Below are positions 1 to 64,000 of a stretch of DNA of 64,000 nt, one piece after another; within the stretch, counting starts at the first letter, position 1; every line of letters begins with the position of its first letter. A program made the translations under genes and the position numbers. The DNA is taken from positions 18,596 to 82,595 of the forward strand of contig CAYHNH010000002.1 in NCBI GenBank assembly GCA_964358005.1, read 5' to 3'. The notes below the pieces were generated by a model. It saw only the letters and a list, made by a program, of their open reading frames with translations, was not told the DNA's origin and searched no databases. This DNA is from an uncultured Candidatus Saccharibacteria bacterium. GTDB lineage: Bacteria > Patescibacteriota > Minisyncoccia > Phycocordibacterales > PALSA-1337.

Positions 1-183
1 TATCGATATATTTTGTGGGTAATGACCTGGCTACAGCATACTCAAAAGAATTCTGCGGAGGCCCTCATATAAAGAACACTGCGGAACTGGCTGGGCCAGA
101 GGGAAAGCTCCGCTTCAGGATAGCCAAGGAAGAGGCAGTCTCCCAGGGAGTGCGCCGGATAAAAGCCGTGTTAGAATAGTCGC

Positions 184-1293
184 ATGTTCTTCTTTGGCGA
201 CTCCAAGCCCAAGCTAAGCCTACTGTTAGAGATACAGAGCTCCCTTGTGAGAGGAACGTTGGCTCTATACGAGGATGGGAGGTTGAAGGAGGTTCTCTAC
301 AGCCTCGACATCGATATCCCATACATCCCACATGCCACTAGCGCATATTATGTTAAAACAGCGCTGCGCAATCTAACAGAAGCCATAGAGACAGCGCTCA
401 AGCACCTGCATCTCATATCGGAAGCGCGGCCGGAGCTCCGTATCCCGAAAAGGCCTGATGATGTCCACTTTGTGATGTCATCGCCATGGATAATATCCCA
501 GCCTAGGAACGTGGTCGTCCCATTCGGTAGGAAAACCGCAATAACGGAGGATAGAATAAAGAAAATCCTAGATGAGGAGCGAATGAAGATGGATTTCGGA
601 CAGAAGCTCAAGGTCGAGACCATAGAAGAAAAGATCTTCGAGGTACGTCTGAACGGATATGCTATAGGAGACTGGCACGGCAAGGAATCCGACAGCCTCG
701 AAGTCTCATATGCTCTATCTGCCGGAAGCTCTGATACTATAGACAAGCTACGAGACATTGCCATCCACTCAACCGGGACGAGGAAGGTATTATTCCACTC
801 AGCCCTCATACTCCACTATATGAGGCTTAGAAATCTGCCTTTGACTCCCCATTCCTACGCGCTCATATATATCCACGGCGAGCAGACTGACGTCATGATA
901 GTGGAGCGACAGCTCTGTTCGTTCTTCGGGTCATTCCCAGTGGGGGTAAATTCTGTGATACGGCGTATCACAGCTGCAGCCCACATCGACCGTCGATCGG
1001 CCGAATCCCTGCTGGCGCTGCATATCGGCGAACATATCGACAAGGAGCATGACAAAACGACTGATGCCCTCATGGCCACCGCATCTTTATATTGGAGAGA
1101 CGGTTTACGCAAGATCCTCGGACCAACCGATCCGGAAAGCAGGATGCCGGACAATGTATTCATGGCCTCCGGAACTCATGACGAATTCTTCACAAGGAGC
1201 CTCCTGTCATTTAAGTCGGACTGCCGGCTGCTACCACTGCCTGCTAGAGCAGAGAATGCATATGCACAGGCTATTAACAATGCTCCAAGGTAG
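184..1293 (+). CDS. hypothetical protein, possible actin-like ATPase fold (FtsA/PilM-like)
   Basis: 369-aa ORF. Two segments resemble the phosphate loops of actin-fold ATPases (LLLEIQSSLVRGTLA; ALIYIHGEQTDVMIVE). A TAGAAT -10 hexamer sits at 172-177, 6 nt before the ATG. Confidence 0.45.
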   Translation: MFFFGDSKPKLSLLLEIQSSLVRGTLALYEDGRLKEVLYSLDIDIPYIPHATSAYYVKTALRNLTEAIETALKHLHLISEARPELRIPKRPDDVHFVMSSPWIISQPRNVVVPFGRKTAITEDRIKKILDEERMKMDFGQKLKVETIEEKIFEVRLNGYAIGDWHGKESDSLEVSYALSAGSSDTIDKLRDIAIHSTGTRKVLFHSALILHYMRLRNLPLTPHSYALIYIHGEQTDVMIVERQLCSFFGSFPVGVNSVIRRITAAAHIDRRSAESLLALHIGEHIDKEHDKTTDALMATASLYWRDGLRKILGPTDPESRMPDNVFMASGTHDEFFTRSLLSFKSDCRLLPLPARAENAYAQAINNAPR

Positions 1294-1319
1294 CCGGTCT
1301 GTGTTATCATACAAGAAAT

Positions 1320-2720
1320 ATGCCTCGTAGAGTTGAAGACATAATCAGGACAGACCGGAGATCCATAAGAAACGTATCTGTCAAAGAATCTGAAAAGATA
1401 CCGGAGAAAAAGCCGGCCGCCAGAGTGCGCCCGGCATCCAAGCCGGATATAGAGGACATGAGTCCCGTGAGAAAAACAAGGACATCATCGGCTATCCGGC
1501 TACCCAAGATAGTTCAGGAACCGCCTATCGGCCGGACAGGCCGGAAGGGCAGAGGCGGGCGCCGGCTGTGGCTACTCATAGTAATCGGCGTGGTCGCAGT
1601 GGTCGGATTTACCGCATTTATCGCATCTTCTTATTTTTCACGCGCGACCTTTTCGATCGTACCTGTGACATTTCCGGTGAGCGTCAATAATGTGACGATT
1701 GTGGCAACAGGAACTTCCACGCCCGGATACATCCGCTACGACGTCGCAAGATACAACGGCACCGCCTCAACGAGCATACCCGCATCTGATGGGCCGATCA
1801 TATCCACGAAATCCACTGGGACGGTGACCTTGTACAACTACTTTGCGACCGAAGGGCAGAGACTCATAGCCGGCACACGCCTTTCTAATGACAACGGCAT
1901 GATATACAGGCTCACAAGCTCCATCTTCATACCTGGATACAAAGCTTCCGGGGGATCGATAATCCCGGGCACCATCCGGACGACAGTGGTGGCAGAGAGC
2001 GCGGGAGCGCAGTATGACCTGGGCAGGAATGAAGGTAGCGGCACGTTGAAGGTCGTCGCCTATAAAGGCGCTCCACGCTATGATTCTATATATGCTAAGG
2101 CCTATAGCGACATAGCAGGGGGCTTCTCCGGAACCAAGAAAACCGTGGATAAATCGCTCCTAGCTTCCACGACAGAGAATCTCCAGAAAGCCCTACAGAA
2201 GACGCTCGAGAGCCAGGCTCTCGCTAACGTCCCTCCAGGCTCTGTGACATACAACACTGCCTATACGATATCCTTCAGCCAACCCAAAATAGGCGGCGAA
2301 GCCGCAAAGAGCGCTACTGTCACCCTGACTGCTACACTCTACAGCGTCTTGTTCAAGAAATCAGAGCTGGTAGCCAAACTTGCCGGATCACAGAATGTAG
2401 GCCGTTTCGGCAAATGGCCATTTTCAAGCGATGGCTTGGAGAACCTAAAATTCTCCATAACCAATCCGGGAACATTTAAGCCTACCGCAGGAAACGCTCT
2501 GATCGCCCGCCTGAATGGAAATATGCAGCTCCGAGGAATAGTCCCGACTGACGAGCTCAGGCAAAAACTGGCAGGCCTATCTTTGGCTCAAACCCGTGCT
2601 GTCTTCGGTTCATATAGTTCCGTCATCGACATAAGCAAGAGCCTCGGGGAGCTATTCCCGTCATGGGCTTCCTCCGTGCCCAAAGACGAAAATAGGATCA
2701 CCGTGGTCGTAAAAGACTAA
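1320..2720 (+). CDS. hypothetical membrane-anchored protein (basic N-terminus, one TM helix, large extracytoplasmic domain)
   Basis: 466-aa ORF with the TM segment LWLLIVIGVVAVVGFTAFIASSYF. It follows the previous gene by 26 nt. Confidence 0.5.
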   Translation: MPRRVEDIIRTDRRSIRNVSVKESEKIPEKKPAARVRPASKPDIEDMSPVRKTRTSSAIRLPKIVQEPPIGRTGRKGRGGRRLWLLIVIGVVAVVGFTAFIASSYFSRATFSIVPVTFPVSVNNVTIVATGTSTPGYIRYDVARYNGTASTSIPASDGPIISTKSTGTVTLYNYFATEGQRLIAGTRLSNDNGMIYRLTSSIFIPGYKASGGSIIPGTIRTTVVAESAGAQYDLGRNEGSGTLKVVAYKGAPRYDSIYAKAYSDIAGGFSGTKKTVDKSLLASTTENLQKALQKTLESQALANVPPGSVTYNTAYTISFSQPKIGGEAAKSATVTLTATLYSVLFKKSELVAKLAGSQNVGRFGKWPFSSDGLENLKFSITNPGTFKPTAGNALIARLNGNMQLRGIVPTDELRQKLAGLSLAQTRAVFGSYSSVIDISKSLGELFPSWASSVPKDENRITVVVKD

Positions 2721-2725
2721 GTTTC

Positions 2726-2754
2726 TTGACTATATTATGGGTCTCTGCTAATAT
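2726..2754 (+). promoter_or_regulatory. sigma70-type promoter (TTGACT, 17-bp spacer, TAATAT) for the infA-rpmJ-rpsM-rpsK-rpsD-rpoA-rplQ cluster
   Basis: The -35 TTGACT lies at 2726-2731 and the -10 TAATAT at 2749-2754, with a 17-nt spacer. The infA ATG at 2775 is 20 nt downstream. Confidence 0.5.
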
Positions 2755-2774
2755 TCGGAAACGCGTTTATACGC

Positions 2775-3002
2775 ATGGATACCGCTCCTCAACCAAAGAA
2801 TACCGCGACCGGAACCGTCGTAGAGGCGTTACCGGACACGCTGTTTCGTGTTTCGATCACAAATGACGGGACTGAAACCATCGTACTGGCCTACTTGGCT
2901 GGAAAGATGAGGATGAACAGGATCCGTGTATTGGTAGGCGACCGGGTAGAGATAATGCAGGATCCATACGGAGGAAGAGCGCGCATCATAAAACGGTTAT
3001 AA
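2775..3002 (+). CDS. infA: translation initiation factor IF-1
   Basis: 75-aa S1-like protein ([49 protein letters not shown]) immediately upstream of rpmJ/rpsM. Confidence 0.9.
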
Positions 3003-3003
3003 A

Positions 3004-3120
3004 ATGAAAGTCAGAGCTGCGGTAAAAAAGATCTGCCCCAAGTGCCAAGTCGTCCGCCGCGGCGGATATGTGTATGTGACGTGCAAATCGAACCCGCGCC
3101 ATAAGCAGCGCCAAGGCTAA
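3004..3120 (+). CDS. rpmJ: 50S ribosomal protein L36
   Basis: Hand translation gives [38 protein letters not shown] (38 aa) with the C-x2-C...C zinc ribbon. It sits in the canonical infA-rpmJ-rpsM position. It is missing from the ORF track because it is shorter than 60 aa. Confidence 0.85.
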
Positions 3121-3151
3121 TCAAAAAAAGGCTTTTTAGTAAACATCCATC

Positions 3152-3532
3152 ATGCGTATTTTAGGTATTACACTCCCCGAGAGTAAAAGGATTGAGATAG
3201 CACTGACCGCCATTTATGGTATAGGAAGGTCACGGGCTCTGAGCATTCTCGAGCAATCGAAAGTCGATCCAGCCACCAAGGCCAAGGATATATCCGTAGA
3301 CCAGGAGAATGCGCTCCGCAAGCTTATCGAGGGCTTCAGGATAGAGGGTGACCTCAAGCGCGAGGTCGGCGCCAACGTCAAGCGCCTGAAGGACATCAAG
3401 GCCTATCGCGGTTTGCGCCATGCAAGACATCTCCCGACTCGCGGCCAGCGGACGAAGACCAACTGTCGCACTGTCCGAGGAAACGTGAGAAAGACCATGG
3501 GATCGGGCCGCCGTAAGGAAGAGAAGACATAA
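3152..3532 (+). CDS. rpsM: 30S ribosomal protein S13
   Basis: 126 aa (MRILGITLPESKRIEIALTAIYGIGRSRA...) in conserved gene order. Confidence 0.92.
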   Translation: MRILGITLPESKRIEIALTAIYGIGRSRALSILEQSKVDPATKAKDISVDQENALRKLIEGFRIEGDLKREVGANVKRLKDIKAYRGLRHARHLPTRGQRTKTNCRTVRGNVRKTMGSGRRKEEKT

Positions 3533-3537
3533 AATAT

Positions 3538-3963
3538 ATGGGTAAAAAAAGGATAGTCACAACTGAAGGAGGGGCAGAGGCAAAGCCAAAGGCTGCCGGA
3601 GCTGGAAGCAAAAAGCATGTAGATGCTGGCATTTTGCACGTGCAGTCTACCTACAACAACACCAAGGTCATGCTCACCGACAAGCAGGGCAACGCCCTTA
3701 TGTGGGGATCATCTGGTGGTGCAGGCTTTCGAGGCGCAAAGAAGGGCACTCCATTCGCAGCCGCCAAGGTCGGCGAAACTCTGGCGCTCAAGGCAGTCAA
3801 TCTCGGACTTAAGGAGATCGACGTCGTCGTCAAGGGAGTCGGTTCCGGCCGTGAGTCAGCCATACGTGGTTTTATCAGCAAGGGCGTCGTCATCACTTCC
3901 ATCAAGGATGCGACGCCTGTTCCTTTTAATGGCCCGCAACCTAAGAAGCCACGACGCGTCTAA
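3538..3963 (+). CDS. rpsK: 30S ribosomal protein S11
   Basis: 141 aa (HVQSTYNNTKVMLTDKQGNAL...GSGRESAIRG). Confidence 0.92.
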   Translation: MGKKRIVTTEGGAEAKPKAAGAGSKKHVDAGILHVQSTYNNTKVMLTDKQGNALMWGSSGGAGFRGAKKGTPFAAAKVGETLALKAVNLGLKEIDVVVKGVGSGRESAIRGFISKGVVITSIKDATPVPFNGPQPKKPRRV

Positions 3964-3972
3964 TATACATAT

Positions 3973-4578
3973 ATGCAAATCGGCCCACGCTACAAAAAAG
4001 CTCGCTATCTAGGTGCTCCTATATTCAGGAAGACCCAGACGCAGAAATACGCTATGCGATCTCAGCGCAAGGTCAAGACCACCAAGCGCCGTGGCGGCAA
4101 GAGCGAATACGGCCGTCAGATGCTAGAGAAACAGAAGGCCCGTTTCAGCTATGGAGTCTCGGGAGGACAGTTCTCAAATTACGTCAAGAAGGCCCTGCAG
4201 GCTTCAGGCGATAACGCCAAGAACCTGATCAGCATTCTCGAGGGCCGCCTCGATAATGTGATAGTTCGCGCAGGCTTTGCGCCGACGCGTTCGGCTGCTC
4301 GCCAGATGGTCTCTCACGGCCATATCACGGTCGGTGGAAAGAAGGTGAACATCCCGTCATATCAGGTAAGGACTGGCGAGGTGCTGTCAGTCCGCTCCGG
4401 CAGTGTCGGCAAGGCGATCTTCTCGAAGGTCAGCGAGGATGTGAAGGCCACCAAAGTGCCGACATGGATGAGCGTGGATGCCGACAAGAAAGAGATACGC
4501 ATATCGGGTGAGCCGACAGCGGATGCGACAGATCTTTTGTTCGATGTCCGTTCGGTCTTGGAGTTCTACACCCGCTAG
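3973..4578 (+). CDS. rpsD: 30S ribosomal protein S4
   Basis: 201 aa with the S4 N-terminal domain and an S4 RNA-binding domain (LDNVIVRAGFAPTRSAARQMVSHGHITVGGKKVNIPSYQV). Confidence 0.92.
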   Translation: MQIGPRYKKARYLGAPIFRKTQTQKYAMRSQRKVKTTKRRGGKSEYGRQMLEKQKARFSYGVSGGQFSNYVKKALQASGDNAKNLISILEGRLDNVIVRAGFAPTRSAARQMVSHGHITVGGKKVNIPSYQVRTGEVLSVRSGSVGKAIFSKVSEDVKATKVPTWMSVDADKKEIRISGEPTADATDLLFDVRSVLEFYTR

Positions 4579-4603
4579 AGCACTAGACAGTATGTTTTTT
4601 TAA

Positions 4604-4611
4604 TGTATAAT
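4604..4611 (+). promoter_or_regulatory. possible internal extended -10 promoter (TGTATAAT) ahead of rpoA
   Basis: TGTATAAT lies in the 59-nt spacer between rpsD and rpoA. Confidence 0.3.
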
Positions 4612-4637
4612 TATTCCTTCATTTAACTAATAATCAC

Positions 4638-5618
4638 ATGACTCACGACATCGTTGTCCCATCGAAGCCGAAGATAGTCCGAGAGGATGCGGTAAGCGGC
4701 GTATATGAGATAGATGGCCTCTATCCAGGTTATGGCCATACACTAGGCAATTCTCTGCGCCGCATCATCCTCTCTTCGCTCCCAGGGGCAGCGGTTACTC
4801 GCGTCAAGATATCAGGAGTCGAACATGAATTCTCGACCATAAATGGCGTCAAGGAAGATGTCATCACCATCATACTCAGCCTAAAGAAGCTGCGCATACG
4901 CCTTACTGGCGACGAGCCGGTCACCCTGACACTCAAGGGCAAGGGGGCTATGGAACTCACTGCCAAGGACATAGATGCTCCTGGGCAAGCTGAGATACTC
5001 AATCCTGACCTGTACATAGCTACGCTTTCGGACAAGTCAGCAGATCTGAACATTGAGATGACCGTCGAAAAGGGCTTGGGATACGTATCGAAGGAGAACC
5101 TCCAGAAGGAGCGCGTAGAGATTGGCGTCATCACCCTGGATGCGGCGTTTACACCTATCCGCAAGGCCAACTACGAAGTCGAGAATATGCGCGTCGGTGA
5201 TAGGACAGATTTCAACCGCCTCCGTCTATCGATTGAGACAGATGGGACAATAACCCCACACGAGGCTCTCGAGAATTCTATAGTGCTCATGATCAACCAG
5301 CTCAAGGCCGTCGTAGGTTTCGTAGAGAAGGAAGAGCCGAAACCGGAGGTCAAAGCCGATGAATCAGCCGATAGGAACGCTGGAGCAGAGGGCCGACTCC
5401 CGAAGGAAGTAGATACGGAGCTCCTGAAGACCCGCGTCGATGCTCTCGACCTGTCTTCGAGAACTGTGAAGGCTTTGACGAATGCCAATATCCGCACGCT
5501 GGGGGGTATGGCCCGCAAGAAGGAGTCGGACATCATGGACATAGACGGCTTGGGCGCCAAGGGCATGCAGGAGATAAAGAAGCTCCTCGCCCAGCACGGC
5601 ATTATCCTGAAACAATAG
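4638..5618 (+). CDS. rpoA: DNA-directed RNA polymerase subunit alpha
   Basis: 326 aa with alpha N-terminal and C-terminal domains (GHTLGNSLRRIILSSLPGAAV...; C-terminal HhH region LDLSSRTVKALTNANIRTLG). Confidence 0.93.
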   Translation: MTHDIVVPSKPKIVREDAVSGVYEIDGLYPGYGHTLGNSLRRIILSSLPGAAVTRVKISGVEHEFSTINGVKEDVITIILSLKKLRIRLTGDEPVTLTLKGKGAMELTAKDIDAPGQAEILNPDLYIATLSDKSADLNIEMTVEKGLGYVSKENLQKERVEIGVITLDAAFTPIRKANYEVENMRVGDRTDFNRLRLSIETDGTITPHEALENSIVLMINQLKAVVGFVEKEEPKPEVKADESADRNAGAEGRLPKEVDTELLKTRVDALDLSSRTVKALTNANIRTLGGMARKKESDIMDIDGLGAKGMQEIKKLLAQHGIILKQ

Positions 5619-5624
5619 ACTTAT

Positions 5625-5975
5625 ATGAGGCACCATTCCAACGTACGAAAATTCGGTCGCGAGAAGACACAGAGGCACGCCCTCATGCGTTCTCTGGCCC
5701 GCAACCTTATCCGCGACAACAGGATCAGGACCACCGGCGCCAAGGCCAAGGAATTGCGCCCGTACGTAGAGAAGCTGGTGACTCGCGCAAAGATCGGCAC
5801 GATCGCCTCCAGGCGTTTGGTGAGCTCGAGGCTCATGGGCGACCCTGAGGTCAAGAAGCTTTTTGACGAGATCGCTCCTAAGTACAAGGAGAGGAAGGGC
5901 GGCTACACCAGGATAGTCAAGCTCCCGAACCGCGATCTGGACGGCAGCTCGATGGCCCTCATCGAATTTGTATAA
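5625..5975 (+). CDS. rplQ: 50S ribosomal protein L17
   Basis: 116 aa (MRHHSNVRKFGREKTQRHALMRSLARNLI...). Confidence 0.92.
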   Translation: MRHHSNVRKFGREKTQRHALMRSLARNLIRDNRIRTTGAKAKELRPYVEKLVTRAKIGTIASRRLVSSRLMGDPEVKKLFDEIAPKYKERKGGYTRIVKLPNRDLDGSSMALIEFV

Positions 5976-5982
5976 TACGAAC

Positions 5983-6327
5983 ATGAAATACACCATTGAC
6001 GCACAAGGTAAGAAGATCGGACGCATAGCCTCGGCGGCTGCGGCACGCCTCATGGGCAAGTCCAGCGTCTCCTTCGCTAAGAATAAAGTGCATGCCGAGG
6101 TCGTAGAGATAGTGAACGCCTCGAAAACCGACATGAGCGCGGTGAAGAAGCAGAACGACACTTACGTCACCTATACTGGCCACCGTGGAGGCCTCGAGAG
6201 CGAGACCCTAGGTGAGCTCATCATCCGCCGCGGCATGAAGGAGGTCTATACCCGCGCCATAGAGCGCATGCTCCCGAGGAATAAGCTGCGCAAAGACCGT
6301 ATGAAGAACCTTATCATCAAAGACTAA
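5983..6327 (+). CDS. rplM: 50S ribosomal protein L13
   Basis: L13 family (GKKIGRIASAAAARLMGK...HTGHRGG). The ATG at 5983 is preferred over the track's TTG at 5968. A TATAAT at 5971-5976 lies 6 nt upstream of that ATG. Confidence 0.88.
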   Translation: MKYTIDAQGKKIGRIASAAAARLMGKSSVSFAKNKVHAEVVEIVNASKTDMSAVKKQNDTYVTYTGHRGGLESETLGELIIRRGMKEVYTRAIERMLPRNKLRKDRMKNLIIKD

Positions 6328-6328
6328 T

Positions 6329-6739
6329 ATGACAGCCACAAAACACACCGGAAAATATTTCGAGGCAGTAGGGCGCAGGAAGACTTCGGTCGCTCGCGTG
6401 CGCCTTTTCCCGGCCAAGGAGCTTTCTTTCGAGGTGAACGGCAAGGAGCTCGCGGTATATTTCCCGACTCGAGAGATGCAGGCTACAGCACATGAGGCGA
6501 TCAAGAATGCCAAGCCGGCTGAAAAGTTCTTCATCTCCGCAAAGCTCTCCGGAGGCGGCATCGTCTCCCAGTCTGAAGCCCTCCGTCACGGCATCGCTCG
6601 CGCTCTCCTCGTATACGATATACAGCTTCGCGGCACCCTGAAGAAAGCAGGTTTCCTCTCTCGAGATGCCCGCGCCAAGGAACGCAGAAAGTTCGGTCTG
6701 AAGAAGGCACGTAAGTCTCCGCAGTGGGCAAAACGTTAG
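6329..6739 (+). CDS. rpsI: 30S ribosomal protein S9
   Basis: 136 aa with an S9 C-terminus (GGGIVSQSEALRHGIARALL...ARKSPQWAKR). Confidence 0.92.
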   Translation: MTATKHTGKYFEAVGRRKTSVARVRLFPAKELSFEVNGKELAVYFPTREMQATAHEAIKNAKPAEKFFISAKLSGGGIVSQSEALRHGIARALLVYDIQLRGTLKKAGFLSRDARAKERRKFGLKKARKSPQWAKR

Positions 6740-6748
6740 GATCTAATA

Positions 6749-7306
6749 ATGAAAGAACACAAAAAGGACATCGAAAATAACGATCTCGATGACTCGGTTG
6801 TAGCCGAGGAGAATGCCGCAGAAGCCATAAAGAAGCTGCGCGAAAAGCTCAAGAAATGCGAAGCCGAGAAGATGGAATATCTGACCGGCTGGCAACGCGC
6901 CAAGGCTGACATGATAAATGCTCGCAAACGCGATGAGGCTGAGCGAGCAGAGTTCATCAAATTCTCAAACGAGCGCCTGATCGAGAGCCTCATACCTGTC
7001 CTCGAGAGCTTTGATCTAGCCATGGGCAATAAGGTGGCCTGGGAAAAGGCCGACAAGAACTGGCGTGTTGGGGTCGAGTATATCTATTCACAGCTAAAGA
7101 AGGCTTTGGCTGATTCGGGCCTGGAGGAGATTGACCCTATCGGAAAAGCATTTGACCACAGCCGTGACGAAGCGGCTGAATACGTGCCTGCTGAAAAAGA
7201 GGCAGACCATCATAAGATCATTGCTGTGATTCAAAAGGGGTATGTCCTGAATGGGAAAGCTCTAAGGCCACCGAAGGTGAGAGTGGGGGAGTTTAAGACT
7301 CTTTAA
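6749..7306 (+). CDS. grpE: nucleotide exchange factor GrpE
   Basis: 185 aa with a coiled-coil N-terminus and the GrpE C-terminal domain (ESLIPVLESFDLAM...PIGKAFDHSRDEAAEYVPAEKEADHHKIIAVIQKGYVLNGKALRPPKVRV). Confidence 0.9.
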   Translation: MKEHKKDIENNDLDDSVVAEENAAEAIKKLREKLKKCEAEKMEYLTGWQRAKADMINARKRDEAERAEFIKFSNERLIESLIPVLESFDLAMGNKVAWEKADKNWRVGVEYIYSQLKKALADSGLEEIDPIGKAFDHSRDEAAEYVPAEKEADHHKIIAVIQKGYVLNGKALRPPKVRVGEFKTL

Positions 7307-7574
7307 TCAGGATCTCATCTTTTATACCCAGGTGTTTGCTTATGGTATTAAGTTGGCGTGCCATTAGAACGATATTTTGATCTAAGACGTCTATTTTGTA
7401 GTCGATTCGGTTGAATCTAAGATCCATAGCGTCAAAACGACGATCTACAGCATCAAAGCGCTCATCGATCTTGTCGAATCTATCAAAGACGGACTGAAAG
7501 CTCTGGCCTATGTCGTCCATGCTCGTCTTAAATTCGGTCTTTGTAACGTAGTCTTGCATTTGTATTTGGTACAT
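7293..7574 (-). CDS. small coiled-coil protein (paralog of 44434..44694)
   Basis: 93 aa with heptad-like repeats (RFDKIDERFDAVDRRFDAMDLRFNRIDYKIDVL). It is followed by an AT-rich upstream region that shares a conserved block with the region upstream of the 44434..44694 gene. Confidence 0.55.
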   Translation of the reverse strand: MYQIQMQDYVTKTEFKTSMDDIGQSFQSVFDRFDKIDERFDAVDRRFDAMDLRFNRIDYKIDVLDQNIVLMARQLNTISKHLGIKDEILIKES

Positions 7575-7670
7575 TTTATTCCTATAAAATTAGTAATGCA
7601 ATAGTCTAGCAATATAGTAATGAAGAAACGTTCAAAAAAAGTTCAAATTTTAATGAATTTTTTGAAACCC

Positions 7671-7697
7671 TTGACTACCCAATACGTCTGATATAAT
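7671..7697 (+). promoter_or_regulatory. sigma70-like promoter (TTGACT, 15-nt spacer, TATAAT) ahead of the 7707 ORF and the dnaK locus
   Basis: TTGACT lies at 7671-7676 and TATAAT at 7692-7697. The ATG at 7707 is 9 nt downstream of the -10. Confidence 0.45.
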
Positions 7698-7706
7698 AGG
7701 AAAACA

Positions 7707-8030
7707 ATGCTTACCCCTTATTCACGCTCAAATTTCGTCGAAAAAGTCCTGACCGACCACTCCGGCCGCCAGTTCAGGGCGCTTTTCCTCGTTACGCTCG
7801 TAAATGGGGAAGTGAAGGGTCATCTCCTTTCCCTCAAGCCGATGCCGATGAAGACTCTTGCCATCGAGGGTGCTGTTTCTGATGGCTCTATCTGCCTGCC
7901 TTGCTGGACGACAGACTGCGAGATCGAGACTCCGTATGTCGCCTCATATGCACCAGTCATTTCTCCATACTTTAGCGAGCTCGACATTTTCCTATCTACA
8001 CAACCAACCAGGGCGCCTGCTTTTGCATAA
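7707..8030 (+). CDS. hypothetical protein
   Basis: 107-aa ORF directly downstream of a promoter-like element. No recognisable domain. Confidence 0.4.
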   Translation: MLTPYSRSNFVEKVLTDHSGRQFRALFLVTLVNGEVKGHLLSLKPMPMKTLAIEGAVSDGSICLPCWTTDCEIETPYVASYAPVISPYFSELDIFLSTQPTRAPAFA

Positions 8031-8040
8031 TATCCGCGCC

Positions 8041-8253
8041 ATGCTCATAAAACTCCGGGTCACTACCGGTGCGCGCGCGGAAAAGATCGTCAGGAAGTCA
8101 GACGATCATTTTATCGTCTCTGTAAAAGAAGAAGCGGAGAGGAACATGGCCAACAACCGCATTCTGGAGATCTTTCGAGAGATGCATCCCGACAGGGCAG
8201 TAAAGATCGTTAAAGGGCATCACTCTCCGTCGAAGATATTAGAGATTGTATAG
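8041..8253 (+). CDS. DUF167 (YggU-like) family protein
   Basis: About 70 aa (MLIKLRVTTGARAEKIVRKSDDHFIVSVKEEAERNMANNRILEIFREMHPDRAVKIVKGHHSPSKILEIV) matching the DUF167 pattern. The track's longer 7858 start is probably an upstream extension in the same frame. Confidence 0.55.
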   Translation: MLIKLRVTTGARAEKIVRKSDDHFIVSVKEEAERNMANNRILEIFREMHPDRAVKIVKGHHSPSKILEIV

Positions 8254-8296
8254 TCAGGCACCTTAAAAGTAAATATTAGCGAAATTAACTACTAAC

Positions 8297-10210
8297 ATGT
8301 CCAAAATCATCGGAATAGACTTAGGAACGACATTCTCGGCTGTGGCTGTCATGGAAGCCGGCGTGCCACGCGTTCTCGAGAACGCGGAGGGCCAAAGGAC
8401 GACCCCTTCCATCGTCGCCCAGTCGAAGACCGGCGAGCGTCTCGTCGGCCTTCTAGCGAAGCGTCAGGCCGTCACCAATCCCAGGAATACGATCTCCCAG
8501 ATCAAGCGATTCATGGGCCACAACTTCGATGAAGCTAGCGTTCAGTCAGACATTAAGAACGTTCCATTCGAAGTTCGAAAGGCCTCAAACGGTGGCATCG
8601 AAGTGAACCTCTCCGGTAAGTGGCTCCGCCCAGAAGAAGTCTCAGCCATGATACTCATGAAGCTGAAGACCGACGCGGAAGCTCGCCTCGGCGAGAAAGT
8701 AACCGAAGCGGTCATCACGGTTCCGGCATACTTCAACGACTCGCAGCGCCAGGCCACGAAAGACGCAGGCAAGATCGCCGGTCTCGACGTGAAGCGAATC
8801 ATCAATGAACCTACGGCTGCAGCGCTCGCGTACGGATTCAACAAAAAGAAGAATGAAAAGATCGCCGTATTCGACTTCGGAGGTGGAACATTCGATATAT
8901 CAGTCCTCGAAGTGGGGGATGATGTCGTCGAAGTAAAGTCCACTGACGGCGACTCGCACCTCGGAGGCCGCGACATCGATGCCAAGATAGTCGCATGGCT
9001 CGCAGACCAGTTCGCGCGCGAGAATGGCATCGACCTACGCAAGGACCCGCTTTCACTTCAGCGCATAGATGAGGCTGCGGAGAAAGCCAAGATAGAGCTT
9101 TCGACTGCAGTATCGACCGAGGTAAACATCCCATTCGTGACTTCTGGAGCTGACGGCCCGAAGCACCTCCTCGTCACCCTCACCCGCGCAAAGCTAGAGG
9201 AGCTAACCGCGGAATTCATCGACCGCGCCATGATGATCACCAAGCGCGCCATGGAGGCTTCTCCATTCAAGGTAGGTGAGATCAACGAAGTAGTCCTTGT
9301 CGGCGGCCAAACACGCATGCCGGCACTCCAAAATGCAGTCAAACAGTTCTTCGGAAAAGATCCTCACATGGGAGTGAATCCCGACGAGGTGGTTGCGGTG
9401 GGCGCCGCCATTCAGGGCGGAATATTGGGCGGTGACGTGAAGGATGTGCTCCTTCTCGATGTCATCCCGCTCTCTCTCGGTATCGAAACTATGGGTGGTG
9501 TAGCGACAAAATTGATCGAGAAGAACACCACCGTACCTACTCAGCGATCGCAGGTATTCTCGACTGCGGCGGATAATCAGACATCCGTGGAGATCCATAT
9601 CAGCCAGGGCGAGCGAGCTCTGTCAGCTGACAACAAGTCGCTCGGAAGGTTCATACTCGACGGCATCCCGCCGTCACCTCGCGGCATGCCGCAGATCGAG
9701 GTCTCATTCGACGTCGATGCGAACGGCATCTTGAATGTGACCGCCAAGGACAAGGCCACAGGCAAGGCGAACTCGATCAAGATCACTGCTTCTAGCGGCC
9801 TTTCAAAGGAAGAGGTCGAGAAGATGAAGCAGGAGGCGGCGGCGCATGAGACGGAGGATAAGACGAAGCGCGAGCATATCGAGACAAGGAATGTGGCGGA
9901 GCAGCTTGTCTACACGGCGGAGAAGGCATTGAAGGATGCGGGTGACAAAGTACCGGCCGATGTGAAGAAGACAATCGAAGAGAAGGTTGCTGCGCTTAAG
10001 ACCGCTAAGGACGCACAGCCCTTAGACGCCGCCGCAGTTAAGACGGCTACTGAAGCACTGTCGACTGAGATTCAGAAGATAGGGCAGTTCATGAATCAGC
10101 AGGAGTCGCAGGGTGGACCACAGGGAGGTGCCCAGGGCGGCGCAGACAACAAAAAAGGCCCGGATGCCGGACCTGAAGTAAAGGACGCCGAGTTCAAGGA
10201 GAAGAAGTAG
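8297..10210 (+). CDS. dnaK: molecular chaperone DnaK (Hsp70)
   Basis: 637 aa with canonical Hsp70 motifs ([14 protein letters not shown]; [13 protein letters not shown]; [13 protein letters not shown]). Confidence 0.95.
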
Positions 10211-10221
10211 TTCATCCTAGG

Positions 10222-10264
10222 TACCTATGCATTTTGGGACAGATTTTGTCTCAAAACGCATAGG
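10222..10264 (+). repeat. 43-nt palindromic intergenic element, copy 1
   Basis: TACCTATGCATTTTGGGACAGATTTTGTCTCAAAACGCATAGG lies 12 nt after the dnaK stop. A near-identical copy is at 16942..16984. Confidence 0.7.
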
Positions 10265-10543
10265 GAGTCGCACCCACGTATGCAGTTCTTAGATAAAAAG
10301 GCCCTCGTAGTTTCCCGGAAGCCTGTTATGAGCAGGGTTCGGGGAAACGAACGAGGGCCGGCAGATGACTTTTCAGTCCTTGGACTGCTAAAAGGGTCGT
10401 TGTTCAACCATCGTCAGGCCATGGGCCGAAAACGAGTTGCTTGAGAAATACGAGGATTGCCAATAGAACCGAGCCGAAATCCTTCAACGGTTCCCAAACC
10501 TCTTCGCGAACGAGTTCCTTGATCATGGAAGTAGAAGTCGAAG

Positions 10544-10768
10544 TTAAAGTGGTCGACCAGTAACTGGAAGATGTGGCGCTTGGTCAACTGCACGAATCAG
10601 GGCCTTCTTCGAAGAGGCTCGCCAAGACATAATACCGATGGCGGCAAACCCGACAGCGATGATATCGAGAATGAGCGCGGCCGTCCTCGAACCAAGTGAC
10701 CAGGCGAACCAGCCGTAAAAGCCGGCGACCAAAGCAAAAAAGAACAGAGTGAGCGAGAGCTGTTTCAT
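10544..10768 (-). CDS. small two-TM membrane protein, hypothetical
   Basis: 74 aa (MKQLSLTLFFFALVAGFYGWFAW...ILDIIAVGFAAIGIMS). Start chosen at the internal Met of the track ORF 10544..10819. Confidence 0.35.
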   Translation of the reverse strand: MKQLSLTLFFFALVAGFYGWFAWSLGSRTAALILDIIAVGFAAIGIMSWRASSKKALIRAVDQAPHLPVTGRPL

Positions 10769-10844
10769 GGTAACTGCGGGGCTGAAGTTTTCAAACAACT
10801 GGACACATTCAACATACAACGTATATTATTAGACGTCAATCAAC

Positions 10845-11960
10845 ATGAAAGACTACTACAAAACCCTAGGTGTGGAGCGGGGCGCTTCCAAGGAGGACAT
10901 CAAAAAGGCCTTCCGTAAGCTCGCGCACGAGCATCACCCTGACAAGACCAAGAACGACCCGACATCCTCGCAGAAATTCAAAGAGGCTAGCGAGGCGTAT
11001 TCGGTGCTATCTGACGACAGCAAACGCAAACAATACGACACCTTCGGCTCGGCTGGACCTGGTATGGGAGGCGGTCCCGGCGGTGGCGGTTTCGGAGGCG
11101 GCGCAGGCTTTAACCCCCAGGACTTCGCCGGTTTCGACTTCTCTGGATTCCAGAATGGTCAGGGCGGGGTAGAATTCGACCTCGGCGACATGTTCGGCGA
11201 TTTCTTCGGTGGCGGACGAAACAGGCAGACTCAAACCCAGAGAGGCAGGGATGTCTCCATCGACATCCAGATTTCATTCGAGGAGTCTATCTTCGGCGTC
11301 GAGCGCGACATCATCGTAACGAAGACAGCGCAATGCCTAGCATGCCACGGCACAGGCGCTGAGACCGGCTCAAGCATGGAAACCTGCAAGACCTGCAACG
11401 GAAAAGGCAAGATAAACGAGACGCGCAGGTCATTTATCGGCGTATTCTCGACGACTCGAGCGTGCGATTCATGCCACGGCAAGGGTCAAGTACCAAAAAA
11501 CAAATGCCATACATGCCACGGCCACGGTGTGCTCGAGCGCCAGCAAGAGATAACGGCGAAGATACCGCCTGGCATAGAGGATGGCGAGATGGTCAGGCTC
11601 GGCGGCATGGGCGAGGCCGTCTCTAACGGCGTCCCGGGCGACATGTACGTGAAGGTCCACGTGAAGCCTCACCAGTTCATACGCAAGCAGGGTCTCGACC
11701 TCGCATCCGACATCCGGATAAAGCTCACCGAGGCCCTGACCGGCGCCAAGATACCTTTCAAGTCCCTGGATGGCGAGCTCGAAGTATCTGTACCGGAGGG
11801 CACGAACACCGGCGACATCCTACGCGTGCGTGGCAAGGGAGTCCCGGGTGAGAACGGCCGTCGCGGCGACCTGCTCATAAGGATCGCAGTCGATATGCCC
11901 AAGAAGCTTTCCAAGAATGCGCGTAAGATCATCGATGATTTGAAAAATGAAGGTTTATGA
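10845..11960 (+). CDS. dnaJ: molecular chaperone DnaJ
   Basis: J domain with HPD (YKTLGV...HHPDK), a G/F-rich linker, and four CxxCxGxG zinc-finger repeats. Confidence 0.93.
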   Translation: MKDYYKTLGVERGASKEDIKKAFRKLAHEHHPDKTKNDPTSSQKFKEASEAYSVLSDDSKRKQYDTFGSAGPGMGGGPGGGGFGGGAGFNPQDFAGFDFSGFQNGQGGVEFDLGDMFGDFFGGGRNRQTQTQRGRDVSIDIQISFEESIFGVERDIIVTKTAQCLACHGTGAETGSSMETCKTCNGKGKINETRRSFIGVFSTTRACDSCHGKGQVPKNKCHTCHGHGVLERQQEITAKIPPGIEDGEMVRLGGMGEAVSNGVPGDMYVKVHVKPHQFIRKQGLDLASDIRIKLTEALTGAKIPFKSLDGELEVSVPEGTNTGDILRVRGKGVPGENGRRGDLLIRIAVDMPKKLSKNARKIIDDLKNEGL

Positions 11961-11975
11961 TATAGTATTCCGCCC

Positions 11976-13457
11976 ATGTCTATATTCTCATTTTTAAAAA
12001 GCCACGCAGTGCTAGCAAGCACTATCTGCATAGTCATAGTGGCAGGAGCGGTCATAACAGGCCGCATAGCTTCAAGGCCGGCAGTGGGACTTTTTGACTC
12101 GAATATGAAAAGGGTCGCGGTCGTGCCGGTCAGTAGTTTTAGCACTGGAACAGGCGTGGTAAGCGCGGACGGAATCGTCAAATCCGTGGCCCAGGTCGAC
12201 CTGCGAAGCCAGCTCAGTGCGCCCATATCCCATCTAGCCGTCGCTCTAGGCGACAACGTCTACGCCGGTCAAACCATCGCTGAGCTTTCCAATGCCGATA
12301 TCAGAGCCCAGCTCGACCAGGCTAAGCTCTCGCTCTCACTCGAAGGCATATCGCTCGATTCGGCCCGTAAGACGGCCGTCGACGCAGTCGAGAGCAGCTA
12401 TCTCAATGCCGATGAGGTCGTCCATACCCAGATCGATCCCATGCTTTTCAATAGCACGATGACCTCGGTCCAGCTCTCGGCCTTTTCCACAGACGCGGTC
12501 TATTATCAGCAGATCCTAGCTATGAGGACTGACATCACGAACCTATTCAACTCCTGGAAAGGGATCGTGAACGGCTTAGAGACTGCTAGCGACGCATCGC
12601 TAAGCTCGGCACTAGAGACATCTCAAGCGAACATCGAGAAGATCCGAACTCTCCTGGATGAGATCTCCAAGATATTAAATAGTGCCGCTATCATCGCCCT
12701 GCCAGCGGATTTGGTCAAAGTGAACAGCTGGAAGACTACCGTCACAGCCGCTAGATCCAGCATGAGTGCCGTAGGGACAGCCCTGATAAACGCCAAGAAA
12801 GCCCTATCGAGCTCTCTGGTATCCCAAGGTGGGACTGGAGCCGCGCCAGGCACGATCGCCCAGGCCGGAGTCAAGAATCTCCAGGCCCAGCTGGATAAGA
12901 CCATCATACGATCGCCGATTGCCGGCAAGGTTGCCGCGCTGCCATTGCGTAGCGGTGAATTCGCCGGGCCAGGCCAGCTCATAGCCACGATAGTCGGCGC
13001 TGGGTCATTGGAAATCCAGGCATTCGTTAGCGCTGAGGACATCTCCAGGATAAGCATCGGCGCCGAGGCAACCGTAGATGGCAATATCTCCGGAAAAGTT
13101 TCCAACATCTCACCTAGCGTGAACCCGGTGAACAAGAGGGTCGAGGTCAAAATACTGGTGAGCTCAGAGACTCCAGGCCTCATCATAGGCAGGAACGTGA
13201 GCGCATCTATAAAAGCCGCGGCGGCCGAGGCTTCGACGACTTCCGTATACAACATCCCCATACAGAACATCAGGATAGTGCCTGGCGACGCCTATGTCTT
13301 CACAGTCGATGAGTCGTCGAAGGTCGTAAAGCATAGAGTCACACTCGGCGAGGTCAAAGGGGATTTCGTCCAAGTGATCGCAGGTATCAACTCTGACATG
13401 AAGATAGTCTCCCCAGTATACGAGCTCGAGGAAGGACAGACGGTGGAGATAGAGTAA
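11976..13457 (+). CDS. efflux RND transporter periplasmic adaptor (membrane fusion protein, HlyD family)
   Basis: 493 aa with an N-terminal TM helix, coiled-coil hairpin segments and lipoyl/beta-barrel-like motifs. It lies immediately upstream of the RND permease. Confidence 0.8.
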   Translation: MSIFSFLKSHAVLASTICIVIVAGAVITGRIASRPAVGLFDSNMKRVAVVPVSSFSTGTGVVSADGIVKSVAQVDLRSQLSAPISHLAVALGDNVYAGQTIAELSNADIRAQLDQAKLSLSLEGISLDSARKTAVDAVESSYLNADEVVHTQIDPMLFNSTMTSVQLSAFSTDAVYYQQILAMRTDITNLFNSWKGIVNGLETASDASLSSALETSQANIEKIRTLLDEISKILNSAAIIALPADLVKVNSWKTTVTAARSSMSAVGTALINAKKALSSSLVSQGGTGAAPGTIAQAGVKNLQAQLDKTIIRSPIAGKVAALPLRSGEFAGPGQLIATIVGAGSLEIQAFVSAEDISRISIGAEATVDGNISGKVSNISPSVNPVNKRVEVKILVSSETPGLIIGRNVSASIKAAAAEASTTSVYNIPIQNIRIVPGDAYVFTVDESSKVVKHRVTLGEVKGDFVQVIAGINSDMKIVSPVYELEEGQTVEIE

Positions 13458-13461
13458 ACTC

Positions 13462-16400
13462 ATGGAAACAAAGAACAGCGAACATTCTTCGGATAGCCGC
13501 TATCTGGCCAAGCTGCAGTTCAGACCAGAACTGCGCAGGATGTGGCTCAATTTTTTTGTCACTAATTTCCGCGTAGTCATACTGCTCATCGCAGTCATCA
13601 CAGCTTGGGGCTTGTATTCATTCTTCACACTGCCGCGCGAATCCAATCCGGAGATAAAGATACCCATAGCCATAGTCATGACACCCTATCCGGGCGCTTC
13701 GCCGTCCGACGTAGAGGAATTCGTGACCAAGAAGATCGAGGCCGAGCTATCCGGCCTCAAGGGTCTAAAGCAATTGTCATCTAGCTCATATAATTCGCTT
13801 TCTTCTATCCAGGTGGAATTCGACGCGAACCAGGACGTAGACGATTCGATACGGCGCTTGAGGGACAAGGTAAATGCTGTTCAGCCCAAGATAACCACGG
13901 AGGCCGATGACTCCGTAGTCACAGAGATATCTATAGACGACGCACCTATATGGTCCATCTCCATCACCGGGCCTTATGACGGATTCACCCTGCGGTCATA
14001 TGCCGAGGACATCAAGGACGAGCTCGAGAAGATAGGCGGCGTTCGCGAGATATCTATATCAGGCGGCGACGAGTATCAGTACGAGGTTGCATACATCCCT
14101 GAGCAGCTGCTTTTCTATGGTTTGAGCGTAAATCAGGTCAATCAAATTATCGCGGCCTCGAATGTGGCCATACCTGCTGGCAACTTCGAGCAGGGCTCCC
14201 TGATATTCCCGGTGCGTACTGATGGAAGATTCACCGACATTAAGAGCCTGGGCGGGATAGCCATCTCCCATACCGATTCTGGATCGACTGTGTACCTGCG
14301 CGATATTGCCAAGGTCAGCGAGACAGCAGTGAAGAAGACAACTTATTCCAGGCTATCCATAAACGGAGGCGAACCCAAGAATTCCGTGAGCCTGGGGCTA
14401 ATAAAACGCCAAGGCTCATCGGTCCTAGAGACGGTAGATGCGGCCAAGAGGGCAGTAGACACAGCCATCGCTTCGTTTCCACCGGGCATAACCTATGACG
14501 TCACCATGGACATGGCTAAGGAGGTCCGTACCAGTTTCGATCAACTGTCGCATGACTTCGTCATCACAGTCCTTCTCGTGGCTGTCATTTTATTCCTCAT
14601 CGTCGGGCTCAAGGAGGCCTTCGTCGCCGGACTGGCCATACCGCTGGTGTTCTTCGTCAGCTTCGGAGTGCTCAAGATGATGGGCATAACCTTGAACTTC
14701 CTATCCCTGTTCTCGCTCATACTGGCCTTGGGCCTCCTGGTCGACGACGCCATCGTGGTCGTATCAGCGACCAAGCAGTACCTGAACACCGGCAAATTCA
14801 CGCCCGAAGAAGCGGTGCTATTGGTGCTCAATGACTTCAAATGGGTGCTCACCACAACGACGCTAGCCACAGTCTGGGCTTTCCTGCCGCTCCTATTCTC
14901 GACAGGCATAGTCGGCCAGTATCTGAAATCCATCCCCATCACGGTCTCCATAACACTCATTGCCTCGCTGTTCATAGCCCTCATGATCAACCACCCACTA
15001 GCGGCCGTGCTCGAGCGCATCCGGCTTACAAGGAGGTTCTTCTTCATCATCGAAGCTCTGCTCATAGTCTTCGCCGCTTGGATGGTCTACATGGGCGGCA
15101 TCATCTTCTACACGCTCGGCGCTCTTGCCGTCGTCATCGAGATATATCTCATCTGGTGGTATGAGCATGGAGGCAAAGGGAAGACGCTAGATAATGCCGT
15201 GCTCATGGAACGGGAATGGCAGGATGATGGTCTCATCAAGCAGAAGCTAGCGGAGCAGGGCGATCGCCACAACGAGAGCTTCTCGAGCCGACTCATCCAC
15301 GGCATCATACATTTCAATATATTCCTGCCCATCTACGAAAAGTACTTGCGGCACTACATTCTGGACAAGAAGCGTCGCCGCCGCGTACTCGCCGGTGTCG
15401 TTGTCCTTTTCGTCGCTTCCATCATGCTGGTGGCTACTGGCGTGATACGCAACGAATTCTTCCCGCCGTCCGACCAGGACTATGTCTACATAGACATGAA
15501 GACTCCGGTCGGGACTAATCTGCAGGCGACTGATTCAAAGGCAAGGGAAGTCGAGAAACTGCTCTACTCATATCCGGATATACAGAGCTTCACGACTACT
15601 ATCGGCCGCGGCAGTCCCAATTCCGGCAACTTCGGCGGGGGAGGTGTGGGCTCTGCGAACATAGCCTCGATAGCTCTCACTCTGAGGGAAAAAGGCGAGC
15701 GCTCCATGAAGTCATTCCTATTCGCCGATGTGGTGAGAGCCGATCTATCCAAAGCGCGCATACCTGGACTGGAGATAAACGTGGCTTCTCTGGCTGGCGG
15801 ACCGCCAGCAGGCGCAGCCTTCGAAGCGCGCGTGATGGGCGACGACTTCGAAACGCTCACCCAAGTGGTGAACGATCTTAAACCGATGCTCGCATCCATC
15901 CCGGGAGCTATAAACGTCAATGCATCTCTCAAGGATTCAGTGCCAGAATACACATTCAAGCTCGACCCGAAAAAGCTCGAAGAGAACCGTCTTAGTGCCA
16001 TAACAGTCGGGTCATACCTGCGTACGGCCATAGCAGGGACAGAGCTCATGAAGATCGTCCGCGACGAGAAGGAAATCAAGCTCATGGCCACATTCGACCA
16101 GGGATCTATACCGACCTTGCAAGCAATACAGAACCTGCAGATCGCGAACTCGCGTGGCGAAGCCGTCTACCTGAAGGATGTGGCCGAGATCGAACTCAAA
16201 CCAGCCGTGGACGTGATCATGCGCATAGACCAGAGGAGGACGGTCCTCTTATCAGCAGGAGCAGATTCGACTACGAACGGCCAGGCCCTGCTCGCTGAAT
16301 TCAATAAGAAGCTGGCCACATACAGCATGCCCTCTGGCTATGCCATCGTGTATGGCGGCGAGAATGAACAGAATGCCGAATCGCTGGTCTCGGTCATGCG

Positions 16401-16881
16401 CGCCATGGTGATCGCTCTCATTCTCATCGTCTCGACTCTCATCATCCAGTTCAATTCCTTTAGGAAGGCCCTCATAGTGCTGGTGCCTATACCGCTGGCG
16501 CTCATCGGCGTCTTCGTCGGCATGGCGGTGTTCGATGTGTCGCTCGGCCTGCCTGGGCTCATCGGCATCCTGGCGCTCTTCGGCATCGTGGTGAAGAACG
16601 CGATCATACTTGTCGACAAGATAAACATAAATATCAAAAGCGGCATCCCATTCGAAGAATCAGTAGTCGATGCCGGAAAGGCCAGGCTCGAAGCGATCTT
16701 CATCACTTCGCTCTGCACGATCTTCGGTATCCTGCCGGTCACATTGTCTGATGAGTTCTGGCAGGCCCTGGGCTCTGCAGTCATCTTCGGTCTACTATTG
16801 TCGTCGTTCCTGACTCTGTTCATCGTCCCGGCGTTCTATCTCATGTTTGTGAAGGATAAATCTTCTGCTGTCATTAATTAG
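13462..16881 (+). CDS. efflux RND transporter permease (AcrB/HAE family)
   Basis: 1139 aa with 12-TM architecture and an AcrB-like signature (SLFSLILALGLLVDDAIVVV). Confidence 0.9.
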   Translation: METKNSEHSSDSRYLAKLQFRPELRRMWLNFFVTNFRVVILLIAVITAWGLYSFFTLPRESNPEIKIPIAIVMTPYPGASPSDVEEFVTKKIEAELSGLKGLKQLSSSSYNSLSSIQVEFDANQDVDDSIRRLRDKVNAVQPKITTEADDSVVTEISIDDAPIWSISITGPYDGFTLRSYAEDIKDELEKIGGVREISISGGDEYQYEVAYIPEQLLFYGLSVNQVNQIIAASNVAIPAGNFEQGSLIFPVRTDGRFTDIKSLGGIAISHTDSGSTVYLRDIAKVSETAVKKTTYSRLSINGGEPKNSVSLGLIKRQGSSVLETVDAAKRAVDTAIASFPPGITYDVTMDMAKEVRTSFDQLSHDFVITVLLVAVILFLIVGLKEAFVAGLAIPLVFFVSFGVLKMMGITLNFLSLFSLILALGLLVDDAIVVVSATKQYLNTGKFTPEEAVLLVLNDFKWVLTTTTLATVWAFLPLLFSTGIVGQYLKSIPITVSITLIASLFIALMINHPLAAVLERIRLTRRFFFIIEALLIVFAAWMVYMGGIIFYTLGALAVVIEIYLIWWYEHGGKGKTLDNAVLMEREWQDDGLIKQKLAEQGDRHNESFSSRLIHGIIHFNIFLPIYEKYLRHYILDKKRRRRVLAGVVVLFVASIMLVATGVIRNEFFPPSDQDYVYIDMKTPVGTNLQATDSKAREVEKLLYSYPDIQSFTTTIGRGSPNSGNFGGGGVGSANIASIALTLREKGERSMKSFLFADVVRADLSKARIPGLEINVASLAGGPPAGAAFEARVMGDDFETLTQVVNDLKPMLASIPGAINVNASLKDSVPEYTFKLDPKKLEENRLSAITVGSYLRTAIAGTELMKIVRDEKEIKLMATFDQGSIPTLQAIQNLQIANSRGEAVYLKDVAEIELKPAVDVIMRIDQRRTVLLSAGADSTTNGQALLAEFNKKLATYSMPSGYAIVYGGENEQNAESLVSVMRAMVIALILIVSTLIIQFNSFRKALIVLVPIPLALIGVFVGMAVFDVSLGLPGLIGILALFGIVVKNAIILVDKININIKSGIPFEESVVDAGKARLEAIFITSLCTIFGILPVTLSDEFWQALGSAVIFGLLLSSFLTLFIVPAFYLMFVKDKSSAVIN

Positions 16882-16941
16882 GCATTAGCCAGACAGTCCC
16901 GCCGGCCCTTTTTCTAGGAGCTTCATACATGGGGGGGCGAC

Positions 16942-16984
16942 TACCTATGCATTTTGGGACAGATTTTGTCTCAAAAGGCATAGG
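16942..16984 (+). repeat. 43-nt palindromic intergenic element, copy 2
   Basis: TACCTATGCATTTTGGGACAGATTTTGTCTCAAAAGGCATAGGTA lies 60 nt after the RND permease stop. Two further perfect hairpins follow at 17001..17020 and 17021..17042. Confidence 0.7.
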
Positions 16985-17089
16985 TACTTAAGATGAACTA
17001 CTTCTTTGTCATGAAAGAAGCCTATAACAAAGATGTTATAGGTCTCATGTACGAACAGGTGTGAGGGCCGCATGGGTAGCGCTTAGATA

Positions 17090-17140
17090 ACAATAAACCC
17101 GCCTCACGACAAAGCTTGGGGGCTTATTGTCGGGGCGGGC
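17090..17140 (-). terminator. rho-independent terminator for the 17157..17450 gene
   Basis: On the minus strand, the stem CCCGCC(tca)CGACAA...TTGTCG(g)GGCGGG is followed by TTTATTGTT. Confidence 0.5.
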
Positions 17141-17156
17141 AAAGCGGCGCATCAGA

Positions 17157-17450
17157 TCACTTGGTCGCTTTCTCCGATTTGGAGTCGGTCGTCTTCGGCG
17201 ACGGCAAGCCGTCATCGAAGACAATCCAGACACCATAGAACATGTTCTTGACCTCGCCGTCGTAGTAGACGTTGAAACTGACGAGCTTCAATGTCGGATG
17301 ATCATCGATCCACTTGTCGATGACCGTCGCGACGGTTTGGGGAGTTATGCGGGTGTTGTCCGCGAGACTGACAAACACTGTGCGTTGTTTGGCAAAGGCG
17401 ACTGAAGTCGCCGAAAGGAAAAGGCAAACCAGTAGGAGCATCTTTTTCAT
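17157..17450 (-). CDS. small secreted protein, hypothetical
   Basis: 97 aa with a signal peptide (MKKMLLLVCLFLSATSVAFA) and a terminator downstream. Confidence 0.5.
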   Translation of the reverse strand: MKKMLLLVCLFLSATSVAFAKQRTVFVSLADNTRITPQTVATVIDKWIDDHPTLKLVSFNVYYDGEVKNMFYGVWIVFDDGLPSPKTTDSKSEKATK

Positions 17451-17545
17451 AGGAAGGAATTGTCAAAGCTGTGGTGCATTCTAGCACGTTAATGTATATA
17501 TGTCAACCTCTGCTAAACGGCCCTGATTCCTGCTATCATTCATCC

Positions 17546-18493
17546 ATGAAGAAAATCCTCCTCTCCGGCGTGAAGCCATCCGGGCGGCCGCACATAGGCA
17601 ACTATTTCGGCGCCATGAAGCAATTCGTGGAACTGCTCGCCTCCGACAAATACGAGTGCTACTTTTTCATCCCCGACTATCACGCTCTCAACACCGTCCA
17701 GAACGCCGAGGAGATGAGACATAACTCCCTGGATGTGGCCATTGACTACATGGCGCTCGGGCTCGACCCCACCAAGGCCACGCTCTTCAAACAGTCAGAC
17801 GTGTCGGCACATACCGAGCTCGCTTGGATATTCGATACGCTAGTATCCGTCCCGTACCTACAGCGCGCTCACGCCTACAAAGACGCCGAAGCCAAGGGCA
17901 CCGAGATCAGCATGGGCACATTCAACTATCCCGTGCTCATGGCGGCCGACATACTCCTCTACGATACGGACGTCGTGCCAGTAGGCCAGGACCAGAAGCA
18001 ACACATAGAATACGCGCGCGACATCGCCGCCAAGTTTAACAACACCTTTGGCGAGACTTTCAAGCTGCCGGAGCCCTTCATTCTCGAGAATATGGCGACA
18101 GTTCCAGGTACTGATGGGCGCAAGATGTCCAAGAGCTACAACAACACGATACCGCTCTTCGCCACCCGCGAGGAGATAGTCAAGGCCGTCATGGGCATAG
18201 TCACTGATTCGGGTGCAGACGTGCCGACCAACGTATATGCCATGCACAAGCTGTTCCGACCAGAAGGGGATATAAAAGCGCTCTACGAGGCGAATAAGGG
18301 CAAATACAAGGCTTTAAAGGAGGCTTTGATAGAGGATATAGACGCCTTTCTGAAGCCTCTGCGCGAGCGCCGAGCCGAGATAGCCAAGAATGAAAAGCAG
18401 GTCATGATAGTGCTAGACAAGGGAGCCGAGAAGGCTCACGGCAAGGCTTCGGCCAAACTGCGCGACGTCAAAAAGAAGATAGGCGTATTGTAG
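17546..18493 (+). CDS. trpS: tryptophan--tRNA ligase
   Basis: Class I aaRS with the HIGH-type motif (GRPHIGNYFGA) and KMSKS. About 315 aa from the internal Met at 17546. A TATCAT hexamer lies 6 nt upstream. Confidence 0.85.
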   Translation: MKKILLSGVKPSGRPHIGNYFGAMKQFVELLASDKYECYFFIPDYHALNTVQNAEEMRHNSLDVAIDYMALGLDPTKATLFKQSDVSAHTELAWIFDTLVSVPYLQRAHAYKDAEAKGTEISMGTFNYPVLMAADILLYDTDVVPVGQDQKQHIEYARDIAAKFNNTFGETFKLPEPFILENMATVPGTDGRKMSKSYNNTIPLFATREEIVKAVMGIVTDSGADVPTNVYAMHKLFRPEGDIKALYEANKGKYKALKEALIEDIDAFLKPLRERRAEIAKNEKQVMIVLDKGAEKAHGKASAKLRDVKKKIGVL

Positions 18494-18496
18494 GAA

Positions 18497-19219
18497 ATGT
18501 CATTCACTGTCAAAACCCAAGCATTCGAGGGACCGCTCGACCTCCTGCTCGATCTCATCGAGAGGCGCAAGCTTTTCATTAGCGATATCGCGCTCTCGAA
18601 GGTCACGGACGACTTCATCGAACATGTGAAGCGATTCGAGAACCTGCCCATGGGGGAGTCGGCACACTTCATATTGGTGGCCTCGACTCTGTTGCTCATA
18701 AAATCAAAATCACTTTTGCCTGATCTGGCTCTCACAGAGGAGGAGCAAGGCGACATCAAGGACCTCGAGACGCGCCTCAAGATATACAGACGGGTGAAGG
18801 AGGCCAGTAAGCACGTTGAAAGCCTCTTCGGTAAAGATATGATCTTCGGGGTATCGCAGTCCAGACCGTTCAGCCCAATCTTCGCACCTGACCCAGAATT
18901 CAACCTCGAGCGAGCGCTAAATTCTCTGAAGGACCTGGTCAAGAGATTGCCCAAGGCCGAAACATTGCCGAAGCTCACAGTGAAGAAGATCATCAGTCTC
19001 GAGGATATGATAGGTAACTTGACGAGCCGGATAACTAGCCAGCTCCGGATGAGCTTCAAACAATTCACTTCAGAGCACAAGGGTGAGAGGATAAACGTCA
19101 TCGTGAGCTTCCTGGCCATGCTCGAGCTCGTGAAGCACGGGGTTCTCGAGGTCACCCAGAGAGGCGATTTTTCAGATATTGAAATGGAAACGAAACAGGT
19201 TGGGGTGCCGAAATATTAA
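18497..19219 (+). CDS. scpA: segregation and condensation protein A
   Basis: 240 aa with an ScpA N-terminal signature (FEGPLDLLLDLIERRKLFISDIALSKVTDDF). Confidence 0.85.
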   Translation: MSFTVKTQAFEGPLDLLLDLIERRKLFISDIALSKVTDDFIEHVKRFENLPMGESAHFILVASTLLLIKSKSLLPDLALTEEEQGDIKDLETRLKIYRRVKEASKHVESLFGKDMIFGVSQSRPFSPIFAPDPEFNLERALNSLKDLVKRLPKAETLPKLTVKKIISLEDMIGNLTSRITSQLRMSFKQFTSEHKGERINVIVSFLAMLELVKHGVLEVTQRGDFSDIEMETKQVGVPKY

Positions 19220-19252
19220 ACAAAAAAGCCGCCGATGGAGATGTCGGCGGCA
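19216..19252 (-). terminator. rho-independent terminator for the 19279..19686 gene
   Basis: On the minus strand, the hairpin GCCGCCGACATCTCCATCGGCGGC is followed by TTTTTTGTTT. Confidence 0.55.
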
Positions 19253-19278
19253 GAGGGAAGCAGGTGAAGCTCCGGCGG

Positions 19279-19686
19279 TCAGGCAGTGTGGCCATGTCTC
19301 CGCAGCCCTTGGAGCTCATCCAGAAGCTGTCGTTCCTTTGCTTCGAAATGAGAGAGCTTTCCAGCCAATCCGGGACCGGCCGAGGAGGATTTGGCTTGGT
19401 CGATGTCCTGCTTGATCTCAACGAGACCCTGGTGAATCTCCCCCTCCCGAATCACCTCATACCGGTGCCTCAGGTGCTTGAGATCTTTGCGCAGGCGTTC
19501 CAGCTCCGCCTCAGGCGTGATAAGGACGCTGCTGCTCTGCTTCGCCTTGATGAGTGCCTCCAAGGCCCCGATCTGCGAGGCGATCTCGAGGCTGGTCTGG
19601 GGCTTTTTGCGAAGCTGTCGGACGATAAGATAAACGGCGGCAATCACTGCCACGACGAGCGGGAGTAGCCAGAAGTAAATGTGCAT
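19279..19686 (-). CDS. hypothetical membrane-anchored coiled-coil protein
   Basis: 135 aa with an N-terminal TM helix (MHIYFWLLPLVVAVIAAVYLIV) and a charged helical remainder. It has its own terminator. It sits antisense between scpA and scpB. Confidence 0.5.
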   Translation of the reverse strand: MHIYFWLLPLVVAVIAAVYLIVRQLRKKPQTSLEIASQIGALEALIKAKQSSSVLITPEAELERLRKDLKHLRHRYEVIREGEIHQGLVEIKQDIDQAKSSSAGPGLAGKLSHFEAKERQLLDELQGLRRHGHTA

Positions 19687-19758
19687 ATTTTATATGGTTC
19701 AAATCGAATCTTATTCCTTTCGCCGTACAAGTCAATAGTGTAAAATAAGCCGCATAAT

Positions 19759-20319
19759 ATGGACTTACCGCAAAAGATAGAGGCCGTGCTTTTCTGGAAG
19801 GCTGAACCTGTTTCATTCAGGAAGCTCGCAACGCTTTTGGATACCGACATAGGCGCGGTGAAGGCCGGTGTCGACCAGCTGGAACAAGCCCTGAAGGGAA
19901 GAGGGGTCACCCTAGTACAAACTGATGAAGAAATATCACTCGGCACTGCCAAGGAACTGTCTCCGCTCATAGAGAAATTGACGAAGGACGAGCTAACGAA
20001 AGATCTGGGTAAGGCCGGGCTAGAAACACTCTCGATAGTCCTCTATCAGGGTCCGATTTCCCGGAGCAACCTCGACTACATACGAGGAGTCAATTCGCAA
20101 TTCATCCTCCGATCACTGCTCATACGCGGACTAGTCGAGCGTGTAGACAATCCAGAGGATTCTAGGAGCTTCCTCTACAAGCCGACCCTAGCACTACTCT
20201 CACATCTAGGCATCTCCAAGATCACAGACCTGCCCGAATACGAACAGGTGAGAAGCGAGATCGAAAGCTTCAAAGCTACACCAAAAGCGCCCGCATCTGA
20301 TGCTACAATAGCCGAGTAA
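19759..20319 (+). CDS. scpB: segregation and condensation protein B
   Basis: 186 aa with ScpB winged-helix repeats (IEAVLFWKAEPVSFRKLATLL...GLETLSIVLYQGPISRSNLDYIRGV). Confidence 0.85.
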   Translation: MDLPQKIEAVLFWKAEPVSFRKLATLLDTDIGAVKAGVDQLEQALKGRGVTLVQTDEEISLGTAKELSPLIEKLTKDELTKDLGKAGLETLSIVLYQGPISRSNLDYIRGVNSQFILRSLLIRGLVERVDNPEDSRSFLYKPTLALLSHLGISKITDLPEYEQVRSEIESFKATPKAPASDATIAE

Positions 20320-21416
20320 TGTCCTCGAGAGCCCACATCGACAGATTCTTTCTTTACTCTACCGGAGCACTGACTATCGCCGGCTTCATCATATTCCTTT
20401 CGGCATCTCTTGGGCTTTTGTCCCAGACGGGAGCCACCTTCGGGACTGTTGCGGTAAAACAGGGGATAAGCCTGGCCATAGGCCTCGCGGCTTTCTTCGT
20501 CTTCTCTCGCCTCAAATACACGATATTCCGGAAAACAGCGACTATCATACTCGTAGGTGCGATCTTGCTGAACCTGCTCCTCTTCATTCCTAGCCTGACA
20601 CTCCACTACAATGGCGCTTCGCGCTGGATAAACCTCGGCTTGTTCTCATTCCAACCATCTGAATTCCTAAAGATAGCGGCGATCATATATTTTGCCGCCT
20701 GGCTCCACTTCGCCAAGGAGCGCATAAAATCCATGAAATTCGGCCTGCTGTCATATGTGGCCATCATGGCGATCCTAGGAGGGCTGCTACTCATCCAATC
20801 CGATACGGACACTCTGGTCATCATCGGCGTCACCGGCTTGGCCATGTATATAGTCGCAGGCATGCCCATAAAGCACTTTCTGCTGTCACTCATACTGCTC
20901 GGCACAGTCGTGGCGGGAGTCATATATTTCAGGCCCTACGCAGCCGAGCGCTTCAAGGTGTATCTGGACCCAACCACAAATACCCAAGGCTCCGGATATC
21001 AGATCAATCAGTCGCTCATAGCCATAGGCTCTGGGGGCATGTTCGGACGCGGCTTCGGCCAGAGCGTCCAAAAGTTCGGCTACCTGCCACAGCCGACCGA
21101 TGACTCGATATTCGCAGTCGCAGCTGAGGAATTCGGGTTCGTCGGCGGATTGGCTTTGCTCGTCATATACTGCCTATTCGCCATAAGCTCGTTCAGGATA
21201 GGGACGCGGTCGGTAGATGTATTCGGGGGGATGATGGCGGTCGGGTTAGCCATATTGGTCATATCGGAGTCATTCCTGAACATGGCGGCAATGCTCGGTC
21301 TGGTGCCGATATCCGGCCTGCCGCTCCTATTCGTGTCACATGGCGGCACAGCGCTCATCATCATCCTCCTTAGCGCCGGGATAGTGGCGAATGTGTCGAA
21401 GCATGGGAGAGCCTAA
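20319..21416 (+). CDS. ftsW: SEDS-family peptidoglycan glycosyltransferase (FtsW/RodA)
   Basis: 365 aa, polytopic membrane protein with conserved SEDS motifs (GSGGMFGRGFGQS; LPQPTDDSIFAVAAEEFGFVG). It overlaps the scpB stop and precedes murG. Confidence 0.85.
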   Translation: MSSRAHIDRFFLYSTGALTIAGFIIFLSASLGLLSQTGATFGTVAVKQGISLAIGLAAFFVFSRLKYTIFRKTATIILVGAILLNLLLFIPSLTLHYNGASRWINLGLFSFQPSEFLKIAAIIYFAAWLHFAKERIKSMKFGLLSYVAIMAILGGLLLIQSDTDTLVIIGVTGLAMYIVAGMPIKHFLLSLILLGTVVAGVIYFRPYAAERFKVYLDPTTNTQGSGYQINQSLIAIGSGGMFGRGFGQSVQKFGYLPQPTDDSIFAVAAEEFGFVGGLALLVIYCLFAISSFRIGTRSVDVFGGMMAVGLAILVISESFLNMAAMLGLVPISGLPLLFVSHGGTALIIILLSAGIVANVSKHGRA

Positions 21417-21437
21417 AAATTTGATATAATAAAGCCT

Positions 21438-22574
21438 ATGAAAATCCTTCTTGCAGGCGGCGGCTCAGGCGGCCATTTCTACCCGATAATAGCCGTCGCC
21501 CAGGCGATCCGAGACATCGTGGCCGAGCGCAAGCTCATACCTCCGGAGCTCTATTACATGGCTTGCGAGCCTTATAACGCCCGCATCCTCTTCGAGAGCG
21601 ATATCCAGTTCATCGGAGTCCCGACAGGCAAGAGGCGCCGGTATTTCTCGCTCCTCAACTTCACCGACATATTCAAGACCGCATACGGTTGCCTGACGGC
21701 GCTCCTAAAAGTCTATTCCGTGTACCCAGACGTCGTATTCGGCAAAGGAGGGTACCAGAGCTTTCCGGCTCTGTTCGCTGCAAAGCTCCTGCACATTCCA
21801 GCCGTCATCCACGAATCCGACTCACACCCGGGCCGCGTCAATCTCTGGGCAGGCAAGTTCGCGAGGAAGATCGCCATCTCATATCCGAATGCCGCGCCGT
21901 TCTTCGGCGCGCGCCAGCAGGAGAAGATAGCGGTGACAGGGAATCCAGTCCGTCCAGACATAGCCAATCCGCTCCGTAACGGCGCCCACGAATTCTTGAA
22001 GCTCGAACAGGGGACCCCGGTCGTCCTGATACTCGGCGGATCGCTAGGTTCGGCCAGCATCAATGATTCAGTCATGGAGGCACTGCCGGAACTTTTGAAC
22101 CGCTACCAGATCATCCATCAAACAGGTAAGAATAATATCGAGGAGATAAGAGCGACGACTGGGGTCATCCTGAAGGACCATCCTTATGCCTACAGGTATC
22201 ATCCATTCGACTATCTAAACGAGCTCGCCCTGCGAATGTCAGCCGGAGCCGCTGATCTGGTGGTCTCACGAGCGGGCTCGACCATATTCGAGATCGCAGC
22301 CTGGGGCGTGCCCTCTATCATAATCCCGCTCTCTCCAGAGGTCTCTCACGACCAGAATGCCAACGCTTTTGCCTACAGCTCGACTGGTGCGGCTTCGGTC
22401 ATAGAGGACAGTAACCTGCACGCCCACATATTGATCTCTGAAATAGACCGCATACATGGCACGTCTAGTATCAAGGAAACCATGAAACAGAGCGCCCAAG
22501 CCTTTGCCCGCCAGGATAGCGCCAAAGTCATAGCTGGGGCCATATTGGATATTGCGCTCGCCCACGAGAAGTGA
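21438..22574 (+). CDS. murG: undecaprenyldiphospho-muramoylpentapeptide beta-N-acetylglucosaminyltransferase
   Basis: 378 aa with MurG motifs (LLAGGGSGGHFYPIIAVAQ; GGSLGS). A TATAAT at 21425-21430 lies 7 nt upstream of the ATG. Confidence 0.9.
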   Translation: MKILLAGGGSGGHFYPIIAVAQAIRDIVAERKLIPPELYYMACEPYNARILFESDIQFIGVPTGKRRRYFSLLNFTDIFKTAYGCLTALLKVYSVYPDVVFGKGGYQSFPALFAAKLLHIPAVIHESDSHPGRVNLWAGKFARKIAISYPNAAPFFGARQQEKIAVTGNPVRPDIANPLRNGAHEFLKLEQGTPVVLILGGSLGSASINDSVMEALPELLNRYQIIHQTGKNNIEEIRATTGVILKDHPYAYRYHPFDYLNELALRMSAGAADLVVSRAGSTIFEIAAWGVPSIIIPLSPEVSHDQNANAFAYSSTGAASVIEDSNLHAHILISEIDRIHGTSSIKETMKQSAQAFARQDSAKVIAGAILDIALAHEK

Positions 22575-22633
22575 TATCTTAAAAACTCGATAAAGTCGTA
22601 TTAGAAGCCTTAATAGCTTAGCGTTTAAAACAT

Positions 22634-23137
22634 ATGAATCCAGAATCATCAGGTTTGAGGACGTGGCAGTGGGTCGTAACAGCAGTAGTCGTCATCATCC
22701 TTATAATTATAGGGATCATGGTGTTCGGCAAGAAATCGCCGACAGCAGAGGTCCCGGCTCCGATAGCCACGACCACCCCCTCCAATACTCCGGGGGTCAA
22801 CGCCATAGTCATGTCAGACCAGTATCCTGGCAACGTAGTCTACCTATCTTCAGTCCAGGTCACCAAAGCAGGCTGGGTCGCTATCCACAAGGACGATGCA
22901 GGCAAGCCTGGCGCAATCATAGGATCAGCCTGGGTCAATGAGGGAGTCAGCCCAGTGAAAGTCACCCTGACATCTCCGATGATCGACGGCTCGACATACT
23001 ACGCCATGCTGCACTCCGATGACGGAGACAAGAAGTTCGATGCCGTGAAGGATGCACCTCTCAAGGATTCCAACAACAACGTCGTGATGCGCGTCTTCCG
23101 AGCTACGGTGACGGCGGATCAGAACACGAAGGGGTAA
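22634..23137 (+). CDS. hypothetical membrane-anchored extracytoplasmic protein
   Basis: 167 aa with an N-terminal TM helix and a Thr/Pro-rich linker. No recognised domain. Confidence 0.5.
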   Translation: MNPESSGLRTWQWVVTAVVVIILIIIGIMVFGKKSPTAEVPAPIATTTPSNTPGVNAIVMSDQYPGNVVYLSSVQVTKAGWVAIHKDDAGKPGAIIGSAWVNEGVSPVKVTLTSPMIDGSTYYAMLHSDDGDKKFDAVKDAPLKDSNNNVVMRVFRATVTADQNTKG

Positions 23138-23512
23138 ACAGGTGGCAGGAAAAGGGATTGATCTCAGAGACACAACGTCGGCTCCTTCACGGGAGCCGCG
23201 TCTCGTTCTCGGATGTCTTCCTGTATCCACACTATCATTTGCTTAGAGGAAGTGACTGTCGTCACTTCCTCCGCTGCTTACCCATACAGCATCTATCTCA
23301 GTCAGCCATCCTGCGAAAGGTCTCTTCGATCCAATTCCTTTTCCTGCCTCACACCCTTTACTACAGTAAAGGGTGACATCCCGAGCACATGAGGAGGATG
23401 AGGCAAGGAGACATTGCGAGCGCGACTGGCGCGAGCACGAGGAATTTCCCAGCAGGGAAATATCCGTGTCTCCTGGATGCATTCTCCTCATGTGCTAAGA
23501 GGGGATCGTTTT

Positions 23513-23521
23513 TGCTATAAT
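23513..23521 (+). promoter_or_regulatory. extended -10 (TGCTATAAT) 6 nt upstream of the gltX start codon, leaderless-type
   Basis: TGCTATAAT lies at 23513-23521 and the ATG at 23528. Confidence 0.45.
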
Positions 23522-23527
23522 GCTTTC

Positions 23528-24979
23528 ATGAACAAAGTAGTAACCCGCTTCGCCCCGTCGCCGACTGGATTCATGCACATAGGTGGAGTCAGGACAGCCA
23601 TTTTTGCCTATCTGACCGCCCGCAAATACGGCGGCACATTTATCTTGCGCATCGAGGACACTGACAAGGAGCGCGAGGTGGAGGGCTCAATAGAGCACAT
23701 CCAGAAGGCTTTACGCTGGTTAAACCTAGAGTGGAACTACGGCCCGGATAAGCCGGGGCCATTCGGCTCATGCATCCAGTCGGAGAGATTGCCAACCTAC
23801 AAGGAATTCGCACTGAAACTCATAGAAAAAGGCCTGGCATACCCTGATCCATATACGGCCGGCCAGGTTGAGACATTCCGCAAGAAGGCCGAGGCGGAGA
23901 AGAGACCGTTCCTTTACCGCGATCATCGCCCGAAGGAATTCGGCGTATGGGATGGTACCAAGCCCCTGCGCCTCAAGGTGCCAGAGGTGAAGCGCTGGCA
24001 CTGGAAAGACGCCGTCCGCGGAGATCTCGAGGGCGGCGAGGAGATGCTAGATGATTTTGTGCTCATAAAGAGCGACGGCTACCCGACATATAATTTCGCC
24101 CACATCATAGACGACCACCTCATGGGCGTCACACATATACTGCGAGCCGATGAATTCATTTCTAGCACCCCTAGATTCTTGAGCCTCTATCAGGCTCTCG
24201 ACATCGAGCCGCCTGTCTTCGCGACTCTGCCGCCCATACTACGCGACGACCGCACCAAGAAGCTCGGCAAGCGCGATGGCGCTAAAGATGTCATGGAATA
24301 TGAGAGGGAGGGCTATCTATCCGAAGCCATGCTCAATTACCTGACCCTACTCGGCTGGCATCCGTCAGACGACCGCGAGATACTCTCACTGGATGAGATT
24401 CTCAAGGAGTTCTCGCTCGAGCGCATCCAAAAGGCTGGCGCGGTCTTCGATGAGGAAAAGCTCAAATGGTTCAACCGCCAATACATCCTTCGGAAGTCTG
24501 ATGAGGAATTCTCTGAACGAGCGCAGACATTCCTGCCGGAATGGATGTCTACGAAGACCACCGCCTTCAAGCGGTTGCTACCGGTGCTCAAAGACAAGAT
24601 CCAAGTCTTTGGCGAGATATCTGGTCTTTTCGGTGAGGGTGGGGAACTGCATTTTATAAAAGCCCTGCCTGACTATACGGTCGAACTGCTTTTGTGGAAG
24701 AAGAATCCAGACAGAGCAGCCGCCTTGGCCAATCTGAATGAATGCAGAGACTTGCTCGGAAAGATCAGGAACGAGGATTTCTCTGCCGAGGCGGTCAAGG
24801 CGGCCGTCTGGCCATACGCCGAAGCCAAGGGCAGGGGAGAAGTCCTGTGGCCACTGCGGATGGCTCTCACGGGGCAGGACAAGTCCCCCGATCCATTTGT
24901 TTGCGCGGCAATACTGGGCAAGGATGAGTCGCTTTCCAGGATAGACCAGGCCGTCAAAAAATGCATCTCCGAAAAATAA
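23528..24979 (+). CDS. gltX: glutamate--tRNA ligase
   Basis: Class I aaRS (RFAPSPTGFMHIGGVRTAIF) with a KMSKS-type region and an anticodon-binding C-terminus. The internal Met of the track ORF 23414..24979 is chosen because the upstream extension is not protein-like. Confidence 0.88.
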   Translation: MNKVVTRFAPSPTGFMHIGGVRTAIFAYLTARKYGGTFILRIEDTDKEREVEGSIEHIQKALRWLNLEWNYGPDKPGPFGSCIQSERLPTYKEFALKLIEKGLAYPDPYTAGQVETFRKKAEAEKRPFLYRDHRPKEFGVWDGTKPLRLKVPEVKRWHWKDAVRGDLEGGEEMLDDFVLIKSDGYPTYNFAHIIDDHLMGVTHILRADEFISSTPRFLSLYQALDIEPPVFATLPPILRDDRTKKLGKRDGAKDVMEYEREGYLSEAMLNYLTLLGWHPSDDREILSLDEILKEFSLERIQKAGAVFDEEKLKWFNRQYILRKSDEEFSERAQTFLPEWMSTKTTAFKRLLPVLKDKIQVFGEISGLFGEGGELHFIKALPDYTVELLLWKKNPDRAAALANLNECRDLLGKIRNEDFSAEAVKAAVWPYAEAKGRGEVLWPLRMALTGQDKSPDPFVCAAILGKDESLSRIDQAVKKCISEK

Positions 24980-26244
24980 TATTCCTATCAGCGCTAGCTG
25001 CATGCCTCATTCCTGTAGGCCTGTCCGCACAGGATTCGGCAGACGAGCTGCAGTCGAAGATAGATGCGAGGGCTAGAGACATAGAGAGCCTGACGAAGGT
25101 CATAGACCAGTATCAGGCTGAGATAGATGCTCTGGGAGACCAAGGAATGAGCTTGTCGAAGACCCTAGCCGAGCTATCCCTCACACAGAAGAAGCTTCAG
25201 GCAGACATAGCGCGTACCAGCGGTAGGATTGATTCCAAGAACTCCGAGATCAGGCAGCTGTCATCGAAGATCGGCAAGGCGGAGGGAAATATCGCTGACG
25301 GCAAGCTCTATGTATCCGAGGCGCTCCGGAAGATGAACGAGTTGGACGATCGGTCCATACCTGCCATATTTTTATCAGGACAATCACTGTCAGATGCCTG
25401 GAGCGCCGTGAATAAGCTCGGCCTCTTAGAGAGCAGTGTCACCAAGAGGGTCAGGGAGATATCCTACACAAAAAAGGGTCTTGAAACGAATCGCAAGGCC
25501 ACCGAAAGGGCTAAGACAGAGCTTGTTAAGCTAGAGGTCCAGCTGAACGGCCAGAGAAAAGTCGTCATCGAGACCACGAAGGCCCAGCAACGCCTGCTCG
25601 CCGACACCAAGAACTCCGAAGCTGGATACAAAAAACTTTTGGCTGAGAAGGTAGCGCTCAAGAATGAATTTGAGAGGGAGATCCAGCTCTTCGAATCACA
25701 GCTACAACTGTCAGTAGACGCATCCAAACTGCCAAGGATGAGCTCGATCTTGTCGTGGCCGCTCGATAGCGTCCTCGTGACACAGTACTTCGGCAATACG
25801 CCGTTCGCCAGCGCCAATCCACAGGTTTACAGCGGAAACGGGCATAACGGCATCGATCTGCGAGCGAGCATAGGCACACCAGTCAAAGCTTCGCTTGCCG
25901 GCACTGTTATCGGGAGCGGGAATACCGATGCTATACGCGGCTGCTATTCTCTGGGCAAATGGATACTCATAAAGCACGCGAATGGCATCTCGACGCTCTA
26001 CGCCCATCTGTCCGTACAGAACGTCAGCGCTGGCAATCAGGTCGCAACCGGGCAAGTGATCGGCTACAGCGGCAATACTGGCTACACGACGGGTCCGCAC
26101 CTGCATTTCGGCGTCTACGCCTCTTCAGGCATAGAAATAAAGCAGTTTTCCGCGAGTAGGAGCTGCCGCGGTGCCACCATACCCATAGCCGTGACGAAGG
26201 CCTACCTTAATCCACTTTCTTATTTGCCGCAGGGCCGTATCTAA
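24961..26244 (+). CDS. M23 family metallopeptidase with N-terminal coiled coil (EnvC-like murein hydrolase activator)
   Basis: 427 aa with a signal peptide, a long coiled coil, and a C-terminal LytM domain (HNGIDLRA...TLYAHLS...GPHLHFGVY). Confidence 0.85.
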   Translation: MHLRKIIFLSALAACLIPVGLSAQDSADELQSKIDARARDIESLTKVIDQYQAEIDALGDQGMSLSKTLAELSLTQKKLQADIARTSGRIDSKNSEIRQLSSKIGKAEGNIADGKLYVSEALRKMNELDDRSIPAIFLSGQSLSDAWSAVNKLGLLESSVTKRVREISYTKKGLETNRKATERAKTELVKLEVQLNGQRKVVIETTKAQQRLLADTKNSEAGYKKLLAEKVALKNEFEREIQLFESQLQLSVDASKLPRMSSILSWPLDSVLVTQYFGNTPFASANPQVYSGNGHNGIDLRASIGTPVKASLAGTVIGSGNTDAIRGCYSLGKWILIKHANGISTLYAHLSVQNVSAGNQVATGQVIGYSGNTGYTTGPHLHFGVYASSGIEIKQFSASRSCRGATIPIAVTKAYLNPLSYLPQGRI

Positions 26245-26259
26245 GGATATACTTAGACC

Positions 26260-26589
26260 ATGAAAAATAAAATGGCAAGGGAAGGGGGCCTTATAAAGAC
26301 GATACTCCTCATAGTCATTGCCATCCTCGTAGTCAGCTATTTCGGGATCAATCTAAGGGCCCTAGTGACCTCGCCGACCACCCAAGACAACGTTACCTAT
26401 GTCACAACCGCGGCCATTAACCTCTGGAACAATTATCTCAAGGGTCCAGTCACATATCTATGGAACGAGGTCTTCCTGAGCCTGATCTGGAATACAGCGA
26501 TGAATAATCTCAAGAATGGCAGCCTAGGGCAGCCTTCCATGACTGCCAGCTCGACGCCTGGCCTATCGATGCCTTCGGCGGTGCAATAA
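26260..26589 (+). CDS. small membrane protein, hypothetical
   Basis: 109 aa with an N-terminal TM helix. A TATACT hexamer lies 6 nt upstream of the ATG. Confidence 0.45.
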   Translation: MKNKMAREGGLIKTILLIVIAILVVSYFGINLRALVTSPTTQDNVTYVTTAAINLWNNYLKGPVTYLWNEVFLSLIWNTAMNNLKNGSLGQPSMTASSTPGLSMPSAVQ

Positions 26590-26637
26590 TAGGGATATTC
26601 GGTATATTACTAATACGACCTGCGTAAAAGATATATT

Positions 26638-27324
26638 GTGCGACGTAGGACTTCTATGCAGAAATGTACACATAACGACATCTCCATCATCATCCCCTTT
26701 TATAACGAGGAGGACAATGTGGAGCCGGTCATAAGAGAGGTTATGGAAAAAGTTCCGGGTGCTGAAATAGTCGCCATTGACGATGGCTCGACCGATCGCA
26801 CTGCCAGTGAGCTCCGAAAATTCCCTACCCTAAGGGTAGTCACCTTTTTTGAGAACCTTGGACAGGGGTTTGCCATTTACGCCGGGCTCGGCAGAGCGGC
26901 TAACGAGCGGTGTGTTGTTATGGATGGCGATGGTCAGTATGATCCCCTGTCTGTTATAGGTCTCGCCGATGGTCTGGACTCCGTTCACCTAGTCTGCGGG
27001 CGGCGTATGAATAGGAGCGACAGAGCTAGCGCGATTTTTGCTTCTAGATTCTCAAATTCGGTCCGCAGACTCATTTTCGGCGATCAAATCATGGACACCG
27101 GAGGTATAAAAGCCATAAGACGTTCCACCGCCCTGGACCTCCTCTGGCCTTTTGAGGGATTACACAGATATATAGCTTCCATATTCTTCCGTGCAGGGCT
27201 TCCTATGTCCGAGGTACCTGTGAATCATCGACCGAGGCTGTTCGGCACGACCAAATATACGCATTCCGGGAGAGCAATGAGAGGCCTGGTCGATCTAGTG
27301 ATGGTAAGATGCCAGATACGATGA
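26638..27324 (+). CDS. family 2 glycosyltransferase (polyprenol-phosphate sugar transferase, DPM1/ArnC-like)
   Basis: GT2 motifs (ISIIIPFYNEEDNV; AIDDGSTDRT; VVMDGDGQYDP). Confidence 0.85.
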   Translation: MRRRTSMQKCTHNDISIIIPFYNEEDNVEPVIREVMEKVPGAEIVAIDDGSTDRTASELRKFPTLRVVTFFENLGQGFAIYAGLGRAANERCVVMDGDGQYDPLSVIGLADGLDSVHLVCGRRMNRSDRASAIFASRFSNSVRRLIFGDQIMDTGGIKAIRRSTALDLLWPFEGLHRYIASIFFRAGLPMSEVPVNHRPRLFGTTKYTHSGRAMRGLVDLVMVRCQIR

Positions 27325-27623
27325 CGGGTAACATCCTGAACACGGCCACCCAGATAGCTACGATATGGACTGTAATAGGCCTCGTAGGCGCAGTGATGTT
27401 CACTTCTCGCTGGTTTGTACAGTTCTTGCATTCCCGCACAAAAGGAGTTTCGTCTGTACCGCCGCTATTTTGGGTCATGAGCGCGCTCGGCAGCGTCGCT
27501 ACTTTAGCCTATTTCATATTCGGCAACCCTGATCTCATAGGTATCATATCGAATCTCTTCCCTCTTTTCGTCTCGGTTTATAATCTTATCCTTATATCTA
27601 GACAGAAAGACAAGGTTGAATGA
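27309..27623 (+). CDS. small membrane protein, possible lipid-A-disaccharide synthase N-terminal (LAB_N) domain
   Basis: 104 aa with three TM helices. It overlaps the GT2 stop. This pairing is typical of GT2/LAB_N two-component polyprenol-P glycosyltransferases. Confidence 0.5.
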   Translation: MPDTMTGNILNTATQIATIWTVIGLVGAVMFTSRWFVQFLHSRTKGVSSVPPLFWVMSALGSVATLAYFIFGNPDLIGIISNLFPLFVSVYNLILISRQKDKVE

Positions 27624-27650
27624 ATAGAAGATTACTGTAGGCTTTTTTTG

Positions 27651-28517
27651 CTATCGCTGGAACTCCTCCAATAGCTCAGACGAGTAATAGAACTCGTAGG
27701 CCAAACGCCCGAAGGAATAGCGCCGCCCATCGAAGCTGACTACGGCCGCCCCTCCGACTTTCGGTTCTGAATTGGGTCTGGAATTTGAAAAGCCTATATT
27801 ATAAAGCGTAGCAATTATCTCGGGGCGCTCAGATATGTCGTAACCATAGCGATTCCATTGGGCGATAATCTCCCTGCTATACATCGCGGCATATAGATAA
27901 GAATAATAATGATCTACGGCAGTAAAACGAAGGAACAGCTCCTCTTCCGAATTCACGGCCCCCGTAGTAGATATCAAGCGCACCAAGCCAGGCCCAGGAT
28001 AAAAAGGCGTAGATTCATTTAATGCATGTGATTCAATCTTCTTCGCTGTACTGACCTTCAGCCCCATTGGTCCCAATGATATGCCGATTTTCGGATTCAT
28101 AAGGACATTCTTAACCCCCGTCAGACGTTCGAACCTGCCTTTGGATGAAAAATGGTATCTCATCTGTTCGGCAACAAGCTCGGAAACTATGAGCCGAGCA
28201 CGAATACCTGTCTCGCGCTCAACCCTATCGAGCACTGACCGGTCTGAGAGAACAGACTTCTTGAACGCTAACCACTGAGAGGTGCCGGAAAGAAAGAACG
28301 GCTTTGGTCTGCCATCCCTACCGGCTTCCCAGTACGACGCAGGTTCTGGATCAGCGATGCCCACAGCTGCAGGAAGATATATATTTGCGCCAGACACTCG
28401 TAGAAGTTGGACCACGGCAATGACCGCAACGAGCACGACGAATAGATATCTGAAGGACGTCAAAAGTTCTCTAACGCTTTTCATTGTATTTCGAATAGTG
28501 CTCAAGGATGCCGGCAA
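27651..28517 (-). CDS. hypothetical membrane-anchored protein
   Basis: 288-aa ORF with an N-terminal TM helix. Its start overlaps the stop of the upstream amidase gene by 47 nt (28471..28517), so it is probably operonic with it. Confidence 0.5.
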   Translation of the reverse strand: MPASLSTIRNTMKSVRELLTSFRYLFVVLVAVIAVVQLLRVSGANIYLPAAVGIADPEPASYWEAGRDGRPKPFFLSGTSQWLAFKKSVLSDRSVLDRVERETGIRARLIVSELVAEQMRYHFSSKGRFERLTGVKNVLMNPKIGISLGPMGLKVSTAKKIESHALNESTPFYPGPGLVRLISTTGAVNSEEELFLRFTAVDHYYSYLYAAMYSREIIAQWNRYGYDISERPEIIATLYNIGFSNSRPNSEPKVGGAAVVSFDGRRYSFGRLAYEFYYSSELLEEFQR

Positions 28518-29304
28518 CAGTCGCCTTGGCCATCACTTCAAATGCATATGCTCGCGACCGCTCTGATTGGAACTGCGGCTCATATACAAAGCCGTATTCC
28601 ACTAGGACAGAGCTAGCATCAAGCGTATTATATGCGCCAAGCGCGATAAGGCTATTGCTGGGGAAAATACCTTCTCTAACCTTATCCGAAATCGTCACAG
28701 GAATAACCTTTTTCAACTCGGCGTACAATGATCTTCCTATGGCGAGCGAGGTGGATGCGTTATGAAGTCCATCACCAGGAATGAACACAGTGAATCCCCT
28801 GCTCCGGCCAGGTTGATCAGCCTTTCTGAAGTCATCATTGAAATGAACGCTGAGAACCAGGTCTATATCGTTCTCGTTAGCCCACAGATTTGTGCCATAT
28901 AAATGTATCGCTGTTTCATCGCTCACCTCAGTGTGTGCATCCCCTCGGTCGCCCTTGGGGCGCAATCCGATTATGTAGAGAAAACGCTCCCAAAACTGAT
29001 GGCGGCGCTTGAAGCTTAGGATGTCCTCCTTGCGCGCCACGAAATGATCAGCTAACTCGGGCAACCAGAGGGATGCATCTCTCGATATGATCGCATCGAA
29101 TTTTCCGTCATGTATCAATTCATCGGCAATCAGGATCGACAGCTCGAGGGCCAAGTCGCGTTCGTGTGTATCACGAAAGCTGGCACCGCCGGAGGTAGGT
29201 TCATGGCCTGGAATTACGAGAATCCGCGTAGTAGCACCTGCAGCTGCTGGAAAATAAAACAGCAATATGAATGTCGCAAGTCCTATTATAGCCAATCTTT
29301 TCAT
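28471..29304 (-). CDS. N-acetylmuramoyl-L-alanine amidase (Amidase_3 family)
   Basis: Signal peptide plus Amidase_3 motifs (RILVIPGHEPTSGGA...ERDLALELS...LSVHFND...GFTVFIPGD). Confidence 0.75.
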   Translation of the reverse strand: MKRLAIIGLATFILLFYFPAAAGATTRILVIPGHEPTSGGASFRDTHERDLALELSILIADELIHDGKFDAIISRDASLWLPELADHFVARKEDILSFKRRHQFWERFLYIIGLRPKGDRGDAHTEVSDETAIHLYGTNLWANENDIDLVLSVHFNDDFRKADQPGRSRGFTVFIPGDGLHNASTSLAIGRSLYAELKKVIPVTISDKVREGIFPSNSLIALGAYNTLDASSVLVEYGFVYEPQFQSERSRAYAFEVMAKATVAGILEHYSKYNEKR

Positions 29305-29325
29305 AGGTCGACTTCATCATACCAT

Positions 29326-29359
29326 GCAAAAAAAGGCCGGCGAACTAAATCACCGGCCC
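29326..29359 (-). terminator. rho-independent terminator
   Basis: On the minus strand, GGCCGG-loop-CCGGCC is followed by TTTTTTT, downstream of the 29381..30349 gene. Confidence 0.5.
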
Positions 29360-29380
29360 GTGCAAAAGCGACAACCACAA

Positions 29381-30349
29381 CTACGGAGCGGAGGCGATGC
29401 GGACGTCTGACCGGCGCTTCATGTAGGGCTGGATTATCTCCGCCTTGACCATGATGTGCCGAATCGAGGGGCCATCTCGGACATTGAAAACTAGATCGCC
29501 TAGTTCGGTGAACACCGCGCCGAGGATGACCATACCGGCCTTCATGCCGGCATCCGCGTATGGCTTGTCAGCCTTGACGCTGACGACGCGGAGACCGACG
29601 AGATTGCCATCGCCATCACGCTCGTTCTTGATCTCCATCCACGTCTTGATCTCATCGACGATGAACGGCTTCATTACGAGAGCCTCCCCTTCCGTCACGA
29701 TCGGGGCCCGCCAGTCCAGGATCAGATCCGGACGGCTGGCGATGGATTTCGGGAGAGGTAGCGTCACCTTGTGCATCTGTGACACCCTGGAACGGAACTC
29801 TTCAGCGCTCCTGGTCGAATCCTTGAATCCGACCGTGAATTTGCCCGGTCCGAGCTCTTGGACGAACCAGCGCGAATCGGAAAACCGATACCAGAGCCCG
29901 TGGACGACAGTGCGGTCGCCGGTCTTTTTCGTGTTGATGGCGACTGGCTCCGCGCGATCTCGATCGAGCTTCCGTGCTGTTACACGCCAGGTTTCCTTGA
30001 GGACATCTTCCGTAGACATCCCCTCAGGAAGAACGAACGGGGCCTCACTGCGGACATAGGCTAGGAAGACCGGTGTCCGTTTTTTCGAAGCGGACCAATA
30101 GACCTTCCAGCCAGTGAGCGCGTCATTCGAGATGATCGGCTCGTAGCTGATGATCTGCGCATTTGGCGTGACATTCATCCAGCGATCGACCATCACGGTC
30201 GAACTGAACGCCTGTCGGCCGATCGTCTCCACTGGGAGCGGGCGATACAGCTGAATCACCTGAATCTGCGTATCCACAGACTCTCCGGCAAATGCCTGGG
30301 GAAAGATCCCCAGCATGAGCAATGCAAAGAACAAGCGAATCATTTTCAT
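29381..30349 (-). CDS. secreted hypothetical protein
   Basis: Signal peptide (MKMIRLFFALLMLGIFPQAFA). Start chosen at the internal Met of the track ORF. Confidence 0.55.
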   Translation of the reverse strand: MKMIRLFFALLMLGIFPQAFAGESVDTQIQVIQLYRPLPVETIGRQAFSSTVMVDRWMNVTPNAQIISYEPIISNDALTGWKVYWSASKKRTPVFLAYVRSEAPFVLPEGMSTEDVLKETWRVTARKLDRDRAEPVAINTKKTGDRTVVHGLWYRFSDSRWFVQELGPGKFTVGFKDSTRSAEEFRSRVSQMHKVTLPLPKSIASRPDLILDWRAPIVTEGEALVMKPFIVDEIKTWMEIKNERDGDGNLVGLRVVSVKADKPYADAGMKAGMVILGAVFTELGDLVFNVRDGPSIRHIMVKAEIIQPYMKRRSDVRIASAP

Positions 30350-30436
30350 TTTCGATTCCTCCAAATTTATGTGGTTTGTGGGAACTATGTTTAGTCGGAA
30401 TATATCACATCTAAGAGGAAATATCAAGCCCCCCGC

Positions 30437-31705
30437 TCAGAATCTATAAACCCATATTTGACCGGATGGCGACGATCCATGGCTGTAAAAAAGCAATCTT
30501 ATCCGACTGTTATCCACAATGTAATGCATCCTATTATTCCTTAGCATTTTGAAAACATACCCGTCGATAACTATAAAGCCGTGACTATTCTCGATTATGC
30601 CTTTGAGCTGCTCTAGTGTGCGGATCGGATTGACCCCGCTATAAAAGTCGGCTTCCCTTTCTGACATGCTTTGTGCTGGGATCCAGAGACCATAACGGCC
30701 AAGGTAGAGGTTCGCGAGAGCTGGATGAATCGAGATGATCACGTCATCAGGCCGCATGATTTGATGTATGAGTCCGTAGGCACCGTTGTAATCTGGTTGG
30801 GGAGAAACTAGATTGATGGCATAGGCTTTTCTCGGTATGAAATTATAAAATGGTGCTACCACTGACACCAGGATGAGAAATGCAATCAACGATCTAACGC
30901 GCTTGGGAAGCCTATTGGCCAGCGTAAGATCTACTACCTTCATACACATGTAGACAGCAAGCACGGTCCATAGGGGTAGAAATGGAAATAGCACATATCT
31001 AGGAAGCATCACCCACATATCAAGAGCGAGCAATATCGAAATATAGCCAACAAGGATCACAAAAATTAGGTACGCCACTCTTTTTTTTGACTGAAGGATG
31101 AATGACCTAGGACGGTCATGTAGCATCAGAACAAATGCGGGGAGAAATGCCAACGCCACCCAATGAGAAAGCGCGGCCAGGATAAAGAATACCATCGTCA
31201 AAGCTAGGTCTGATCGTCGCCTACTTTCAAAATATTTCCAAAGGAAAAGAGTGGTAAGAACGATAAATACCGCCAGTGCCGCATATCCCCTAGCCTGACG
31301 TGACCATGCAATCTCATAGTAAAGAAATGCGACGATAAACGCGCTCGCAAGTGACACGTCTGCCCTACTAAACAGCGCACGTGCGAGAGCATATACGCAA
31401 TATATGAGCAACGTGCCAAACAAAACCCCAGGCAACCTGACTACCCATGGATTGAACGGGTCGAATCCAAAGATTTTTATAGTGAGAGCCGCCGCGTATA
31501 CGCTTACGAAGTTATTCGTATACAAGGATCCAGAGCCCATTAAGGGGTAGCCTCGGTCCAATACAGCATGAGCGGCATGCACTGTATATGCCTCATCGAG
31601 CCAGAGCGGCTGGCAACCTAGACAATAGGCTCTAAGAAAAAAACCCGACACTATCAAAGCGCCCAGTACAAGATATCGCCAGTGACTAGTGCAAAAATTC
31701 TTCAA
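30437..31705 (-). CDS. GT-C glycosyltransferase, family 39/83-like (PMT/ArnT-type)
   Basis: 422-aa polytopic membrane protein. The first loop carries the DE motif and an aromatic-rich segment (LWLDEAYTVHAAHAVLDRGYPL). Confidence 0.75.
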   Translation of the reverse strand: MKNFCTSHWRYLVLGALIVSGFFLRAYCLGCQPLWLDEAYTVHAAHAVLDRGYPLMGSGSLYTNNFVSVYAAALTIKIFGFDPFNPWVVRLPGVLFGTLLIYCVYALARALFSRADVSLASAFIVAFLYYEIAWSRQARGYAALAVFIVLTTLFLWKYFESRRRSDLALTMVFFILAALSHWVALAFLPAFVLMLHDRPRSFILQSKKRVAYLIFVILVGYISILLALDMWVMLPRYVLFPFLPLWTVLAVYMCMKVVDLTLANRLPKRVRSLIAFLILVSVVAPFYNFIPRKAYAINLVSPQPDYNGAYGLIHQIMRPDDVIISIHPALANLYLGRYGLWIPAQSMSEREADFYSGVNPIRTLEQLKGIIENSHGFIVIDGYVFKMLRNNRMHYIVDNSRIRLLFYSHGSSPSGQIWVYRF

Positions 31706-31709
31706 TCAG

Positions 31710-32195
31710 TTAGTCAGGATACAACACTATGAAGCCTGCCGGCTTGCGGCCGTCATTGCAGGAATATGTCCGAGTCTGAAAACCCCGAGGAGGGACATAC
31801 TGGGGCATGATGTCTGAAATCGCAAGGTTCTTCGAGCCCTTTGCTGGTATCATGACAGTCGTCGAACCAAACGTAAGTTTTACAGTTGAGGTTGCGGCCA
31901 AATTCAGAAACTCGACACGCTCATCCGGAAACATCTTCAGGACGGGTACACTGGCCTTGCAGGTGGAGTCTATATACACCTTGTTCGTCTGGACAGCGGA
32001 CGTCACTGCGATACCAAGACGCTTTGACAAGGACTCATCTGTGACATTTCTGGTGAAATTGGATTCAAAGAGCACCTTAGAGTCCGCAAGACGTGATTTG
32101 CCGGACAATTGGCCCTGAAAGAATCCGTACAAATAGCCAGCAACAACTGCTACGATGAGGATGGCTGACAGAGCTACGTAGATAAGCTTATTCAT
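31710..32195 (-). CDS. hypothetical membrane-anchored protein
   Basis: 161 aa with an N-terminal TM helix. It overlaps the start of the downstream GT39 gene, so it is probably operonic. Confidence 0.5.
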   Translation of the reverse strand: MNKLIYVALSAILIVAVVAGYLYGFFQGQLSGKSRLADSKVLFESNFTRNVTDESLSKRLGIAVTSAVQTNKVYIDSTCKASVPVLKMFPDERVEFLNLAATSTVKLTFGSTTVMIPAKGSKNLAISDIMPQYVPPRGFQTRTYSCNDGRKPAGFIVLYPD

Positions 32196-32205
32196 GATTT
32201 ATAGA

Positions 32206-33468
32206 TTATATGCACTGGATGTCCCACGAATCGCATTCCGCGCCGCATGACATACTTGTTCCAGTAACCGTACACCCATCAAGAACATCTCCTATATACT
32301 CACCGTAGTCATTGTATGCTGGCGAATAAGTGCAATCCATCTTGCTGCACGAGCAACCGTCCCCAGAGCAATCCATGTCACCTTCGTCGCAAGAGCATGT
32401 TATCGTGTATGACACACAGACTTCTTGTTCTATACACCCACCACCCCCTCCTCCACCACCGGTCGGTGGTTCCGAAGGTGGTTCTGAAGGCGCCTCAGAT
32501 GGCGGCTCTGAAGGAGCTTCCGAGGGTGGTTCTGAAGGAGGAGTTGAAGGCGGCTCGGTTGGTGGTTCCGAGGGTGGATCAGAAGGAGGTGTCGAGGGTG
32601 GTTCCGACGGCGGTTCTGAAGGAGGAGTCGAAGGCGGCTCTGAAGGAGCTTCTGAGGGCGGTTCTGAAGGAGGAGTTGAAGGTGGCTCGGATGGTGGTAC
32701 CGAAGGAGGTTCAGATGGCGGCACACTTGGCTCTGGGGTAGGTGTAGATCCTCCACAAGCGGCCGTTCCATAGTCACTGCAACCAAGGTCACAATGATCG
32801 CCGCAGACAGTCGAACCGTCGCTACCAGTGGCTCCACACGAGGCATTTGCGCAAGGATTGGTGCATACAGGCAGCCCAGCCAATGGGCAACCGGCATCGC
32901 AAGAATCGCCGCAAGTCGTCACACCGTCGCTGCCGGTCTGGCCGCAACTCTTTCCGTCACAGACACCTACGCACGCCGCCGTTCCAGCATCTGGACACCC
33001 AGTATCGCAGTGGCTACCACAGGTGGTCGAGCCGTCAGTGCCAGTCTCGCCGCAATCATACCCGCTAGGACAGGCGCAAGCGGCGGTTCCGGCATCGGGA
33101 CAGCCTGTGTCGCAGCTGCTGCCGCAGGTCGTCACACCGTCCGACCCGGTATCTCCACAGGAGACACCGGTGCAGACATCCACTCCACAATTATTCAAGG
33201 AAACGTTCGGAGCACCGTTGTTCACAATAGAAAGCCACTCATTTTGGGTCTTTGTGCCTATGAAAAGGTTCTTGGAATTGGCATTGTCGACATCTCTACA
33301 GATGCTGTACTCGTCTATGGTCTCCACAGCCCCCGCTCCGACATCATACCAGTTGTAATTAGCCGCCAAGGCGGGTGTAATCTGAAATGAGAAAAATGAG
33401 AAAACAGCCACCGCAGCGAACGCGATCCTAAGAGCCTTGAATACTGATGTATATACGTTTCTCTTCAT
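32206..33468 (-). CDS. secreted cysteine-rich repeat protein with (PPSE)n low-complexity linker
   Basis: Signal peptide, then four roughly 40-aa Cys-rich modules (SCG.TGSDG.TTCG..CD.GCP.AG), then about 25 tandem PPSEPPS-type repeats, a Gly8 run, and a Cys-rich C-terminus. Confidence 0.8.
   Translation of the reverse strand: MKRNVYTSVFKALRIAFAAVAVFSFFSFQITPALAANYNWYDVGAGAVETIDEYSICRDVDNANSKNLFIGTKTQNEWLSIVNNGAPNVSLNNCGVDVCTGVSCGDTGSDGVTTCGSSCDTGCPDAGTAACACPSGYDCGETGTDGSTTCGSHCDTGCPDAGTAACVGVCDGKSCGQTGSDGVTTCGDSCDAGCPLAGLPVCTNPCANASCGATGSDGSTVCGDHCDLGCSDYGTAACGGSTPTPEPSVPPSEPPSVPPSEPPSTPPSEPPSEAPSEPPSTPPSEPPSEPPSTPPSDPPSEPPTEPPSTPPSEPPSEAPSEPPSEAPSEPPSEPPTGGGGGGGGCIEQEVCVSYTITCSCDEGDMDCSGDGCSCSKMDCTYSPAYNDYGEYIGDVLDGCTVTGTSMSCGAECDSWDIQCI
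32461..32735. repeat. 12-nt periodic tandem repeat (coding; PPSE-type peptide repeat)
   Basis: The unit ggtggttctgaa(ggn) is repeated about 23 times. This repeat produces the false ORFs in several alternative frames. Confidence 0.85.
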
Positions 33469-33854
33469 TGTGTTTTATAGTAAATTCTGCCGACATCCTT
33501 CATCTGGTCACAATCATAAGACATCGAACCTGGGGTTTTGAAAAAACCTAGGTTGACCAATTTCTTCGAGTTGGCCGGAATGACGTACTTGTTATCGATC
33601 CCGAAATAAATTGCATGCTGCCTCCTGTCGCTGTTCTTGAATGTGATCCTCGTGCCAGCTGCGGCTGGAAGCTTCACCATCTGCGGATCAGGCTCGCATC
33701 CGGTTATGTTCACCACATCTGTGACTGCCTGCCCGGCGACTGGTGAGCGGGCGTCTTTGATAGAAGAAATATATCCCCAATACATGAGGAGGCCTAGAAT
33801 CAAAATAGCAACAGCCACTTCCAGCGCTAAGGCTTTTTTAGGTTGGGTATCCAC
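33465..33854 (-). CDS. hypothetical membrane-anchored protein (possible cupredoxin-like beta domain)
   Basis: 129 aa with an N-terminal TM helix. It overlaps the start of the downstream gene by 4 nt. Confidence 0.5.
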   Translation of the reverse strand: MDTQPKKALALEVAVAILILGLLMYWGYISSIKDARSPVAGQAVTDVVNITGCEPDPQMVKLPAAAGTRITFKNSDRRQHAIYFGIDNKYVIPANSKKLVNLGFFKTPGSMSYDCDQMKDVGRIYYKTQ

Positions 33855-33917
33855 TTCCCGATAAGTTTACCTCATTGGGCCACTTTTAGGGCCTTTGCAC
33901 TGTGGATATCGTGACAT

Positions 33918-33950
33918 GAAGAAACCCCTCCGGAAGGAGGGGTTTCTTTG
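33918..33950 (-). terminator. hairpin terminator (GAAACCCCTCC ggaa GGAGGGGTTTC)
   Basis: A perfect 11-bp stem lies downstream of the 33965..34441 gene. The flanking T-rich tracts are partly within the stem. Confidence 0.4.
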
Positions 33951-33964
33951 ATCCATCGGATGGA

Positions 33965-34441
33965 TTATTTCTGGGCCAAATCCTTCGGAGTTCCCCAGCA
34001 TGCCTTGGAGGAAGCCCACGGCGAAGTGCCAAATTTATCATAAAGATGCTTGGCGTAGGCGATGTTGCCCTCTATTGAATAGATGTCAACGCCGAGCTTG
34101 ACGGCATCCTCAGCGTGGTATTTTTCATTGATCTGCATGACCCCCACGTCAGCCGAATTCACTAGCCCGCGTATGACGCGGCCATCGGGACCATACTGGC
34201 GGAAGGTGGACTCACAGCGCGCAATCTCAACGAGAATGGGCGCATCCGAGAACTCCCTCTTGAGGAAAGCCTCAACCTTTTTTGCATCCGTAAGAGTCCT
34301 AGATATGGGCGCAGGCTGAGCTGGGAAAGCCTCGTTTATTTCTGCATTCACATGACCTGCTCCGTAGAGCGAAGCCATAAGGAATGCGGCACCTGTTGCG
34401 GCTTCAATCATGTTTAATAAAAAACGAGAGCCTGTAAACAT
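33965..34441 (-). CDS. lysozyme-like / lytic transglycosylase-like domain protein
   Basis: 158 aa with a signal/TM N-terminus and an ES...GVMQI pattern (IARCESTFRQY...DVGVMQINEKYH) like the SLT catalytic core. Confidence 0.5.
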   Translation of the reverse strand: MFTGSRFLLNMIEAATGAAFLMASLYGAGHVNAEINEAFPAQPAPISRTLTDAKKVEAFLKREFSDAPILVEIARCESTFRQYGPDGRVIRGLVNSADVGVMQINEKYHAEDAVKLGVDIYSIEGNIAYAKHLYDKFGTSPWASSKACWGTPKDLAQK

Positions 34442-34595
34442 GGTGTTTACTTAGCTCAGTTTTGTGATATAAGTATAGCACCTTTGGACTCATTCGTCAA
34501 TACCTAATCGTAGGGTATCCTTATTTAGAGCCATTCTCTGGACTTACTCCACAGCATTTTTGGTCATTTGGCAATAGTCACGTATAATTGGGGCT

Positions 34596-35999
34596 GTGGC
34601 CCCCCTATTTATCCTTATCACGAGCGCTGTCGCTCATTTTTGGAACTTCGGCTTCCCTGCTTCCATAGTCTTCGATGAGGTCTACTTCGGCCGTTTTGTG
34701 GCAGATTACTGGCACGGCACATACTTCTTCGACGTCCACCCACCACTCTCGAGACTGCTCATAGCTATATTCGGTAAACTCACAAGCATCGATCAGATAC
34801 CGACGGAGTGGCTCGCGGTCGGTGGAGATCTCTCGCCGGCCATGACCGCCCTGCGATTCCTACCCACACTAGCAGGAACTCTTCTGCCTGTCGTCATCTA
34901 CTTTATATGCAGGAATTTCAAATTCTCGAAAGTCTCGTCAGCGGTCGCAGCCCTGCTGATATGCTTCGAGAACTCGCTCCTAGTCCACTCGCGTTTCATA
35001 ATGCAGGAAAGCATGCTCATCTTATTCGGTTTTTTGGCGATACTCTTCTATCAGAAATATAAGATCGACGGCAAAAAGGGCTGGTTCGCCCTCTCCGCCG
35101 TGTTCATCGCATGCTCGATCTCCTCAAAATGGATCGGGCTTTCATATCTAGCGGTGATCATAGTCCTGGAGGCGTGGGATCAGATGCATAAACATGGAGT
35201 CGCTCATCGGATTAGGAGAAGCATAGTGGAGCTCATCAAGGTGGGATCGATCTACCTAGCTTTTATCGCAGTCATCTATAGCAGCTCGTTTGCGCTCCAC
35301 TTTGCCCTACTGCCCAAAACAGGCTCTGGCGACGGATTCATGACGCCAGGATTCCAGAAAACGCTCACTGGTAATAGATACGAGAATGATCAACTTCTAA
35401 GCACTCCAAATTTCTTCGAGAAGCTGATTGAGATCAATAAGCAGCTGTACCTGTCCCAGAAGAGCATCACCACAGCGCACCCTTCTGGTACAAAATGGTA
35501 CACATGGCCGATCATGCAGCGCGGCGTATACCTTTGGCATAACAATGACTGGTCTGCGCGTGAGGAAAAGAACGAGCTATACATCCTTGGCAACCCGCCT
35601 ATTTATTGGCTGGGTACGCTTTCTATAGTTTTTCTCATTATCTACACGATGTGGCTTGCGATAAGGCGCTTCAAAAAGCGCGCATGGGCTACTGTTGATC
35701 CAGACAAAAACAAGCTCCTGCTTTTCTTGCTATTCGGTTACTTGATGAATCTTCTTCCCTATTTGTTTATAGGCAGGACGCTCTTTCTCTACCATTATGA
35801 GACAGCTCTCGTATTCAGCATCATAGCCATTGCCGCAGTTTTGGAATATTTCTGTCCTACCGAGAAGCGGACCCGGGTTGCAATAGTCCTTGTTACGACA
35901 GCCTTCCTGATATTTTTATACTTCAGCCCGCTAACGTACGGGACTCCGATAACACCGAAGGAGCTTGATAAAAGAATGTGGTTGTCGACCTGGCGTTAG
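34596..35999 (+). CDS. dolichyl-phosphate-mannose--protein mannosyltransferase family (GT39, PMT-like)
   Basis: PMT signature DEVYFGRF...FFDVHPPL with multiple TM helices. It has a GTG start. A TATAAT at 34583-34588 lies 7 nt upstream. Confidence 0.8.
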   Translation: MAPLFILITSAVAHFWNFGFPASIVFDEVYFGRFVADYWHGTYFFDVHPPLSRLLIAIFGKLTSIDQIPTEWLAVGGDLSPAMTALRFLPTLAGTLLPVVIYFICRNFKFSKVSSAVAALLICFENSLLVHSRFIMQESMLILFGFLAILFYQKYKIDGKKGWFALSAVFIACSISSKWIGLSYLAVIIVLEAWDQMHKHGVAHRIRRSIVELIKVGSIYLAFIAVIYSSSFALHFALLPKTGSGDGFMTPGFQKTLTGNRYENDQLLSTPNFFEKLIEINKQLYLSQKSITTAHPSGTKWYTWPIMQRGVYLWHNNDWSAREEKNELYILGNPPIYWLGTLSIVFLIIYTMWLAIRRFKKRAWATVDPDKNKLLLFLLFGYLMNLLPYLFIGRTLFLYHYETALVFSIIAIAAVLEYFCPTEKRTRVAIVLVTTAFLIFLYFSPLTYGTPITPKELDKRMWLSTWR

Positions 36000-36033
36000 G
36001 GCGCACAAAAGCAATCTTAGTAATTTGATTGAG

Positions 36034-37668
36034 TTACTTTGTTTTCAAAACAAGCGTCGATCCTGACGAGTAAACTGTCTCGTAGGTATCCTTAAGTAGC
36101 GGATCAATCTTAAAACTCTTGGACGCACCTGCGTCTACTATGATATGAGAAATGTTGTACTTGTTGATAATCGCGCCAGCATCGCGGGCATTCTCATATA
36201 CCTTCTGCATATCGGTCTTACGTACGGATCCATCTAGACCATAGCTCCATATCCACCCAGGGTATCCTTGAACTACGCTCCGACCGGCTAAAGAGAACAC
36301 CGGATTGTTGTGGTTCAAACCAGTGAGGAAAACGCTGTCTTTCGGAGTATCGCGTCTGATGAAATCAGCTAGCTCCATATCCGCTCTTGAGAACAGCCGC
36401 GTGCTGGAATTCAGCTCACGGATGGAGACAAGGACGCCCACCGGAATCATCAGGACAATGAGGCACAGTGACGCAGCTCTTCGAAGCCAACCATTTTTCC
36501 ATAGATGTTCGAGCAGGAACGCGGTCATGACGCAAGATATCAAAAAGAATATGACTATGAATTTCGTGTTGTCCCAGGCATTCGGCTGGAACACTACGGC
36601 ATTCCCAACCACAAAAAGAAAGATGGCTCCGTTAAAGAAGGTCCGAAATCTCATCGGCGCAACAAGGTAGGCCGCAATGAAGACCGGGATATAGATGAGC
36701 AGATTCTTGAACCAGAATATTATCGGATTGGCTTCACCGAAGAATCCCAGGTGTGCGCCTGGAGACTTATCTGTCGGAAATATTAGCCACATCTGGGCAG
36801 CTGCCAGAACTATGATCGGCAAGCCGAAATAGATCAACCAACGCTTTACGATCATGTCTAATACTGCTCTCTTTCTGTACACTAGAATGATCTCTCCGCA
36901 GAACATGGCAAAGGCAATCAGACCCAAACTAATGAACGTATGCAGATGAACGAGTGGTAGAGCACACAGAACAAGCGAAAAGATAAGCAGATCTCGTTGG
37001 GTCTTCCCTTCCCAATAGCGCCAAAGGAAATATACGGCTACTAGACCTATAGTCAACCCGAATATGAACGCCCTCTGCGGCAAGATAAAATCGCTTATGA
37101 CATTTGAGAATACGACATTTGCGCCCTTCAGATACGAATAGTTCGTCGACTGATGTAGAAGCGCGTACAGGAGCGGCTTCCCTTCTCTTATATAATCAGA
37201 AATGAAATAGAAAAGCCCCCAAAGGCTCCCGCCGAACAAAAATATGATCGGCGTAAAGAATGAGCCTATCGCGCTCTTTGTGATCTTGAAAGACACGACC
37301 CAGAGACATAATATGAAAGCCATTATCGCAAGGAATGTCGGCCAAAGGAACGCATTGCGTGGCGACGCCCCAAGACTCATGAGAAGGCCGCTTATATAAT
37401 CCGGGACAAAGGGATACGAGACGGAAGTGCCTGAGAAGACTGGGTTGTCATTGAGAGTCTTAGATAGTCCCCTCAGAGCGAAGCTCGACCCCAAGGCCAT
37501 ATGTCCCGGAAGATCGCCCCAGACATTGCTAGCTGAGTACAGGCCATCAGGTTTCTCATAAAGATAGTGAGATGAGCATAGATTCCAGAAGAATATGCCG
37601 AACAGCATGTAGGCACAAAAGAATATGCCGAACAGCGTTTTATTGCTTTTTATGCGCTCAAGGATCAT
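36034..37668 (-). CDS. large polytopic membrane protein, possible GT-C-fold glycosyltransferase
   Basis: More than 12 predicted TM helices plus a C-terminal soluble domain. Start set at the internal Met (MILERIK...) so that it does not overlap rpmA. Confidence 0.5.
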   Translation of the reverse strand: MILERIKSNKTLFGIFFCAYMLFGIFFWNLCSSHYLYEKPDGLYSASNVWGDLPGHMALGSSFALRGLSKTLNDNPVFSGTSVSYPFVPDYISGLLMSLGASPRNAFLWPTFLAIMAFILCLWVVSFKITKSAIGSFFTPIIFLFGGSLWGLFYFISDYIREGKPLLYALLHQSTNYSYLKGANVVFSNVISDFILPQRAFIFGLTIGLVAVYFLWRYWEGKTQRDLLIFSLVLCALPLVHLHTFISLGLIAFAMFCGEIILVYRKRAVLDMIVKRWLIYFGLPIIVLAAAQMWLIFPTDKSPGAHLGFFGEANPIIFWFKNLLIYIPVFIAAYLVAPMRFRTFFNGAIFLFVVGNAVVFQPNAWDNTKFIVIFFLISCVMTAFLLEHLWKNGWLRRAASLCLIVLMIPVGVLVSIRELNSSTRLFSRADMELADFIRRDTPKDSVFLTGLNHNNPVFSLAGRSVVQGYPGWIWSYGLDGSVRKTDMQKVYENARDAGAIINKYNISHIIVDAGASKSFKIDPLLKDTYETVYSSGSTLVLKTK

Positions 37669-37745
37669 GTAATAAGGAAATTTTAGCACGACTAGCGCTA
37701 AAAACAGCTGTGTGTTATGATATTTCGACCTAATAAAACACCTAT

Positions 37746-38018
37746 ATGGCACATCGCAAAGCGGAAGGCACAACAAAAAACGGGCGTGATTCAAACCCGA
37801 AATACCTAGGCGTCAAGATAAACCACGGCCAGGCTGTCGGCGTAGGTCAGATCATCATCCGCCAGCGCGGCACAGACGTACTCCCAGGCAGGAATGTTGG
37901 TACAGGCAAGGACTATACCCTCTTCGCCTTGAAGGACGGCAAGGTCTCTTTTGGTACCAAGCGCAAGACTAGCTACAACAACGACATCGAGCGCAAGAAG
38001 ATAGTGCACGTCGTCTAG
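37746..38018 (+). CDS. rpmA: 50S ribosomal protein L27
   Basis: 90 aa ([24 protein letters not shown]...IIIRQRGT...[15 protein letters not shown]). Confidence 0.9.
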
Positions 38019-38035
38019 GTTAACTCCTTTAGGGA

Positions 38036-38156
38036 AGGTCGTGCAATCAGTCGAAACAGACTTTCGGAGGAGATTTCTAGCAGGAAATCTCCGAGAACAG
38101 AACCGACCCTCTGCAGAGGGTCGAGTTCGGGTCTGTTGAGGTTGATTGCACGACCT
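38036..38156. other. nested multi-stem structured element between convergent genes
   Basis: A perfect 13-bp outer stem pairs AGGTCGTGCAATC (38036-48) with GATTGCACGACCT (38144-56). It encloses three hairpins (CGAAA/TTTCG; GGAGATTTC tagcag GAAATCTCC; CGACCCTC tgca GAGGGTCG). Confidence 0.55.
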
Positions 38157-38169
38157 TTCGCATGTATAC

Positions 38170-39663
38170 CTATACGTTTTGGAAAATCGATATGCTGGCA
38201 AAAAAGCAAATTGAGCAAAGGATGAATAAATAAATAACCGATACAAGCAAACCAGCGAAAAATCCACTGAATCTCGACCCCTTAGATCTAAGGTCAGCGA
38301 TTATATAAGCCAAAAGAGCTGAAACAGGGATGACTATCGGGTAAACGAAACGGAAATCTGAACTCGGAAAATAAGGGTAGAGATATCGTCCAACAACAGC
38401 TGACACAATCAAAAGCGCGATCGAGAATAGGGTGAGCACTCGCATAGGCGCATCGGATTGAATCGCAAAAAAATCCCTAGTGAATCCTTTTGCAATAAAC
38501 ATAAGCCCGACCACCATGGCCAACAGCATAAGAATAAGAAGGTAGCTCATCAGAATCGCCTGAAATGCAAACGTATTTCCATCAAAACGATACTCTCCAA
38601 AAAGAGAGCTCTTTAGGAAAACATTCAGGAAGTACTGCCGCCCAGTGGTATCGTGGCTTAGGTCCATGAATGGATACTGAACAAAAGACTGCAGGTCGAA
38701 ACTGATGAAATTTTTGATATCATTTGTCGTAAGTACATCAGTCATTAAAATTGCATTAGGATTCAACTCCGATCTAAAATCAAAAGCCTTGTTCCCATAA
38801 AACTTGCTATGTCTAAGACCTGCAAAACACAATAAGATCAATACCGCTGGCAACATTATCTTGCAGACATCGATCAGTATCTCTTTCTTGCTTTTGGCTA
38901 GGATGAGCTTAAGCAAAATCGCAATAATAATAACAGCGAGCAGCACGAGACCGGTACCCTTGGTAAGCAGAGAAGCGATCAGGAAAATAACTGACAATAG
39001 TAAGCTTTTCCATCGGGCGTCCTTGAACCATTTTGTGATGAAATAAGCTCCGCCAGCTATAAAAAAATATGATAAAGCGTCGTTATTTATTGTAACTGAG
39101 GTGATGATCCCCGCAGGCCAGAAGATGAGCAGCATCGCTGAAAGATTAAAATATATATCGTTTGTTCCCTCTGGGATAAACAAACGCAATAGCTTAATCC
39201 CAAAATATAGGAAACCGACACTAGCGAGAAGCGATAGCAGCTGTAAAATCAACAATCCTTCACCATCATTAGAACAAGAGCTGAAATAACATACAGGGCT
39301 CACACTCATGTAATATAAAGGCGGATGGAAACCTTCCCAGCAATCGTTAGCTGATGGGAGGGAGTGATTGCTTGATATGTAATTGATATTGCAGATATGG
39401 CCTTGCACATCGTGACCGCGTACAAATGGGGGCGTTTCGCTAAGATATGCAATACGCAGAAGCAAGCCCGCGAGAAGAATCAGCGTTACCAGGTAACTGC
39501 CGGCAATAGGTTTCTTCCTAGCTATGTATAGGAGAACAATAGCGCTAGTCAACGCCAGGATTATAGGAATGTATGGTGCTGCTACAAAATTAGCGCTGTG
39601 GAAAGAATTTACTAGGATCATCAGGAAAAGAACTATCAGTCCGATGAAAGCTAGATTTTTCAC
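38170..39663 (-). CDS. GT-C glycosyltransferase, PMT/ArnT-like (family 39/83)
   Basis: 497-aa polytopic membrane protein with a first-loop motif (RGHDVQGH...WEGFHPPLYY) resembling the PMT/ArnT DE-HPPL region. Confidence 0.65.
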   Translation of the reverse strand: MKNLAFIGLIVLFLMILVNSFHSANFVAAPYIPIILALTSAIVLLYIARKKPIAGSYLVTLILLAGLLLRIAYLSETPPFVRGHDVQGHICNINYISSNHSLPSANDCWEGFHPPLYYMSVSPVCYFSSCSNDGEGLLILQLLSLLASVGFLYFGIKLLRLFIPEGTNDIYFNLSAMLLIFWPAGIITSVTINNDALSYFFIAGGAYFITKWFKDARWKSLLLSVIFLIASLLTKGTGLVLLAVIIIAILLKLILAKSKKEILIDVCKIMLPAVLILLCFAGLRHSKFYGNKAFDFRSELNPNAILMTDVLTTNDIKNFISFDLQSFVQYPFMDLSHDTTGRQYFLNVFLKSSLFGEYRFDGNTFAFQAILMSYLLILMLLAMVVGLMFIAKGFTRDFFAIQSDAPMRVLTLFSIALLIVSAVVGRYLYPYFPSSDFRFVYPIVIPVSALLAYIIADLRSKGSRFSGFFAGLLVSVIYLFILCSICFFASISIFQNV

Positions 39664-39728
39664 ATGGATATTTTAACATACTCTATATCCAATTCAGAAA
39701 AAAAAGTGCTAAAGTACAAGCAAAAAAC

Positions 39729-40445
39729 ATGGCAACCCCTATGATGAAAATGTTAAGGATCGCCAGGGCGTCAGGGTCACCTGAATCATATTATAATTCC
39801 ATTGCTGGTTTATATGACCATGGAAAAAAGAAGAACCTCTATTATTTTGATAATCTAGTTAGTCTTTATAGATTTTTTATACCTACTGGAAGGAATATAT
39901 TGGAGATTGGCTGTGGGACTGGCGACCTTATAACTAAGCTCGATGCGCGCGAGGCGCTTGGGATAGATTTGAGCGCTGAAATGATAAAAACTGCGCAAAG
40001 AAAATATCATAACCTCAAAAAAATCAGATTCGAACGCATGGACATAACATCTTCCTCCGAATTATTTCGAACCGAGTACATAATGATAGTCGATGTGCTT
40101 GAACATGTGATCGATGTGCCTAAATTCATCAAGCAGGTTTATATACGCGCCCCAAGAGAAGCAAGGGTGATCATCTCAGTCGCAAATCCGATCTGGGAGC
40201 CATTTTTAATGCTAGCTGAAAAATTACGCATGAAGATCCCCGAAGGACCCCACAAACGCCTTACCATTAAGAAAACCGAGGAAATCTATGGCCAAGCTGG
40301 CTTTCTGATCGAGCAAAAAGGCTATAGACTCCTTGTACCAAAAAGACTTCCATTTTCGGATTGGATAAATGAGCGATTTTATAGGAGCAGACTGATGGGT
40401 CACCTAGGCCTAGTGGTATTCTGGGTTTTAGTGAAGCGAACCTAA
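39729..40445 (+). CDS. class I SAM-dependent methyltransferase
   Basis: Motif I (ILEIGCGTGDL) and post-I acidic residues; 238 aa. Confidence 0.75.
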   Translation: MATPMMKMLRIARASGSPESYYNSIAGLYDHGKKKNLYYFDNLVSLYRFFIPTGRNILEIGCGTGDLITKLDAREALGIDLSAEMIKTAQRKYHNLKKIRFERMDITSSSELFRTEYIMIVDVLEHVIDVPKFIKQVYIRAPREARVIISVANPIWEPFLMLAEKLRMKIPEGPHKRLTIKKTEEIYGQAGFLIEQKGYRLLVPKRLPFSDWINERFYRSRLMGHLGLVVFWVLVKRT

Positions 40446-40457
40446 ATCAACCTTTCC

Positions 40458-40901
40458 TTACGCCACCTCGATGACTAGCTTGAACTTCGCGGACTTACCT
40501 CCGGCTTTGACCTCGATCATGTGTTCGCCGACCTCCTTGATCGGATGTTCTATCTGTATGAATGACGGATCTATCTGAAGTTCTGTCTTCTTTTGCAATT
40601 CCGCGGCTATGGCCTCTCGATGCAATCCGGCAAAGAGATGTCCTTTTTCGTTGGCCTTCCCAGATACATTCAGCGTGAGCCCGTCGAGGTCCTTGATATT
40701 CTTGGCGATCAGGTCTTCGCGGACTGCCCTCTCCTGGTCTATCTTAGCCTTCTGGGCCTTCATTGTATTCATGGCCGATGATGTGGCTGGCATAGCCTCG
40801 CCTCTCGGGATCAGGAGATTCAGGGCGTGGCCGCTCTTCACCTCCTTCACATCGAACTTCTTGCCGAGCTTGGCGACATCTTTCAGTAATATGACTTTCA
40901 T
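40458..40901 (-). CDS. rplI: 50S ribosomal protein L9
   Basis: 147 aa (MKVILLKDVAKLGKKFDVKEVKSGHALNLLIP...). Confidence 0.88.
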   Translation of the reverse strand: MKVILLKDVAKLGKKFDVKEVKSGHALNLLIPRGEAMPATSSAMNTMKAQKAKIDQERAVREDLIAKNIKDLDGLTLNVSGKANEKGHLFAGLHREAIAAELQKKTELQIDPSFIQIEHPIKEVGEHMIEVKAGGKSAKFKLVIEVA

Positions 40902-40919
40902 GGATATGTTTATTATTGG

Positions 40920-42125
40920 CTAATCTTTCAGTATCTCGAGGGCTTTGTCCATCTGCGGGTCTCTGTTCGCCTTGACGTCCTCTTCGGTGAACTCCACCTT
41001 GTGGTCGGGCTCTAGGCCATCATGCGAGAGGTTGTGTCCCTTGGGTGTGAGCCAGTTGGCCACGGTCACTTTGAGCGAGGTGGCTGGGGTTATAGGCACC
41101 AATTCCTGGACAGAGCCCTTGCCGAAGGTCTTCATGCCGACCAGTTTGGCCGTAGTCTGCTCACGGAGCGCTCCAGCCAATATCTCCGCGGCCGAGGCTG
41201 AACCAGCATCCACCAGTATGGCGATCTTTATGTCGCGGCTAAGGCCAACATAGCCCTTGCTGCGGAAGTGGAGCTGCATGCCCGGCTTGCCGAAGTCCTC
41301 CGTCACAATGACGGTGCCGGCTGGCAGGAAGTACGAGGACATGTCCACTGCCGCCTCTAAGTAGCCGCCTGGATTGCCGCGCAGGTCGAGGACCAGCTTG
41401 CGGCTACCCGACAGTACGAAATTACGCAAAGCCTCTCTGAAGAGCTCCGGCGACTGCGCGGTGAAGCTGAATAGCCTGATCACGAATACGCCGCCCGGCT
41501 TCTCGAGAGTGTCGAGAGTCGGGATCTTTATCACGGCGCGAGTTATCGTCCTTTCGACCGGCTTGGTGGAGTCCTTTGGCAGGAATGAGATCTTGACCTT
41601 GGTTCCCGCAGGGCCTCGAATGTAACCGACTGCCCGGTCAGTGCTCATGCCAGCCGTAGATGTGCCGTTTATAGTGAGGATGGCGTCGCCACTCTTCACA
41701 CCTGCGGCCTCAGCCGGACTGCCCTTCAGAGGCGAGACCACAACCAGCTGATTGGCCTTGATGCCTATCTCCATGCCGACTCCGCCAAAATCTCCGGCGA
41801 TGTTCTCGGCAAATATCTTGGACTGGGCCGGCGGGAAAAAGACCGTATATGGATCGTTGTACGAAGAGGCCAGACCCTGGATAGCGCCCCAGACCTTGCT
41901 CTCCGAGTTGGTCGACGAGGCATTCATGGCCTTCTCGTCGAGAACCTGCCAGGCCTTCCAGAAAGGGTTGAATTGGTCGCCTGTGACAAAACTGCCGTTA
42001 GTAGCCTGCGGATTGCCGACATTCCCGGAGGAGACACTGCCGAAATAGAGGCCGATCAGGAAGGCCACGATGACGATCGGTATGCCGATGAGCAGGCCGG
42101 ATAGCCTTTTTTCTGGGTTGTTCAT
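40920..42125 (-). CDS. ctpA: carboxyl-terminal processing protease (S41 family)
   Basis: N-terminal TM helix, a PDZ domain (GVKSGDAILTINGTST), and the S41 catalytic region (LVLDLRGNPGGYL...ILVDAGSASAAEILAGAL). Start at the internal Met. Confidence 0.85.
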   Translation of the reverse strand: MNNPEKRLSGLLIGIPIVIVAFLIGLYFGSVSSGNVGNPQATNGSFVTGDQFNPFWKAWQVLDEKAMNASSTNSESKVWGAIQGLASSYNDPYTVFFPPAQSKIFAENIAGDFGGVGMEIGIKANQLVVVSPLKGSPAEAAGVKSGDAILTINGTSTAGMSTDRAVGYIRGPAGTKVKISFLPKDSTKPVERTITRAVIKIPTLDTLEKPGGVFVIRLFSFTAQSPELFREALRNFVLSGSRKLVLDLRGNPGGYLEAAVDMSSYFLPAGTVIVTEDFGKPGMQLHFRSKGYVGLSRDIKIAILVDAGSASAAEILAGALREQTTAKLVGMKTFGKGSVQELVPITPATSLKVTVANWLTPKGHNLSHDGLEPDHKVEFTEEDVKANRDPQMDKALEILKD

Positions 42126-42140
42126 AAAATTAGTTTCGCA

Positions 42141-42146
42141 TATAAT
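42141..42146 (+). promoter_or_regulatory. TATAAT -10 hexamer 7 nt upstream of the corA-like start (leaderless-type)
   Basis: Sequence is TATAAT cattcac ATG. Confidence 0.4.
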
Positions 42147-42153
42147 CATTCAC

Positions 42154-43077
42154 ATGACAACAACTCATTCAGCCCGCGGCTTAGTTTGGATAGATATGCA
42201 GTCCCCCACCGAGGACGAGGTGAGCGGCCTGATCAAGCGCTACGGCCTCCATCCGCTCGTGGGAGAGGAACTACGTAACTCCCCATCCCTGCCGAAGATA
42301 AGCATACAAAAGGACTACATACTGGTCGTGCTCATGTTGCCGGTGAGGATAAAGAAGAACGGCTCGCACTCCATAGTGAACCGAGAGGTGGACTTCGTCA
42401 TAGGCAAGAACTATCTCATTACCGCCCATCCGGACGGCCTCGAGCAGTTGGAATACTTCGCCCGGATATTCGAGACCAACGCTATACTCAACAAGGATTC
42501 CAAGATAGAGCACACTGGCCACCTATTTTATTACATGGTGAAGAGGCTCTATGCCGGCATGTACGAGGACCTGGAGAATCTCCGGGACACCTTGGCGCAC
42601 GCGGAGGAACAGGTATTCCTGGGCGAGGAGCGCAAGATGGTCCAGGCCCTGTCCAGCATATCGAGAGAGCTCATAGATTTCCGCGAGGCCATCAGGATAC
42701 ACCGCGACATTTGGGAGGAGCTCACGGCTTTTCCTGGCGAAACTCTGCTACCTGAGGACTTCAGGCCATATACCAGGGATATACGCGACGAATTCACCCG
42801 CATCAACGAACTCATACACAATTCCCGCGAGCTGGTCGGCGATCTCCGCGAGACAAATGACTCCCTCCTGAATTCTAAGCAAAATGAGATCATCAAGACC
42901 CTGACTCTCATGGCCTTTATGACCTTCCCACTGTCCCTCATCGCCGCCATCTTCGCCCTACCATCGAAGAATGTGCCCATTATCGGCGGCCAGTATGACT
43001 GGTTCGTCATTATCGGCATTATGGCCGTGGTCGCTGGCATACTGCTCTGGCAATTCAAGAGGAATAAATGGATATAA
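42154..43077 (+). CDS. CorA-like divalent cation transporter (MIT family) with degenerate GMN motif
   Basis: CorA cytoplasmic domain followed by two C-terminal TM helices. The position of the canonical YGMNF is occupied by FALPSKN, on a hand alignment. Confidence 0.65.
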   Translation: MTTTHSARGLVWIDMQSPTEDEVSGLIKRYGLHPLVGEELRNSPSLPKISIQKDYILVVLMLPVRIKKNGSHSIVNREVDFVIGKNYLITAHPDGLEQLEYFARIFETNAILNKDSKIEHTGHLFYYMVKRLYAGMYEDLENLRDTLAHAEEQVFLGEERKMVQALSSISRELIDFREAIRIHRDIWEELTAFPGETLLPEDFRPYTRDIRDEFTRINELIHNSRELVGDLRETNDSLLNSKQNEIIKTLTLMAFMTFPLSLIAAIFALPSKNVPIIGGQYDWFVIIGIMAVVAGILLWQFKRNKWI

Positions 43078-44417
43078 GCCTCTACAATACGCTCTCCAAG
43101 AAGAAAGAGACCGTAAAGCCTCTCAAGGCAGGCGCGATTTCGATGTACAACTGCGGCCCGACCGTCTATGACACTCCTCATATCGGCAATTACCGCACAT
43201 TCACCATGAGCGATATCTTGCGGCGTGTCTTCGAGTACAGCGGGTACAAGGTGACAGAGGTCATGAATGTGACCGATGTGGATGACAAGACCATAAAGAG
43301 GAGCCGCGCCGAGAATGTCTCGCTCGGGGATCTGACCAGAAAATACGAGAAGCTCTTCCTGTATGGTCTGGATTCGCTCAACATCGAGCTCCCCCACCAG
43401 CTCACCAGAGCTACGGAGCATGTCCAGGCTATGATAGACCTAGTTTCTGTCCTGCTCGAAAAGGGCGTCGCCTATAAAGCCGATGATGGCGTATATGTAG
43501 ACATCTCGAAGGTCAAGGGCTATGGCGCACTGGCGCATTTGGATGTAAAAGCGGCTGCGAGATCACGTGTAGCCAAAGACGAATACGACAAGGAGAACGC
43601 CCGCGACTTCGCCGTCTGGAAATTCAGGAGCGCAGATGACGGCGACGTATCATGGCCCGCTCCGTTCGGAGAAGGCCGACCGGGCTGGCACATAGAATGT
43701 TCAGCCATGTCCATGGAAGCTCTCGGACCGACGATAGACGTGCACACTGGGGGCAATGACCTGGTCTTCCCTCATCATACGAATGAGATAGCTCAGTCAG
43801 AGTCCGCTACCGGTAAGCAGTTCGTTCGCTATTGGGTGCATGGCGGCTTCATGAATGTGAGCGACGAGAAGATGGCCAAGTCGAAAGGTAATTTCATCAA
43901 GCTCGATACGCTGGCCGAGGAATCCATCTCGCCCGTAGCCTTTCGTTATTGGCTCATGACCGCGCATTATCGCTCCCCGGTGAATTTTACATTCGACAGC
44001 GTCAAGGCGGCCCAGAATGCGCTCATCAAATTCATGGCGGCTGTTGCTCTATTCCCTGATGGAGGCAACATCAATAAGGATTACCAGGGACGATTCCTGG
44101 CCTTCATAAACGACGATATGGACATGCCGAAGGCCATCGCCCTGTCCTGGGACCTCATCAATGATCCCGCAGTCGCGGCGGCCGACAAGCGCGCCACTTT
44201 GCTGGATTTCGATCGCGTCTTCGGCCTGAAGCTAGCCGAGGCCCCTAGATTCAAGGAGGAGCCCATCCCCACGGAGATACAGGCCCTAGCAGACGCCCGC
44301 GAAGAAGCTCGCAAGACCAAAGACTGGAAGAAGGCCGATGCCCTGCGTTCCGAGATCGAGGCGCGCGGATTTGACGTGGATGATACGCCGGAAGGACCGA
44401 GGATAATGGCCAAATAA
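43068..44417 (+). CDS. cysS: cysteine--tRNA ligase
   Basis: Class I aaRS with the HIGH-type motif (CGPTVYDTPHIGNYRT), zinc-binding residues, and KMSKS (KMAKSKGN). Confidence 0.9.
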   Translation: MDISLYNTLSKKKETVKPLKAGAISMYNCGPTVYDTPHIGNYRTFTMSDILRRVFEYSGYKVTEVMNVTDVDDKTIKRSRAENVSLGDLTRKYEKLFLYGLDSLNIELPHQLTRATEHVQAMIDLVSVLLEKGVAYKADDGVYVDISKVKGYGALAHLDVKAAARSRVAKDEYDKENARDFAVWKFRSADDGDVSWPAPFGEGRPGWHIECSAMSMEALGPTIDVHTGGNDLVFPHHTNEIAQSESATGKQFVRYWVHGGFMNVSDEKMAKSKGNFIKLDTLAEESISPVAFRYWLMTAHYRSPVNFTFDSVKAAQNALIKFMAAVALFPDGGNINKDYQGRFLAFINDDMDMPKAIALSWDLINDPAVAAADKRATLLDFDRVFGLKLAEAPRFKEEPIPTEIQALADAREEARKTKDWKKADALRSEIEARGFDVDDTPEGPRIMAK

Positions 44418-44433
44418 TGGCGCCAGATGCTTC

Positions 44434-44694
44434 CTAGGCAAACTCCGTGCGATCGCGGAAGCGCATGGCGTCCCTGACTTCTGCTTTTACGTCCCCTATC
44501 TCATCAGACATATCCTGCCTACAGGCCTCTACCTTGTCCTCGGCGTCAGCTAGGCGGCTGCACAGCCTGGCCTCCACCATATCTATCCGCTCTTCAAGCC
44601 TTTCGAAGCTCCTGGATATGGATACAGCCACATCATCGCTGTTCTTATACATGAGTTTCTCTAATAATTCGACGTCCTTTTGGTCTAAAGCCAT
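44434..44694 (-). CDS. small coiled-coil protein (paralog of 7293..7574)
   Basis: 86 aa (SISRSFERLEERIDMVEARL...). It shares heptad pattern and sequence blocks with the 7293..7574 gene, and their upstream DNA is also conserved. Confidence 0.55.
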   Translation of the reverse strand: MALDQKDVELLEKLMYKNSDDVAVSISRSFERLEERIDMVEARLCSRLADAEDKVEACRQDMSDEIGDVKAEVRDAMRFRDRTEFA

Positions 44695-44837
44695 ATAATT
44701 GGGCTAATTTGCTTATAATCCTCTGACTGCAGTAACTCTAGCAATCCACAGTTCAAATTTGCTTCAAAAAAAGTTAAAATTATGATGAAGAAGTTCTAAA
44801 AATCTGTCGAAGATTTTATAAACAGCTTGTCCACCTA

Positions 44838-46292
44838 TTGATACATTTCCCGATGGACAGAGATTTTTCTGTTTATGCTAGAATCAAGTCTTCCAATATT
44901 GAAATTTTAATGAGTCCGATATCGCCATACGTCAAATCGAGAGATCTGAAGATACCTCCTCAGAGCCTCGACGCAGAAAAGGCCCTACTGGGGTCACTTC
45001 TTATTAGGGGTGAGACTATGCACGATATTGTCGACTCCGTCTCTGAGCAATCCTTCTATGCGACCCAGCACAAGATGGTCTGGTCTGCCCTTTTCGAACT
45101 TCATAGCAAGGGCACGCCCATAGACATACTATCCATATCAGCCCGTCTGAAGGACAAGGGCGCTCTGGAGCAGGTCGGCGGCATGTCTTACCTCACCGAG
45201 CTCATAAACATGGTGCCCTCCTCGACCAACGCCGGCCACTATGCCGAAATAGTCGAGAAAAAGCACGTCATGCGCGAGCTCCTGCGAGCCGCCGAGAACA
45301 TCACCGGCCTTGGCTATGACGAGGAGGCCGATCTTCACGATCTTCTCGAGAAGGCTGAGAAGGAGCTGTATTCGGTGACGAACAAGACCGGCTCGCACAA
45401 GTTCGTGGAGCTCAAGGATACGTTGACGGAGGCCTGGGACCGCCTCGATCATCTCCATAAGACACGCGATGAGCTGCGCGGCGTCCCCACCGGATTCTCC
45501 GATCTAGACAACAAGCTGGCCGGCTTTCAGAAGTCCGATCTCATCATCTTGGCCGCCAGGCCTTCCATGGGTAAGACTGCCCTGGCTCTCGACATCGCTA
45601 GGAGGGCCGCCATCAACCACAAGGTTCCTGTAGCTATATTTTCCCTAGAAATGAGCTCTCAACAGCTCGTAGATCGCATGCTTTCAGCAGAATCGCAGGT
45701 GGATGCCTGGAAGATACGCACTGGCCACAATCTATCCGTGGAAGGCGATTTTAAGGCCATTGGAGACGCTATAGGCAGGCTTTCCGAGGCTCCGATATTC
45801 ATCGACGACCAGCCCGGCAATAATATCCTCAAGATGCGCGCCGTGGCTCGCCGCCTCAAGAATGAGAAGAAGCTCGGGCTCATCATAGTTGACTATCTCC
45901 AGCTCATGGTCCCGACCCAGCAGGGCCGCTACAACGACAACCTGGTCCAGCAGGTCACGGAGATCTCCCGCTCGCTCAAGAACATGGCTCGAGAATTGGA
46001 GCTGCCTGTTTTGGCGTTGTCACAACTCTCTCGTGCCGTGGAGGCGCGCGGCGGCAAACCTCGACTTTCCGATCTGCGTGATTCAGGCTCTATCGAGCAG
46101 GATGCGGATGTTGTCATGTTCATCCACCGCGAGAATGCCGAGGATGGCGGCGGCCGCAAGCAAGAGGCCGAGATATTGATCGAGAAGCACCGCAATGGTC
46201 CCACCGGCGTTGCCAAGCTCTACTTCGATACCAAGAAGGCCACCTTCTTGCCGATGGACAAGGCTGATTTCGGAGATTTTGATAAGGCTTGA
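44838..46292 (+). CDS. dnaB: replicative DNA helicase DnaB
   Basis: N-terminal domain (PPQSLDAEKALLGSLL), Walker A (ARPSMGKTALAL), and RecA-like C-terminal motifs. The start is ambiguous among 44838, 44853 and 44910. Confidence 0.88.
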   Translation: MIHFPMDRDFSVYARIKSSNIEILMSPISPYVKSRDLKIPPQSLDAEKALLGSLLIRGETMHDIVDSVSEQSFYATQHKMVWSALFELHSKGTPIDILSISARLKDKGALEQVGGMSYLTELINMVPSSTNAGHYAEIVEKKHVMRELLRAAENITGLGYDEEADLHDLLEKAEKELYSVTNKTGSHKFVELKDTLTEAWDRLDHLHKTRDELRGVPTGFSDLDNKLAGFQKSDLIILAARPSMGKTALALDIARRAAINHKVPVAIFSLEMSSQQLVDRMLSAESQVDAWKIRTGHNLSVEGDFKAIGDAIGRLSEAPIFIDDQPGNNILKMRAVARRLKNEKKLGLIIVDYLQLMVPTQQGRYNDNLVQQVTEISRSLKNMARELELPVLALSQLSRAVEARGGKPRLSDLRDSGSIEQDADVVMFIHRENAEDGGGRKQEAEILIEKHRNGPTGVAKLYFDTKKATFLPMDKADFGDFDKA

Positions 46293-46792
46293 GTTCGTTC
46301 TATCTTATTCCTTCTAGAAATGGACAGTGGCGGCTCGCTCATCGAAACCCCAAAAAATCTGAAAGGCATATTTCACGTCGTAAAATATTTTCATCGCCAG
46401 GAAACCCTTGTGGCGCCTACTCAACTAGACAATGCTTTTATGGACTTGTCCGTGATTGCTTTTGGAGTTTGGAATGAGGCCAGGCTTCCTGATGTGATTT
46501 TGTGCCATTTCCATCTCCTCAATCTCCGCCGCCGCCAGTACTATCTCCGGTACAAGGAAAAAATTTATTTACACGAACTGCTAAGCGTGACGGCGTAAAG
46601 GATTTCCCAGTCAATTTTTTGAAAATTTGGCTAAAAACTATAGATGTTTCATGATATCTCATCATGTCCACCACAAAAATACCTAACCACAAAACATCTG
46701 GGCAAACATGTAAATGAAATTTTGCGAGCCGCCGGACAACCTGCCCCCCGCCCGCTCCACAATGACCGGTTTTTTATTTGAATCCATCATCT

Positions 46793-46826
46793 TCACAAAA
46801 AAGCGGCCCGTACTGAAACAGGCCGC
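46793..46826 (-). terminator. rho-independent terminator downstream of the MFS transporter gene
   Basis: On the minus strand, the hairpin GCGGCC...GGCCGC is followed by TTTTTTGT. Confidence 0.45.
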
Positions 46827-46860
46827 CGTGATAAAGAACAATGGACACACAAGCAACAAA

Positions 46861-48090
46861 CTAACCCCTATCCGACGCACTATTCCAATCCGACACGCTA
46901 TTCCCGCTTCCATTCCCATTCCTTGCGACAACGAGACTCCCTCCGATGAGGACCAGCCCCGAAACAAGCCAAGCGATAGAAATGCCGAAATACTCGGCGA
47001 TTACTCCGCTAACCACGAGCCCTATGGCGCCCCCGATATGCGGCGCAGTGGAACAGAAGGATGATATGGTCGCACGTTCCTCTGAGGGTATTCTCTGTTG
47101 GAGATAACCTTCCTTGACTGGGAACCAGCTTCCGCGTGGAAGCTCATGGACCATGAAGAAAAACAGCGCCACCGACAGAGTCGGCACGAACGCCACGACC
47201 CCGACGACAAGACCAGCGGCCATCTGGGTCACCAGTATTATCTGCTTTTCCCTGCCCTGCGTGTCGATCTTCGAAACGATGAATCCTCCTAGCGCCAGGA
47301 ATGACATCATACCAAAGAACAGCCAGCCGAAATATATTGGCTCCAGACCCTTTGCTTGGAAGAACGGCTGCCAATACATATTGAGTGACATCACCGCGAA
47401 TATCTGCACGAACGTCACGACAAGAACGAATCTGACTGGTTTATGGACCTTCGCGTAGTAGAAGCTTTTTTTGGCTATCTCCCACATCGATCCTGCCCCT
47501 GCCCTCAAGGAAAATTCTCTTTTCTGGAAGTAGCTCTCCTTCATCGCGACGTTGGCGATGATTGCGAGGATGAGCAGCATGAAGGCACCTGACCACCACG
47601 GAATGCTCGATCCCATTGCGAACAGATACGATCCGGTCAGGGCCCCGATTGCGCCACAGCCCTGATTGATCAGCGTAAGCCGCGCGAATTTCTTGGTCAG
47701 TGAGCCTTCGTGCCCATAATGGCGCATGCTATCCACGAACCAGGCCTGGAAGGCGCCGTTCTGGAATGTGAATGCCAGAGCTGCCACCACTTCAGCGCAA
47801 ACGAAATACCAGAACGAGGTGGATAGCGCATATATGCATTTCGCCAGCGCTAACAGCAGGCAGGCGAGCACAACGGCCCTTTTGCGGCCGAAGATATCCG
47901 CATATGCCCCCGTCGGTATCTCGAATATGAACAGCATCGCAAAAAACATGCCATTCACCAGATTGACCTCCATGAGGCTCAATCCGTGTCGCATGAGGAA
48001 CGTTGCGTAGATGGCAGACGTCAGGCTAAGGCCGCAGAATGAGAGCAGTCCGGACAGAACATAATACTGAATCGTTATCTTTTTTTGCAT
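46861..48090 (-). CDS. MFS transporter
   Basis: 409 aa with 12 TM helices and MFS motif A (GAYADIFGRKR). An SD-like AGGGGAG precedes the ATG. Confidence 0.85.
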   Translation of the reverse strand: MQKKITIQYYVLSGLLSFCGLSLTSAIYATFLMRHGLSLMEVNLVNGMFFAMLFIFEIPTGAYADIFGRKRAVVLACLLLALAKCIYALSTSFWYFVCAEVVAALAFTFQNGAFQAWFVDSMRHYGHEGSLTKKFARLTLINQGCGAIGALTGSYLFAMGSSIPWWSGAFMLLILAIIANVAMKESYFQKREFSLRAGAGSMWEIAKKSFYYAKVHKPVRFVLVVTFVQIFAVMSLNMYWQPFFQAKGLEPIYFGWLFFGMMSFLALGGFIVSKIDTQGREKQIILVTQMAAGLVVGVVAFVPTLSVALFFFMVHELPRGSWFPVKEGYLQQRIPSEERATISSFCSTAPHIGGAIGLVVSGVIAEYFGISIAWLVSGLVLIGGSLVVARNGNGSGNSVSDWNSASDRG

Positions 48091-48138
48091 AACTCCCCTA
48101 TTTGATTGTTAATGTTCCAATTCTTCTGGACGAATCTC

Positions 48139-48174
48139 GGAAAAAGAAAATCCCGACTTTCGTCCAGTCGGGAT
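48139..48174 (-). terminator. intrinsic terminator / possible attenuator in the MFS leader
   Basis: On the minus strand, the stem GATCCCGACT-ggacgaa-AGTCGGGATT is followed by TTTCTTTTTCC, about 50 nt upstream of the MFS start codon. Confidence 0.5.
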
Positions 48175-48421
48175 CTTTCCAAAGCAATGAGATGAGATTA
48201 ATGGAGATTAATTCATGGGCATTTGAAAAACATCACGACTGGGCGCAAGCGAACCGGTAAATCCGGTATTCTGCGCACCGACGATCGTATAACCGCAATC
48301 CTGATGGAGCGGCATGGACCAATTCGTGTTGTTCTTATATGCGTGCATATATAAACCGTACAGCATGTGCACAGACATGTCAACATAGCTATGGTGAATA
48401 GCCTCTAATATACTTACCCGA

Positions 48422-49033
48422 ATGGACAACATGCACCGCCTCGAAGAGATCTTTGCCCGTTTTCCCGGCATCGGGCCGAGGCAAGCCAAACGCTTCGTCT
48501 ATCATGTGCAAAGCCGGACGTCAGCGGCAGTGAAGGAGATGGCCGACCTAATCAGGGAGATAAAAAGCTCGACAGTAGAGTGTTCCGACTGCCACAGATT
48601 TTTTATTGACAAGAATGGAAAAAATAATCTTTGTAATATCTGCAACGACGAATCGCGCGACGGATCCAGGCTGATGGTAGTCGCCAGGGATTCCGACCTG
48701 GAGAGTATCGAGAAAAGCGGCGCTTACAAGGGCCTGTATTTCGTGCTTGGAGGCACAGTGCCAATCCTAGACAAGGAGCCCGAACGCCGAGTACGCCTGG
48801 GTGCACTGATGGAGAGGATGACTAAGGGCAAAGAAGGCATAAAAGAAATGATATTGTCAATGAATCTAACGCCTGAAGGCGAGAATACTGCCGACGTCGT
48901 AAAGGAAGCGATCACAGCTCAGAAGAAAGGCGCGACTAAAGTCACCATCCTCGGCCGCGGTCTCTCGACCGGAGCCGAGCTCGAATACGTCGATTCGGAC
49001 ACCATAAGGAACGCCCTCGAGAATAGGCACTAA
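48422..49033 (+). CDS. recR: recombination protein RecR
   Basis: HhH (FPGIGPRQAKRF), C4 zinc finger (CSDCHRF...CNIC), and Toprim domain. Confidence 0.88.
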   Translation: MDNMHRLEEIFARFPGIGPRQAKRFVYHVQSRTSAAVKEMADLIREIKSSTVECSDCHRFFIDKNGKNNLCNICNDESRDGSRLMVVARDSDLESIEKSGAYKGLYFVLGGTVPILDKEPERRVRLGALMERMTKGKEGIKEMILSMNLTPEGENTADVVKEAITAQKKGATKVTILGRGLSTGAELEYVDSDTIRNALENRH

Positions 49034-49066
49034 AAAACTCCCGACTGGGAGCTTTTATTTCTTTTA
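49032..49066. terminator. bidirectional rho-independent terminator between recR and rplU
   Basis: AAAAAA CTCCC gact GGGAG CTTTTATTTCTTTT. Confidence 0.6.
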
Positions 49067-49384
49067 TTTCAGCGAGTCGATCTTGACCTTGAAGAAAGGC
49101 TGACGGTGGCCATTGCGCTTCCATCCTGAACGGTTCTTCTGACGATATTTGACTACGAGGACTGTCGGGAGCTTGCCGATCTTAGCGATGGTGCCGCTGA
49201 CCTTGGCCTTATCAATGAAAGGAGTGCCGATGGATGTATTCTTGCCATCGTCTACCAAGAGGACCTTGTCGAAAACGATCTTGTCGCCCTCCTTGTGGGT
49301 GCCCTGAAGCTTCTCGATGGTGATAGTGTCACCCTTCGAAACCGTATATTGCTTGCCTCCAGTTGCGATGACTGCGAATTCCAT
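49064..49384 (-). CDS. rplU: 50S ribosomal protein L21
   Basis: MEFAVIATGGKQYTVSKGDTITIEKL... matches L21. Start at the internal Met of the track ORF. Confidence 0.85.
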   Translation of the reverse strand: MEFAVIATGGKQYTVSKGDTITIEKLQGTHKEGDKIVFDKVLLVDDGKNTSIGTPFIDKAKVSGTIAKIGKLPTVLVVKYRQKNRSGWKRNGHRQPFFKVKIDSLK

Positions 49385-49457
49385 AATTGAGCCATTATAC
49401 ACGAAAGCCCCTTTTCCGCAACTGGGGCTGTAATTGGGGCTTTTAGGCAAAACCAGC

Positions 49458-50543
49458 CTATTCGGCCTCTGGCTTATCCAACATCGTCGCAGTGAGCTCT
49501 GGAGCCACGTCGGTTATGCGCAAGACGTCCTTATCGAGCTTCTTGAATTCCTTGCTAGAGCTATTGTAATGGTTCACCACCGTGCTTAGAGAGGCCCCGA
49601 GCTTGGCATGATATTCGTTGTACTTATTCAGGTGTGTACCGAGCTCGCCCACACGCTTGACGATATCCTTGGCCGTCTCCTCTATCTGCATAGCCTTGAG
49701 CCCCTGGAGAACCGTCTGTAGATACGCCAGGAATGAAGTCGGTGACACGATGATGACCTTGTACTTGCTCGCCGCGCGTTGGATCAGATTATCGGTTTCC
49801 TCGGCTATGGCCCCTATCTTGTTCACCAGGAGATCGTAATAGATGGCCTCGTGAGGAATGAACATGAAGGCAAAATCCATCGTACCCTCGGCCGGGCGCA
49901 CGTATTTGGCCGTCTCCTGGATGCGGGTCTTCAGGTCGTTCACGAATTCCTTCTCCAGCTTGGCCCTGGTCTCGGCATTGCGTTCACCGGATAGCTTGTT
50001 GTAGTTCTCGAGCGAGAACTTGGAGTCCACCGGTATGACCTTGTCCTTCACGAATACAGCCGCGTCCACGACTTCCCCATTCTTGAATGCGTACTGCATC
50101 TTGTACTGGCCAGGAGCCAGGACGTTAGCGAGAAGCGTCTCGAGATAGTATTCACCGAGGATGCCGCGGTGCTTGGGATTCTTAAGGATATCCTGGAGAT
50201 TCTCGAGCTGATCGGCGAATGACACGACCTGCTTGTTGGTCTCATCGAGCTTGGTCAGACCCTGCGTGACTTCCTTGATCAGCTTGGCGGACTCTGACAG
50301 CTGGGCGCGCATCGAGTCCTGCATCGAGACGGCGCTCTGGTGGATCTTGTTATCGACGGTCCTGGTGAGATCGCCGACCTTGCGGTCCACGGTACGGTTG
50401 AGCTCGTTTACCTGCTCCAGGATCAGGCTCAAGCCTTCACCATCCTGCTTCTGCTGTTCCGGCTTGCGACGCAGGAATACTAGGGCGAATATGACATTGG
50501 CAATTACGGCCAAAATGACTAGAATGATGAGTATAGTCTCCAT
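49458..50543 (-). CDS. rmuC: DNA recombination protein RmuC
   Basis: N-terminal TM helix, coiled coil, and an RmuC C-terminal nuclease-like domain (FAFMFIPHEAIYYDLL). Confidence 0.8.
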   Translation of the reverse strand: METILIILVILAVIANVIFALVFLRRKPEQQKQDGEGLSLILEQVNELNRTVDRKVGDLTRTVDNKIHQSAVSMQDSMRAQLSESAKLIKEVTQGLTKLDETNKQVVSFADQLENLQDILKNPKHRGILGEYYLETLLANVLAPGQYKMQYAFKNGEVVDAAVFVKDKVIPVDSKFSLENYNKLSGERNAETRAKLEKEFVNDLKTRIQETAKYVRPAEGTMDFAFMFIPHEAIYYDLLVNKIGAIAEETDNLIQRAASKYKVIIVSPTSFLAYLQTVLQGLKAMQIEETAKDIVKRVGELGTHLNKYNEYHAKLGASLSTVVNHYNSSSKEFKKLDKDVLRITDVAPELTATMLDKPEAE

Positions 50544-50566
50544 GAGCTTAGTATATAAGAAATAAC

Positions 50567-51034
50567 ATGCTACACCAAACCATCAAAAACCAGATCAAAG
50601 ACGCCCTGCGTGCCAAAGACACCGTGAAGCTCGAGACCTTGCGAGGCCTCAATGCCCTGTTCCAGAACGAGATACTCACAGGCGCGGTTCCTGCAGGCAC
50701 TGAATTCCTGACCGATGACAAGGCTATGGCACTAGTCAAAAGGAGCGTCAAACAGCGCAAGGATTCTATCGAGCAATTCACCAAGGGCGGCCGCAAGGAC
50801 CTAGCGGACAAAGAAAAGGAGGAGCTAGCCATACTCGAGGCCTATCTGCCGTCCATGATGCCCCGTGAGGAGATCCGTCTCATCGCACGCGGAAGGATAG
50901 AGAAAATGAAATCAGAAGGCTCCTTCGACCCCAAGGCCGTGGGCAAGATCACTGGCATGCTCATGAAAGAACTGGCCGGCAAGGCTGATGGAGCCGATGT
51001 GAAAGCGGTGGTGGATGAGCTACTGAAGGCTTAG
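50567..51034 (+). CDS. GatB/YqeY domain protein
   Basis: 155 aa (LRAKDTVKLETLRGLNALFQNEIL...), YqeY-like. Confidence 0.7.
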   Translation: MLHQTIKNQIKDALRAKDTVKLETLRGLNALFQNEILTGAVPAGTEFLTDDKAMALVKRSVKQRKDSIEQFTKGGRKDLADKEKEELAILEAYLPSMMPREEIRLIARGRIEKMKSEGSFDPKAVGKITGMLMKELAGKADGADVKAVVDELLKA

Positions 51035-51043
51035 CGGAGCGAA

Positions 51044-51673
51044 ATGACACCCTCACGAAAGCAATTATCAATAGGTCTGGCGGTGCTTGCTGTGCTCATC
51101 GTCCTTTGGTCCTTATTTGGTCCAGAGAAGAAAACCGATGTCCTCAATCTCGATTCGAGAGGTACAACCATAGTGGCCTTCGGCGACAGCCTGGTACAAG
51201 GCGTCGGCTCCACAAGCGGCAACGACTTTGTTTCTCTGCTTTCTGGCGCCATAGGACGACCTATAGTGAACCTCGGCAAGAGCGGCGATACCACAGCATT
51301 GGCGTTGGCGAGGATCGACACCATATTCGAACATGACCCGCGCATAGTCATCGTCCTCTTAGGCGGCAATGACTTCCTGCGGAGAATCCCCATGGATACG
51401 ACCTTTGAGAATCTCTCCATCATAGTGAAAGCTATCCAAGCCCGCGGTGCCGCTGTGCTCGTTCTAGGTGTGAGAGGCGGCCTTCTCTATGACAGCTACA
51501 GAGCGCGCTTCGCCAGCTTCGCAAAGGAACACAGGACCGCCTTCGTTCCGAATGTTCTCGATGGCCTCGTCGGAGATGTCAGGTTGATGTCGGATTCCAT
51601 ACACCCTAATAACGTGGGACATGAAATGATAGCTAATAAGGTGTTGCCCGTACTCAAAGGGATGCTTGATTGA
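51044..51673 (+). CDS. SGNH/GDSL hydrolase family protein
   Basis: Signal/TM N-terminus, block I GDSL (VAFGDSLVQG), and block III/V (LLGGNDFL; DSIHPN). Confidence 0.75.
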   Translation: MTPSRKQLSIGLAVLAVLIVLWSLFGPEKKTDVLNLDSRGTTIVAFGDSLVQGVGSTSGNDFVSLLSGAIGRPIVNLGKSGDTTALALARIDTIFEHDPRIVIVLLGGNDFLRRIPMDTTFENLSIIVKAIQARGAAVLVLGVRGGLLYDSYRARFASFAKEHRTAFVPNVLDGLVGDVRLMSDSIHPNNVGHEMIANKVLPVLKGMLD

Positions 51674-51724
51674 CAACTCTCTTTTTTTAAGGTTAAGCTG
51701 ACAGCAGACCTCAATGCCAGCTAT

Positions 51725-52330
51725 TTGAAAACCCTTCTTTTTCTTCCCATGCTTTTCTCTATCACAGCCCCCTCTGGAGGCGGTAAAGAGTTCCTAAAAA
51801 AGGCCCTCTTAAAACGTTTCCCTCAGCTCAGTGAATTATGTTGGACCACCACGCGCTCGCTCCGCCACGGAGAGATCCAGGGCGTCACGCGTGAAAGCGT
51901 CACGCCTGACGAATTTGCCGCTATCAAGGACGAGCTCGAGCTCGTCCAGGAATTGCCCGGCGGCTCATATGGGATACGGAGAAAATTCCTTGAGCTTGGC
52001 TCCGGGAACTTCCTGACCGAATTCCATATCGAGAATCTGATGCGGTTCAGTGCTACTGGACCGCACCCGATAGCGATCGCCCTCGTCCCTCGAGACGTCA
52101 GCTTCCTCTCGGAGCGCCTCGAAAGACGGAAAACGGAATCTCCAGCCGAGATTGCCGCCCGCCTCAAAGCAGCTCCGATGGAGATCGAACTGATCTGCCA
52201 AAACCGTAGCCTTTTTTCTCTTATTGTGGAATTCACAAAAGAGGACGAGGATACTGTAGTAGGCAGAGTCTGCGAATTCGTCGGACAGATACTCGAACGA
52301 CAACCAACGGCAGCAACATCTTCAATATGA
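51725..52330 (+). CDS. guanylate kinase family protein with atypical P-loop (APSGGGKEF)
   Basis: Recognisable in a hand alignment to E. coli Gmk (written out from memory, not searched): P-loop region SITAPSGGGKEFLKKALLK and NMP-binding TTTRSLRHGEIQGV. The Ser/Thr after the P-loop Lys is replaced by Glu. Confidence 0.55.
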   Translation: MKTLLFLPMLFSITAPSGGGKEFLKKALLKRFPQLSELCWTTTRSLRHGEIQGVTRESVTPDEFAAIKDELELVQELPGGSYGIRRKFLELGSGNFLTEFHIENLMRFSATGPHPIAIALVPRDVSFLSERLERRKTESPAEIAARLKAAPMEIELICQNRSLFSLIVEFTKEDEDTVVGRVCEFVGQILERQPTAATSSI

Positions 52331-53475
52331 ACATTGCTTCACAAGTGGGTCCGATAACATTCGACACCCCTCTCCTCGTAGCCTCCGGCTACATCACCGA
52401 AACACCAGGATTCTTCCTTCGGGCTAGCCGCTTCGGCTGCTCTGGGATTATCACCCGTTCGCTCAAGGAATCAGTTCCGCCGGACGGCTCCGGGTTTCGG
52501 GCCCCGCGCTACAGCGTCTTCGACGGCCGTTCTATGCTCAATTGCGAATGGGGCAACGAACACCCTTGGACGAGCTGGCGGGATGTCTGGGCCGATCAGG
52601 TCAAGGCTACGGGCAAACGCCTGATCATATCGCTATCCGGCCGGGACATCGAGGGCTGTTCTCATCTCATCAGCGCCTTCGACAACAAGGCAGACGGATT
52701 CGAGGTGAACATCTCCTGCTCGCACTCAGGGGCGCTGCACGGCAACCTCAACCTGGACTTTGCCCACCTCCGGAAGCTCTTCTCCTCGATCCGGCCGCTC
52801 ACCAAGCTGCCGATCTGGCTCAAGCTCTCATATTCGCCCTTCGTGGTGGAAATGGCAGCCGAAGGCGAGAGGGTCGGAGCCGACGCGATCGTCTGCACGA
52901 ACAGCATCGGTCCGGGCATGCTCATCGATATCGAGACTGGTAGCCCCAGGGTCGGCATCAAAGGCGGAGCTGGCGGCGTCACTGGACCAGCCATCTTCCC
53001 TATCGCGCTGCGCTGTGTCTATGAGATCAAAAAAGCCGTATCCATACCAGTTGTGGGCGTCGGTGGCATCTCGAGCGCGGGCGACGTGATCCAGATGATG
53101 ATGGCAGGAGCGTCGGCTGTCCAGCTCTACACACTGCCGGCACTGCGTGGTCCTAAGGCGTTTGGGGAGATAAGGGAGGAGCTGATGGCATTCCTGGCTG
53201 CTCATCCGCAGTTCCCCAGCCTGTCCAGTATCGTCGGACTTAGCCTGGACAAGGCCACCGAGCACCGCTTTGCAGCGCCAGCCCCGATCGTGGATGGCGA
53301 CAAATGCACGGGCTGCGGCATCTGCATTCCAAGCTGTTCCTTCGGGGCGATCAGGCTTTCGGCGATGAACGGCCCAGCCAAGGCCGTGATCAAGGACACC
53401 TGCATCGGCTGCAACGCCTGTGTCGGAGTCTGCCCGCCCGAATTAGGGGCGATCTCAACCACCTACCAATCATGA
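52327..53475 (+). CDS. dihydroorotate dehydrogenase-family flavoprotein with C-terminal 2x[4Fe-4S] ferredoxin domain (PreA/DPD-like)
   Basis: DHOD-like TIM barrel with a Cys active-site motif (NISCSHSG) and two CxxCxxCxxxCP clusters at the C-terminus. It overlaps both neighbours by 4 nt. Confidence 0.75.
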   Translation: MNIASQVGPITFDTPLLVASGYITETPGFFLRASRFGCSGIITRSLKESVPPDGSGFRAPRYSVFDGRSMLNCEWGNEHPWTSWRDVWADQVKATGKRLIISLSGRDIEGCSHLISAFDNKADGFEVNISCSHSGALHGNLNLDFAHLRKLFSSIRPLTKLPIWLKLSYSPFVVEMAAEGERVGADAIVCTNSIGPGMLIDIETGSPRVGIKGGAGGVTGPAIFPIALRCVYEIKKAVSIPVVGVGGISSAGDVIQMMMAGASAVQLYTLPALRGPKAFGEIREELMAFLAAHPQFPSLSSIVGLSLDKATEHRFAAPAPIVDGDKCTGCGICIPSCSFGAIRLSAMNGPAKAVIKDTCIGCNACVGVCPPELGAISTTYQS

Positions 53476-53723
53476 GTAAACCGATATTCCCGATAGAGAT
53501 CTATTGCAAAGGCTGCAATACGCTCCTCTACAAATACGACAAGGAGGGCGCCGGCTCTCTGGTGAAGTGCTTCGTCAATCGGATCACCCAGAACAACACG
53601 CAAGGCGACTGCAGGTGCCCGAAGTGCGGCACACGGTTCGCGAGGCCGAGTCAGATTATGAATCGGCCGATCCACAAGATCATCGGCGGAAAGGTGTATA
53701 CCAAGGGTCACTGCCCGAAGTGA
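53472..53723 (+). CDS. small zinc-ribbon protein
   Basis: 83 aa with two CxxC pairs (CKGCNT...CRCPKCGT). It overlaps the previous stop (ATGA). Start chosen at the internal Met of the track ORF 53304..53723. Confidence 0.45.
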   Translation: MSKPIFPIEIYCKGCNTLLYKYDKEGAGSLVKCFVNRITQNNTQGDCRCPKCGTRFARPSQIMNRPIHKIIGGKVYTKGHCPK

Positions 53724-53740
53724 TGCCTGCCCCGCGTTAC

Positions 53741-53776
53741 CGAGGCGACTCCGTGTCGCCTCTTTTTATTTATTCA
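53741..53776 (+). terminator. rho-independent terminator
   Basis: GAGGCGAC tccgt GTCGCCTC TTTTTATTTATT. Confidence 0.6.
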
Positions 53777-54377
53777 GATACCTTCTGTCACGAAAATATC
53801 CAGGTTCGTATTTTGCATAATCAAAAATCGAGTTGGCCTCCCTGTTCAGAGTCTCGATATAGGCATAGAAGCCTTCGTCGGTGAATGTCTTGAGCTTGAG
53901 CTCTTCGCATAGTGCGAGTAGTTCGGCTTCGGCTTTGTGCGCATCAACTGCAGTGGCCAGTATCTCGGCCTCAAAATAGTAGCTGTGCCCAGGCACCTCT
54001 ACTAGGGCGAACTCCACATTCTTGTAATCATAAACAAGGCTGTTCCTGACGCAGAGAACGCCCTTCGTGTATCCAAGCTCACCAAAAGCCCTGACAAGAT
54101 CGTCGAAACTGCCCTTTTCTGTATGAATTGATATCTCCTCCCTTTTTTCAGAACCACCCCAGGCACCCAGCTTTATGATTATCTCCGGTATACCGTTAGT
54201 TTCCCTGACCCGTATGTCCTTCTTCCTATCCCTGACGCCAGAGGAAAAATCTATCAGGACGCGCTCCTTCTTCTGTTTGAAAATAGAGTTCTTTGAGAGA
54301 AAAGAGTTCAACACATCGAATTCATCCTTCGAGAGAAGTCCTCGCACCTCTGCTTCGATATTCTTTACATTTGTCAT
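53766..54377 (-). CDS. CYTH-like domain protein (putative triphosphate tunnel metalloenzyme)
   Basis: An N-terminal ExExR/K-like motif (NIEAEVRGLL) and overall size fit a CYTH domain. Start at the internal Met. The assignment is tentative. Confidence 0.35.
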   Translation of the reverse strand: MTNVKNIEAEVRGLLSKDEFDVLNSFLSKNSIFKQKKERVLIDFSSGVRDRKKDIRVRETNGIPEIIIKLGAWGGSEKREEISIHTEKGSFDDLVRAFGELGYTKGVLCVRNSLVYDYKNVEFALVEVPGHSYYFEAEILATAVDAHKAEAELLALCEELKLKTFTDEGFYAYIETLNREANSIFDYAKYEPGYFRDRRYLNK

Positions 54378-54381
54378 TGGT

Positions 54382-55401
54382 TTAGGCCGTAGCTTTTTGG
54401 ATAAGCTGCCGCACGCACATGGTAGCATAGCATCCGGCAGGTAGGAAAAATGCCAGCCTTAGCTTGCAGCACCCTTTATTGAGATCGTCATCCCCGACTT
54501 CGAGAACATATATGGCCGTAGTTATGATAGCACAGCGAGAGTTCTCCCTTCGGATAGGCTTCATGCCAGGACCTATCTTATACCCTTCATTAGAAAAAAT
54601 ATTCTTAGCCACAAAGACATTGCCACCTGGGACAAAGAGCTCTGCGACGTTCTCGAACTTATGATGCGCACCATTATTCGACTTCTGGAGATCTTCCGAC
54701 AGTGCGTGATTCCAATGATAGCTCTCATACGCCGAAACGAAAAAATCGACCTTCTTCGGGTTTAGGCCAGCGAATATCCCCTTAGGCTCGGCACTGGGTG
54801 GAATTGTCCCGATCTTGTTATTCGATCTCACTAGCTGGGTGTATGCCTCTTCCCAGTCTTCTTCGATTATAGCTTTGCCGATTAGGTGAGTGTTAAACGG
54901 CCCCCCAGGCATGCCGAACCGCTGGGAATCGTAATAATTTATAAAGCTTATGAACTTGTTATCCCTGCAATATTCGACGACGCTCTCCGCGGCATCTTTC
55001 TCCAGATCGCGCACGATGAGGTCGAAACAATTGCCATGAAGCATCTTGGGCTGGACTGGCTCGCGGCCGTAGCCAAGGATCCTCTCCAGAGAAATATATG
55101 ATTTCTCACCAGAGTGACTTCCATTGAAAGCATCTAAGTCAGACTGGACGAGAGCCTTACGCATCGAAATGATCTGGGAGGTTATACCATCCTCATCTTT
55201 GAGCCCTTCCGCAGACACATCTTCGTATTCAAGCTCGAAAAATATCTTGAGAAATTCCTGGGCGTCGAATGTAGTATATCCGCTCTTCTTGAGCCAAATA
55301 TAGGTGAATGGGCCTTCTCCACGAAAGCGAGGGAGGAGCGGGACCTCGGTGACTTCAAAGTCATCATTCCTAACCTTCAACATGTAATTCGTGGAAGCCA
55401 T
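54382..55401 (-). CDS. truD: tRNA pseudouridine synthase TruD/Pus7 family
   Basis: Conserved N-terminal block (DFEVTEVP...GEGPFTYIWLKKSGYTTFDAQEFL...DVSAEGLKDEDG) and the NYYDSQRFG motif (canonical form NYFGxQRFG). The first ~158 aa of the track ORF are non-protein-like, so the start is set at the internal Met. Confidence 0.7.
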   Translation of the reverse strand: MASTNYMLKVRNDDFEVTEVPLLPRFRGEGPFTYIWLKKSGYTTFDAQEFLKIFFELEYEDVSAEGLKDEDGITSQIISMRKALVQSDLDAFNGSHSGEKSYISLERILGYGREPVQPKMLHGNCFDLIVRDLEKDAAESVVEYCRDNKFISFINYYDSQRFGMPGGPFNTHLIGKAIIEEDWEEAYTQLVRSNNKIGTIPPSAEPKGIFAGLNPKKVDFFVSAYESYHWNHALSEDLQKSNNGAHHKFENVAELFVPGGNVFVAKNIFSNEGYKIGPGMKPIRRENSRCAIITTAIYVLEVGDDDLNKGCCKLRLAFFLPAGCYATMCVRQLIQKATA

Positions 55402-55537
55402 AAGGTAAAAAATAGGAAATGCTATTAACATTAGCATAGGTGCATTTGAGCGCAATACTGGGTGTGAATTGCCTACATGCAGCATGACAGGTTGTCGAAA
55501 CCTGATTTTCATCGTAAAATTACGCCAGTCCTTGAAA

Positions 55538-56125
55538 ATGCATCCCACATTTACCTTTGACGCCGACGCATTCGCGCGCGTCCAAAGGATCCTTAGCCTG
55601 AGATCAGACGACATCGCGCACATGCTAGCGACTGACAGATGCCTAGTGATCGGCAGAACCGGGCTGGGCAACATCCAGATCCTCTTCTGGAGCCAAGACG
55701 ACCGGAAATTCTTCGTTGCCGAGGTGATCGAGCTCGAAAGACGCGTAATCTCGATCGAGCTACTGACCCGGAACCATCCCAAGGTGGAGGAGGATGACCT
55801 CCTAGCCATGATCAGCCAAAGCTCTCGTGAATCAGCCTGCAAGAGACAGCGGCGGGAGAGGAGACAGCCGACCAATCCCCAAAACTACATCTTCACTTTT
55901 TCGCTCGGTCGGCCGGGCGCGGTGCCGCGGATAAAAAGGGTGAAGATACCTGTCAGCGATTTTCCGAGCTATGTTAGGGACCCGACCGGTCTCGAACGCG
56001 AGCGCGCTTTGATCGAGCGCCTCCAGTTCCTGATCGCGCAGGAGATCCAGCCGGGAGAGAATCTCCTCGGCATCAGAGTGAGCTCTGGTCAAAATGCTTG
56101 GCGGTTGCCCTTCAATCTGCCCTAG
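55538..56125 (+). CDS. hypothetical protein
   Basis: ORF divergent from truD and followed by a terminator. No recognised domain. Confidence 0.35.
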   Translation: MHPTFTFDADAFARVQRILSLRSDDIAHMLATDRCLVIGRTGLGNIQILFWSQDDRKFFVAEVIELERRVISIELLTRNHPKVEEDDLLAMISQSSRESACKRQRRERRQPTNPQNYIFTFSLGRPGAVPRIKRVKIPVSDFPSYVRDPTGLERERALIERLQFLIAQEIQPGENLLGIRVSSGQNAWRLPFNLP

Positions 56126-56130
56126 TTACA

Positions 56131-56162
56131 CAACCGGCGGCTTTGCCTCCGGTTTTATTGTT
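56131..56162 (+). terminator. rho-independent terminator
   Basis: AACCGGCGG ctttg CCTCCGGTT TTATTGTT. Confidence 0.5.
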
Positions 56163-56178
56163 CACGGAAATAACCACT

Positions 56179-57792
56179 CTACGCTTTCCTAAATGGCTCC
56201 AATTCCACCACGAATGTCGAGCCCTTGCCTTCTCCGGCTGATTCCGCCCTTATGGTGCCATGATGTGCCTCCACCATCTGCTTGGCCACGAACAGTCCGA
56301 GTCCGGTGCCCTTGATGTTGACCTTGTTGGCATTGTTGGCTCGCGAGAATTTCTGGAAGAGATGCGGCAATATCTCCGGATCTATGCCTATGCCAGTGTC
56401 CTTGATCTCAAATATGATGACCTGCCTCTTGTGATCGAATGACAGAGTAACTGCAACCGAGCCGGAAGGCGTGTATTTCACCGAATTATCTACGAGGTTG
56501 GCTATGACCTGCTTCAGCTTGTCGCGGTCAGCGGTTATGCGGTAATCGGTACCGTTGTTCTCGGCAGCGAAACTGAAGTTCAAGCCCTTACCCTCAATGT
56601 TCGGCTTGAGCTCGGCTATGACGTCCTCGACCATGAGTTTGAGGTCAATGGTCTCGAATGTATATTTCATCGTTCCGAGCTCTATCCTGCTGATATTAAG
56701 GTAGTCGTTAACTATACTGACCAGTGTGTTCGTAGAATCAAATATGCGCTCTATGCCCTCCTTGGCCGCCGGCGGCAGTTCTCCCATGTCGCCTTCGAGC
56801 AATAGAGAGCCGTAACCCTTCATGGCCGTAAGCGGCGCGCGCAGCTGATGCGTAGCGAACGACACGAACTCTGACTTCTGCCTATCCAGCTCCGTGAGGC
56901 GCGTATTGGCCTTCTCCAGATCATCTGCCAGCTTTTGGATGCGTTCGCGTTGTTCAATCTCGTTAAACACATTCTTTACCAACCAAATTCCAAATATAAC
57001 AGTCAAAACAAGGATAACTCCACCAATAATTGCATCCTCAAAACTCTGTGCAAGTACAACCCTAAATAGTAAGGTTATCCAGATCGTTGCTGTCAGCAAT
57101 TGAGCTGTTATAACCCTAATATCAAACAGCTTATATTTTAAAATCGCATAGGCAATAATGAGTGGATAAAATGCAAATAATATCACTGGAAACGGTGGAA
57201 TCAGTACATTGAAGGTCAGAAGGAAAACACTACTACCACCTATAAATCCAGCTACCGATGAAAAAAGGATGTACTTAAGTCTGTGACCTTCCTCTTTTGA
57301 AACCTTCTTTATCTTTAATGATAGTAATATCAACGCAAAAATTACCGTCGCAAAAAAGTAAACAGTAAATGCAACATACAGCGGCCCTGCATTTGGTACA
57401 TAGGGCAAAGTTCCCTTAGAGAATACATCGGTAACAAATAATACAGAAGGCGTAACGGATGCAAAATATATAGCTATTATTCCAAAAACAAATAAAAAGG
57501 GCTTATATTTTTTTAATTCTTCAATAACAGTAATTATAAAAAACAAATAAAAAAATGGAATAAATGATGCACCGATATGTAAAATAATATCGCTTAAAAC
57601 TGCGGCTTCTTTACTTGAGGCTATTAGCATACTGTAATAACCAAAACTCCATATGCCTGTTGATATAGAGAGCAAAAGCCAAATTATGCTTTTAAGTTGC
57701 TTCGAGTTACTTAAAAAAACCAACAATCCAGAACCGAGAGCAACTAAACCACCTATAAAAAGAGACAAGCTATAGTATGTAAAGAAAAACAT
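56179..57792 (-). CDS. sensor histidine kinase with N-terminal 7TM receptor domain (orphan)
   Basis: 7 TM helices, a coiled-coil linker, a HisKA H-box (SFATHQLRAPL), and HATPase_c N/G1/G2 boxes. Confidence 0.85.
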   Translation of the reverse strand: MFFFTYYSLSLFIGGLVALGSGLLVFLSNSKQLKSIIWLLLSISTGIWSFGYYSMLIASSKEAAVLSDIILHIGASFIPFFYLFFIITVIEELKKYKPFLFVFGIIAIYFASVTPSVLFVTDVFSKGTLPYVPNAGPLYVAFTVYFFATVIFALILLSLKIKKVSKEEGHRLKYILFSSVAGFIGGSSVFLLTFNVLIPPFPVILFAFYPLIIAYAILKYKLFDIRVITAQLLTATIWITLLFRVVLAQSFEDAIIGGVILVLTVIFGIWLVKNVFNEIEQRERIQKLADDLEKANTRLTELDRQKSEFVSFATHQLRAPLTAMKGYGSLLLEGDMGELPPAAKEGIERIFDSTNTLVSIVNDYLNISRIELGTMKYTFETIDLKLMVEDVIAELKPNIEGKGLNFSFAAENNGTDYRITADRDKLKQVIANLVDNSVKYTPSGSVAVTLSFDHKRQVIIFEIKDTGIGIDPEILPHLFQKFSRANNANKVNIKGTGLGLFVAKQMVEAHHGTIRAESAGEGKGSTFVVELEPFRKA

Positions 57793-57815
57793 GTTCTGTG
57801 GATTGATTATAACAT

Positions 57816-59471
57816 CTATTTCATCATTCCTTGATATAGGTATTTGTTGCCCAATTCAGATGCATTTGGTGTAGATATTAGAAATTCAGCAAGATCCTCT
57901 ATTGAGGAAAAAACTATGTTTGTCCCATGATGAGGCTCAATATGTACATCACCCATATACAAGGATTTGGATTTTAATGCATTTTCAAATACGTCCATTT
58001 TACCGGCTAATGCATATATTGAGGATTGAATGGTAGAACAAGCTACGTGTGGATTATCATATCCATGTACATAAAAACCCTCCGGAATAAGATTATGTTG
58101 AATATATCCATGCCAATGGACAAGAGCAACCCCATTTTTTGCCATACGGTTAGAAAATTCTTGTTGGATTCCAGTAGACTTCTCTATACGATTAAGAACT
58201 GACGAAATGATTGCATTACCAACGGCATGAGCGAGAATTACTCTGGTGTCAAACGAGGGACGATAGTCTCTCCTAATACGACAGCCTATTGGAGTCCTTA
58301 AATACATTTTCCCATTCACAAGACCCATGAGAAAAATGTCGCGATGGGGATCTATTTTTGTTTTATCCGAACCAGACCTTTGTGTTAAAACCCAGACATC
58401 AGGTACTTTTAAAAAAAACCTGCCCAGCGGCAATTCCATGATTAAGTAAAGCTCGTCGTTCTTAATGAAATAATCCTGACCAAGTTTAATAGAATGTTTA
58501 GAAATATCCTCGTCAGAAAGAGGTACTAATCCTACAGGGACCGATGGAAGCTGCCTGGCGAGAAATCCATAACTCATACCGCTCCTGTGATCTAAATGAA
58601 GCTTTCCAATCCACTTATAAAAACCAGACCTAAATGGCAAATCTTCAACTTTTTTACCAGGCGGGTACAAATTAGTTTTATTAAACTTTTCTCCCCCGGT
58701 AACGAAATCTTTTAGAAGAGTTTTATATGGGTCTGAATCTACATCAAAAGATTCTGGCTCTACTATGAAATCCTTAAGGTAAGGTGGTCTAATTGGAGCA
58801 GCTACCTTTGGTATAAGTGCCTTTAAAATATTTCCCTTAAAATTTTTATGTAAGGGATACACCGGGTGTGAAGCATTGAAATTATAAATTATAAACTTAT
58901 CCGCAGAGACAAGTATCGCAATTTGTGTCATATGATAAGAAAAAATATTCATCGCGGCATCAAAGTGCGTAGAGAAGTTGCTTGTTTCATCTATGCCTGC
59001 AGGACATTTTAATACAGTAATTATTGTGTTCTGCGTAAAACTAGATGTGTAATCCATAGGCAACTGAGAGGATCTATTCTCACCCAAAGCAACAACTGTT
59101 ATTCCTTTTCTTATTCGCATTCTTTTAAAAAGGTTTAAAAAAGCTCCAGCGTGAATATTATGATAGGAATGGTCTTTGTTGATCATCTCTAAAACCGTAT
59201 ATAAAAAATTATTTGCGCAAATCTTTAGGAATCTTTTTAAAATTGTTGCAATAGAAATTTTCTCGAGAGATTTTTCATATGGAACTATCCTAACTCCTAG
59301 CTCTAGAAGTGCAGCCTCGAGCAAATCTTTAAAAATCAAGGTCTCCCTACTACAACTTTCAGAACTATATGGAAAAAAAGTAAAAACTAGTTTTTTGGCC
59401 ATCTGCTCAGGCTGAAGATCAGTAGAGGTTTCGATGCCCAGAATTCGCTCTATCGCTAATTTACTTAACAT
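57816..59471 (-). CDS. hypothetical 551-aa cytoplasmic protein, AT-rich, co-operonic with histidine kinase
   Basis: No TM helix or signal peptide, and no recognised motif. It lies 23 nt upstream of the histidine-kinase gene on the same strand. Confidence 0.6.
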   Translation of the reverse strand: MLSKLAIERILGIETSTDLQPEQMAKKLVFTFFPYSSESCSRETLIFKDLLEAALLELGVRIVPYEKSLEKISIATILKRFLKICANNFLYTVLEMINKDHSYHNIHAGAFLNLFKRMRIRKGITVVALGENRSSQLPMDYTSSFTQNTIITVLKCPAGIDETSNFSTHFDAAMNIFSYHMTQIAILVSADKFIIYNFNASHPVYPLHKNFKGNILKALIPKVAAPIRPPYLKDFIVEPESFDVDSDPYKTLLKDFVTGGEKFNKTNLYPPGKKVEDLPFRSGFYKWIGKLHLDHRSGMSYGFLARQLPSVPVGLVPLSDEDISKHSIKLGQDYFIKNDELYLIMELPLGRFFLKVPDVWVLTQRSGSDKTKIDPHRDIFLMGLVNGKMYLRTPIGCRIRRDYRPSFDTRVILAHAVGNAIISSVLNRIEKSTGIQQEFSNRMAKNGVALVHWHGYIQHNLIPEGFYVHGYDNPHVACSTIQSSIYALAGKMDVFENALKSKSLYMGDVHIEPHHGTNIVFSSIEDLAEFLISTPNASELGNKYLYQGMMK

Positions 59472-59545
59472 TTAATTGGGTTAAACCAGGGTAGTGGATA
59501 TACGAGTATTATTGTATCATAGGAATTTGACCACTACTTATAGTT

Positions 59546-61255
59546 ATGACAATCACAATATATTCAATATTAAACTGGATAACAGGGCTGATTCTTATTT
59601 CGGTAGCCTTTGCCATATATTTTCCAAGTGATAAATCACTTTCCGCAAGACTTTGTTCATTACTTTCGCTGGTAACAGGAGTATGGAGCTTGTTTATAGC
59701 TTTATCAGTTTCCGCAAATGACCTTTTTGTTGGGCTTATATTGCTAAAATCATGTCACTTTCTTGGAACACTAATTGCATCAGTTTTTATATTATTTTCA
59801 CTATCATATCCTAGTACAAAAAAAATAAAACCCGGAATAATCGCTGCATTTGCCATTGCTGAATTTATATTTGTATATCTAATCTTTTTCACTGACACAA
59901 TAATTCTAAATTCTCTGCTTTTACCGAATTTAGAATACTTTGCCTGGGAGTATGGCTCATTGCAGATATTTTTTGATATTTACTTTATTTTTTGTTGGAT
60001 AATTGGAATATTTGTACTTTATAACAAATTAAAGAGCTGTAGGGACGTAGAAATTACCAAAAATCTACAACTCATGCTAATTGCATTCATAATAAGTATT
60101 ACACCACCAACCTTTCTTACAATACTTTTACCGCAACTCGGAATTTTTGATTATTATTGGCTAAGCCCACTCTCCTGCTTATTTTGGATTATTGTTATCT
60201 CATACTCAATAACACGACATCATCTATTTAGGATAAAGGTTGTTGCCGCACAATTGATTACCTTTGTTCTCTGGATATTTATCCTCATCAGGATATTACT
60301 GGCAACCAATCCAAAGGAAATCATTATTGAGGGCACACTTCTTGGAATTACAATTATATCTGGAGTGTTTCTCGTAAAAGCAGTATTAAAGGAAACAAGA
60401 CAAAGAGAGAAAATTGAGCAATTGGCAAACAAATTACAGGATGCCTACAGGATAACTAGTGACCTCAACCACACCCTCGAAGCCAAGGTTGCGGCGCAGA
60501 CAGTGGAGATACGCAAGGCTTACGAGGCCGAGAAGCACGCTCGCCTGGAGCTGGAGAAGCTCAACGATGCCAAGGACCAGTTCATAATGATAACCCAGCA
60601 TCATTTGAGGACTCCGGTCACAAGCATGCTCTGGGCCATAGAATCGTCGCTCCAGGGAGCCTACGGGAAGATGGGCGCGGCGCTTCGGTCCGTTCTCGAA
60701 GATGCCCAGACATCCGGAAAGCGTCTGATGAAGATAGTCGATGATTTCTTGAACATAACTGCCATAAAGATCGGCACTAACATCTTGAATATATCCAAAG
60801 TCAGTCTGAAACCGGCCATGGATGACATTCTGCTGGAATTGAAGGGCAGCATAGACAAAATGAGGCTCATGGTTTCGTTCCCTGCTGATGGTAATAGCTG
60901 GCCAGAACTGCCGGTAGATTACGACAAGATGCGCGAGAGTCTCTTCATAATCATGGAGAATGCCGTGAGATACAACGAGGAAGGCGGCTCTGTGAAGATA
61001 GCAACGTCCAGGCAGGAGGATCGATTCGTGATATCGGTGGAGAATACCGGTCTCGGCATATCCGGCGAGGAGTCGACAAGGATAGGCAACGCTCTGTTCT
61101 ACAGAGGTGACTATGCCAGGAAGGCCTACCCCATTGGCATGGGAATCGGGCTGTCTGTCGTAAAGGCGATCATCAGGGCCCATCATGGGACTTTCAGCAT
61201 CACCTCCGAGGGCAAAGGTAAGGGTGCCAAAGCGTCGGTCTCCCTTCCCATATGA
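59546..61255 (+). CDS. sensor histidine kinase with N-terminal 7TM receptor domain (orphan; paralog of 56179..57792)
   Basis: Same architecture as the 56179..57792 kinase: 7 TM helices, an H-box (ITQHHLRTPV), and HATPase_c. The two linker regions align (KYKLFDIRVITAQLL vs RHHLFRIKVVAAQLI). Confidence 0.85.
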   Translation: MTITIYSILNWITGLILISVAFAIYFPSDKSLSARLCSLLSLVTGVWSLFIALSVSANDLFVGLILLKSCHFLGTLIASVFILFSLSYPSTKKIKPGIIAAFAIAEFIFVYLIFFTDTIILNSLLLPNLEYFAWEYGSLQIFFDIYFIFCWIIGIFVLYNKLKSCRDVEITKNLQLMLIAFIISITPPTFLTILLPQLGIFDYYWLSPLSCLFWIIVISYSITRHHLFRIKVVAAQLITFVLWIFILIRILLATNPKEIIIEGTLLGITIISGVFLVKAVLKETRQREKIEQLANKLQDAYRITSDLNHTLEAKVAAQTVEIRKAYEAEKHARLELEKLNDAKDQFIMITQHHLRTPVTSMLWAIESSLQGAYGKMGAALRSVLEDAQTSGKRLMKIVDDFLNITAIKIGTNILNISKVSLKPAMDDILLELKGSIDKMRLMVSFPADGNSWPELPVDYDKMRESLFIIMENAVRYNEEGGSVKIATSRQEDRFVISVENTGLGISGEESTRIGNALFYRGDYARKAYPIGMGIGLSVVKAIIRAHHGTFSITSEGKGKGAKASVSLPI

Positions 61256-61794
61256 TATACGCCTATTTGACCGCGATTGCCGCGCTTTCGGTCATCCTGC
61301 TTTTTGTGATCATCCCACGAATCATAAGGACTTCGAAGAAAAAGGCACCCTTTGTTCGAACACGCAACGGAGCAGTGCCTGAGATCCTGAAACTGCTCCA
61401 GTTGAATGATGGAAGCGTGCTATACGACCTCGGATGCGGCGACGGCAGAATCCTTCGGGCGGCGGTAGCCTCGACAAAAGGGCTGACAGGGGTCGGCATT
61501 GAGAATGATTGGTTGCCGATCATATTCTCACATTTTAGACCCAAACTGGCAGGAACAGAGATCATCAAAGGAGACATCTTCAAGACTCCGCTCGACAAGG
61601 CGACCCATATCTACTGCTACCTCTTCCCACAGGTCATGATCAATCTTGAGCCAGTTGTACTAGCCAAATGCCGTCCAGGCACAAGGATAGTCTCATGCGA
61701 CTTCCCTTTTCCCAATCTGACGCCGGTACAGACTGTCACGTTGCCAGGCAATAGATACATGCTAGCCAGGACTTTATACCTATACGTGCTCTAA
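61252..61794 (+). CDS. small membrane-anchored class I SAM-dependent methyltransferase
   Basis: N-terminal TM helix and motif I (LYDLGCGDGRIL). It overlaps the kinase stop (ATGA). Confidence 0.65.
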   Translation: MIYAYLTAIAALSVILLFVIIPRIIRTSKKKAPFVRTRNGAVPEILKLLQLNDGSVLYDLGCGDGRILRAAVASTKGLTGVGIENDWLPIIFSHFRPKLAGTEIIKGDIFKTPLDKATHIYCYLFPQVMINLEPVVLAKCRPGTRIVSCDFPFPNLTPVQTVTLPGNRYMLARTLYLYVL

Positions 61795-61926
61795 AATACG
61801 CGATAATACGCCCAAGAATGGCCGCGAATAAAATCTTCATTAAAATTTGAACTTTTCTTCATCGTTCCTTGAACCTTGTTGTTGTAGGATGGTGTTCGAT
61901 GATTTCATCACTGACGACAATCGGTA

Positions 61927-62700
61927 TCACGTTACTGGCGTTATCGGCGCTTTCCATTGGTATTTTGGCTGTTTTAGCGTACGGGATCTACTGGTCTCAC
62001 AAGGGGAAGTAGGAGCCGGCAAAGCGCGGATCCTGTCCATGACATAGTTGGCCTGAGCTTTGAAATCCTCAGCCGTCGGGACGACCGAGCTTTTGGCTAT
62101 GCCCCATACAGGCTCACCGAACGAGACTGACAGCTTGCAACGACCAAGGAATAGATCCGCGGGCGTAAGACCAAAAGTGCCACCAATGCGGACAGGTACT
62201 ATCGGCCTGCCGGTCGCGTATGAGAGATATGCCACGCCGCCCTTACCCTGTTGAATCGTGCCATCTGGAGTCGCTCGGCCTTCCGGGAAGATGCACAAGC
62301 TGCCCCCCTCGCGAAGTATGAGCTCGTGAGGAGCGAGCGACTTGGCATAGTCATGCAGGCCGACTTTGACCGCGTAAGCGCCCCAGATATTGAAGAAGGC
62401 TCCGCCATAGAAGCGCTGTCTCCAGCCGGCGCGCCTGTAGAACGCCTGTTCTCGCGAGGTATAGAAGATAGGCGAGAAGCGCGAGAAAAACGGCAGGCAT
62501 CCAGGCACCATGAATACATCCATCTCGCTCGAATGATTGCAGGCGAATATGGCATTGTGAGGGACTTTCTTGAGATTCTCTCTGCCCTTCATCTCCACGT
62601 GGCCGAATAGGACAAGGAGCAGGCGTGTCGGGACCCAGATGATCTGCTGGAGGAGCCACGGACTCACGAAATACCAGAGCTTGACCGATTTCATTTCCAA
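61927..62700 (-). CDS. plsC: 1-acyl-sn-glycerol-3-phosphate acyltransferase
   Basis: HX4D motif (CNHSSEMD) and the FPEGRATP block. Confidence 0.8.
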   Translation of the reverse strand: MEMKSVKLWYFVSPWLLQQIIWVPTRLLLVLFGHVEMKGRENLKKVPHNAIFACNHSSEMDVFMVPGCLPFFSRFSPIFYTSREQAFYRRAGWRQRFYGGAFFNIWGAYAVKVGLHDYAKSLAPHELILREGGSLCIFPEGRATPDGTIQQGKGGVAYLSYATGRPIVPVRIGGTFGLTPADLFLGRCKLSVSFGEPVWGIAKSSVVPTAEDFKAQANYVMDRIRALPAPTSPCETSRSRTLKQPKYQWKAPITPVT

Positions 62701-62716
62701 ATTTGTAACATAAAAA

Positions 62717-63544
62717 TCAACCTAAATCAATACCGAAGATTCTCTTAGCATTGGCAAGAAGCGCATCCTCGACTACCGCCAGCGGCAGCTTTTTTATCTG
62801 GGCTATTTTCTCGATGGTATGCGACACAAATGAAGGCTCATTGCGCTTTCCCCTATTCGGGACTGGCGAGACGAACGGGCAGTCCGTCTCTGCCTGAATC
62901 ATGTCGAGCGGGATATATTCTACGAGCTCCTCATACTGACGAGCGAAGGTGATGACACCCGTGAATGAAAGCGTGTAGCCGAGATCCAGAAAAGCCCGAG
63001 CCTCACTGGTAGTCCCGGCGAAGAAATGCACATCGCCAGCCACTCTAGAATGAGCTTTGAGTATGTCGAGAGCATCACGATATGCCTCTCGAATATGGAG
63101 CATCAGCGGTTTGCCGGATTCATTGGCAAGCTCGATCTGCGATAGGAATGCCCTCTTTTGCTTTTCAGCAGCAGCCGGTTCGGACCTGTAATAATCCAGG
63201 CCGCACTCTCCTATGCCAACAACCTTCGGATGCTTCAGAAACTCGCGGTAGACGACCGGATTGAATTCCTCGCCGCGCGAAGAGAATTCCTGCCCACCCT
63301 CGCCCAACTCCTCTTTGTCATGAAATGAGGCCGAGGTGTGGACTGGATGCAAGCCGACTATGGCATATACTCCCTTGTCATATTTGGAGGCTACATCTAC
63401 GGAAGCTTTCGAGGTGTCGCGCTGAGTACCGACGTTTATGAAAGCCGTCCCGCTATCGAGCGAGCGGGCTACGACCTCATCCCTGTCCGCTTCATAAGCG
63501 GCAAAGTTCAGATGGGCGTGAATGTCGATACGGCGAAAAGGCAC
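62717..63544 (-). CDS. tatD: TatD family hydrolase (DNase)
   Basis: Metal-binding HxH at the N-terminus (IDIHAHL), with conserved E/H/D positions. Confidence 0.8.
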   Translation of the reverse strand: MPFRRIDIHAHLNFAAYEADRDEVVARSLDSGTAFINVGTQRDTSKASVDVASKYDKGVYAIVGLHPVHTSASFHDKEELGEGGQEFSSRGEEFNPVVYREFLKHPKVVGIGECGLDYYRSEPAAAEKQKRAFLSQIELANESGKPLMLHIREAYRDALDILKAHSRVAGDVHFFAGTTSEARAFLDLGYTLSFTGVITFARQYEELVEYIPLDMIQAETDCPFVSPVPNRGKRNEPSFVSHTIEKIAQIKKLPLAVVEDALLANAKRIFGIDLG

Positions 63545-63545
63545 G

Positions 63546-64000
63546 TTATATCTCGCCTTCAGTGGAGGAATTTATCTTCAGCTGGACGCTGACGATCTGG
63601 GTAGGGTTGTTATTGGCCGTGCAAGTGATCTTGAATTGGTATATCCCGGGCGCCGCTCCGCCAATGAGGTTTGTGCTGGTGTTACCTGACCACGTCTTGG
63701 TGCCATTGTTGTTATTCTGCATGCCGAGGTTACCGCTCCAATTGGAATTCCAGTTCTGATAACCGGGATTGGATCCATCCGAGGCTGTGACGGTCGGCGA
63801 GCATGAGTAGACATTTGACATAGTGAATGGTCCCCAGGCCAGAGCAAAACCATTCCCCTGCTTCACCGTGAGTGAGGATAGCGTGGCGGTGCTTACAGTG
63901 CGTCCTATACGCAGATCGCTCTGGCCGACTGGTACTATCACAGTCACACTAGGACAGGTTATGAGGGACGAGAGCGAACTACCGCTCCTGATCTTCACTG
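63546..64000 (-). CDS. hypothetical secreted/surface protein, Asn/Ser/Thr-rich (5' end probably beyond the window edge)
   Basis: The ORF runs to the window end with a GTG at 63998. The region is low-complexity and N/S/T/G-rich. Confidence 0.4.
   Translation of the reverse strand, partial: VKIRSGSSLSSLITCPSVTVIVPVGQSDLRIGRTVSTATLSSLTVKQGNGFALAWGPFTMSNVYSCSPTVTASDGSNPGYQNWNSNWSGNLGMQNNNNGTKTWSGNTSTNLIGGAAPGIYQFKITCTANNNPTQIVSVQLKINSSTEGEI

What the first reader, a model, noticed from the sequence alone, without database searches (positions are those of the whole stretch)
44434..44800. Second copy of the small coiled-coil gene with conserved upstream block (locus B, between cysS and dnaB)
This is the counterpart of locus A. 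The shared elements are at 44736-44744 and 44764-44800. The spacing from the TCTAGCAAT block to CAAAAAAAGTT is identical to locus A (19 nt). Conservation of non-coding sequence between two distant loci argues for a functional cis-element rather than chance.
Basis: seen in the sequence. Interest (0 to 1): 0.5.

Follow-up and report, generated by a model that had tools for sequence, protein, structure and literature searches.

The report
Phased-repeat activator promoter, three copies
The shared "upstream block" is real: it is the core of a special promoter, built from 4-5 short repeats one DNA turn apart plus a -10 box, that marks a previously undescribed gene set (a small helical protein plus DNA-uptake, pilus and toxin genes) across the uncultivated Paceibacteria.

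Summary
TCTAGCAAT lies at 44737-44745 and 7605-7613. CAAAAAAAGTT lies at 44765 and 7633. The gap is 19 nt in both loci. A third copy sits at 61836-61890.

The two small genes are not demonstrable paralogues (hhalign probability 3%). Gene B belongs to a conserved Paceibacteria family that keeps the order cysS, B, dnaB.

The block is the visible part of a promoter. It has 4-5 units TT[C/T/G]ANN at an exact 11-bp period. The last unit ends 9-10 nt before an extended -10 (TGnTAnnnT), and there is no usable -35.

The same architecture precedes B orthologues in 54 of 80 genomes. Counts were 84 hits against 3-5 in shuffles. It also precedes PilB/ComGA-type ATPases, a pilin, DprA, ComM, PemK-type toxins, DUF3800 proteins and tiny membrane peptides. 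It also occurs in frame inside a comEC ORF. Many of these are leaderless mRNAs.

A conserved orphan OmpR/PhoB-family response regulator gene sits next to such an array in 7 of 7 genomes inspected.

Best reading: a pho-box-like, activator-dependent promoter defining a DNA-uptake and pilus regulon. The regulator's identity is inferred, not shown.

The parts
44434..44694 (-). Small gene B, 86 aa. Member of a conserved Paceibacteria family with the invariant core DDVAVSISRSFERLEERID. Predicted as one short helix plus one long helix.
   Evidence: ORF. 190 homologues. Alignment A1. Synteny cysS-B-dnaB. AF2 pLDDT 95, helices 5-17 and 19-85. No Pfam or NCBIfam family above cut-off.
44735..44743 (-). 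Extended -10 of the gene B promoter: TGcTAGAGT, with hexamer TAGAGT at 44735-44740. The inferred transcription start is near 44728.
   Evidence: Across 57 aligned promoters T is 67% and G 63% at the TG positions, and the hexamer reads TA(t/g)(a/g)(g)T. The start position is inferred from the fixed 6-nt distance to a conserved +1 motif or ATG in related promoters.
44751..44800 (-). Array of five direct-repeat units at an exact 11-bp period: TTTAGA 44795-44800, TTCATC 44784-44789, TTTAAC 44773-44778, TTGAAG 44762-44767, TTGAAC 44751-44756. The last unit ends 10 nt before the -10.
7293..7574 (-). Small gene A, 93 aa, with heptad repeats DxRFDxΦ. It is not a demonstrable homologue of B.
7603..7657 (-). 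Locus A promoter. Units TTCATT 7652-7657, TTGAAC 7641-7646, TTGAAC 7630-7635, TTCATT 7619-7624, then N10 and TGcTAGACT (7603-7611).
61836..61890 (+). Third copy, site C. Units TTCATT 61836-61841, TTGAAC 61847-61852, TTCATC 61858-61863, TTGAAC 61869-61874, then N10 and TAGGAT 61885-61890. It fires rightwards between two convergent genes.
61899..62012 (+). Candidate leaderless ORF driven by site C: 37-aa membrane peptide MISSLTTIGITLLALSALSIGILAVLAYGIYWSHKGK. Its ATG lies 8 nt after the -10. It is antisense to the 3' end of the acyltransferase gene (61927-62700 -).
   Evidence: Similar 35-49 aa transmembrane peptides follow arrays in L176 and L144. That it is coding is inferred only.
44816..44835 (-). 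DnaA-box-like pair GGTGGACAAGCTGTTTATAA just upstream of the array, on the dnaB side. It is not part of the array. It is listed because it shares the intergenic region.
44876..44884 (+). Probable dnaB promoter, extended -10 TGcTAGAAT, divergent from gene B.
   Evidence: Read. The same TGnTAnAAT precedes dnaB in L017, L018 and L019. Inference only.

Best explanation
The conserved block is the promoter of gene B. It is an activator-dependent promoter in which the -35 element is replaced by an array of 4-5 direct repeats. The unit consensus is (T/A)T(C/T)-TT[C/T/G]A[T/A/G][C/A], spaced exactly one helical turn (11 bp) apart. The last repeat ends 9-10 bp upstream of a weak extended -10 (TGnTA..GT).

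A transcription factor that binds head-to-tail along one face of the DNA is proposed to occupy the array. The most likely candidate is a conserved orphan OmpR/PhoB-family winged-helix response regulator. From the position where sigma region 4 would normally contact a -35 hexamer, it would recruit RNA polymerase, as PhoB does at pho boxes.

The same promoter type is used at loci A and C in this window. Across Paceibacteria it precedes genes for a PilB/ComGA-type ATPase, a pilin, DprA, ComM, PemK-like toxins, DUF3800 proteins and tiny membrane peptides, and it occurs in frame inside a comEC ORF. So it defines a co-regulated DNA-uptake, pilus and toxin regulon whose most constant member is gene B.

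Shown here: the architecture, its conservation, its specificity and the gene set behind it. Inferred: that it activates transcription, that the response regulator is the binder, and the physiological role.
For: 1. Architecture. Five units lie at exact 11-bp spacing, then N10, then TGcTAGAGT at B. A and C have the same layout.

2. Specificity. The regex for 3 units plus a -10 gives 84 hits in the window plus 80 orthologous loci (0.87 Mb), against 3-5 in block-shuffled sequence. The window has exactly three sites.

3. Conservation. 54 of 80 loci carrying a B orthologue (49-72% protein identity) have the array directly upstream.

4. Phase persists where it was not enforced. The fourth unit upstream shows T 100%, T 95%, A 89% at positions 1, 2 and 4. 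The fifth shows 74-81%. The seventh is at background.

5. The -10 and start site are supported independently. In non-B targets the first ATG lies 6-8 nt after the hexamer in 10 of 26 cases, 7 of them at exactly 6, which indicates leaderless mRNAs. In B promoters a conserved RTTA motif starts exactly 6 nt after the hexamer in 24 of 37.

6. No canonical -35/-10 pair was found for these promoters. The nearest TTGA-type units lie 10 and 21 nt from the -10.

7. Targets.
- T2SSE ATPase: L057, L069, L163, L189.
- N_methyl pilin: L048.
- DprA: L085.
- ChlI/Mg_chelatase ComM-type: L205.
- Inside comEC: L192.
- PemK: L022, L138, L170, L176.
- DUF3800: L088, L152.

8. Regulator candidate. A 229-aa Response_reg + Trans_reg_C protein has more than 100 orthologues at 55-71% identity in Paceibacterota. 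An array lies within about 150 nt of this gene in 7 of 7 genomes examined: L022 and L215-L220. In L220 the array-driven unit continues into a histidine-kinase gene.
Against: - No binding or expression data exist, and no response regulator is encoded in the 64-kb window. Its presence in this genome is therefore untested.
- The response regulator-array adjacency is one conserved syntenic unit (two arrangements), not seven independent events. It may only mean that the neighbouring transcript belongs to the regulon.
- One array precedes a tRNA-Met (L189). This fits a 'strong promoter' reading as well as a specific regulon.
- The metagenome scan was biased to one unit 'dialect' (TTTATC) and most of its 120 hits were simple tandem repeats. 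The target list is a sample, not a census.
- Within a genome the arrays are near-identical over 40-70 nt, spacers included. A degenerate binding site alone does not predict this.
- Two target assignments are weak. L200 has no Pfam or NCBIfam hit. The comEC case is an in-frame internal site.
Confidence: 0.62

Rival explanations
1. The array is a factor-independent upstream element. Helically phased T-tracts would give intrinsically bent DNA and/or alpha-CTD (UP-element-like) contacts that boost a weak extended -10 promoter, with no dedicated regulator.
For: Each unit carries a T-run, and the 11-bp phasing is what bent DNA needs. One array precedes a tRNA gene and another a pilin, both typically highly expressed.
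Against: - Positions that do nothing for bending are conserved: A at unit position 4 is 89-100% and C at position 6 about 60%.
- Arrays are absent from ribosomal-protein, rpoA, dnaK and other housekeeping promoters in the window and in 0.8 Mb of loci. Only 3 sites occur in 64 kb.
- Arrays sit where a -35 should be, not upstream of one.
- Arrays are linked to a response regulator gene in 7 of 7 genomes.
Confidence: 0.12
2. The array is bound by a different protein from the OmpR-family response regulator. Candidates are an uncharacterised Patescibacteria-specific factor, a LytTR-type regulator reading the 22-bp super-period, or gene B's own product in a feedback loop. It could also act as a repressor array that occludes the promoter.
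For: - In several genomes the units alternate in two flavours, giving a 22-bp repeat (L017, L033). This recalls the 21-22-bp spacing of ComE/AgrA sites.
- Gene B is the most constant target and often has the most units.
- REC-REC proteins without a DNA-binding domain lie just upstream of B in six loci.
Against: - No LytTR protein was found among 3,193 ORFs of the held loci.
- B is predicted to be a single long helix with no DNA-binding fold, and no homologue has a solved structure.
- The -10 is weak and lacks a -35, which argues for activation rather than repression.
Confidence: 0.18
3. The similarity is by descent only. A recent duplication, a mobile promoter cassette or gene conversion copied the same stretch to three places, and the shared sequence has no common regulatory meaning.
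For: Within one genome the arrays are nearly identical over 40-70 nt, including spacer bases. Examples are window A against C (21 nt exact), L091 against L216, and the pairs within L057 and L048.
Against: - The flanking coding sequences are unrelated.
- The architecture, not the exact sequence, is kept across genomes whose B proteins are only 49-72% identical.
- Orientation and distance to the -10 and to the gene start are fixed.
Confidence: 0.05
4. The repeats are replication-related: iterons or an origin next to dnaB with DnaA boxes.
For: 11/22-bp direct repeats lie next to DnaA-box-like motifs and the dnaB gene.
Against: Three copies occur in 64 kb, each pointing at a gene start with its own -10. 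The same arrays precede pilB, dprA and other genes far from dnaB. There is no GC-skew turning point at 44.8 kb.
Confidence: 0.02

Closest known systems
pho box / PhoB-dependent promoters of E. coli, and the PhoP core binding region of B. subtilis (TT(A/T/C)ACA repeats, 11-bp period, four or more copies). From established knowledge of these systems.
   Same: Direct repeats lie one helical turn apart. The array replaces the -35 and ends about 10 bp upstream of the -10. Several dimers' worth of sites are present. The candidate binder belongs to the same OmpR/PhoB winged-helix family (Trans_reg_C).
   Different: - The unit sequence differs: TT[C/T/G]A[T/A][C] against CTGTCAT or TTAACA.
- The targets are DNA-uptake, pilus, toxin and small-protein genes, not pst/phoA.
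- The response regulator is not a PhoB equivalog (162 bits against a cut-off of 296) and is an orphan with no adjacent kinase in most genomes.
- Many targets are leaderless.
CtrA (OmpR family) control of pilus and DNA-uptake genes (comEC, comM, dprA) in alphaproteobacteria, with sites TTAA-N7-TTAA. From knowledge; the CtrA network also appears in PMC6473078 (title and abstract as listed in the search output; the paper was not read).
   Same: A winged-helix response regulator, half-sites 11 bp apart, and a regulon that includes competence-type genes and pili.
   Different: There are no alphaproteobacterial cell-cycle targets. The arrays have 4-6 units rather than one bipartite site. The response regulator scores 168 bits against the CtrA cut-off of 350.
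Competence regulons with dedicated promoter codes: CRP-S/Sxy sites in gamma-proteobacteria (PMC1635313), ComE boxes and ComX cin-boxes in streptococci, and the ComK box in B. subtilis.
   Same: One distinctive promoter element marks DprA, ComM, ComEC, pilus or pseudopilus genes plus some toxin-type genes. Small, otherwise uncharacterised proteins belong to the set.
   Different: The motif, the geometry and the probable regulator family are unrelated. No ComK-box (A4-N5-T4) or palindromic CRP-type site is present.
CtsR operator (tandem heptads RGTCAAA-N3-RGTCAAA). Considered because locus A lies between grpE and dnaK and contains GTTCAAA-N4-GTTCAAA.
   Same: A direct heptad repeat near heat-shock genes.
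   Different: The period is 11, not 10. The resemblance is limited to this genome's version of the units and is absent from other genomes' arrays (TTTATC, TTCATC). The element points away from grpE/dnaK towards gene A.

Membership tests
Activator-dependent (pho-box-like) promoter read by an OmpR/PhoB-type response regulator | Direct repeats with a period of about one helical turn (10-11 bp) | tested here: met
   Units lie at exact 11-bp steps in A, B and C. Phase persists in units that the search did not enforce. 84 hits against 3-5 in shuffles.
Activator-dependent (pho-box-like) promoter read by an OmpR/PhoB-type response regulator | The array takes the place of the -35 and ends about 10 bp upstream of the -10 | tested here: met
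   The last unit is followed by N9 (46 cases) or N10 (21 cases), then TAnnnT. No -35/-10 pair at 16-18 nt was found for these promoters.
Activator-dependent (pho-box-like) promoter read by an OmpR/PhoB-type response regulator | A functional -10 and a transcription start at the predicted place | tested here: inconclusive
   Support is positional only: ATG 6-8 nt after the hexamer in 10 of 26 non-B targets, and a conserved +1 motif 6 nt after it in 24 of 37 B promoters. No transcript data are available.
Activator-dependent (pho-box-like) promoter read by an OmpR/PhoB-type response regulator | Physical binding of the response regulator to the repeats and dependence of transcription on it | not testable with these tools
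   Only association is shown. The response regulator gene is adjacent to an array in 7 of 7 genomes.
Activator-dependent (pho-box-like) promoter read by an OmpR/PhoB-type response regulator | The regulator is encoded in the same genome | tested here: inconclusive
   No receiver-domain protein is encoded in the 64-kb window. Two histidine kinases are. The rest of the genome was not available.
Pho regulon proper (PhoB/PhoR) | PhoB equivalog and phosphate-acquisition targets | tested here: not met
   The response regulator scores 162 bits against the TIGR02154 cut-off of 296. The targets are pilus, DNA-uptake, toxin and small-protein genes.
Sigma-70 UP element | An A/T-rich block at -40 to -60 directly upstream of a -35 hexamer | tested here: not met
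   There is no -35. The array reaches to -22. Non-A/T-tract positions are conserved.
Paralogous gene pair (A and B as copies of one gene) | Significant sequence similarity between the two products | tested here: not met
   BLASTP E=0.018 over 19 aa. hhalign probability 3%. 14 bits against the B profile. The homologue sets do not overlap.
CtsR operator / alphaproteobacterial LexA box (GTTC-N7-GTTC) / ComK box | The specific consensus is conserved at orthologous sites | tested here: not met
   GTTC-N7-GTTC and GTTCAAA-N4-GTTCAAA occur only in this genome's units. Orthologous arrays use TTTATC, TTCATC or TTGAGC.
LytTR-type (ComE/AgrA) sites | 9-bp direct repeats 21-22 bp apart, and a LytTR regulator | tested here: inconclusive
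   A 22-bp super-period is visible in L017 and L033.
Iterons / replication origin | A single locus per replicon with a skew inflection, not tied to gene starts | tested here: not met
   There are three copies in 64 kb, each with a -10 and a gene start. There is no skew turning point.

The most novel reading that the evidence does not exclude
Paceibacteria (candidate phyla radiation) carry a phylum-wide regulon with its own promoter code: arrays of 11-bp-phased TTNANC units in place of the -35. The regulon would be switched by a conserved orphan OmpR-family response regulator. It would co-induce the DNA-uptake and type IV pilus machinery, PemK-type and nuclease toxins, tiny membrane peptides and a universal 80-86-aa single-helix protein (gene B) that would be a new core component or feedback regulator of that programme. 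A start-site RNA beginning GGTTATGnGTCGACATAACC, next to the regulator gene, would also belong to the circuit.
Probability: 0.4. Interest if true: 0.75.

Novelty: new member of a known kind. Interest (0 to 1): 0.6.

Why it matters
Almost nothing is known about gene regulation in candidate phyla radiation bacteria. They cannot make nucleotides and are thought to live on DNA taken up through a pilus and ComEC machinery.

A recognisable promoter code would make that programme testable. It would allow its members to be listed in any genome from sequence alone. It would also point to one candidate regulator and to one unknown conserved small protein as the first things to test.

I found no description of this element in three full-text searches. 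That is absence from the held library, not proof of absence.

Tried and rejected
- Rfam (gathering threshold) and ARAGORN on the whole window: nothing.
- Pfam and NCBIfam for proteins A and B: only sub-threshold coiled-coil noise.
- PDB sequence search with the B profile: only coiled-coil noise, E>=0.085.
- Paralogy of A and B: rejected.
- CtsR, LexA (GTTC-N7-GTTC) and ComK-box readings: these were my first ideas from locus A. They were dropped once orthologous arrays showed different unit sequences.
- Origin or iteron reading: rejected.
- Canonical sigma-70 promoter: the scanner found no pair matching the conserved hexamers.
- Response regulator in the window: none.
- Orthology of the window's kinase with the kinase behind the response regulator in L220: not supported, 22% identity.
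- Metagenome pattern scan: most of the 120 hits were plain 11-mer tandem repeats, and about 16 loci held real arrays.
- L200, which I read by eye as a ComEC-type lactamase domain, has no Pfam or NCBIfam support. I do not count it.
- Rfam on the RNAs next to the response regulator gene: only tRNAs.

Full report
**1. What is at the coordinates**

The ORF 44434-44694 on the minus strand encodes 86 aa. It lies between cysS (43068-44417, tRNA-synt_1e, E=5e-102) and dnaB (DnaB and DnaB_C domains), convergent with the first and divergent from the second.

TCTAGCAAT is at 44737-44745 and 7605-7613. CAAAAAAAGTT is at 44765-44775 and 7633-7643.

The 9-mer alone is not unusual at one mismatch (13 found, 16 expected). 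The longer core AAAGTTMAAATTWTRATGAA is unusual: it occurs three times at up to three mismatches against 0.01 expected.

It shares 21 identical bases with locus A.

Exact-protein look-ups place the window in contigs from the Hainich H41 groundwater 0.1 µm fraction. All close relatives are Paceibacterota/Patescibacteria genomes assembled from metagenomes.

**2. The two small genes are not copies of one gene**

- BLASTP of A (7293-7574, 93 aa) against B finds 6 identities in 19 residues.
- A profile of 23 B-family members scores A at 14 bits.
- hhalign gives 3% probability.

B has 190 homologues in the word-indexed search and 224 cluster representatives in the exhaustive one. All are 50-160 aa, with an invariant DDVAVSISRSFERLEERID core. 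The order cysS, B, dnaB is kept in other genomes.

A has six weak hits of a different kind.

AlphaFold2 models B as a 13-residue helix followed by one 67-residue helix, mean pLDDT 95. No Pfam, NCBIfam or PDB relative passes threshold.

**3. What the block really is**

Read on the strand of gene B, the region is:

TTTAGA-N5-TTCATC-N5-TTTAAC-N5-TTGAAG-N5-TTGAAC-N10-TAGAGT

A TG lies one base before the hexamer. That makes five units at an exact 11-bp period followed by an extended -10.

Locus A has four in-phase units, N10 and TGcTAGACT. Site C has four units, N10 and TAGGAT, pointing rightwards.

CAAAAAAAGTT straddles two units. The identical 19-nt spacing therefore follows from the promoter geometry.

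**4. Conservation and specificity**

I fetched 80 loci from different species that encode a B relative. Nearly every Patescibacteria locus has the same layout upstream of the gene.

A regex for three units (TT[CTG]ANN, 4-6 nt spacers) plus N9-10 and TAnnnT hits 84 times in the window plus these loci. Five block-shuffled controls gave 3-5 hits.

54 of the 80 loci have a hit just upstream of B. The B copies in genomes labelled Verrucomicrobia that I read show a coding sequence instead of an array upstream; I did not tabulate the 26 loci without a hit by taxon.

Aligned on the last unit, the fourth unit upstream was not enforced by the search. It still shows T 100%, T 95% and A 89% at positions 1, 2 and 4. 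The fifth and sixth units decay, and the seventh is at background. Typical arrays therefore hold 4-6 units.

The -10 reads TA(t/g)(a/g)(g)T and is preceded by TG in about two thirds of cases.

No -35 hexamer lies at 16-18 nt. The neighbouring units are 9-10 and 20-21 nt away.

**5. Independent support for the -10 and start site**

Behind arrays that do not precede B, the first ATG lies 6-8 nt after the hexamer in 10 of 26 cases, 7 of them at exactly 6. These would be leaderless mRNAs.

In B promoters a conserved RTTA (ATTATTAG-like) motif begins exactly 6 nt after the hexamer in 24 of 37.

At window site C the ATG of a 37-aa membrane peptide lies 8 nt after TAGGAT.

**6. What else carries the element**

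In the genome loci, other arrays precede these genes:

- two T2SSE (PilB/ComGA-type) ATPases (L057, L069)
- an N-methyl pilin (L048)
- DprA (L085)
- a DUF3800 protein (L088)
- a PemK-like toxin (L022)
- an 86-aa unknown protein (L020)

A metagenome scan for one unit dialect (TTTATC x3 plus a -10) returned mostly plain tandem repeats, but about 16 real arrays. They precede:

- two more T2SSE ATPases (L163, L189)
- a ComM/YifB-type protein (L205)
- three more PemK-like toxins (L138, L170, L176)
- DUF3800 (L152)
- a PBECR1 nuclease-like protein (L132)
- RhuM (L111)
- 35-49 aa membrane peptides (L176, L144)
- a tRNA-Met (L189)
- one site lying in frame inside a comEC ORF (L192)

The set is strongly enriched for DNA-uptake and pilus functions. 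It also holds toxins and unknown proteins. The tRNA case is the main observation that does not fit a narrow regulon.

**7. Candidate regulator**

L022 encodes a full-length OmpR/PhoB-family response regulator flanked by arrays on both sides. It has more than 100 orthologues at 55-71% identity, with Paceibacterota, Taylorbacteria and Patescibacteria among the source names given. It is not an equivalog of any named regulator.

In six further genomes an array lies directly downstream of this gene. It is followed by a -10 and a conserved start sequence GGTTATGnGTCGACATAACC. In L220 the unit runs into a histidine-kinase gene.

That makes 7 of 7 genomes. It is one conserved neighbourhood in two arrangements, so it counts as association, not proof.

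The window itself encodes two histidine kinases near site C but no receiver domain.

**8. Mechanism**

OmpR/PhoB-type regulators bind head-to-tail to direct repeats one helical turn apart. At pho boxes the array replaces the -35 and ends about 10 bp from the -10 (established knowledge of PhoB and of B. subtilis PhoP). The geometry found here matches that on every point I could test.

I therefore read the element as a class-II-like, activator-dependent promoter, with moderate confidence (0.62).

The rivals are set out in the Rival explanations section:

- intrinsic bending or an UP-like element
- another binder, or a repressor array
- similarity by duplication only
- replication iterons

The first is weakened by conserved non-tract positions and by the absence of arrays from housekeeping promoters. 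The last is excluded by copy number, orientation and the lack of a skew change.

**9. Unexplained**

Arrays within one genome are near-identical over 40-70 nt, spacers included, yet differ between genomes. Either the binder reads the whole 11 bp and co-evolves with its sites, or promoters are copied or converted within genomes.

**10. Verdict**

The kind of element is known. This instance, its regulon and its phylum appear to be undescribed in the held literature.

Noticed in passing
L022 810-827 (-); L215 10759-10776; L216 10839-10856; L217 10855-10872; also L218, L219, L220 just downstream of the response regulator gene: The array-driven transcript next to the conserved OmpR-family response regulator gene starts with the near-palindrome GGTTATGnGTCGACATAACC in 7 of 7 genomes. 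There is no Rfam match and no consistent ORF. It could be a small RNA, or an operator at the start site. It is absent from the window.
   Followed up: partly
Leaders of B-family genes, L015-L094. Window 44705-44715 has a looser version, GGATTATAAGC.: A conserved motif, CATTATTAG(N)TAAC-like, lies 20-32 nt before the start codon in 29 of 80 loci, against 0.008 expected per 60 nt. It begins exactly at the predicted +1. It is also present in the Verrucomicrobia copies that lack arrays. So it belongs to the mRNA leader of this gene family, not to the promoter.
   Followed up: partly
window 44816-44835, and the equivalent position in many loci (for example L017, L020, L084): A pair of DnaA-box-like motifs, GTGGAcAAgcTGTGGAgA, lies between dnaB and gene B. 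18 of 80 loci have one, against 0.039 expected per 200 nt. This suggests DnaA control of the dnaB promoter.
   Followed up: partly
L018, L019, L017 upstream of dnaB; window 44876-44884: dnaB promoters look like GC-flanked extended -10 elements (GTGnTAnAAT). In L018 and L019 the ATG lies 6 nt downstream, so the mRNA is leaderless. In the window the likely dnaB start is the ATG at 44911 (MSPIS...), not the longer ORF starts at 44838 or 44853.
   Followed up: no
L192, array at minus-strand offset 6639-6682: A complete array plus TGCTAGACT lies in frame inside a continuous comEC ORF (...SFQLSFLATFALIYFSDFLYLFFIRILSPFARLW...). It may be an internal promoter for the distal part of ComEC.
   Followed up: partly
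L050, L061, L062, L063, L089, L093, just upstream of gene B: A 263-278 aa protein made of two receiver domains with no output domain is the upstream neighbour of B in six genomes. The array sits between the two genes.
   Followed up: partly
L038, L039, L042, L044, L046, L051-L053, L058, L066, L068, L070, L074, L077, L092; also L026 and L072: B-family genes also occur in genomes labelled Verrucomicrobia, and as second copies in some Patescibacteria. These copies have no array and follow a different conserved upstream gene (ending ...FWIITEADRxxTTVLLPxDY). This suggests spread on a mobile element.
   Followed up: no
window 7575-8040: The region between gene A and the DUF167-like gene and dnaK holds a 107-aa ORF (7707-8030). 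It has no family hit, but gene callers call it in four independent contigs. It is preceded by TTGACT-N15-TATAAT at about 7673-7699. Its status as a gene is unclear.
   Followed up: no
window 56179-57792 (-) and 59546-61255 (+): Two paralogous multi-pass histidine kinases (phmmer E=3e-54 to each other) lie within 5 kb of site C. No response regulator is encoded in the window.
   Followed up: partly
L189 5079-5225 and L194 101-250: An array precedes a tRNA-Met (CAT) gene in L189. In L194 it precedes a similar T-arm-like sequence that ARAGORN and Rfam do not call.
   Followed up: partly

What the first reader, a model, noticed from the sequence alone, without database searches (positions are those of the whole stretch)
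51725..53723. Translationally coupled trio: guanylate-kinase-like protein with GKE P-loop, DHOD-like FeS flavoprotein, and a zinc-ribbon protein
The three genes overlap by ATGA at both junctions.
- The first protein aligns well to E. coli Gmk by hand (alignment written out from memory, not searched): SITAPSGGGKEFLKKALLK against IVSAPSGAGKSSLIQALLK, and TTTRSLRHGEIQGV against the NMP site. Glu replaces the Mg-coordinating Ser/Thr after the P-loop Lys. That suggests altered or lost kinase activity.
- The second is a class-1 DHOD/dihydropyrimidine-dehydrogenase-like TIM barrel with an active-site Cys and two [4Fe-4S] clusters.
- The third is a small zinc-ribbon protein.

This combination of a purine-type kinase fold with a pyrimidine-type redox enzyme is not a standard operon.
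Basis: partly seen in the sequence, partly recalled or inferred. Interest (0 to 1): 0.5.

Follow-up and report, generated by a model that had tools for sequence, protein, structure and literature searches.

The report
Conserved Patescibacteria pyrimidine-nucleotide processing gene module
The three overlapping genes are real. They belong to a five-gene block kept together across the tiny, nucleotide-scavenging Patescibacteria: a guanylate-kinase look-alike that has lost its guanine-binding residues, an iron-sulfur uracil-ring reductase, a small four-cysteine protein, a triphosphatase-like protein and a pseudouridine synthase. The block most likely processes a uracil-type nucleotide by an undescribed route.

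Summary
Three + strand genes (51749-52330, 52327-53475, 53472-53723) overlap by ATGA at both junctions.

- **g1** is a guanylate-kinase-fold protein.
- **g2** is an FMN TIM barrel with a C-terminal 2x[4Fe-4S] domain. It is closer to dihydropyrimidine dehydrogenase (DPD/PreA) than to DHOD.
- **g3** is an 83-aa Cys-rich ribbon protein with no known family.

The order g1-g2-g3 recurs in about 38 Patescibacteria genomes. g1 and g2 are fused in two lineages, apparently independently. A CYTH-like gene (35/42 loci) and a TruD-family pseudouridine synthase (27/42) nearly always lie next to the trio.

The Glu after the P-loop Lys is a minor clade quirk: 4/34 family members have it, 30/34 have Gly, and S. 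aureus Gmk also has Gly. The family-wide signal is different. All four guanine-contacting residues are replaced, while the phosphate clamps and LID arginines are kept. g2 keeps the pyrimidine-site residues and catalytic Cys of DPD.

A sister g2 subfamily, mainly in Actinomycetota, pairs with a non-homologous PfkB kinase and a STAND-TPR-NUDIX protein.

Best reading: a non-GMP nucleotide kinase works with a low-potential-donor uracil-ring reductase on a uracil-type nucleotide, possibly a modified one. The substrate is unknown. I found no description of this module.

The parts
51749..52330 (+). g1: guanylate-kinase-fold P-loop protein, 193 aa (mechanical ORF start is TTG 51725). Predicted nucleoside-monophosphate kinase with a non-guanine acceptor.
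   Evidence: Pfam PF00625 4e-8 and TIGR03263 63 bits against cut-off 160. PDB Gmk hits to 4e-11. Start set by the family alignment. Residue table.
51767..51793 (+). P-loop APSGGGKEF of g1. Lys conserved. +1 is Glu (clade-specific). +2 is Phe (F/Y/H across the family, never S/T).
52327..53475 (+). g2: DPD/PreA-type FMN TIM barrel plus C-terminal 2x[4Fe-4S] domain, 382 aa. Predicted reductase of the C5=C6 bond of a uracil-type ring.
   Evidence: Pfam DHO_dh 3e-35 plus Fer4 models. Family profile best PDB hit is pig DPD 1gt8, 120 bits, both domains. Foldseek top hit is DPD 1gte, 8e-26. More than 3000 homologues.
52717..52719 (+). Codon of Cys131 in the motif NISCSHSG. Aligns with the catalytic Cys671 of pig DPD.
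   Evidence: Alignment. Invariant in the family. Motif statistics.
53284..53442 (+). Two ferredoxin-type CxxCxxCxxxC motifs of g2 (C327, C330, C333, C337 and C359, C362, C365, C369).
53472..53723 (+). g3: 83-aa ribbon protein with CxxC...C...CxxC and a conserved C-terminal RPxHKIIxGKV tail. Member of an undescribed family.
   Evidence: No Pfam or NCBIfam family. Conserved directly downstream of g2. 476 clusters found by exhaustive HMMER. Absent from the one locus whose g2 lacks the Fe-S domain.
53742..53772 (+). Intrinsic-terminator-like hairpin (8 bp, 6 GC) followed by TTTTTATTTA, in the 42-nt convergent gap after g3.
53766..54377 (-). CYTH/triphosphate-tunnel-like protein, 203 aa, convergent with the trio. 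Present in 35/42 loci.
   Evidence: Family profile against PDB 2een (P. horikoshii PH1819, deposited as a hypothetical protein) 3.7e-8. TIGR00318 cyaB 4e-7, below cut-off. Synteny.
54382..55401 (-). TruD-family pseudouridine synthase, 339 aa, 4 nt upstream of the CYTH-like gene on the same strand. Present in 27/42 loci.
   Evidence: TIGR00094 122 bits, cut-off 172. Pfam TruD 1e-41 for a relative. GLKDE and NYYDxQRFG motifs conserved in 26 sequences. Synteny.

Best explanation
The trio is the core of a Patescibacteria-wide module that processes a uracil-type nucleotide. It is not a gmk plus pyrD pair.

**Proposed roles**
- g1 is a guanylate-kinase-fold phosphotransferase that still clamps a nucleoside monophosphate phosphate. 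Its base pocket has been rebuilt, so it should phosphorylate (or at least bind) an NMP other than GMP.
- g2 is a PreA/DPD-type flavoenzyme. Electrons enter through two [4Fe-4S] clusters from a low-potential donor such as ferredoxin and reach FMN. FMN and the conserved Cys then reduce the C5=C6 bond of a uracil-type ring, or run the reverse oxidation.
- g3 is an accessory Cys-rich subunit tied to the Fe-S (electron-entry) side.
- g1 and g2 act on the same molecule in successive steps or as a complex.
- The flanking CYTH-like triphosphatase and TruD-family pseudouridine synthase probably belong to the same pathway. This suggests the substrate is a modified pyrimidine nucleotide: pseudouridine, which is a 5-substituted uracil, or dihydrouridine. 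Such nucleotides would come from scavenged or turned-over RNA.

**Shown:** folds, conserved residues, synteny, fusions.
**Inferred:** small-molecule substrate, direction of the redox reaction, role of g3, identity of the nucleotide.
For: **g1 and g2 are functionally linked**
- The same order g1-g2-g3 with operon spacing occurs in about 38 genomes labelled Paceibacterota, Uhrbacteria, Kerfeldbacteria, Kaiserbacteria, Taylorbacteria, Saccharibacteria or Nanosyncoccaceae. It also occurs on a divergent 347-kb contig.
- There are two g1-g2 fusions with different linkers. One of them is seen on two contigs.

**g1 is not a Gmk**
- P-loop Lys, R38, R41, Y78 and LID R131/R135/R146 are kept in 33-34 of 34 sequences.
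- S34 is W (34/34), E69 is L/F/C, S80 is L/V/I and D100 is H/N/Q. Y50 is R (34/34).
- One genome has a second, more canonical Gmk paralogue 5 kb away.

**g2 is DPD-like**
- N609, E611, N668, S670, C671, K709, N736 and T737 of pig DPD align with N72, E74, N128, S130, C131, K166, N192 and S193.
- The best fold match is DPD.
- The motifs NCEWGN and SCSH set the clade apart from DHOD-1B.

**A small-molecule substrate is likely**
- The sister subfamily is always preceded by a PfkB sugar/nucleoside-type kinase and a NUDIX-containing protein. The 'kinase + reductase + pyrophosphatase' theme therefore recurs with a non-homologous kinase.
- NUDIX genes also neighbour the module in three Patescibacteria loci (L002, L032, L036).

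**A low-potential donor has a precedent**
- PydAc, a DPD lacking the FAD/NADPH domains, reduces uracil with reduced ferredoxin (PMC7332683).
- No PreT- or PyrK-like partner is among the conserved neighbours.

**g3 is tied to the Fe-S domain**
- The one locus whose g2 lacks the Fe-S domain also lacks g3.

**A free-nucleotide pathway with a TruD enzyme has a precedent**
- The pseudouridimycin cluster pairs the TruD-like PumJ with the adenylate-kinase homologue PumH (PMC10127198).
- In locus L005 all five genes are co-directional.

**Not de novo pyrimidine synthesis**
- The 64-kb window has no other pyr gene.
- Most CPR classes other than Microgenomatia are reported to lack the UMP pathway (PMC9166423).
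Against: - No substrate is identified and nothing was assayed.
- The P-loop lacks Ser/Thr at both +1 and +2, which is unusual for P-loop kinases. g1 might bind rather than phosphorylate.
- In DPD the pocket closes around a free base. Whether g2 can take a ribose-phosphate is unknown.
- CYTH and TruD are convergent with the trio in nearly all loci. They form their own two-gene unit and could be functionally separate.
- TruD enzymes normally act on tRNA.
- The g3 family also occurs without g2, in another bacterium and in apparent eukaryotes. Its role may be more general.
- The Fe-S/g3 co-loss rests on one genome.
- The second-Gmk observation rests on one genome. Whole genomes could not be examined.
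- The AlphaFold model of the fusion gave no information on the g1-g2 interface.
Confidence: 0.45

Rival explanations
1. RNA-level modification machine. g2 is a ferredoxin-driven, Dus-like dihydrouridine synthase acting on tRNA or rRNA. g3 is a zinc-ribbon RNA-binding subunit. g1 is an RNA-end or nucleotide-binding accessory. TruD modifies the same RNA and CYTH acts on RNA 5'-triphosphate ends.
For: - A TruD-family gene with intact catalytic motifs is adjacent in 27/42 loci.
- Dus enzymes belong to the same FMN TIM-barrel superfamily and use a catalytic Cys (established knowledge). Weak Pfam Dus hits fall on the FMN-phosphate region.
- Small Cys4 ribbons often bind nucleic acid.
- Some CYTH/TTM members are RNA triphosphatases (established knowledge).
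Against: - g2 keeps the full set of free-pyrimidine-binding residues of DPD.
- g1 keeps the NMP phosphate clamps.
- The sister subfamily pairs with a PfkB kinase and a NUDIX domain, which are small-molecule enzymes.
- No recognisable RNA-binding domain is present in g1 or g2.
Confidence: 0.17
2. Free-base reductive pyrimidine metabolism or electron sink. g2 (with g3) is simply a ferredoxin-dependent uracil/thymine reductase like PydAc. It re-oxidises ferredoxin in a fermentative cell. g1 is a neighbouring salvage kinase with no mechanistic link.
For: - DPD pocket residues are conserved.
- PydAc is a precedent.
- By the literature, Patescibacteria generally lack a respiratory chain (PMC10633639), and a ferredoxin-based fermentative metabolism is a reasonable assumption.
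Against: - Two g1-g2 fusions and universal g1-g2 adjacency argue for a direct link.
- No dihydropyrimidinase or ureidopropionase gene is among the conserved neighbours.
- The N-terminal Fdx1 domain of PydAc is absent.
- The invariant Trp/Gly/Asn in the NCEWGN loop and the shortened active-site loop differ from DPD.
Confidence: 0.15
3. Ordinary housekeeping genes. g1 is the cell's divergent guanylate kinase and g2 is a divergent class-1 dihydroorotate dehydrogenase. They sit side by side by ancestry.
For: - The best named profile hits are guanylate kinase and PyrD subfamily 1.
- No other gmk or DHOD is present in the 64-kb window.
- CPR proteins are often very divergent.
Against: - All four guanine contacts are lost family-wide.
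- Scores lie far below the equivalog cut-offs: 63 against 160 and 167 against 270.
- g2 has DPD-type rather than DHOD-type motifs.
- No PyrK partner or other pyr gene is nearby.
- Most CPR classes are reported to lack the UMP pathway.
- One genome has a second, more canonical Gmk paralogue.
Confidence: 0.07
4. Producer of a modified nucleotide, such as a 5,6-dihydropyrimidine nucleotide, used as an effector or antimetabolite. The logic would resemble viperin plus CMPK2. The module would then be related to the putative defence operon of Actinomycetota.
For: The sister subfamily sits in operons with STAND-TPR-NUDIX proteins (one with a TIR domain), next to integrases and transposases. The pairing of an NMP kinase with a nucleotide-modifying enzyme resembles viperin/CMPK2 (established knowledge).
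Against: - In Patescibacteria the module lies among housekeeping genes.
- It is very widespread and highly conserved, 55-72% identity.
- It has no sensor protein.
- It matches no PADLOC model and was not found on viral contigs.
Confidence: 0.08

Closest known systems
Guanylate kinase (Gmk; PF00625, TIGR03263)
   Same: Same fold. P-loop GxxGxGK, TTRxxR phosphate clamp, Tyr78, and LID arginines R131/R135/R146 are all kept.
   Different: All guanine-contacting residues are replaced: S34W, E69L, S80L/I/V, D100H. Tyr50 is Arg. There is no Ser/Thr at +1 or +2 after the P-loop Lys. The score is well under half the equivalog cut-off (63 against 160). Always encoded next to, or fused with, a DPD-like reductase.
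Dihydropyrimidine dehydrogenase C-terminal half / E. coli PreA-type subunit (FMN barrel + 2x[4Fe-4S])
   Same: Identical two-domain architecture. Pyrimidine-site and catalytic residues are conserved. DPD is the best sequence-profile and fold match.
   Different: No PreT-type FAD/NAD(P)H subunit is in the neighbourhood. K574 is Arg. The signature NCEWGN loop and a shorter SCSHSG active-site loop differ. The score is below the NF006183 PreA cut-off (137 against 335).
PydAc, the ferredoxin-dependent dihydropyrimidine dehydrogenase of Clostridium chromiireducens (PMC7332683)
   Same: A DPD homologue without the FAD/NADPH domains that takes electrons from ferredoxin. This is the proposed electron-entry logic for g2.
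   Different: PydAc keeps the N-terminal Fdx1 domain and lies in a Pyd catabolic cluster with PydB and PydC. g2 has neither. It is instead coupled to a kinase-fold protein and a Cys-rich small protein.
Class 1B dihydroorotate dehydrogenase PyrD (with PyrK)
   Same: Homologous FMN TIM barrel with a catalytic Cys. It is the second-best PDB match.
   Different: PyrD-1B has the NAIGLQN and SCPN motifs, has no fused Fe-S domain, and works with PyrK. None of these apply here.
PumJ (TruD-like pseudouridine synthase) plus PumH (adenylate-kinase homologue) of the pseudouridimycin gene cluster (PMC10127198)
   Same: A TruD-family enzyme and an NMP-kinase-fold protein are encoded together in a pathway that handles free pseudouridine or its phosphate.
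   Different: That is a Streptomyces antibiotic pathway. It has no DPD-like reductase or CYTH protein, and the biochemical roles of PumJ and PumH are themselves unproven. No sequence comparison with PumJ or PumH could be made here.
CYTH / triphosphate tunnel metalloenzymes (CyaB-like; PDB 2een, 1yem, 2dc4)
   Same: The neighbouring 203-aa protein matches these by profile. It has the N-terminal ExExK-like strand (IEAEVR) and acidic strands.
   Different: It is below the Pfam and NCBIfam thresholds. The last residue of the signature is Arg in most members. The substrate is unknown.

Membership tests
Guanylate kinase (Gmk) | P-loop GxxGxGK with the catalytic Lys | tested here: met
   APSGGGK in the window. 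Lys in 34/34 family members.
Guanylate kinase (Gmk) | Ser/Thr at +1 and/or +2 after the P-loop Lys (GK[SG][ST]) | tested here: not met
   The window has E and F. The family has G30/E4 at +1 and F19/Y13/H2 at +2. Five canonical Gmks all have S/T at +2.
Guanylate kinase (Gmk) | GMP phosphate clamps (yeast R38, R41, Y50, Y78) | tested here: inconclusive
   R38, R41 and Y78 are kept in 34/34. Y50 is replaced by Arg in 34/34. Arg could still bind phosphate.
Guanylate kinase (Gmk) | Guanine-recognition residues (yeast S34, E69, S80, D100; roles recalled from the 1GKY literature) | tested here: not met
   W, L, I and H in the window. W 34/34, L/F/C, L/V/I and H/N/Q in the family.
Guanylate kinase (Gmk) | LID-domain arginines | tested here: met
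   R131 34/34, R135 33/34, R146 33/34.
Guanylate kinase (Gmk) | Score at or above the curated equivalog cut-off | tested here: not met
   TIGR03263 63.1 bits against 160.45. The Pfam domain cut-off is passed (33.5 against 25.2).
Guanylate kinase (Gmk) | GMP + ATP -> GDP + ADP activity | not testable with these tools
   Needs an enzyme assay.
Dihydroorotate dehydrogenase class 1B (PyrD) | Equivalog or subfamily score, the NAIGLxN and SCPN motifs, and a PyrK partner | tested here: not met
   TIGR01037 167 against 270. The motifs are NCEWGN and SCSH. No PyrK-like conserved neighbour.
DPD / PreA-type pyrimidine reductase | FMN TIM barrel followed by a 2x[4Fe-4S] ferredoxin domain | tested here: met
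DPD / PreA-type pyrimidine reductase | Pyrimidine-site and catalytic residues (pig N609, E611, N668, S670, C671, K709, N736, T737; K574) | tested here: met
   Eight of nine are conserved or conservatively replaced (T737 is S). K574 is Arg. Residue roles are from the DPD structure literature (recalled).
DPD / PreA-type pyrimidine reductase | Partner with FAD/NAD(P)H domains (PreT or the N-terminal half of DPD) | tested here: not met
   None among the conserved neighbours in 42 loci. NF006183 scores 137 against 335.
DPD / PreA-type pyrimidine reductase | Reduction of uracil or thymine | not testable with these tools
   Needs an anaerobic enzyme assay.
PydAc (ferredoxin-dependent DPD) | N-terminal Fdx1 domain plus a Pyd cluster context (PydB, PydC) | tested here: not met
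   g2 starts directly with the barrel. No PydB or PydC is among the conserved neighbours.
Rubredoxin (as a model for g3) | CxxCG...CPxCG knuckles with a rubredoxin profile or fold match | tested here: inconclusive
   CKGC...CPKCG are present. There is no Pfam hit, the AF2 model is poor (pLDDT 65), and no significant fold match was found (best E 0.88). Metal identity is not testable here.
CYTH / TTM | Profile match and an N-terminal ExExK strand | tested here: inconclusive
   PDB 2een 3.7e-8 with the family profile. TIGR00318 30 bits against 57.95. No Pfam hit. The motif is IEAEVR.
TruD pseudouridine synthase | Catalytic Asp in GxKD and the QRFG motif; family score | tested here: met
   GLKDE and NYYDxQRFG are conserved in 26 sequences. 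A relative passes the Pfam TruD cut-off (143 bits against 27). For the window protein, TIGR00094 scores 122.6, below the equivalog cut-off of 172.2.

The most novel reading that the evidence does not exclude
Patescibacteria cannot make pyrimidines. They may carry a previously unknown branch of pyrimidine nucleotide metabolism dedicated to modified uracil nucleotides from RNA, such as pseudouridine or dihydrouridine monophosphate. Its parts would be a re-specified Gmk-fold kinase, a ferredoxin-driven DPD-like ring reductase or dehydrogenase with a new Cys-rich partner, a triphosphatase, and a TruD-family enzyme acting on free nucleotides. The same kinase-plus-reductase chemistry would have been recruited in Actinomycetota into a STAND/TIR/NUDIX conflict system.
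Probability: 0.15. Interest if true: 0.85.

Novelty: new variant of a known kind. Interest (0 to 1): 0.62.

Why it matters
- **Scale and annotation.** Patescibacteria are a very large part of bacterial diversity, and according to the literature they generally cannot synthesise nucleotides de novo. A module this widespread (more than 3000 homologues of g2), this conserved (55-72% identity across classes) and this consistently organised is likely to matter for their physiology. Yet its genes are annotated only as '4Fe-4S binding protein', 'dihydroorotate dehydrogenase' or 'hypothetical protein'.
- **Metabolic reconstructions.** Automated reconstructions that read g1 as gmk and g2 as pyrD would wrongly credit these organisms with steps of GTP and UMP synthesis.
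- **New enzymology.** The module offers a testable case of a guanylate-kinase fold re-specified for another nucleotide, and of a DPD-type reductase that works without its NAD(P)H module.
- **Possible link to immunity.** The sister operon in Actinomycetota is a candidate for an undescribed nucleotide-based conflict system.

Tried and rejected
1. **Source contig.** Exact look-up of g2 found no record. The source was identified only through g3, as Hainich groundwater contigs.
2. **AlphaFold of g3.** With a 7-sequence alignment the model was poor (pLDDT 65). Foldseek against the PDB found nothing significant (best E 0.88). The rubredoxin-versus-zinc-ribbon question stays open.
3. **AlphaFold of the natural g1-g2 fusion P0031.** The g2 part was confident, but the Gmk-like part was not modelled (pLDDT below 50). 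This gave no information on the interface.
4. **PADLOC scan.** No match for any of the five window proteins. The actinobacterial operon gave only generic TPR/TIR hits and one weak BrxP hit on its reductase (5e-5, over the Fe-S region).
5. **Viral contig scan with the g2 profile.** No relatives.
6. **Rfam and tRNA scans of the window.** Nothing found. The promoter scan was no better than shuffles.
7. **Literature searches for the gene combination.** No description of the module was found.
8. **Tn-seq tables of Southlakia epibionticum.** That organism lacks the module, so they give no essentiality data.
9. **Second gmk or DHOD in the window.** None found. Whole genomes could not be searched, so whether this organism has another gmk remains open.
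10. **Idea considered and dropped: g2 as the PyrD of a de novo pathway.** Rejected on motifs, scores and context.
11. **Idea considered and left untested: a thymidylate-related role** (g1 as dTMP kinase, g2 acting on a thymine ring). It was set aside because no whole genome was available to check for tmk, thyA or thyX.


Full report
**1. What is in the sequence**

Reading window 51500-54000 and the ORF list confirms three co-directional genes.
- g1 ends with TGA at 52328-52330.
- g2 starts with ATG at 52327 and ends with TGA at 53473-53475.
- g3 starts with ATG at 53472 and ends at 53723.

Both junctions are ATGA overlaps. Alignment with relatives puts the g1 start at ATG 51749 (MLFSITAPSGGGKEF...), not at the upstream TTG 51725. 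A strong hairpin with a T-run lies at 53742-53772, directly after g3. Four-base overlaps are common in bacteria. The overlaps alone are therefore weak evidence of anything unusual.

**2. Fold assignments**

- **g1** matches Pfam Guanylate_kin (4e-8) and NCBIfam guanylate kinase TIGR03263 at 63 bits. The equivalog cut-off is 160. It aligns over about 145 residues with solved guanylate kinases, best E 4e-11.
- **g2** matches DHO_dh (3e-35) and several 4Fe-4S dicluster models. It stays below every curated cut-off: PyrD subfamily 167 against 270, PreA 137 against 335.
- **g3** matches no family.

**3. The gene order is conserved, and the unit is bigger than three genes**

g2 has more than 3000 homologues. 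The best 120 are 53-72% identical to g2 (apart from the identical entry). Wherever the source names an organism, it is a Patescibacteria lineage or an unclassified bacterium.

A scan of one genome per GTDB species returned about 40 Patescibacteria loci. Their records are labelled Paceibacterota, Uhrbacteria, Kerfeldbacteria, Kaiserbacteria, Taylorbacteria, Saccharibacteria and Nanosyncoccaceae. In every locus with room, tblastn and phmmer find g1 immediately upstream of g2 and g3 immediately downstream. Spacing is -37..+10 nt and -8..+22 nt. g3 is often not called by gene finders, but it is present as an intact ORF.

Clustering all neighbouring ORFs across 42 loci revealed two further conserved neighbours on the opposite strand, convergent with the trio.
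- A ~205-aa protein is present in 35/42 loci (window 53766-54377). It has no Pfam hit. Its family profile matches the Pyrococcus horikoshii protein 2een (PH1819, deposited as a hypothetical protein) at 3.7e-8, and it matches TIGR00318 cyaB at 4e-7. This is a CYTH/triphosphate-tunnel-like protein.
- A TruD-family protein is present in 27/42 loci (window 54382-55401). It has the GLKDE and NYYDxQRFG motifs.

In the window TruD and CYTH are 4 nt apart. In the closest relative found in the genome-collection scan, L005, all five genes are co-directional. Flanking genes beyond these five vary freely. A divergent 347-kb contig again shows the full set of five.

**4. Fusions**

g1 and g2 are fused in two lineages.
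- In an Uhrbacteria MAG they form one 573-aa protein, seen on two contigs.
- In a Nanosyncoccus genome they form a 581-aa protein with a ~60-residue linker.

The different linkers and lineages suggest independent events. The Nanosyncoccus protein ends before the Fe-S domain, and that locus has no g3. This is a single case of co-loss, and it ties g3 to the Fe-S domain.

**5. g1 is a re-specified Gmk fold, not a damaged P-loop**

I aligned 34 family members with yeast, E. coli, S. aureus and two other Gmks. Residue roles are recalled from the yeast Guk1-GMP structure literature.

| Feature (yeast numbering) | Result in the family |
|---|---|
| P-loop Lys | 34/34 |
| Phosphate clamps R38, R41, Y78 | 34/34 |
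| LID arginines R131, R135, R146 | 33-34/34 |
| Guanine contact S34 | Trp 34/34 |
| Guanine contact E69 | Leu/Phe/Cys |
| Guanine contact S80 | Leu/Val/Ile |
| Guanine contact D100 | His 30, Asn 3, Gln 1 |
| Y50 | Arg 34/34 |

The other 30 have Gly, as does the genuine S. aureus Gmk (GPSGVGKGT). The truly unusual P-loop feature is F/Y/H at the next position, where all five canonical Gmks have Ser/Thr.

I read this as a phosphotransferase with a different acceptor base. Loss of Ser/Thr at both positions leaves some doubt about catalysis.

One Paceibacterota genome has a second, more canonical Gmk paralogue (GKST, DYHF, YYGT) 5 kb from its module. The 64-kb window has none.

**6. g2 is DPD/PreA-like**

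With the family profile, the best solved relative is pig dihydropyrimidine dehydrogenase (120 bits). The match covers the FMN barrel (residues 533-868) and the C-terminal dicluster domain (919-998).

In that alignment the DPD residues map onto g2 as follows. Residue roles are recalled from the DPD structure papers.

| Pig DPD | g2 |
|---|---|
| N609 | N72 |
| E611 | E74 |
| N668 | N128 |
| S670 | S130 |
| C671 | C131 |
| K709 | K166 |
| N736 | N192 |
| T737 | S193 |
| K574 | Arg44 |

The AlphaFold model of the g2 part (pLDDT above 90) matches DPD first (8e-26), then DHOD-B. The motifs NCEWGN and SCSH[SA]G are found in most of 118 Patescibacteria sequences and 50 sister-clade sequences. They are absent from 48 canonical DHOD-1B-like sequences, which have NAIGLQN and SCPN.

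No PreT- or PyrK-like partner is conserved nearby. Electrons must therefore enter the clusters from another donor. The characterised precedent is PydAc, a DPD lacking the FAD/NADPH domains that uses reduced ferredoxin (PMC7332683).

**7. The sister clade**

The nearest relatives outside Patescibacteria share 39-40% identity with g2. They number about 55 proteins and include Micromonospora and other Actinomycetota. In all six distinct places examined, the gene is the last of a three-gene operon: a large AAA_16 STAND-TPR protein with a C-terminal NUDIX domain (one also has an N-terminal TIR domain), then a PfkB-family kinase, then the reductase. The STAND/TPR-NUDIX protein is split into two ORFs in L065, and the middle gene has no PfkB hit on record in L058/L059 and L065. 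Several of these operons lie next to integrases or transposases.

The 'kinase + reductase + pyrophosphatase' theme therefore recurs with a non-homologous kinase that acts on small molecules. For me this tips the balance towards a small-molecule (nucleoside or nucleotide) substrate over an RNA substrate. PADLOC has no model for this operon.

**8. g3**

g3 has five conserved Cys (CxxC, KC, CxxC) and a conserved tail RPxHKIIxGKVxxxGH. The word-indexed search found only 7 relatives. Exhaustive HMMER found 476 clusters. These include proteins with long N-terminal presequence-like extensions, one from the stramenopile Platysulcus tardus. They also include a stand-alone bacterial copy that is not next to any g2.

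The family is therefore broader than the module. Its structure could not be modelled well. I propose an accessory role at the electron-entry side of g2. The basis is strict adjacency and the single co-loss with the Fe-S domain. Confidence is low.

**9. Putting it together**

The most economical reading is a nucleotide-processing module. In it, a Gmk-fold kinase for a non-guanine NMP and a low-potential-donor DPD-type reductase act on the same uracil-type compound. A triphosphatase-like protein and a TruD-family enzyme are attached.

The TruD link, and the fact that DPD accepts 5-substituted uracils (thymine and 5-halouracils, as in PDB entries 1gte and 7m31), make pseudouridine nucleotides an attractive candidate. 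Pseudouridine is 5-ribosyluracil. The pseudouridimycin cluster shows that a TruD-like enzyme (PumJ) and an adenylate-kinase homologue (PumH) can be encoded together in a free C-nucleoside pathway (PMC10127198). Dihydrouridine nucleotides are an equally open option. All of this is inference. No tool here can identify the substrate.

**10. Context and rivals**

The window is ordinary Patescibacteria housekeeping DNA. It encodes S4, RpoA, GrpE-DnaK-DnaJ, several aminoacyl-tRNA synthetases, FtsW, MurG, DnaB, RecR and RmuC. It has no pyrimidine-biosynthesis gene and no second gmk or DHOD. The literature reports that CPR classes other than Microgenomatia lack the UMP pathway (PMC9166423).

The rivals are set out with their tests in the rival-explanations section:
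- an RNA-level Dus-like machine with TruD;
- a plain ferredoxin-dependent uracil reductase with an unrelated kinase;
- housekeeping Gmk plus PyrD;
- an effector-nucleotide producer.

**11. Novelty**

I found no paper describing this gene combination. Public annotations call the proteins '4Fe-4S binding protein', 'dihydroorotate dehydrogenase' or 'hypothetical'. Each protein belongs to a known superfamily, so I rate the finding a new variant of a known kind. A real chance remains that the chemistry is new.

Noticed in passing
L041 1947-7056; L042 1983-7056; L055 2363-8176; L057 1943-8155; L058 1943-8560; L065 1990-7846: In Actinomycetota (e.g. Micromonospora sp. NPDC005189) and related metagenome contigs, the sister subfamily of g2 is the last gene of a conserved operon in all six distinct places examined. 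The operon is [AAA_16 STAND + TPR + C-terminal NUDIX; one copy also has an N-terminal TIR] -> [PfkB-family kinase] -> [DPD-like Fe-S reductase]. Several copies sit next to integrases or transposases. It looks like an undescribed defence or conflict system. PADLOC 2023 has no model for it.
   Followed up: partly
P0238, P0345, P0357, P0368, P0372, P0384 (proteins); L062 8001-8342: The g3 family is much wider than the module, with 476 clusters at 50% identity. It includes proteins with long, low-complexity N-terminal extensions that resemble organellar presequences; one is from the stramenopile Platysulcus tardus. It also includes a stand-alone copy in a non-Patescibacteria-like contig with no g2 nearby. 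No Pfam family covers it.
   Followed up: partly
L033 5182-6927: A Nanosyncoccus genome encodes a g1-g2 fusion whose reductase part ends before the Fe-S domain. The locus also lacks g3, while the CYTH-like gene is still adjacent.
   Followed up: partly
L024 11362-11901: A Paceibacterota genome carries a second guanylate-kinase homologue with canonical GKST, DYHF and YYGT motifs about 5 kb from its module. This implies that g1 is a paralogue and not the housekeeping Gmk, at least in that genome.
   Followed up: partly
window 56179-57792 (-), 59546-61255 (+); L063 4455-6320: Histidine kinases with an N-terminal 7TM domain (HisKA_7TM) lie near the module in the window, in 10 of 42 loci, and directly upstream of g1 in L063. 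This could be regulatory or coincidental.
   Followed up: no
window about 57000-60500: G+C drops to about 35%, against about 52% for the rest of the window. The stretch contains a 551-aa ORF (57816-59471, minus strand) with no Pfam hit, between the two 7TM histidine kinase genes.
   Followed up: no
L002 3344-3853; L032; L036: A small NUDIX hydrolase gene neighbours the module in three Patescibacteria loci. In L002 it takes the place usually held by the CYTH-like gene. This echoes the NUDIX domain of the actinobacterial operon.
   Followed up: no
supplementary tables of PMC10633639: The genetically tractable Saccharibacterium Southlakia epibionticum appears to lack the module. Its tables list no TruD pseudouridine synthase and no 4Fe-4S DHOD-like protein. 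It has a class-2 quinone-dependent DHOD whose disruption gives a growth defect, and a 'guanylate kinase' scored as non-essential.
   Followed up: no
window 1-64000: No tRNA gene and no Rfam family at gathering threshold were found in 64 kb.
   Followed up: yes

Follow-up and report, generated by a model that had tools for sequence, protein, structure and literature searches.

The locus described here is an instance of a conserved gene set of Patescibacteria (Parcubacteria/Paceibacteria), which consists of a PlsC/LPLAT acyltransferase, an unannotated protein that we call X, and a HisKA_7TM histidine kinase. The window, meaning the whole 64-kb stretch of DNA analysed, carries this set together with a second 7TM kinase and a small methyltransferase (Table 1). 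X and the kinase HK1 lie in one operon, and the two genes are often translationally coupled in this set. In 58 of the 59 Patescibacteria loci, the next gene after X encodes a 7TM kinase. The gap between X and the kinase had a median of 3 nt and was ≤21 nt in 61 of 62 loci, with an overlap of the genes in 10. The ORF coordinates of an earlier, sequence-only reading of this DNA were confirmed, and so was the spacer of 23 nt between X and HK1, which was read directly from the sequence. The kinase–X pair singled out in that reading proved to be conserved elsewhere, and its position and gene order are kept throughout the phylum.

The best explanation for the set, which we hold tentatively, is that X is a lipid-related enzyme coupled to a kinase that senses a membrane ligand. 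X would be a cytosolic two-domain enzyme, with an N-terminal alpha/beta domain and a C-terminal aldolase-fold domain carrying a putative metal site. Judged by its gene neighbours, it may have an acyl- or lipid-linked substrate. The GPCR-like seven-helix bundle of the kinase would sense a membrane-embedded hydrophobic ligand tied to the chemistry of X, and the kinase would signal via its conserved His to a response regulator whose gene lies elsewhere. In this genome, the arrangement is extended by an old paralog, HK2, placed divergently between the acyltransferase and X, and then by a lineage-specific methyltransferase. The CPR bacteria (Patescibacteria) have tiny genomes and lack fatty-acid synthesis, and those of the Paceibacteria type probably rely on lipids that they scavenge. 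For the acquisition, remodelling and monitoring of their membrane lipids, the X–kinase–acyltransferase set is a concrete and testable candidate. What is new is an unannotated enzyme family tied to a membrane sensor kinase, usually with a lysophospholipid-type acyltransferase, and with independent links to lipid genes in other phyla. Literature searches on the X family, on the sensor domain of the kinase and on lipid modules of CPR bacteria gave no description of the module.

Rfam gave no match to an RNA gene over the whole window. Scans for sigma-70 promoters and terminators between positions 55900 and 62000 gave no more matches than expected from shuffled sequence. With the PADLOC defence models, X and the acyltransferase had no match, and the kinases and the methyltransferase had generic domain matches only.

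Table 1. Features in and around the X–kinase segment, numbered from the first position of the window
Feature	Position	Strand	Remark
HK1, HisKA_7TM histidine kinase	56179..57792	-	537 aa; Pfam domains
Spacer from X stop to HK1 start (operon junction)	57793..57815	-	23 nt, read from sequence
X C-terminal half, class II aldolase/adducin-fold domain (predicted)	57816..58571	-	about residues 301-551
X N-terminal half, alpha/beta domain	58572..59471	-	about residues 1-300
X, whole gene	57816..59471	-	551 aa
X/HK2 divergent intergenic region, centre of AT-rich block	59472..59545		74 nt; ORF coordinates
HK2, HisKA_7TM histidine kinase, 'IMITQH' subfamily, divergent from X	59546..61255	+	569 aa
Small class I SAM methyltransferase, N-terminal TM anchor	61252..61794	+	180 aa
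LPLAT/PlsC-superfamily acyltransferase	61927..62700	-	257 aa; PF01553
Low-GC3 block: HK1 7TM half, X, intergenic region, HK2 7TM half	56986..60436		GC3 change-points

Protein X and the lipid genes beside it

X had been described as a soluble protein without a recognisable motif, and this description stands. Its sequence had no match in Pfam, NCBIfam or the PDB sequences, the profile of its family had no match among PDB chains, and no TM segment was predicted. By sequence comparison, X is not an orphan but a member of a compact family that has no annotation at all. Its nearest relative in the database is 61% identical, and independent ENA contigs (P0001) encode the identical protein. The most conserved motif of the family, YNFNASHP, lies in the N-terminal half. 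In the C-terminal half, D408, H452, H454, D508, H510, E512 and H515 are invariant, and this Asp/His/Glu cluster looks like a metal site.

Structural comparison, proposed earlier as a check on X, gave an answer for one half of the protein. In the predicted structure, the C-terminal half adopts a class II aldolase fold, with FucA, RhaD, AraD, MtnB and OtnC as the best structural matches. No enzyme family was reached at the sequence level, and the N-terminal alpha/beta domain had no close structural relative. A Pfam search with E-values up to 1 gave no PF00596 match for X or its distant homologs, and hhalign of X against E. coli FucA gave a probability of 0.14, which is not significant. The hhalign comparison gave no residue-level match of X to the zinc ligands of FucA. 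X resembles the class II aldolase/adducin superfamily (FucA, RhaD, AraD, MtnB, OtnC/YgbL and pyruvic oxime dioxygenase) in fold, but it matches none of the sequence models, has 10-18% identity and carries an extra conserved N-terminal domain of 300 aa. Most known enzymes of this fold have small sugar phosphates and related molecules as substrates, not lipids. The X family is found beside acyl and lipid genes, not beside sugar genes.

The acyltransferase matched PF01553 with 58.2 bits and has the HX4D motif HSSEMD at residue 56. It scored 42 bits against TIGR00530 (cut-off 103), below an equivalog-level assignment to PlsC, and its match to the acyltransferase domain of Aas was weak and below the cut-off. 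A PlsC-type acyltransferase is the usual upstream neighbour of X in Patescibacteria; it was the immediately preceding gene in 26 of 53 loci and lay close by in others. X and the acyltransferase co-diverge (Mantel r=0.68). Beyond Patescibacteria, members of the X family adjoin acyl-activating enzymes, a Pfa-type synthase with ACP, a fatty-acid desaturase (beside one distant relative), FadL and SDRs. Acyl or lipid genes were found beside the family in at least six independent contexts, and no sugar-metabolism neighbour was found in any context examined. In loci of the Binatia type, no sigma-54 promoter was found before the genes of X and FadL.

The distant members P0321, P0327 and P0337 have an N-terminal PF18563 (TubC_N) domain, and their genes follow either that of a stand-alone ACP, within a Pfa-type cluster, or that of an AMP-binding enzyme. 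The TubC_N-bearing members scored 140-180 bits against the CPR profile. They share this docking domain with the trans-acting enzymes of PKS, NRPS and Pfa-type assembly lines. The X of the window differs from such enzymes in that it has no docking domain, lies in no biosynthetic cluster and is only distantly related.

The two kinases and their signalling partner

Both kinases have seven TM helices and score above the gathering cut-off of HisKA_7TM (PF16927, 28.6 bits), with 54.7 bits for HK1 and 40.8 bits for HK2. The scores of HK1 and HK2 were 52.3 and 32.2 bits for HisKA (PF00512) and 101.5 and 61.4 bits for HATPase_c (PF02518). They had been read as paralogs sharing a linker/H-box region. 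The comparison bears this out, with 30% identity over the full length (E=2e-60) and the strongest similarity in the last TM helix and the linker. HK1 is orthologous to the kinase encoded after X in nearly all Patescibacteria. At least seven other lineages also have HK2, the old paralog, in the divergent position between the acyltransferase and X, and its H-box IMITQHHLRTP is common to the upstream divergent kinases of loci L001, L041, L052, L054, L055 and L059.

In the canonical HisKA motif H-E/D-x-x-T/N, an acidic Glu or Asp directly follows the phospho-His. This acidic residue is absent from both kinases, with Gln in HK1 (H-Q-L-R-A-P) and His in HK2 (H-H-L-R-T-P). Among the X-linked kinases, the phospho-acceptor His was conserved in 59/59 and Gln was found at His+1 in 53/59. 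Since Gln replaces the Glu or Asp next to the phospho-His, normal autophosphorylation is not assured. The X-linked kinases are a natural case of a HisKA H-box in which the catalytic acidic residue is missing. HK1 has canonical N, G1 and G2 boxes (LVDNSVKY, DTGIG and GTGLGL). The G1 box of HK2 is NTGLG, with Asn replacing the Asp of DxGxG.

The X-linked kinases are like other HisKA_7TM kinases in PF16927, HisKA, HATPase_c and the conserved phospho-acceptor His. They differ in the Gln, in their place behind X in an operon and, in CPR, in being rarely near a response regulator. The CPR ones have no extracytoplasmic or cytoplasmic sensor domain, whereas the non-CPR ones carry added GAF domains. 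The 7TM region was modelled as a GPCR-like bundle with a pLDDT of 72 from 7 sequences, and the GPCR-like similarity is generic. No ligand is given for the PF16927 sensor domain in the literature searched (PMC5847659).

In the window, phmmer queries with four receivers and an iterated receiver HMM found no receiver domain among six-frame ORFs of at least 60 aa, in agreement with the earlier remark that a response regulator is missing from the 64 kb. The iterated HMM does detect receivers in other loci; single-receiver queries are less sensitive and gave the receiver of L051 an E of 3e-4, compared with 4e-15 with Pfam. A receiver was nearby in 2 of about 60 CPR loci (L051 and L052).

The sequence-only reading had suggested that X or the methyltransferase partners a kinase in place of a response regulator. 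The conserved X–kinase pair agrees with this idea, and the methyltransferase does not. The overlap of its ATGA start with the HK2 stop was verified, and the proposed membrane anchor corresponds to one predicted TM segment. The protein carries motif I (DLGCGDG), has weak MetW/Methyltransf_25 matches, and scored 64.6 bits against an archaeal protein-lysine methyltransferase model with a cut-off of 200. Homologs were found in only 2-3 of about 80 loci, and the methyltransferase is a lineage-specific accessory and no conserved part of the module. X, for its part, is probably not a stand-in for a receiver, because canonical receivers follow the X–kinase pair in Binatia-type operons.

A closer bond between the two proteins would make X the direct partner of the kinase, as a cytoplasmic sensor or regulator or as a non-canonical phospho-acceptor, in a CPR pair that works without a classical response regulator. 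We regard this as a possibility of the weaker kind. The near-obligate and translationally coupled pairing speaks for it, as do the missing cytoplasmic sensor domain in CPR kinases, the scarcity of receivers in and around the loci, the unusual H-box and the tight co-divergence of X with the 7TM region (Mantel r=0.66). KipI/KipA with KinA and PII with NtrB are enzyme-like accessory regulators of histidine kinases. X may be comparable as a soluble enzyme-fold protein encoded with a kinase and a possible modulator of it, but it has no homology to them and also occurs without kinases. The phospho-acceptor version meets further objections. The Response_reg profile had no match in X, there is no conserved phospho-acceptor Asp (the candidate Asp155 is Lys in the protein of the window), and the fold similarity of X to receivers is generic. 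X is kinase-free in Ignavibacteriota-type and Thermoplasmata genomes and is also found inside biosynthetic clusters, and so X has a function of its own.

That function might be the one its fold first calls to mind. X would then be an ordinary sugar-phosphate-type enzyme of the class II aldolase family with no lipid link, and its adjacency to the kinase would be regulatory or incidental, with the kinase controlling the expression of a catabolic enzyme. Kinases are often encoded beside the genes under their control, and the best structural matches are enzymes of this class. We consider this improbable, however, given the absence of PF00596 membership at the sequence level, the additional N-terminal domain and the acyl and lipid genes that stand where sugar-metabolism neighbours would be. 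The lipid-related enzyme coupled to a sensor kinase remains our preferred reading. In its logic only, it may be likened to DesK-DesR-Des of Bacillus subtilis, the membrane-fluidity system in which a polytopic membrane kinase, lacking any extracellular domain, senses the membrane and has a genetic link to lipid-modifying enzymes. DesK is a HisKA_3 kinase with 5 TM segments and its regulator DesR is adjacent; these traits are unlike those of our module, and the Des system has no homolog of X. A bolder version, which we think unlikely, is that X and the HisKA_7TM kinase form an unrecognised lipid-sensing and processing unit, near-universal in Paceibacteria-type CPR. X would be a new metalloenzyme for acyl-carrier or lipid substrates that physically gates the GPCR-like kinase, and low GC3 would be held by selection, for example on how X is translated or assembled with the nascent 7TM region, and not by ancestry.

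Base composition of the segment

An AT-rich segment had been noted at about 56950-60430, and maximum-likelihood change-points placed the block within a few tens of nucleotides of these limits (Table 1). In 1-kb windows, GC was 0.33-0.38 in the block and about 0.52 outside. The GC3 of X was 0.30, compared with 0.58-0.75 for most genes of the window. GC3 was 0.27-0.30 inside the block and 0.67-0.68 in the catalytic halves of the kinases. The change-points fall after codon 269 of HK1 and codon 297 of HK2, at the 7TM/linker junction. A generic codon effect of membrane proteins was rejected, as the TM windows of all other genes had a GC3 of 0.61 and the rest 0.62. An invertible segment or domain-swapping shufflon between the divergent kinases was also rejected, since the inverted repeats were chance-level matches of 15-26 nt only.

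The segment had been taken as consistent with horizontal origin, and it could be a recent foreign island or a homologous replacement from an AT-rich relative. The deviation in GC3 from a background of about 0.65 is indeed very large, atypical as in a genomic island, and most Patescibacteria are AT-rich and could be donors. Nevertheless, we consider such an origin very improbable. Both boundaries are intragenic and lie at the same domain junction, and the edges have no significant repeats, no integrase in the neighbouring ORFs and no tRNA or other RNA gene by Rfam. The module shows neither syntenic absence nor incongruence with its flanks and keeps its place and gene order throughout the phylum, and the closest relative of X in the database is no nearer than stated above. 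The low-GC3 mosaic is repeated in L001, L029, L043, L020, L047 and others, and in L001 it is kept despite saturated synonymous sites. Because the mosaic recurs despite this saturation and X co-diverges with an acyltransferase of normal, native composition, horizontal origin is not supported. An assembly chimera of two populations joined at conserved kinase sequence is hardly credible. The window is probably part of a metagenome-assembled genome, and the break points are close to the best-conserved stretch of the kinases, but the identical X is present on independent contigs, the mosaic is also seen in independently assembled genomes from different studies, and both frames are intact and full-length across both junctions. 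Low GC3 in X and in the 7TM halves has been kept in many lineages as a property of the module. A maintained compositional boundary inside genes is an unusual observation for the evolution of base composition.

Protein X and its operon

Protein X (551 aa) lies between two HisKA_7TM histidine kinases, HK1 and HK2. Every feature of the sequence-only description was found where it had been placed. X had been described as soluble and without a recognisable motif, and this was borne out: no match was found in Pfam, NCBIfam or PDB sequences, and no transmembrane segment was predicted. Among 5.8 billion proteins searched, 8000 candidates were scored and 380 were homologs at E≤0.001. The best 120 of these, one identical copy aside, shared 45-61% identity with X at 97-100% query coverage; the named entries among them were all "hypothetical", and their named sources were Paceibacterota, Yonath-, Taylor- and Giovannonibacteria and other Patescibacteria. 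At 32-39% identity, the family also occurs in Thermoplasmata archaea, Ignavibacteriota/Bacteroidota, Binatia and further lineages. When 1.84 billion cluster representatives were searched exhaustively with a profile, only 219 clusters came up, 110 of them at E≤1e-30, and no link to any annotated family. With these homologs, X cannot be called an orphan. Its AlphaFold model, for which 53 sequences were used, was confident (pLDDT 91.5, pTM 0.91), and X is a new family in a known fold.

We fetched 85 loci around X-family members. In 58/59 Patescibacteria loci with enough flank, the gene immediately after X, in the same orientation, encodes a HisKA_7TM kinase; in the lone exception the kinase was 1 kb further away. 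The gap between the X stop and the kinase start had a median of 3 nt and was ≤21 nt in 61/62 loci, with overlap in 10; in the window, the spacer read from the sequence is 23 nt, as noted before. A PF01553 acyltransferase was directly upstream of X in 26/53 loci and nearby in further loci, and the remaining genes varied from genome to genome. The order of the window (acyltransferase, divergent HK2, X, HK1) was also found in locus L001, and a divergent kinase upstream of X in L041, L047, L052, L054, L055 and L059. These data show that X and the HisKA_7TM kinase form a conserved operon, usually beside an LPLAT-type acyltransferase, and that X is an enzyme-like, two-domain, unannotated protein. 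The sequence-only reading had proposed an uncharacterised signalling module with X or the small methyltransferase as a partner of a kinase. This was supported in part: the module is uncharacterised and the partnership with X stood, but that with the methyltransferase did not: its ATGA overlap with HK2 was read from the sequence as described, but homologs occurred in only 2-3 loci, and it is therefore outside the conserved module. In another locus, some 6 kb beyond the downstream end of the module, a bAvd accessory protein beside an RVT_1 reverse transcriptase forms the signature of a diversity-generating retroelement.

Features of the window and of comparison loci
Feature	Location	Strand	Remarks
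HK1	56179-57792	minus	HisKA_7TM + HisKA + HATPase_c, above Pfam thresholds
HK1 H-box stretch	residues 315-320, about 56833-56850	minus	compared with 58 orthologs in L001-L075
X	57816-59471	minus	551 aa
HK2	59546-61255	plus	HisKA_7TM + HisKA + HATPase_c, above Pfam thresholds
HK2 G1-box Asn	residue 500, about 61043-61045
Methyltransferase	61252-61794	plus	SAM-type
Acyltransferase	61927-62700	minus	PlsC/LPLAT-type
AT-rich block	56986-60436		change-point analysis
Second low-GC patch	38170-40445		GC 0.41-0.42, GC3 0.44-0.45
PMT/PMT_2 paralogs	30437-31705; 34596-35999; 38170-39663
ORF of 420 aa	32206-33468	minus	GC2 0.64, GC3 0.48
RND transporter	13462-16881		PF00873, 586 bits
CyaB/CYTH-like gene	53766-54428	minus	220 aa, 29.7 bits
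REC-AAA+-HisKA protein	L079 8374-10230; L086 11975-13810; L087 11845-13701		Binatia-type operons
Pfa-type cluster	L090 1-12739; L091
bAvd beside RVT_1	L003 15980-17647

Kinases and phosphorelay components

The two kinases, reported before as paralogs with a shared linker region, had a full-length identity of 30% (E=2e-60); similarity peaked around the last TM helix and the linker. The phospho-acceptor His was present in 59/59 X-linked kinases. The following position, canonically acidic (Glu/Asp), was Gln in 53/59, and His+4 was Gly, Ala, Thr or Ser. This raises the question of whether the autokinase and phosphatase chemistry of X-linked kinases is standard. The N, G1 and G2 boxes of HK1 were canonical. 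The G1 box of HK2 is NTGLG, with Asn for Asp; the Asn is common to the L001 and L041 orthologs and the Asp is kept in other HK2-type kinases, and from this motif ATP binding may be weakened in the HK2/L001/L041 clade. The H-box IMITQH[HQS] was common to HK2 and 6/7 upstream divergent kinases, so HK2 belongs to an old paralog subfamily and is not a recent duplicate. Both kinases belong to a known family, and their H-box is non-canonical. Two genes from HK1, a weak match to CyaB/CYTH-type (class IV adenylate cyclase) proteins was seen, below the cut-off.

No receiver domain was found in six-frame ORFs of ≥60 aa of the window by a four-query phmmer scan and an iterated receiver HMM, which recovered receivers in other loci; the absence of a response regulator was thus upheld. 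At L051, a CPR locus, the kinase gene is followed by one for a stand-alone receiver. In Binatia-type operons, the order is FadL/TodX (divergent), X, 7TM-GAF kinase, REC-AAA+-HisKA protein and NtrC-type response regulator, sometimes with a REC-kinase after it. X is here ahead of a complete phosphorelay and not in the regulator's place. The REC-AAA+-HisKA protein of these operons is unusual in combining REC, sigma-54-type AAA+ and HisKA without HATPase_c, and could be a phosphorelay intermediate.

Composition of the AT-rich block

The AT-rich segment around X had been taken as consistent with horizontal origin. Its composition was borne out: 1-kb GC was 0.33-0.38 in the block versus about 0.52, and the GC3 of X was 0.30 versus 0.58-0.75 for most other window genes. 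GC3 was 0.27-0.30 across the 7TM halves of both kinases and the whole of X, and rose to 0.67-0.68 past HK1 codon 269 and HK2 codon 297, where in each gene the 7TM region meets the linker. The other membrane proteins of the window had no low-GC3 effect, and no inverted or direct repeats were found at the block edges.

Across 52 loci, GC3 relative to the local background averaged −0.078 for X (negative in 44/52) and −0.075 for the 7TM region (47/52). The kinase catalytic half was not lower (+0.035), and its GC3 exceeded that of the 7TM half in 48/52 loci (p=2e-9). A significant change-point was present in 17 kinases of other lineages; its median position was 279 in HK1 coordinates. When the window was compared with L001, identity at fourfold-degenerate sites was near the composition-only expectation; these sites are therefore saturated, and the GC3 mosaic is kept in both genomes despite saturation. 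X distances tracked 7TM-region distances (r=0.66) and those of the acyltransferase, a gene of normal composition (r=0.68), whereas the correlation with the catalytic half was poor (r=0.27).

Recurrence across lineages, saturation, co-divergence of X with the acyltransferase and intragenic edges without repeats speak against the block being a recently acquired island, the result of a replacement or a chimeric assembly. Horizontal transfer and chimerism are less likely explanations of the block, and the idea of horizontal origin was not supported. Taken together, the results point to low GC3 as a property maintained in CPR, with selection, or local peculiarities of mutation or recombination, as candidate causes. 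Non-CPR members of the family had GC3 at or above the local background; in Thermoplasmata homologs (L056, L058, L062) it was 0.81-0.94 versus 0.67-0.68, the opposite of the CPR pattern. Over 58 loci (L001-L075), pairwise distances of the catalytic half agreed poorly with X, 7TM-region and acyltransferase distances (r=0.27-0.44), while these three agreed with one another at r=0.66-0.68. This half of the kinase may in part have evolved on its own, e.g. through gene conversion or through kinases exchanging domains. The window has a second patch of low GC, milder than the block, which spans a PMT_2-like membrane glycosyltransferase and a divergent SAM methyltransferase.

Lipid-gene neighbours and the role of X

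Gene neighbourhoods were also compared outside CPR and in distant relatives. In Ignavibacteriota-type genomes, X occurs without a kinase and is overlapped by an SDR by 4 nt. Three distant full-length relatives carry an N-terminal TubC_N docking domain. One of them ends a Pfa-type (PUFA-synthase-like) cluster of KS-AT-ACP, KR-DH, KS-CLF, PfaD and a stand-alone ACP, directly after that ACP and with an SDR beside it; another is directly 3' of an AMP-binding enzyme. A fourth distant relative lacks the docking domain; the gene that follows it encodes a fatty-acid desaturase. The X-adjacent SDRs of three contexts scored about 92-122 bits mutually versus about 46-72 bits to other SDRs of the same loci. 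In L067, an AMP-binding (acyl-activating) enzyme is directly 5' of X and a 7TM-GAF kinase. These neighbours indicate a recurrent association of the X family with fatty-acyl or lipid enzymes, and the Pfa-type cluster could reveal the family's chemistry. In the literature searched, neither the X-kinase pairing nor the lipid-gene associations were found. The L067 contig (CAYXZR010000002.1), labelled "uncultured Gammaproteobacteria", has 39% GC and a CPR-like X-7TM kinase arrangement with low GC3, and may be mislabelled or mis-binned. In the Thermoplasmata locus L062, a sulfotransferase-family gene is directly upstream of X.

From these associations we tentatively infer, at somewhat below even chances, that X would act on an acyl or lipid substrate, and that the kinase would sense a membrane ligand tied to this chemistry and signal to a distal regulator. 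In the main rival, which we consider unlikely, X would bind the kinase and regulate it directly, or would accept phosphate from it. The near-constant pairing of the two genes fits direct regulation. X has no receiver sequence signal, and the sole receiver-like Asp of the family, D155 (≥90% of members), is Lys in the window X; nothing indicates that X stands in place of a response regulator, as had been suggested. A sugar-type enzyme incidentally adjoining the kinase is less likely; no sugar-metabolism genes were found beside the family in the contexts examined. Acyl or lipid chemistry remains our preferred reading.

Elsewhere in the window, a 10-kb stretch contains three paralogous membrane glycosyltransferases of the PMT/PMT_2 family (dolichyl-phosphate-mannose-type). 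The 420-aa ORF, with unusual GC2 and no Pfam match, is overlapped by several long ORFs in other frames and is probably a low-complexity protein or a wrong frame call. A 1139-aa AcrB/AcrD/AcrF-family RND transporter was observed in what is apparently a Patescibacteria genome.
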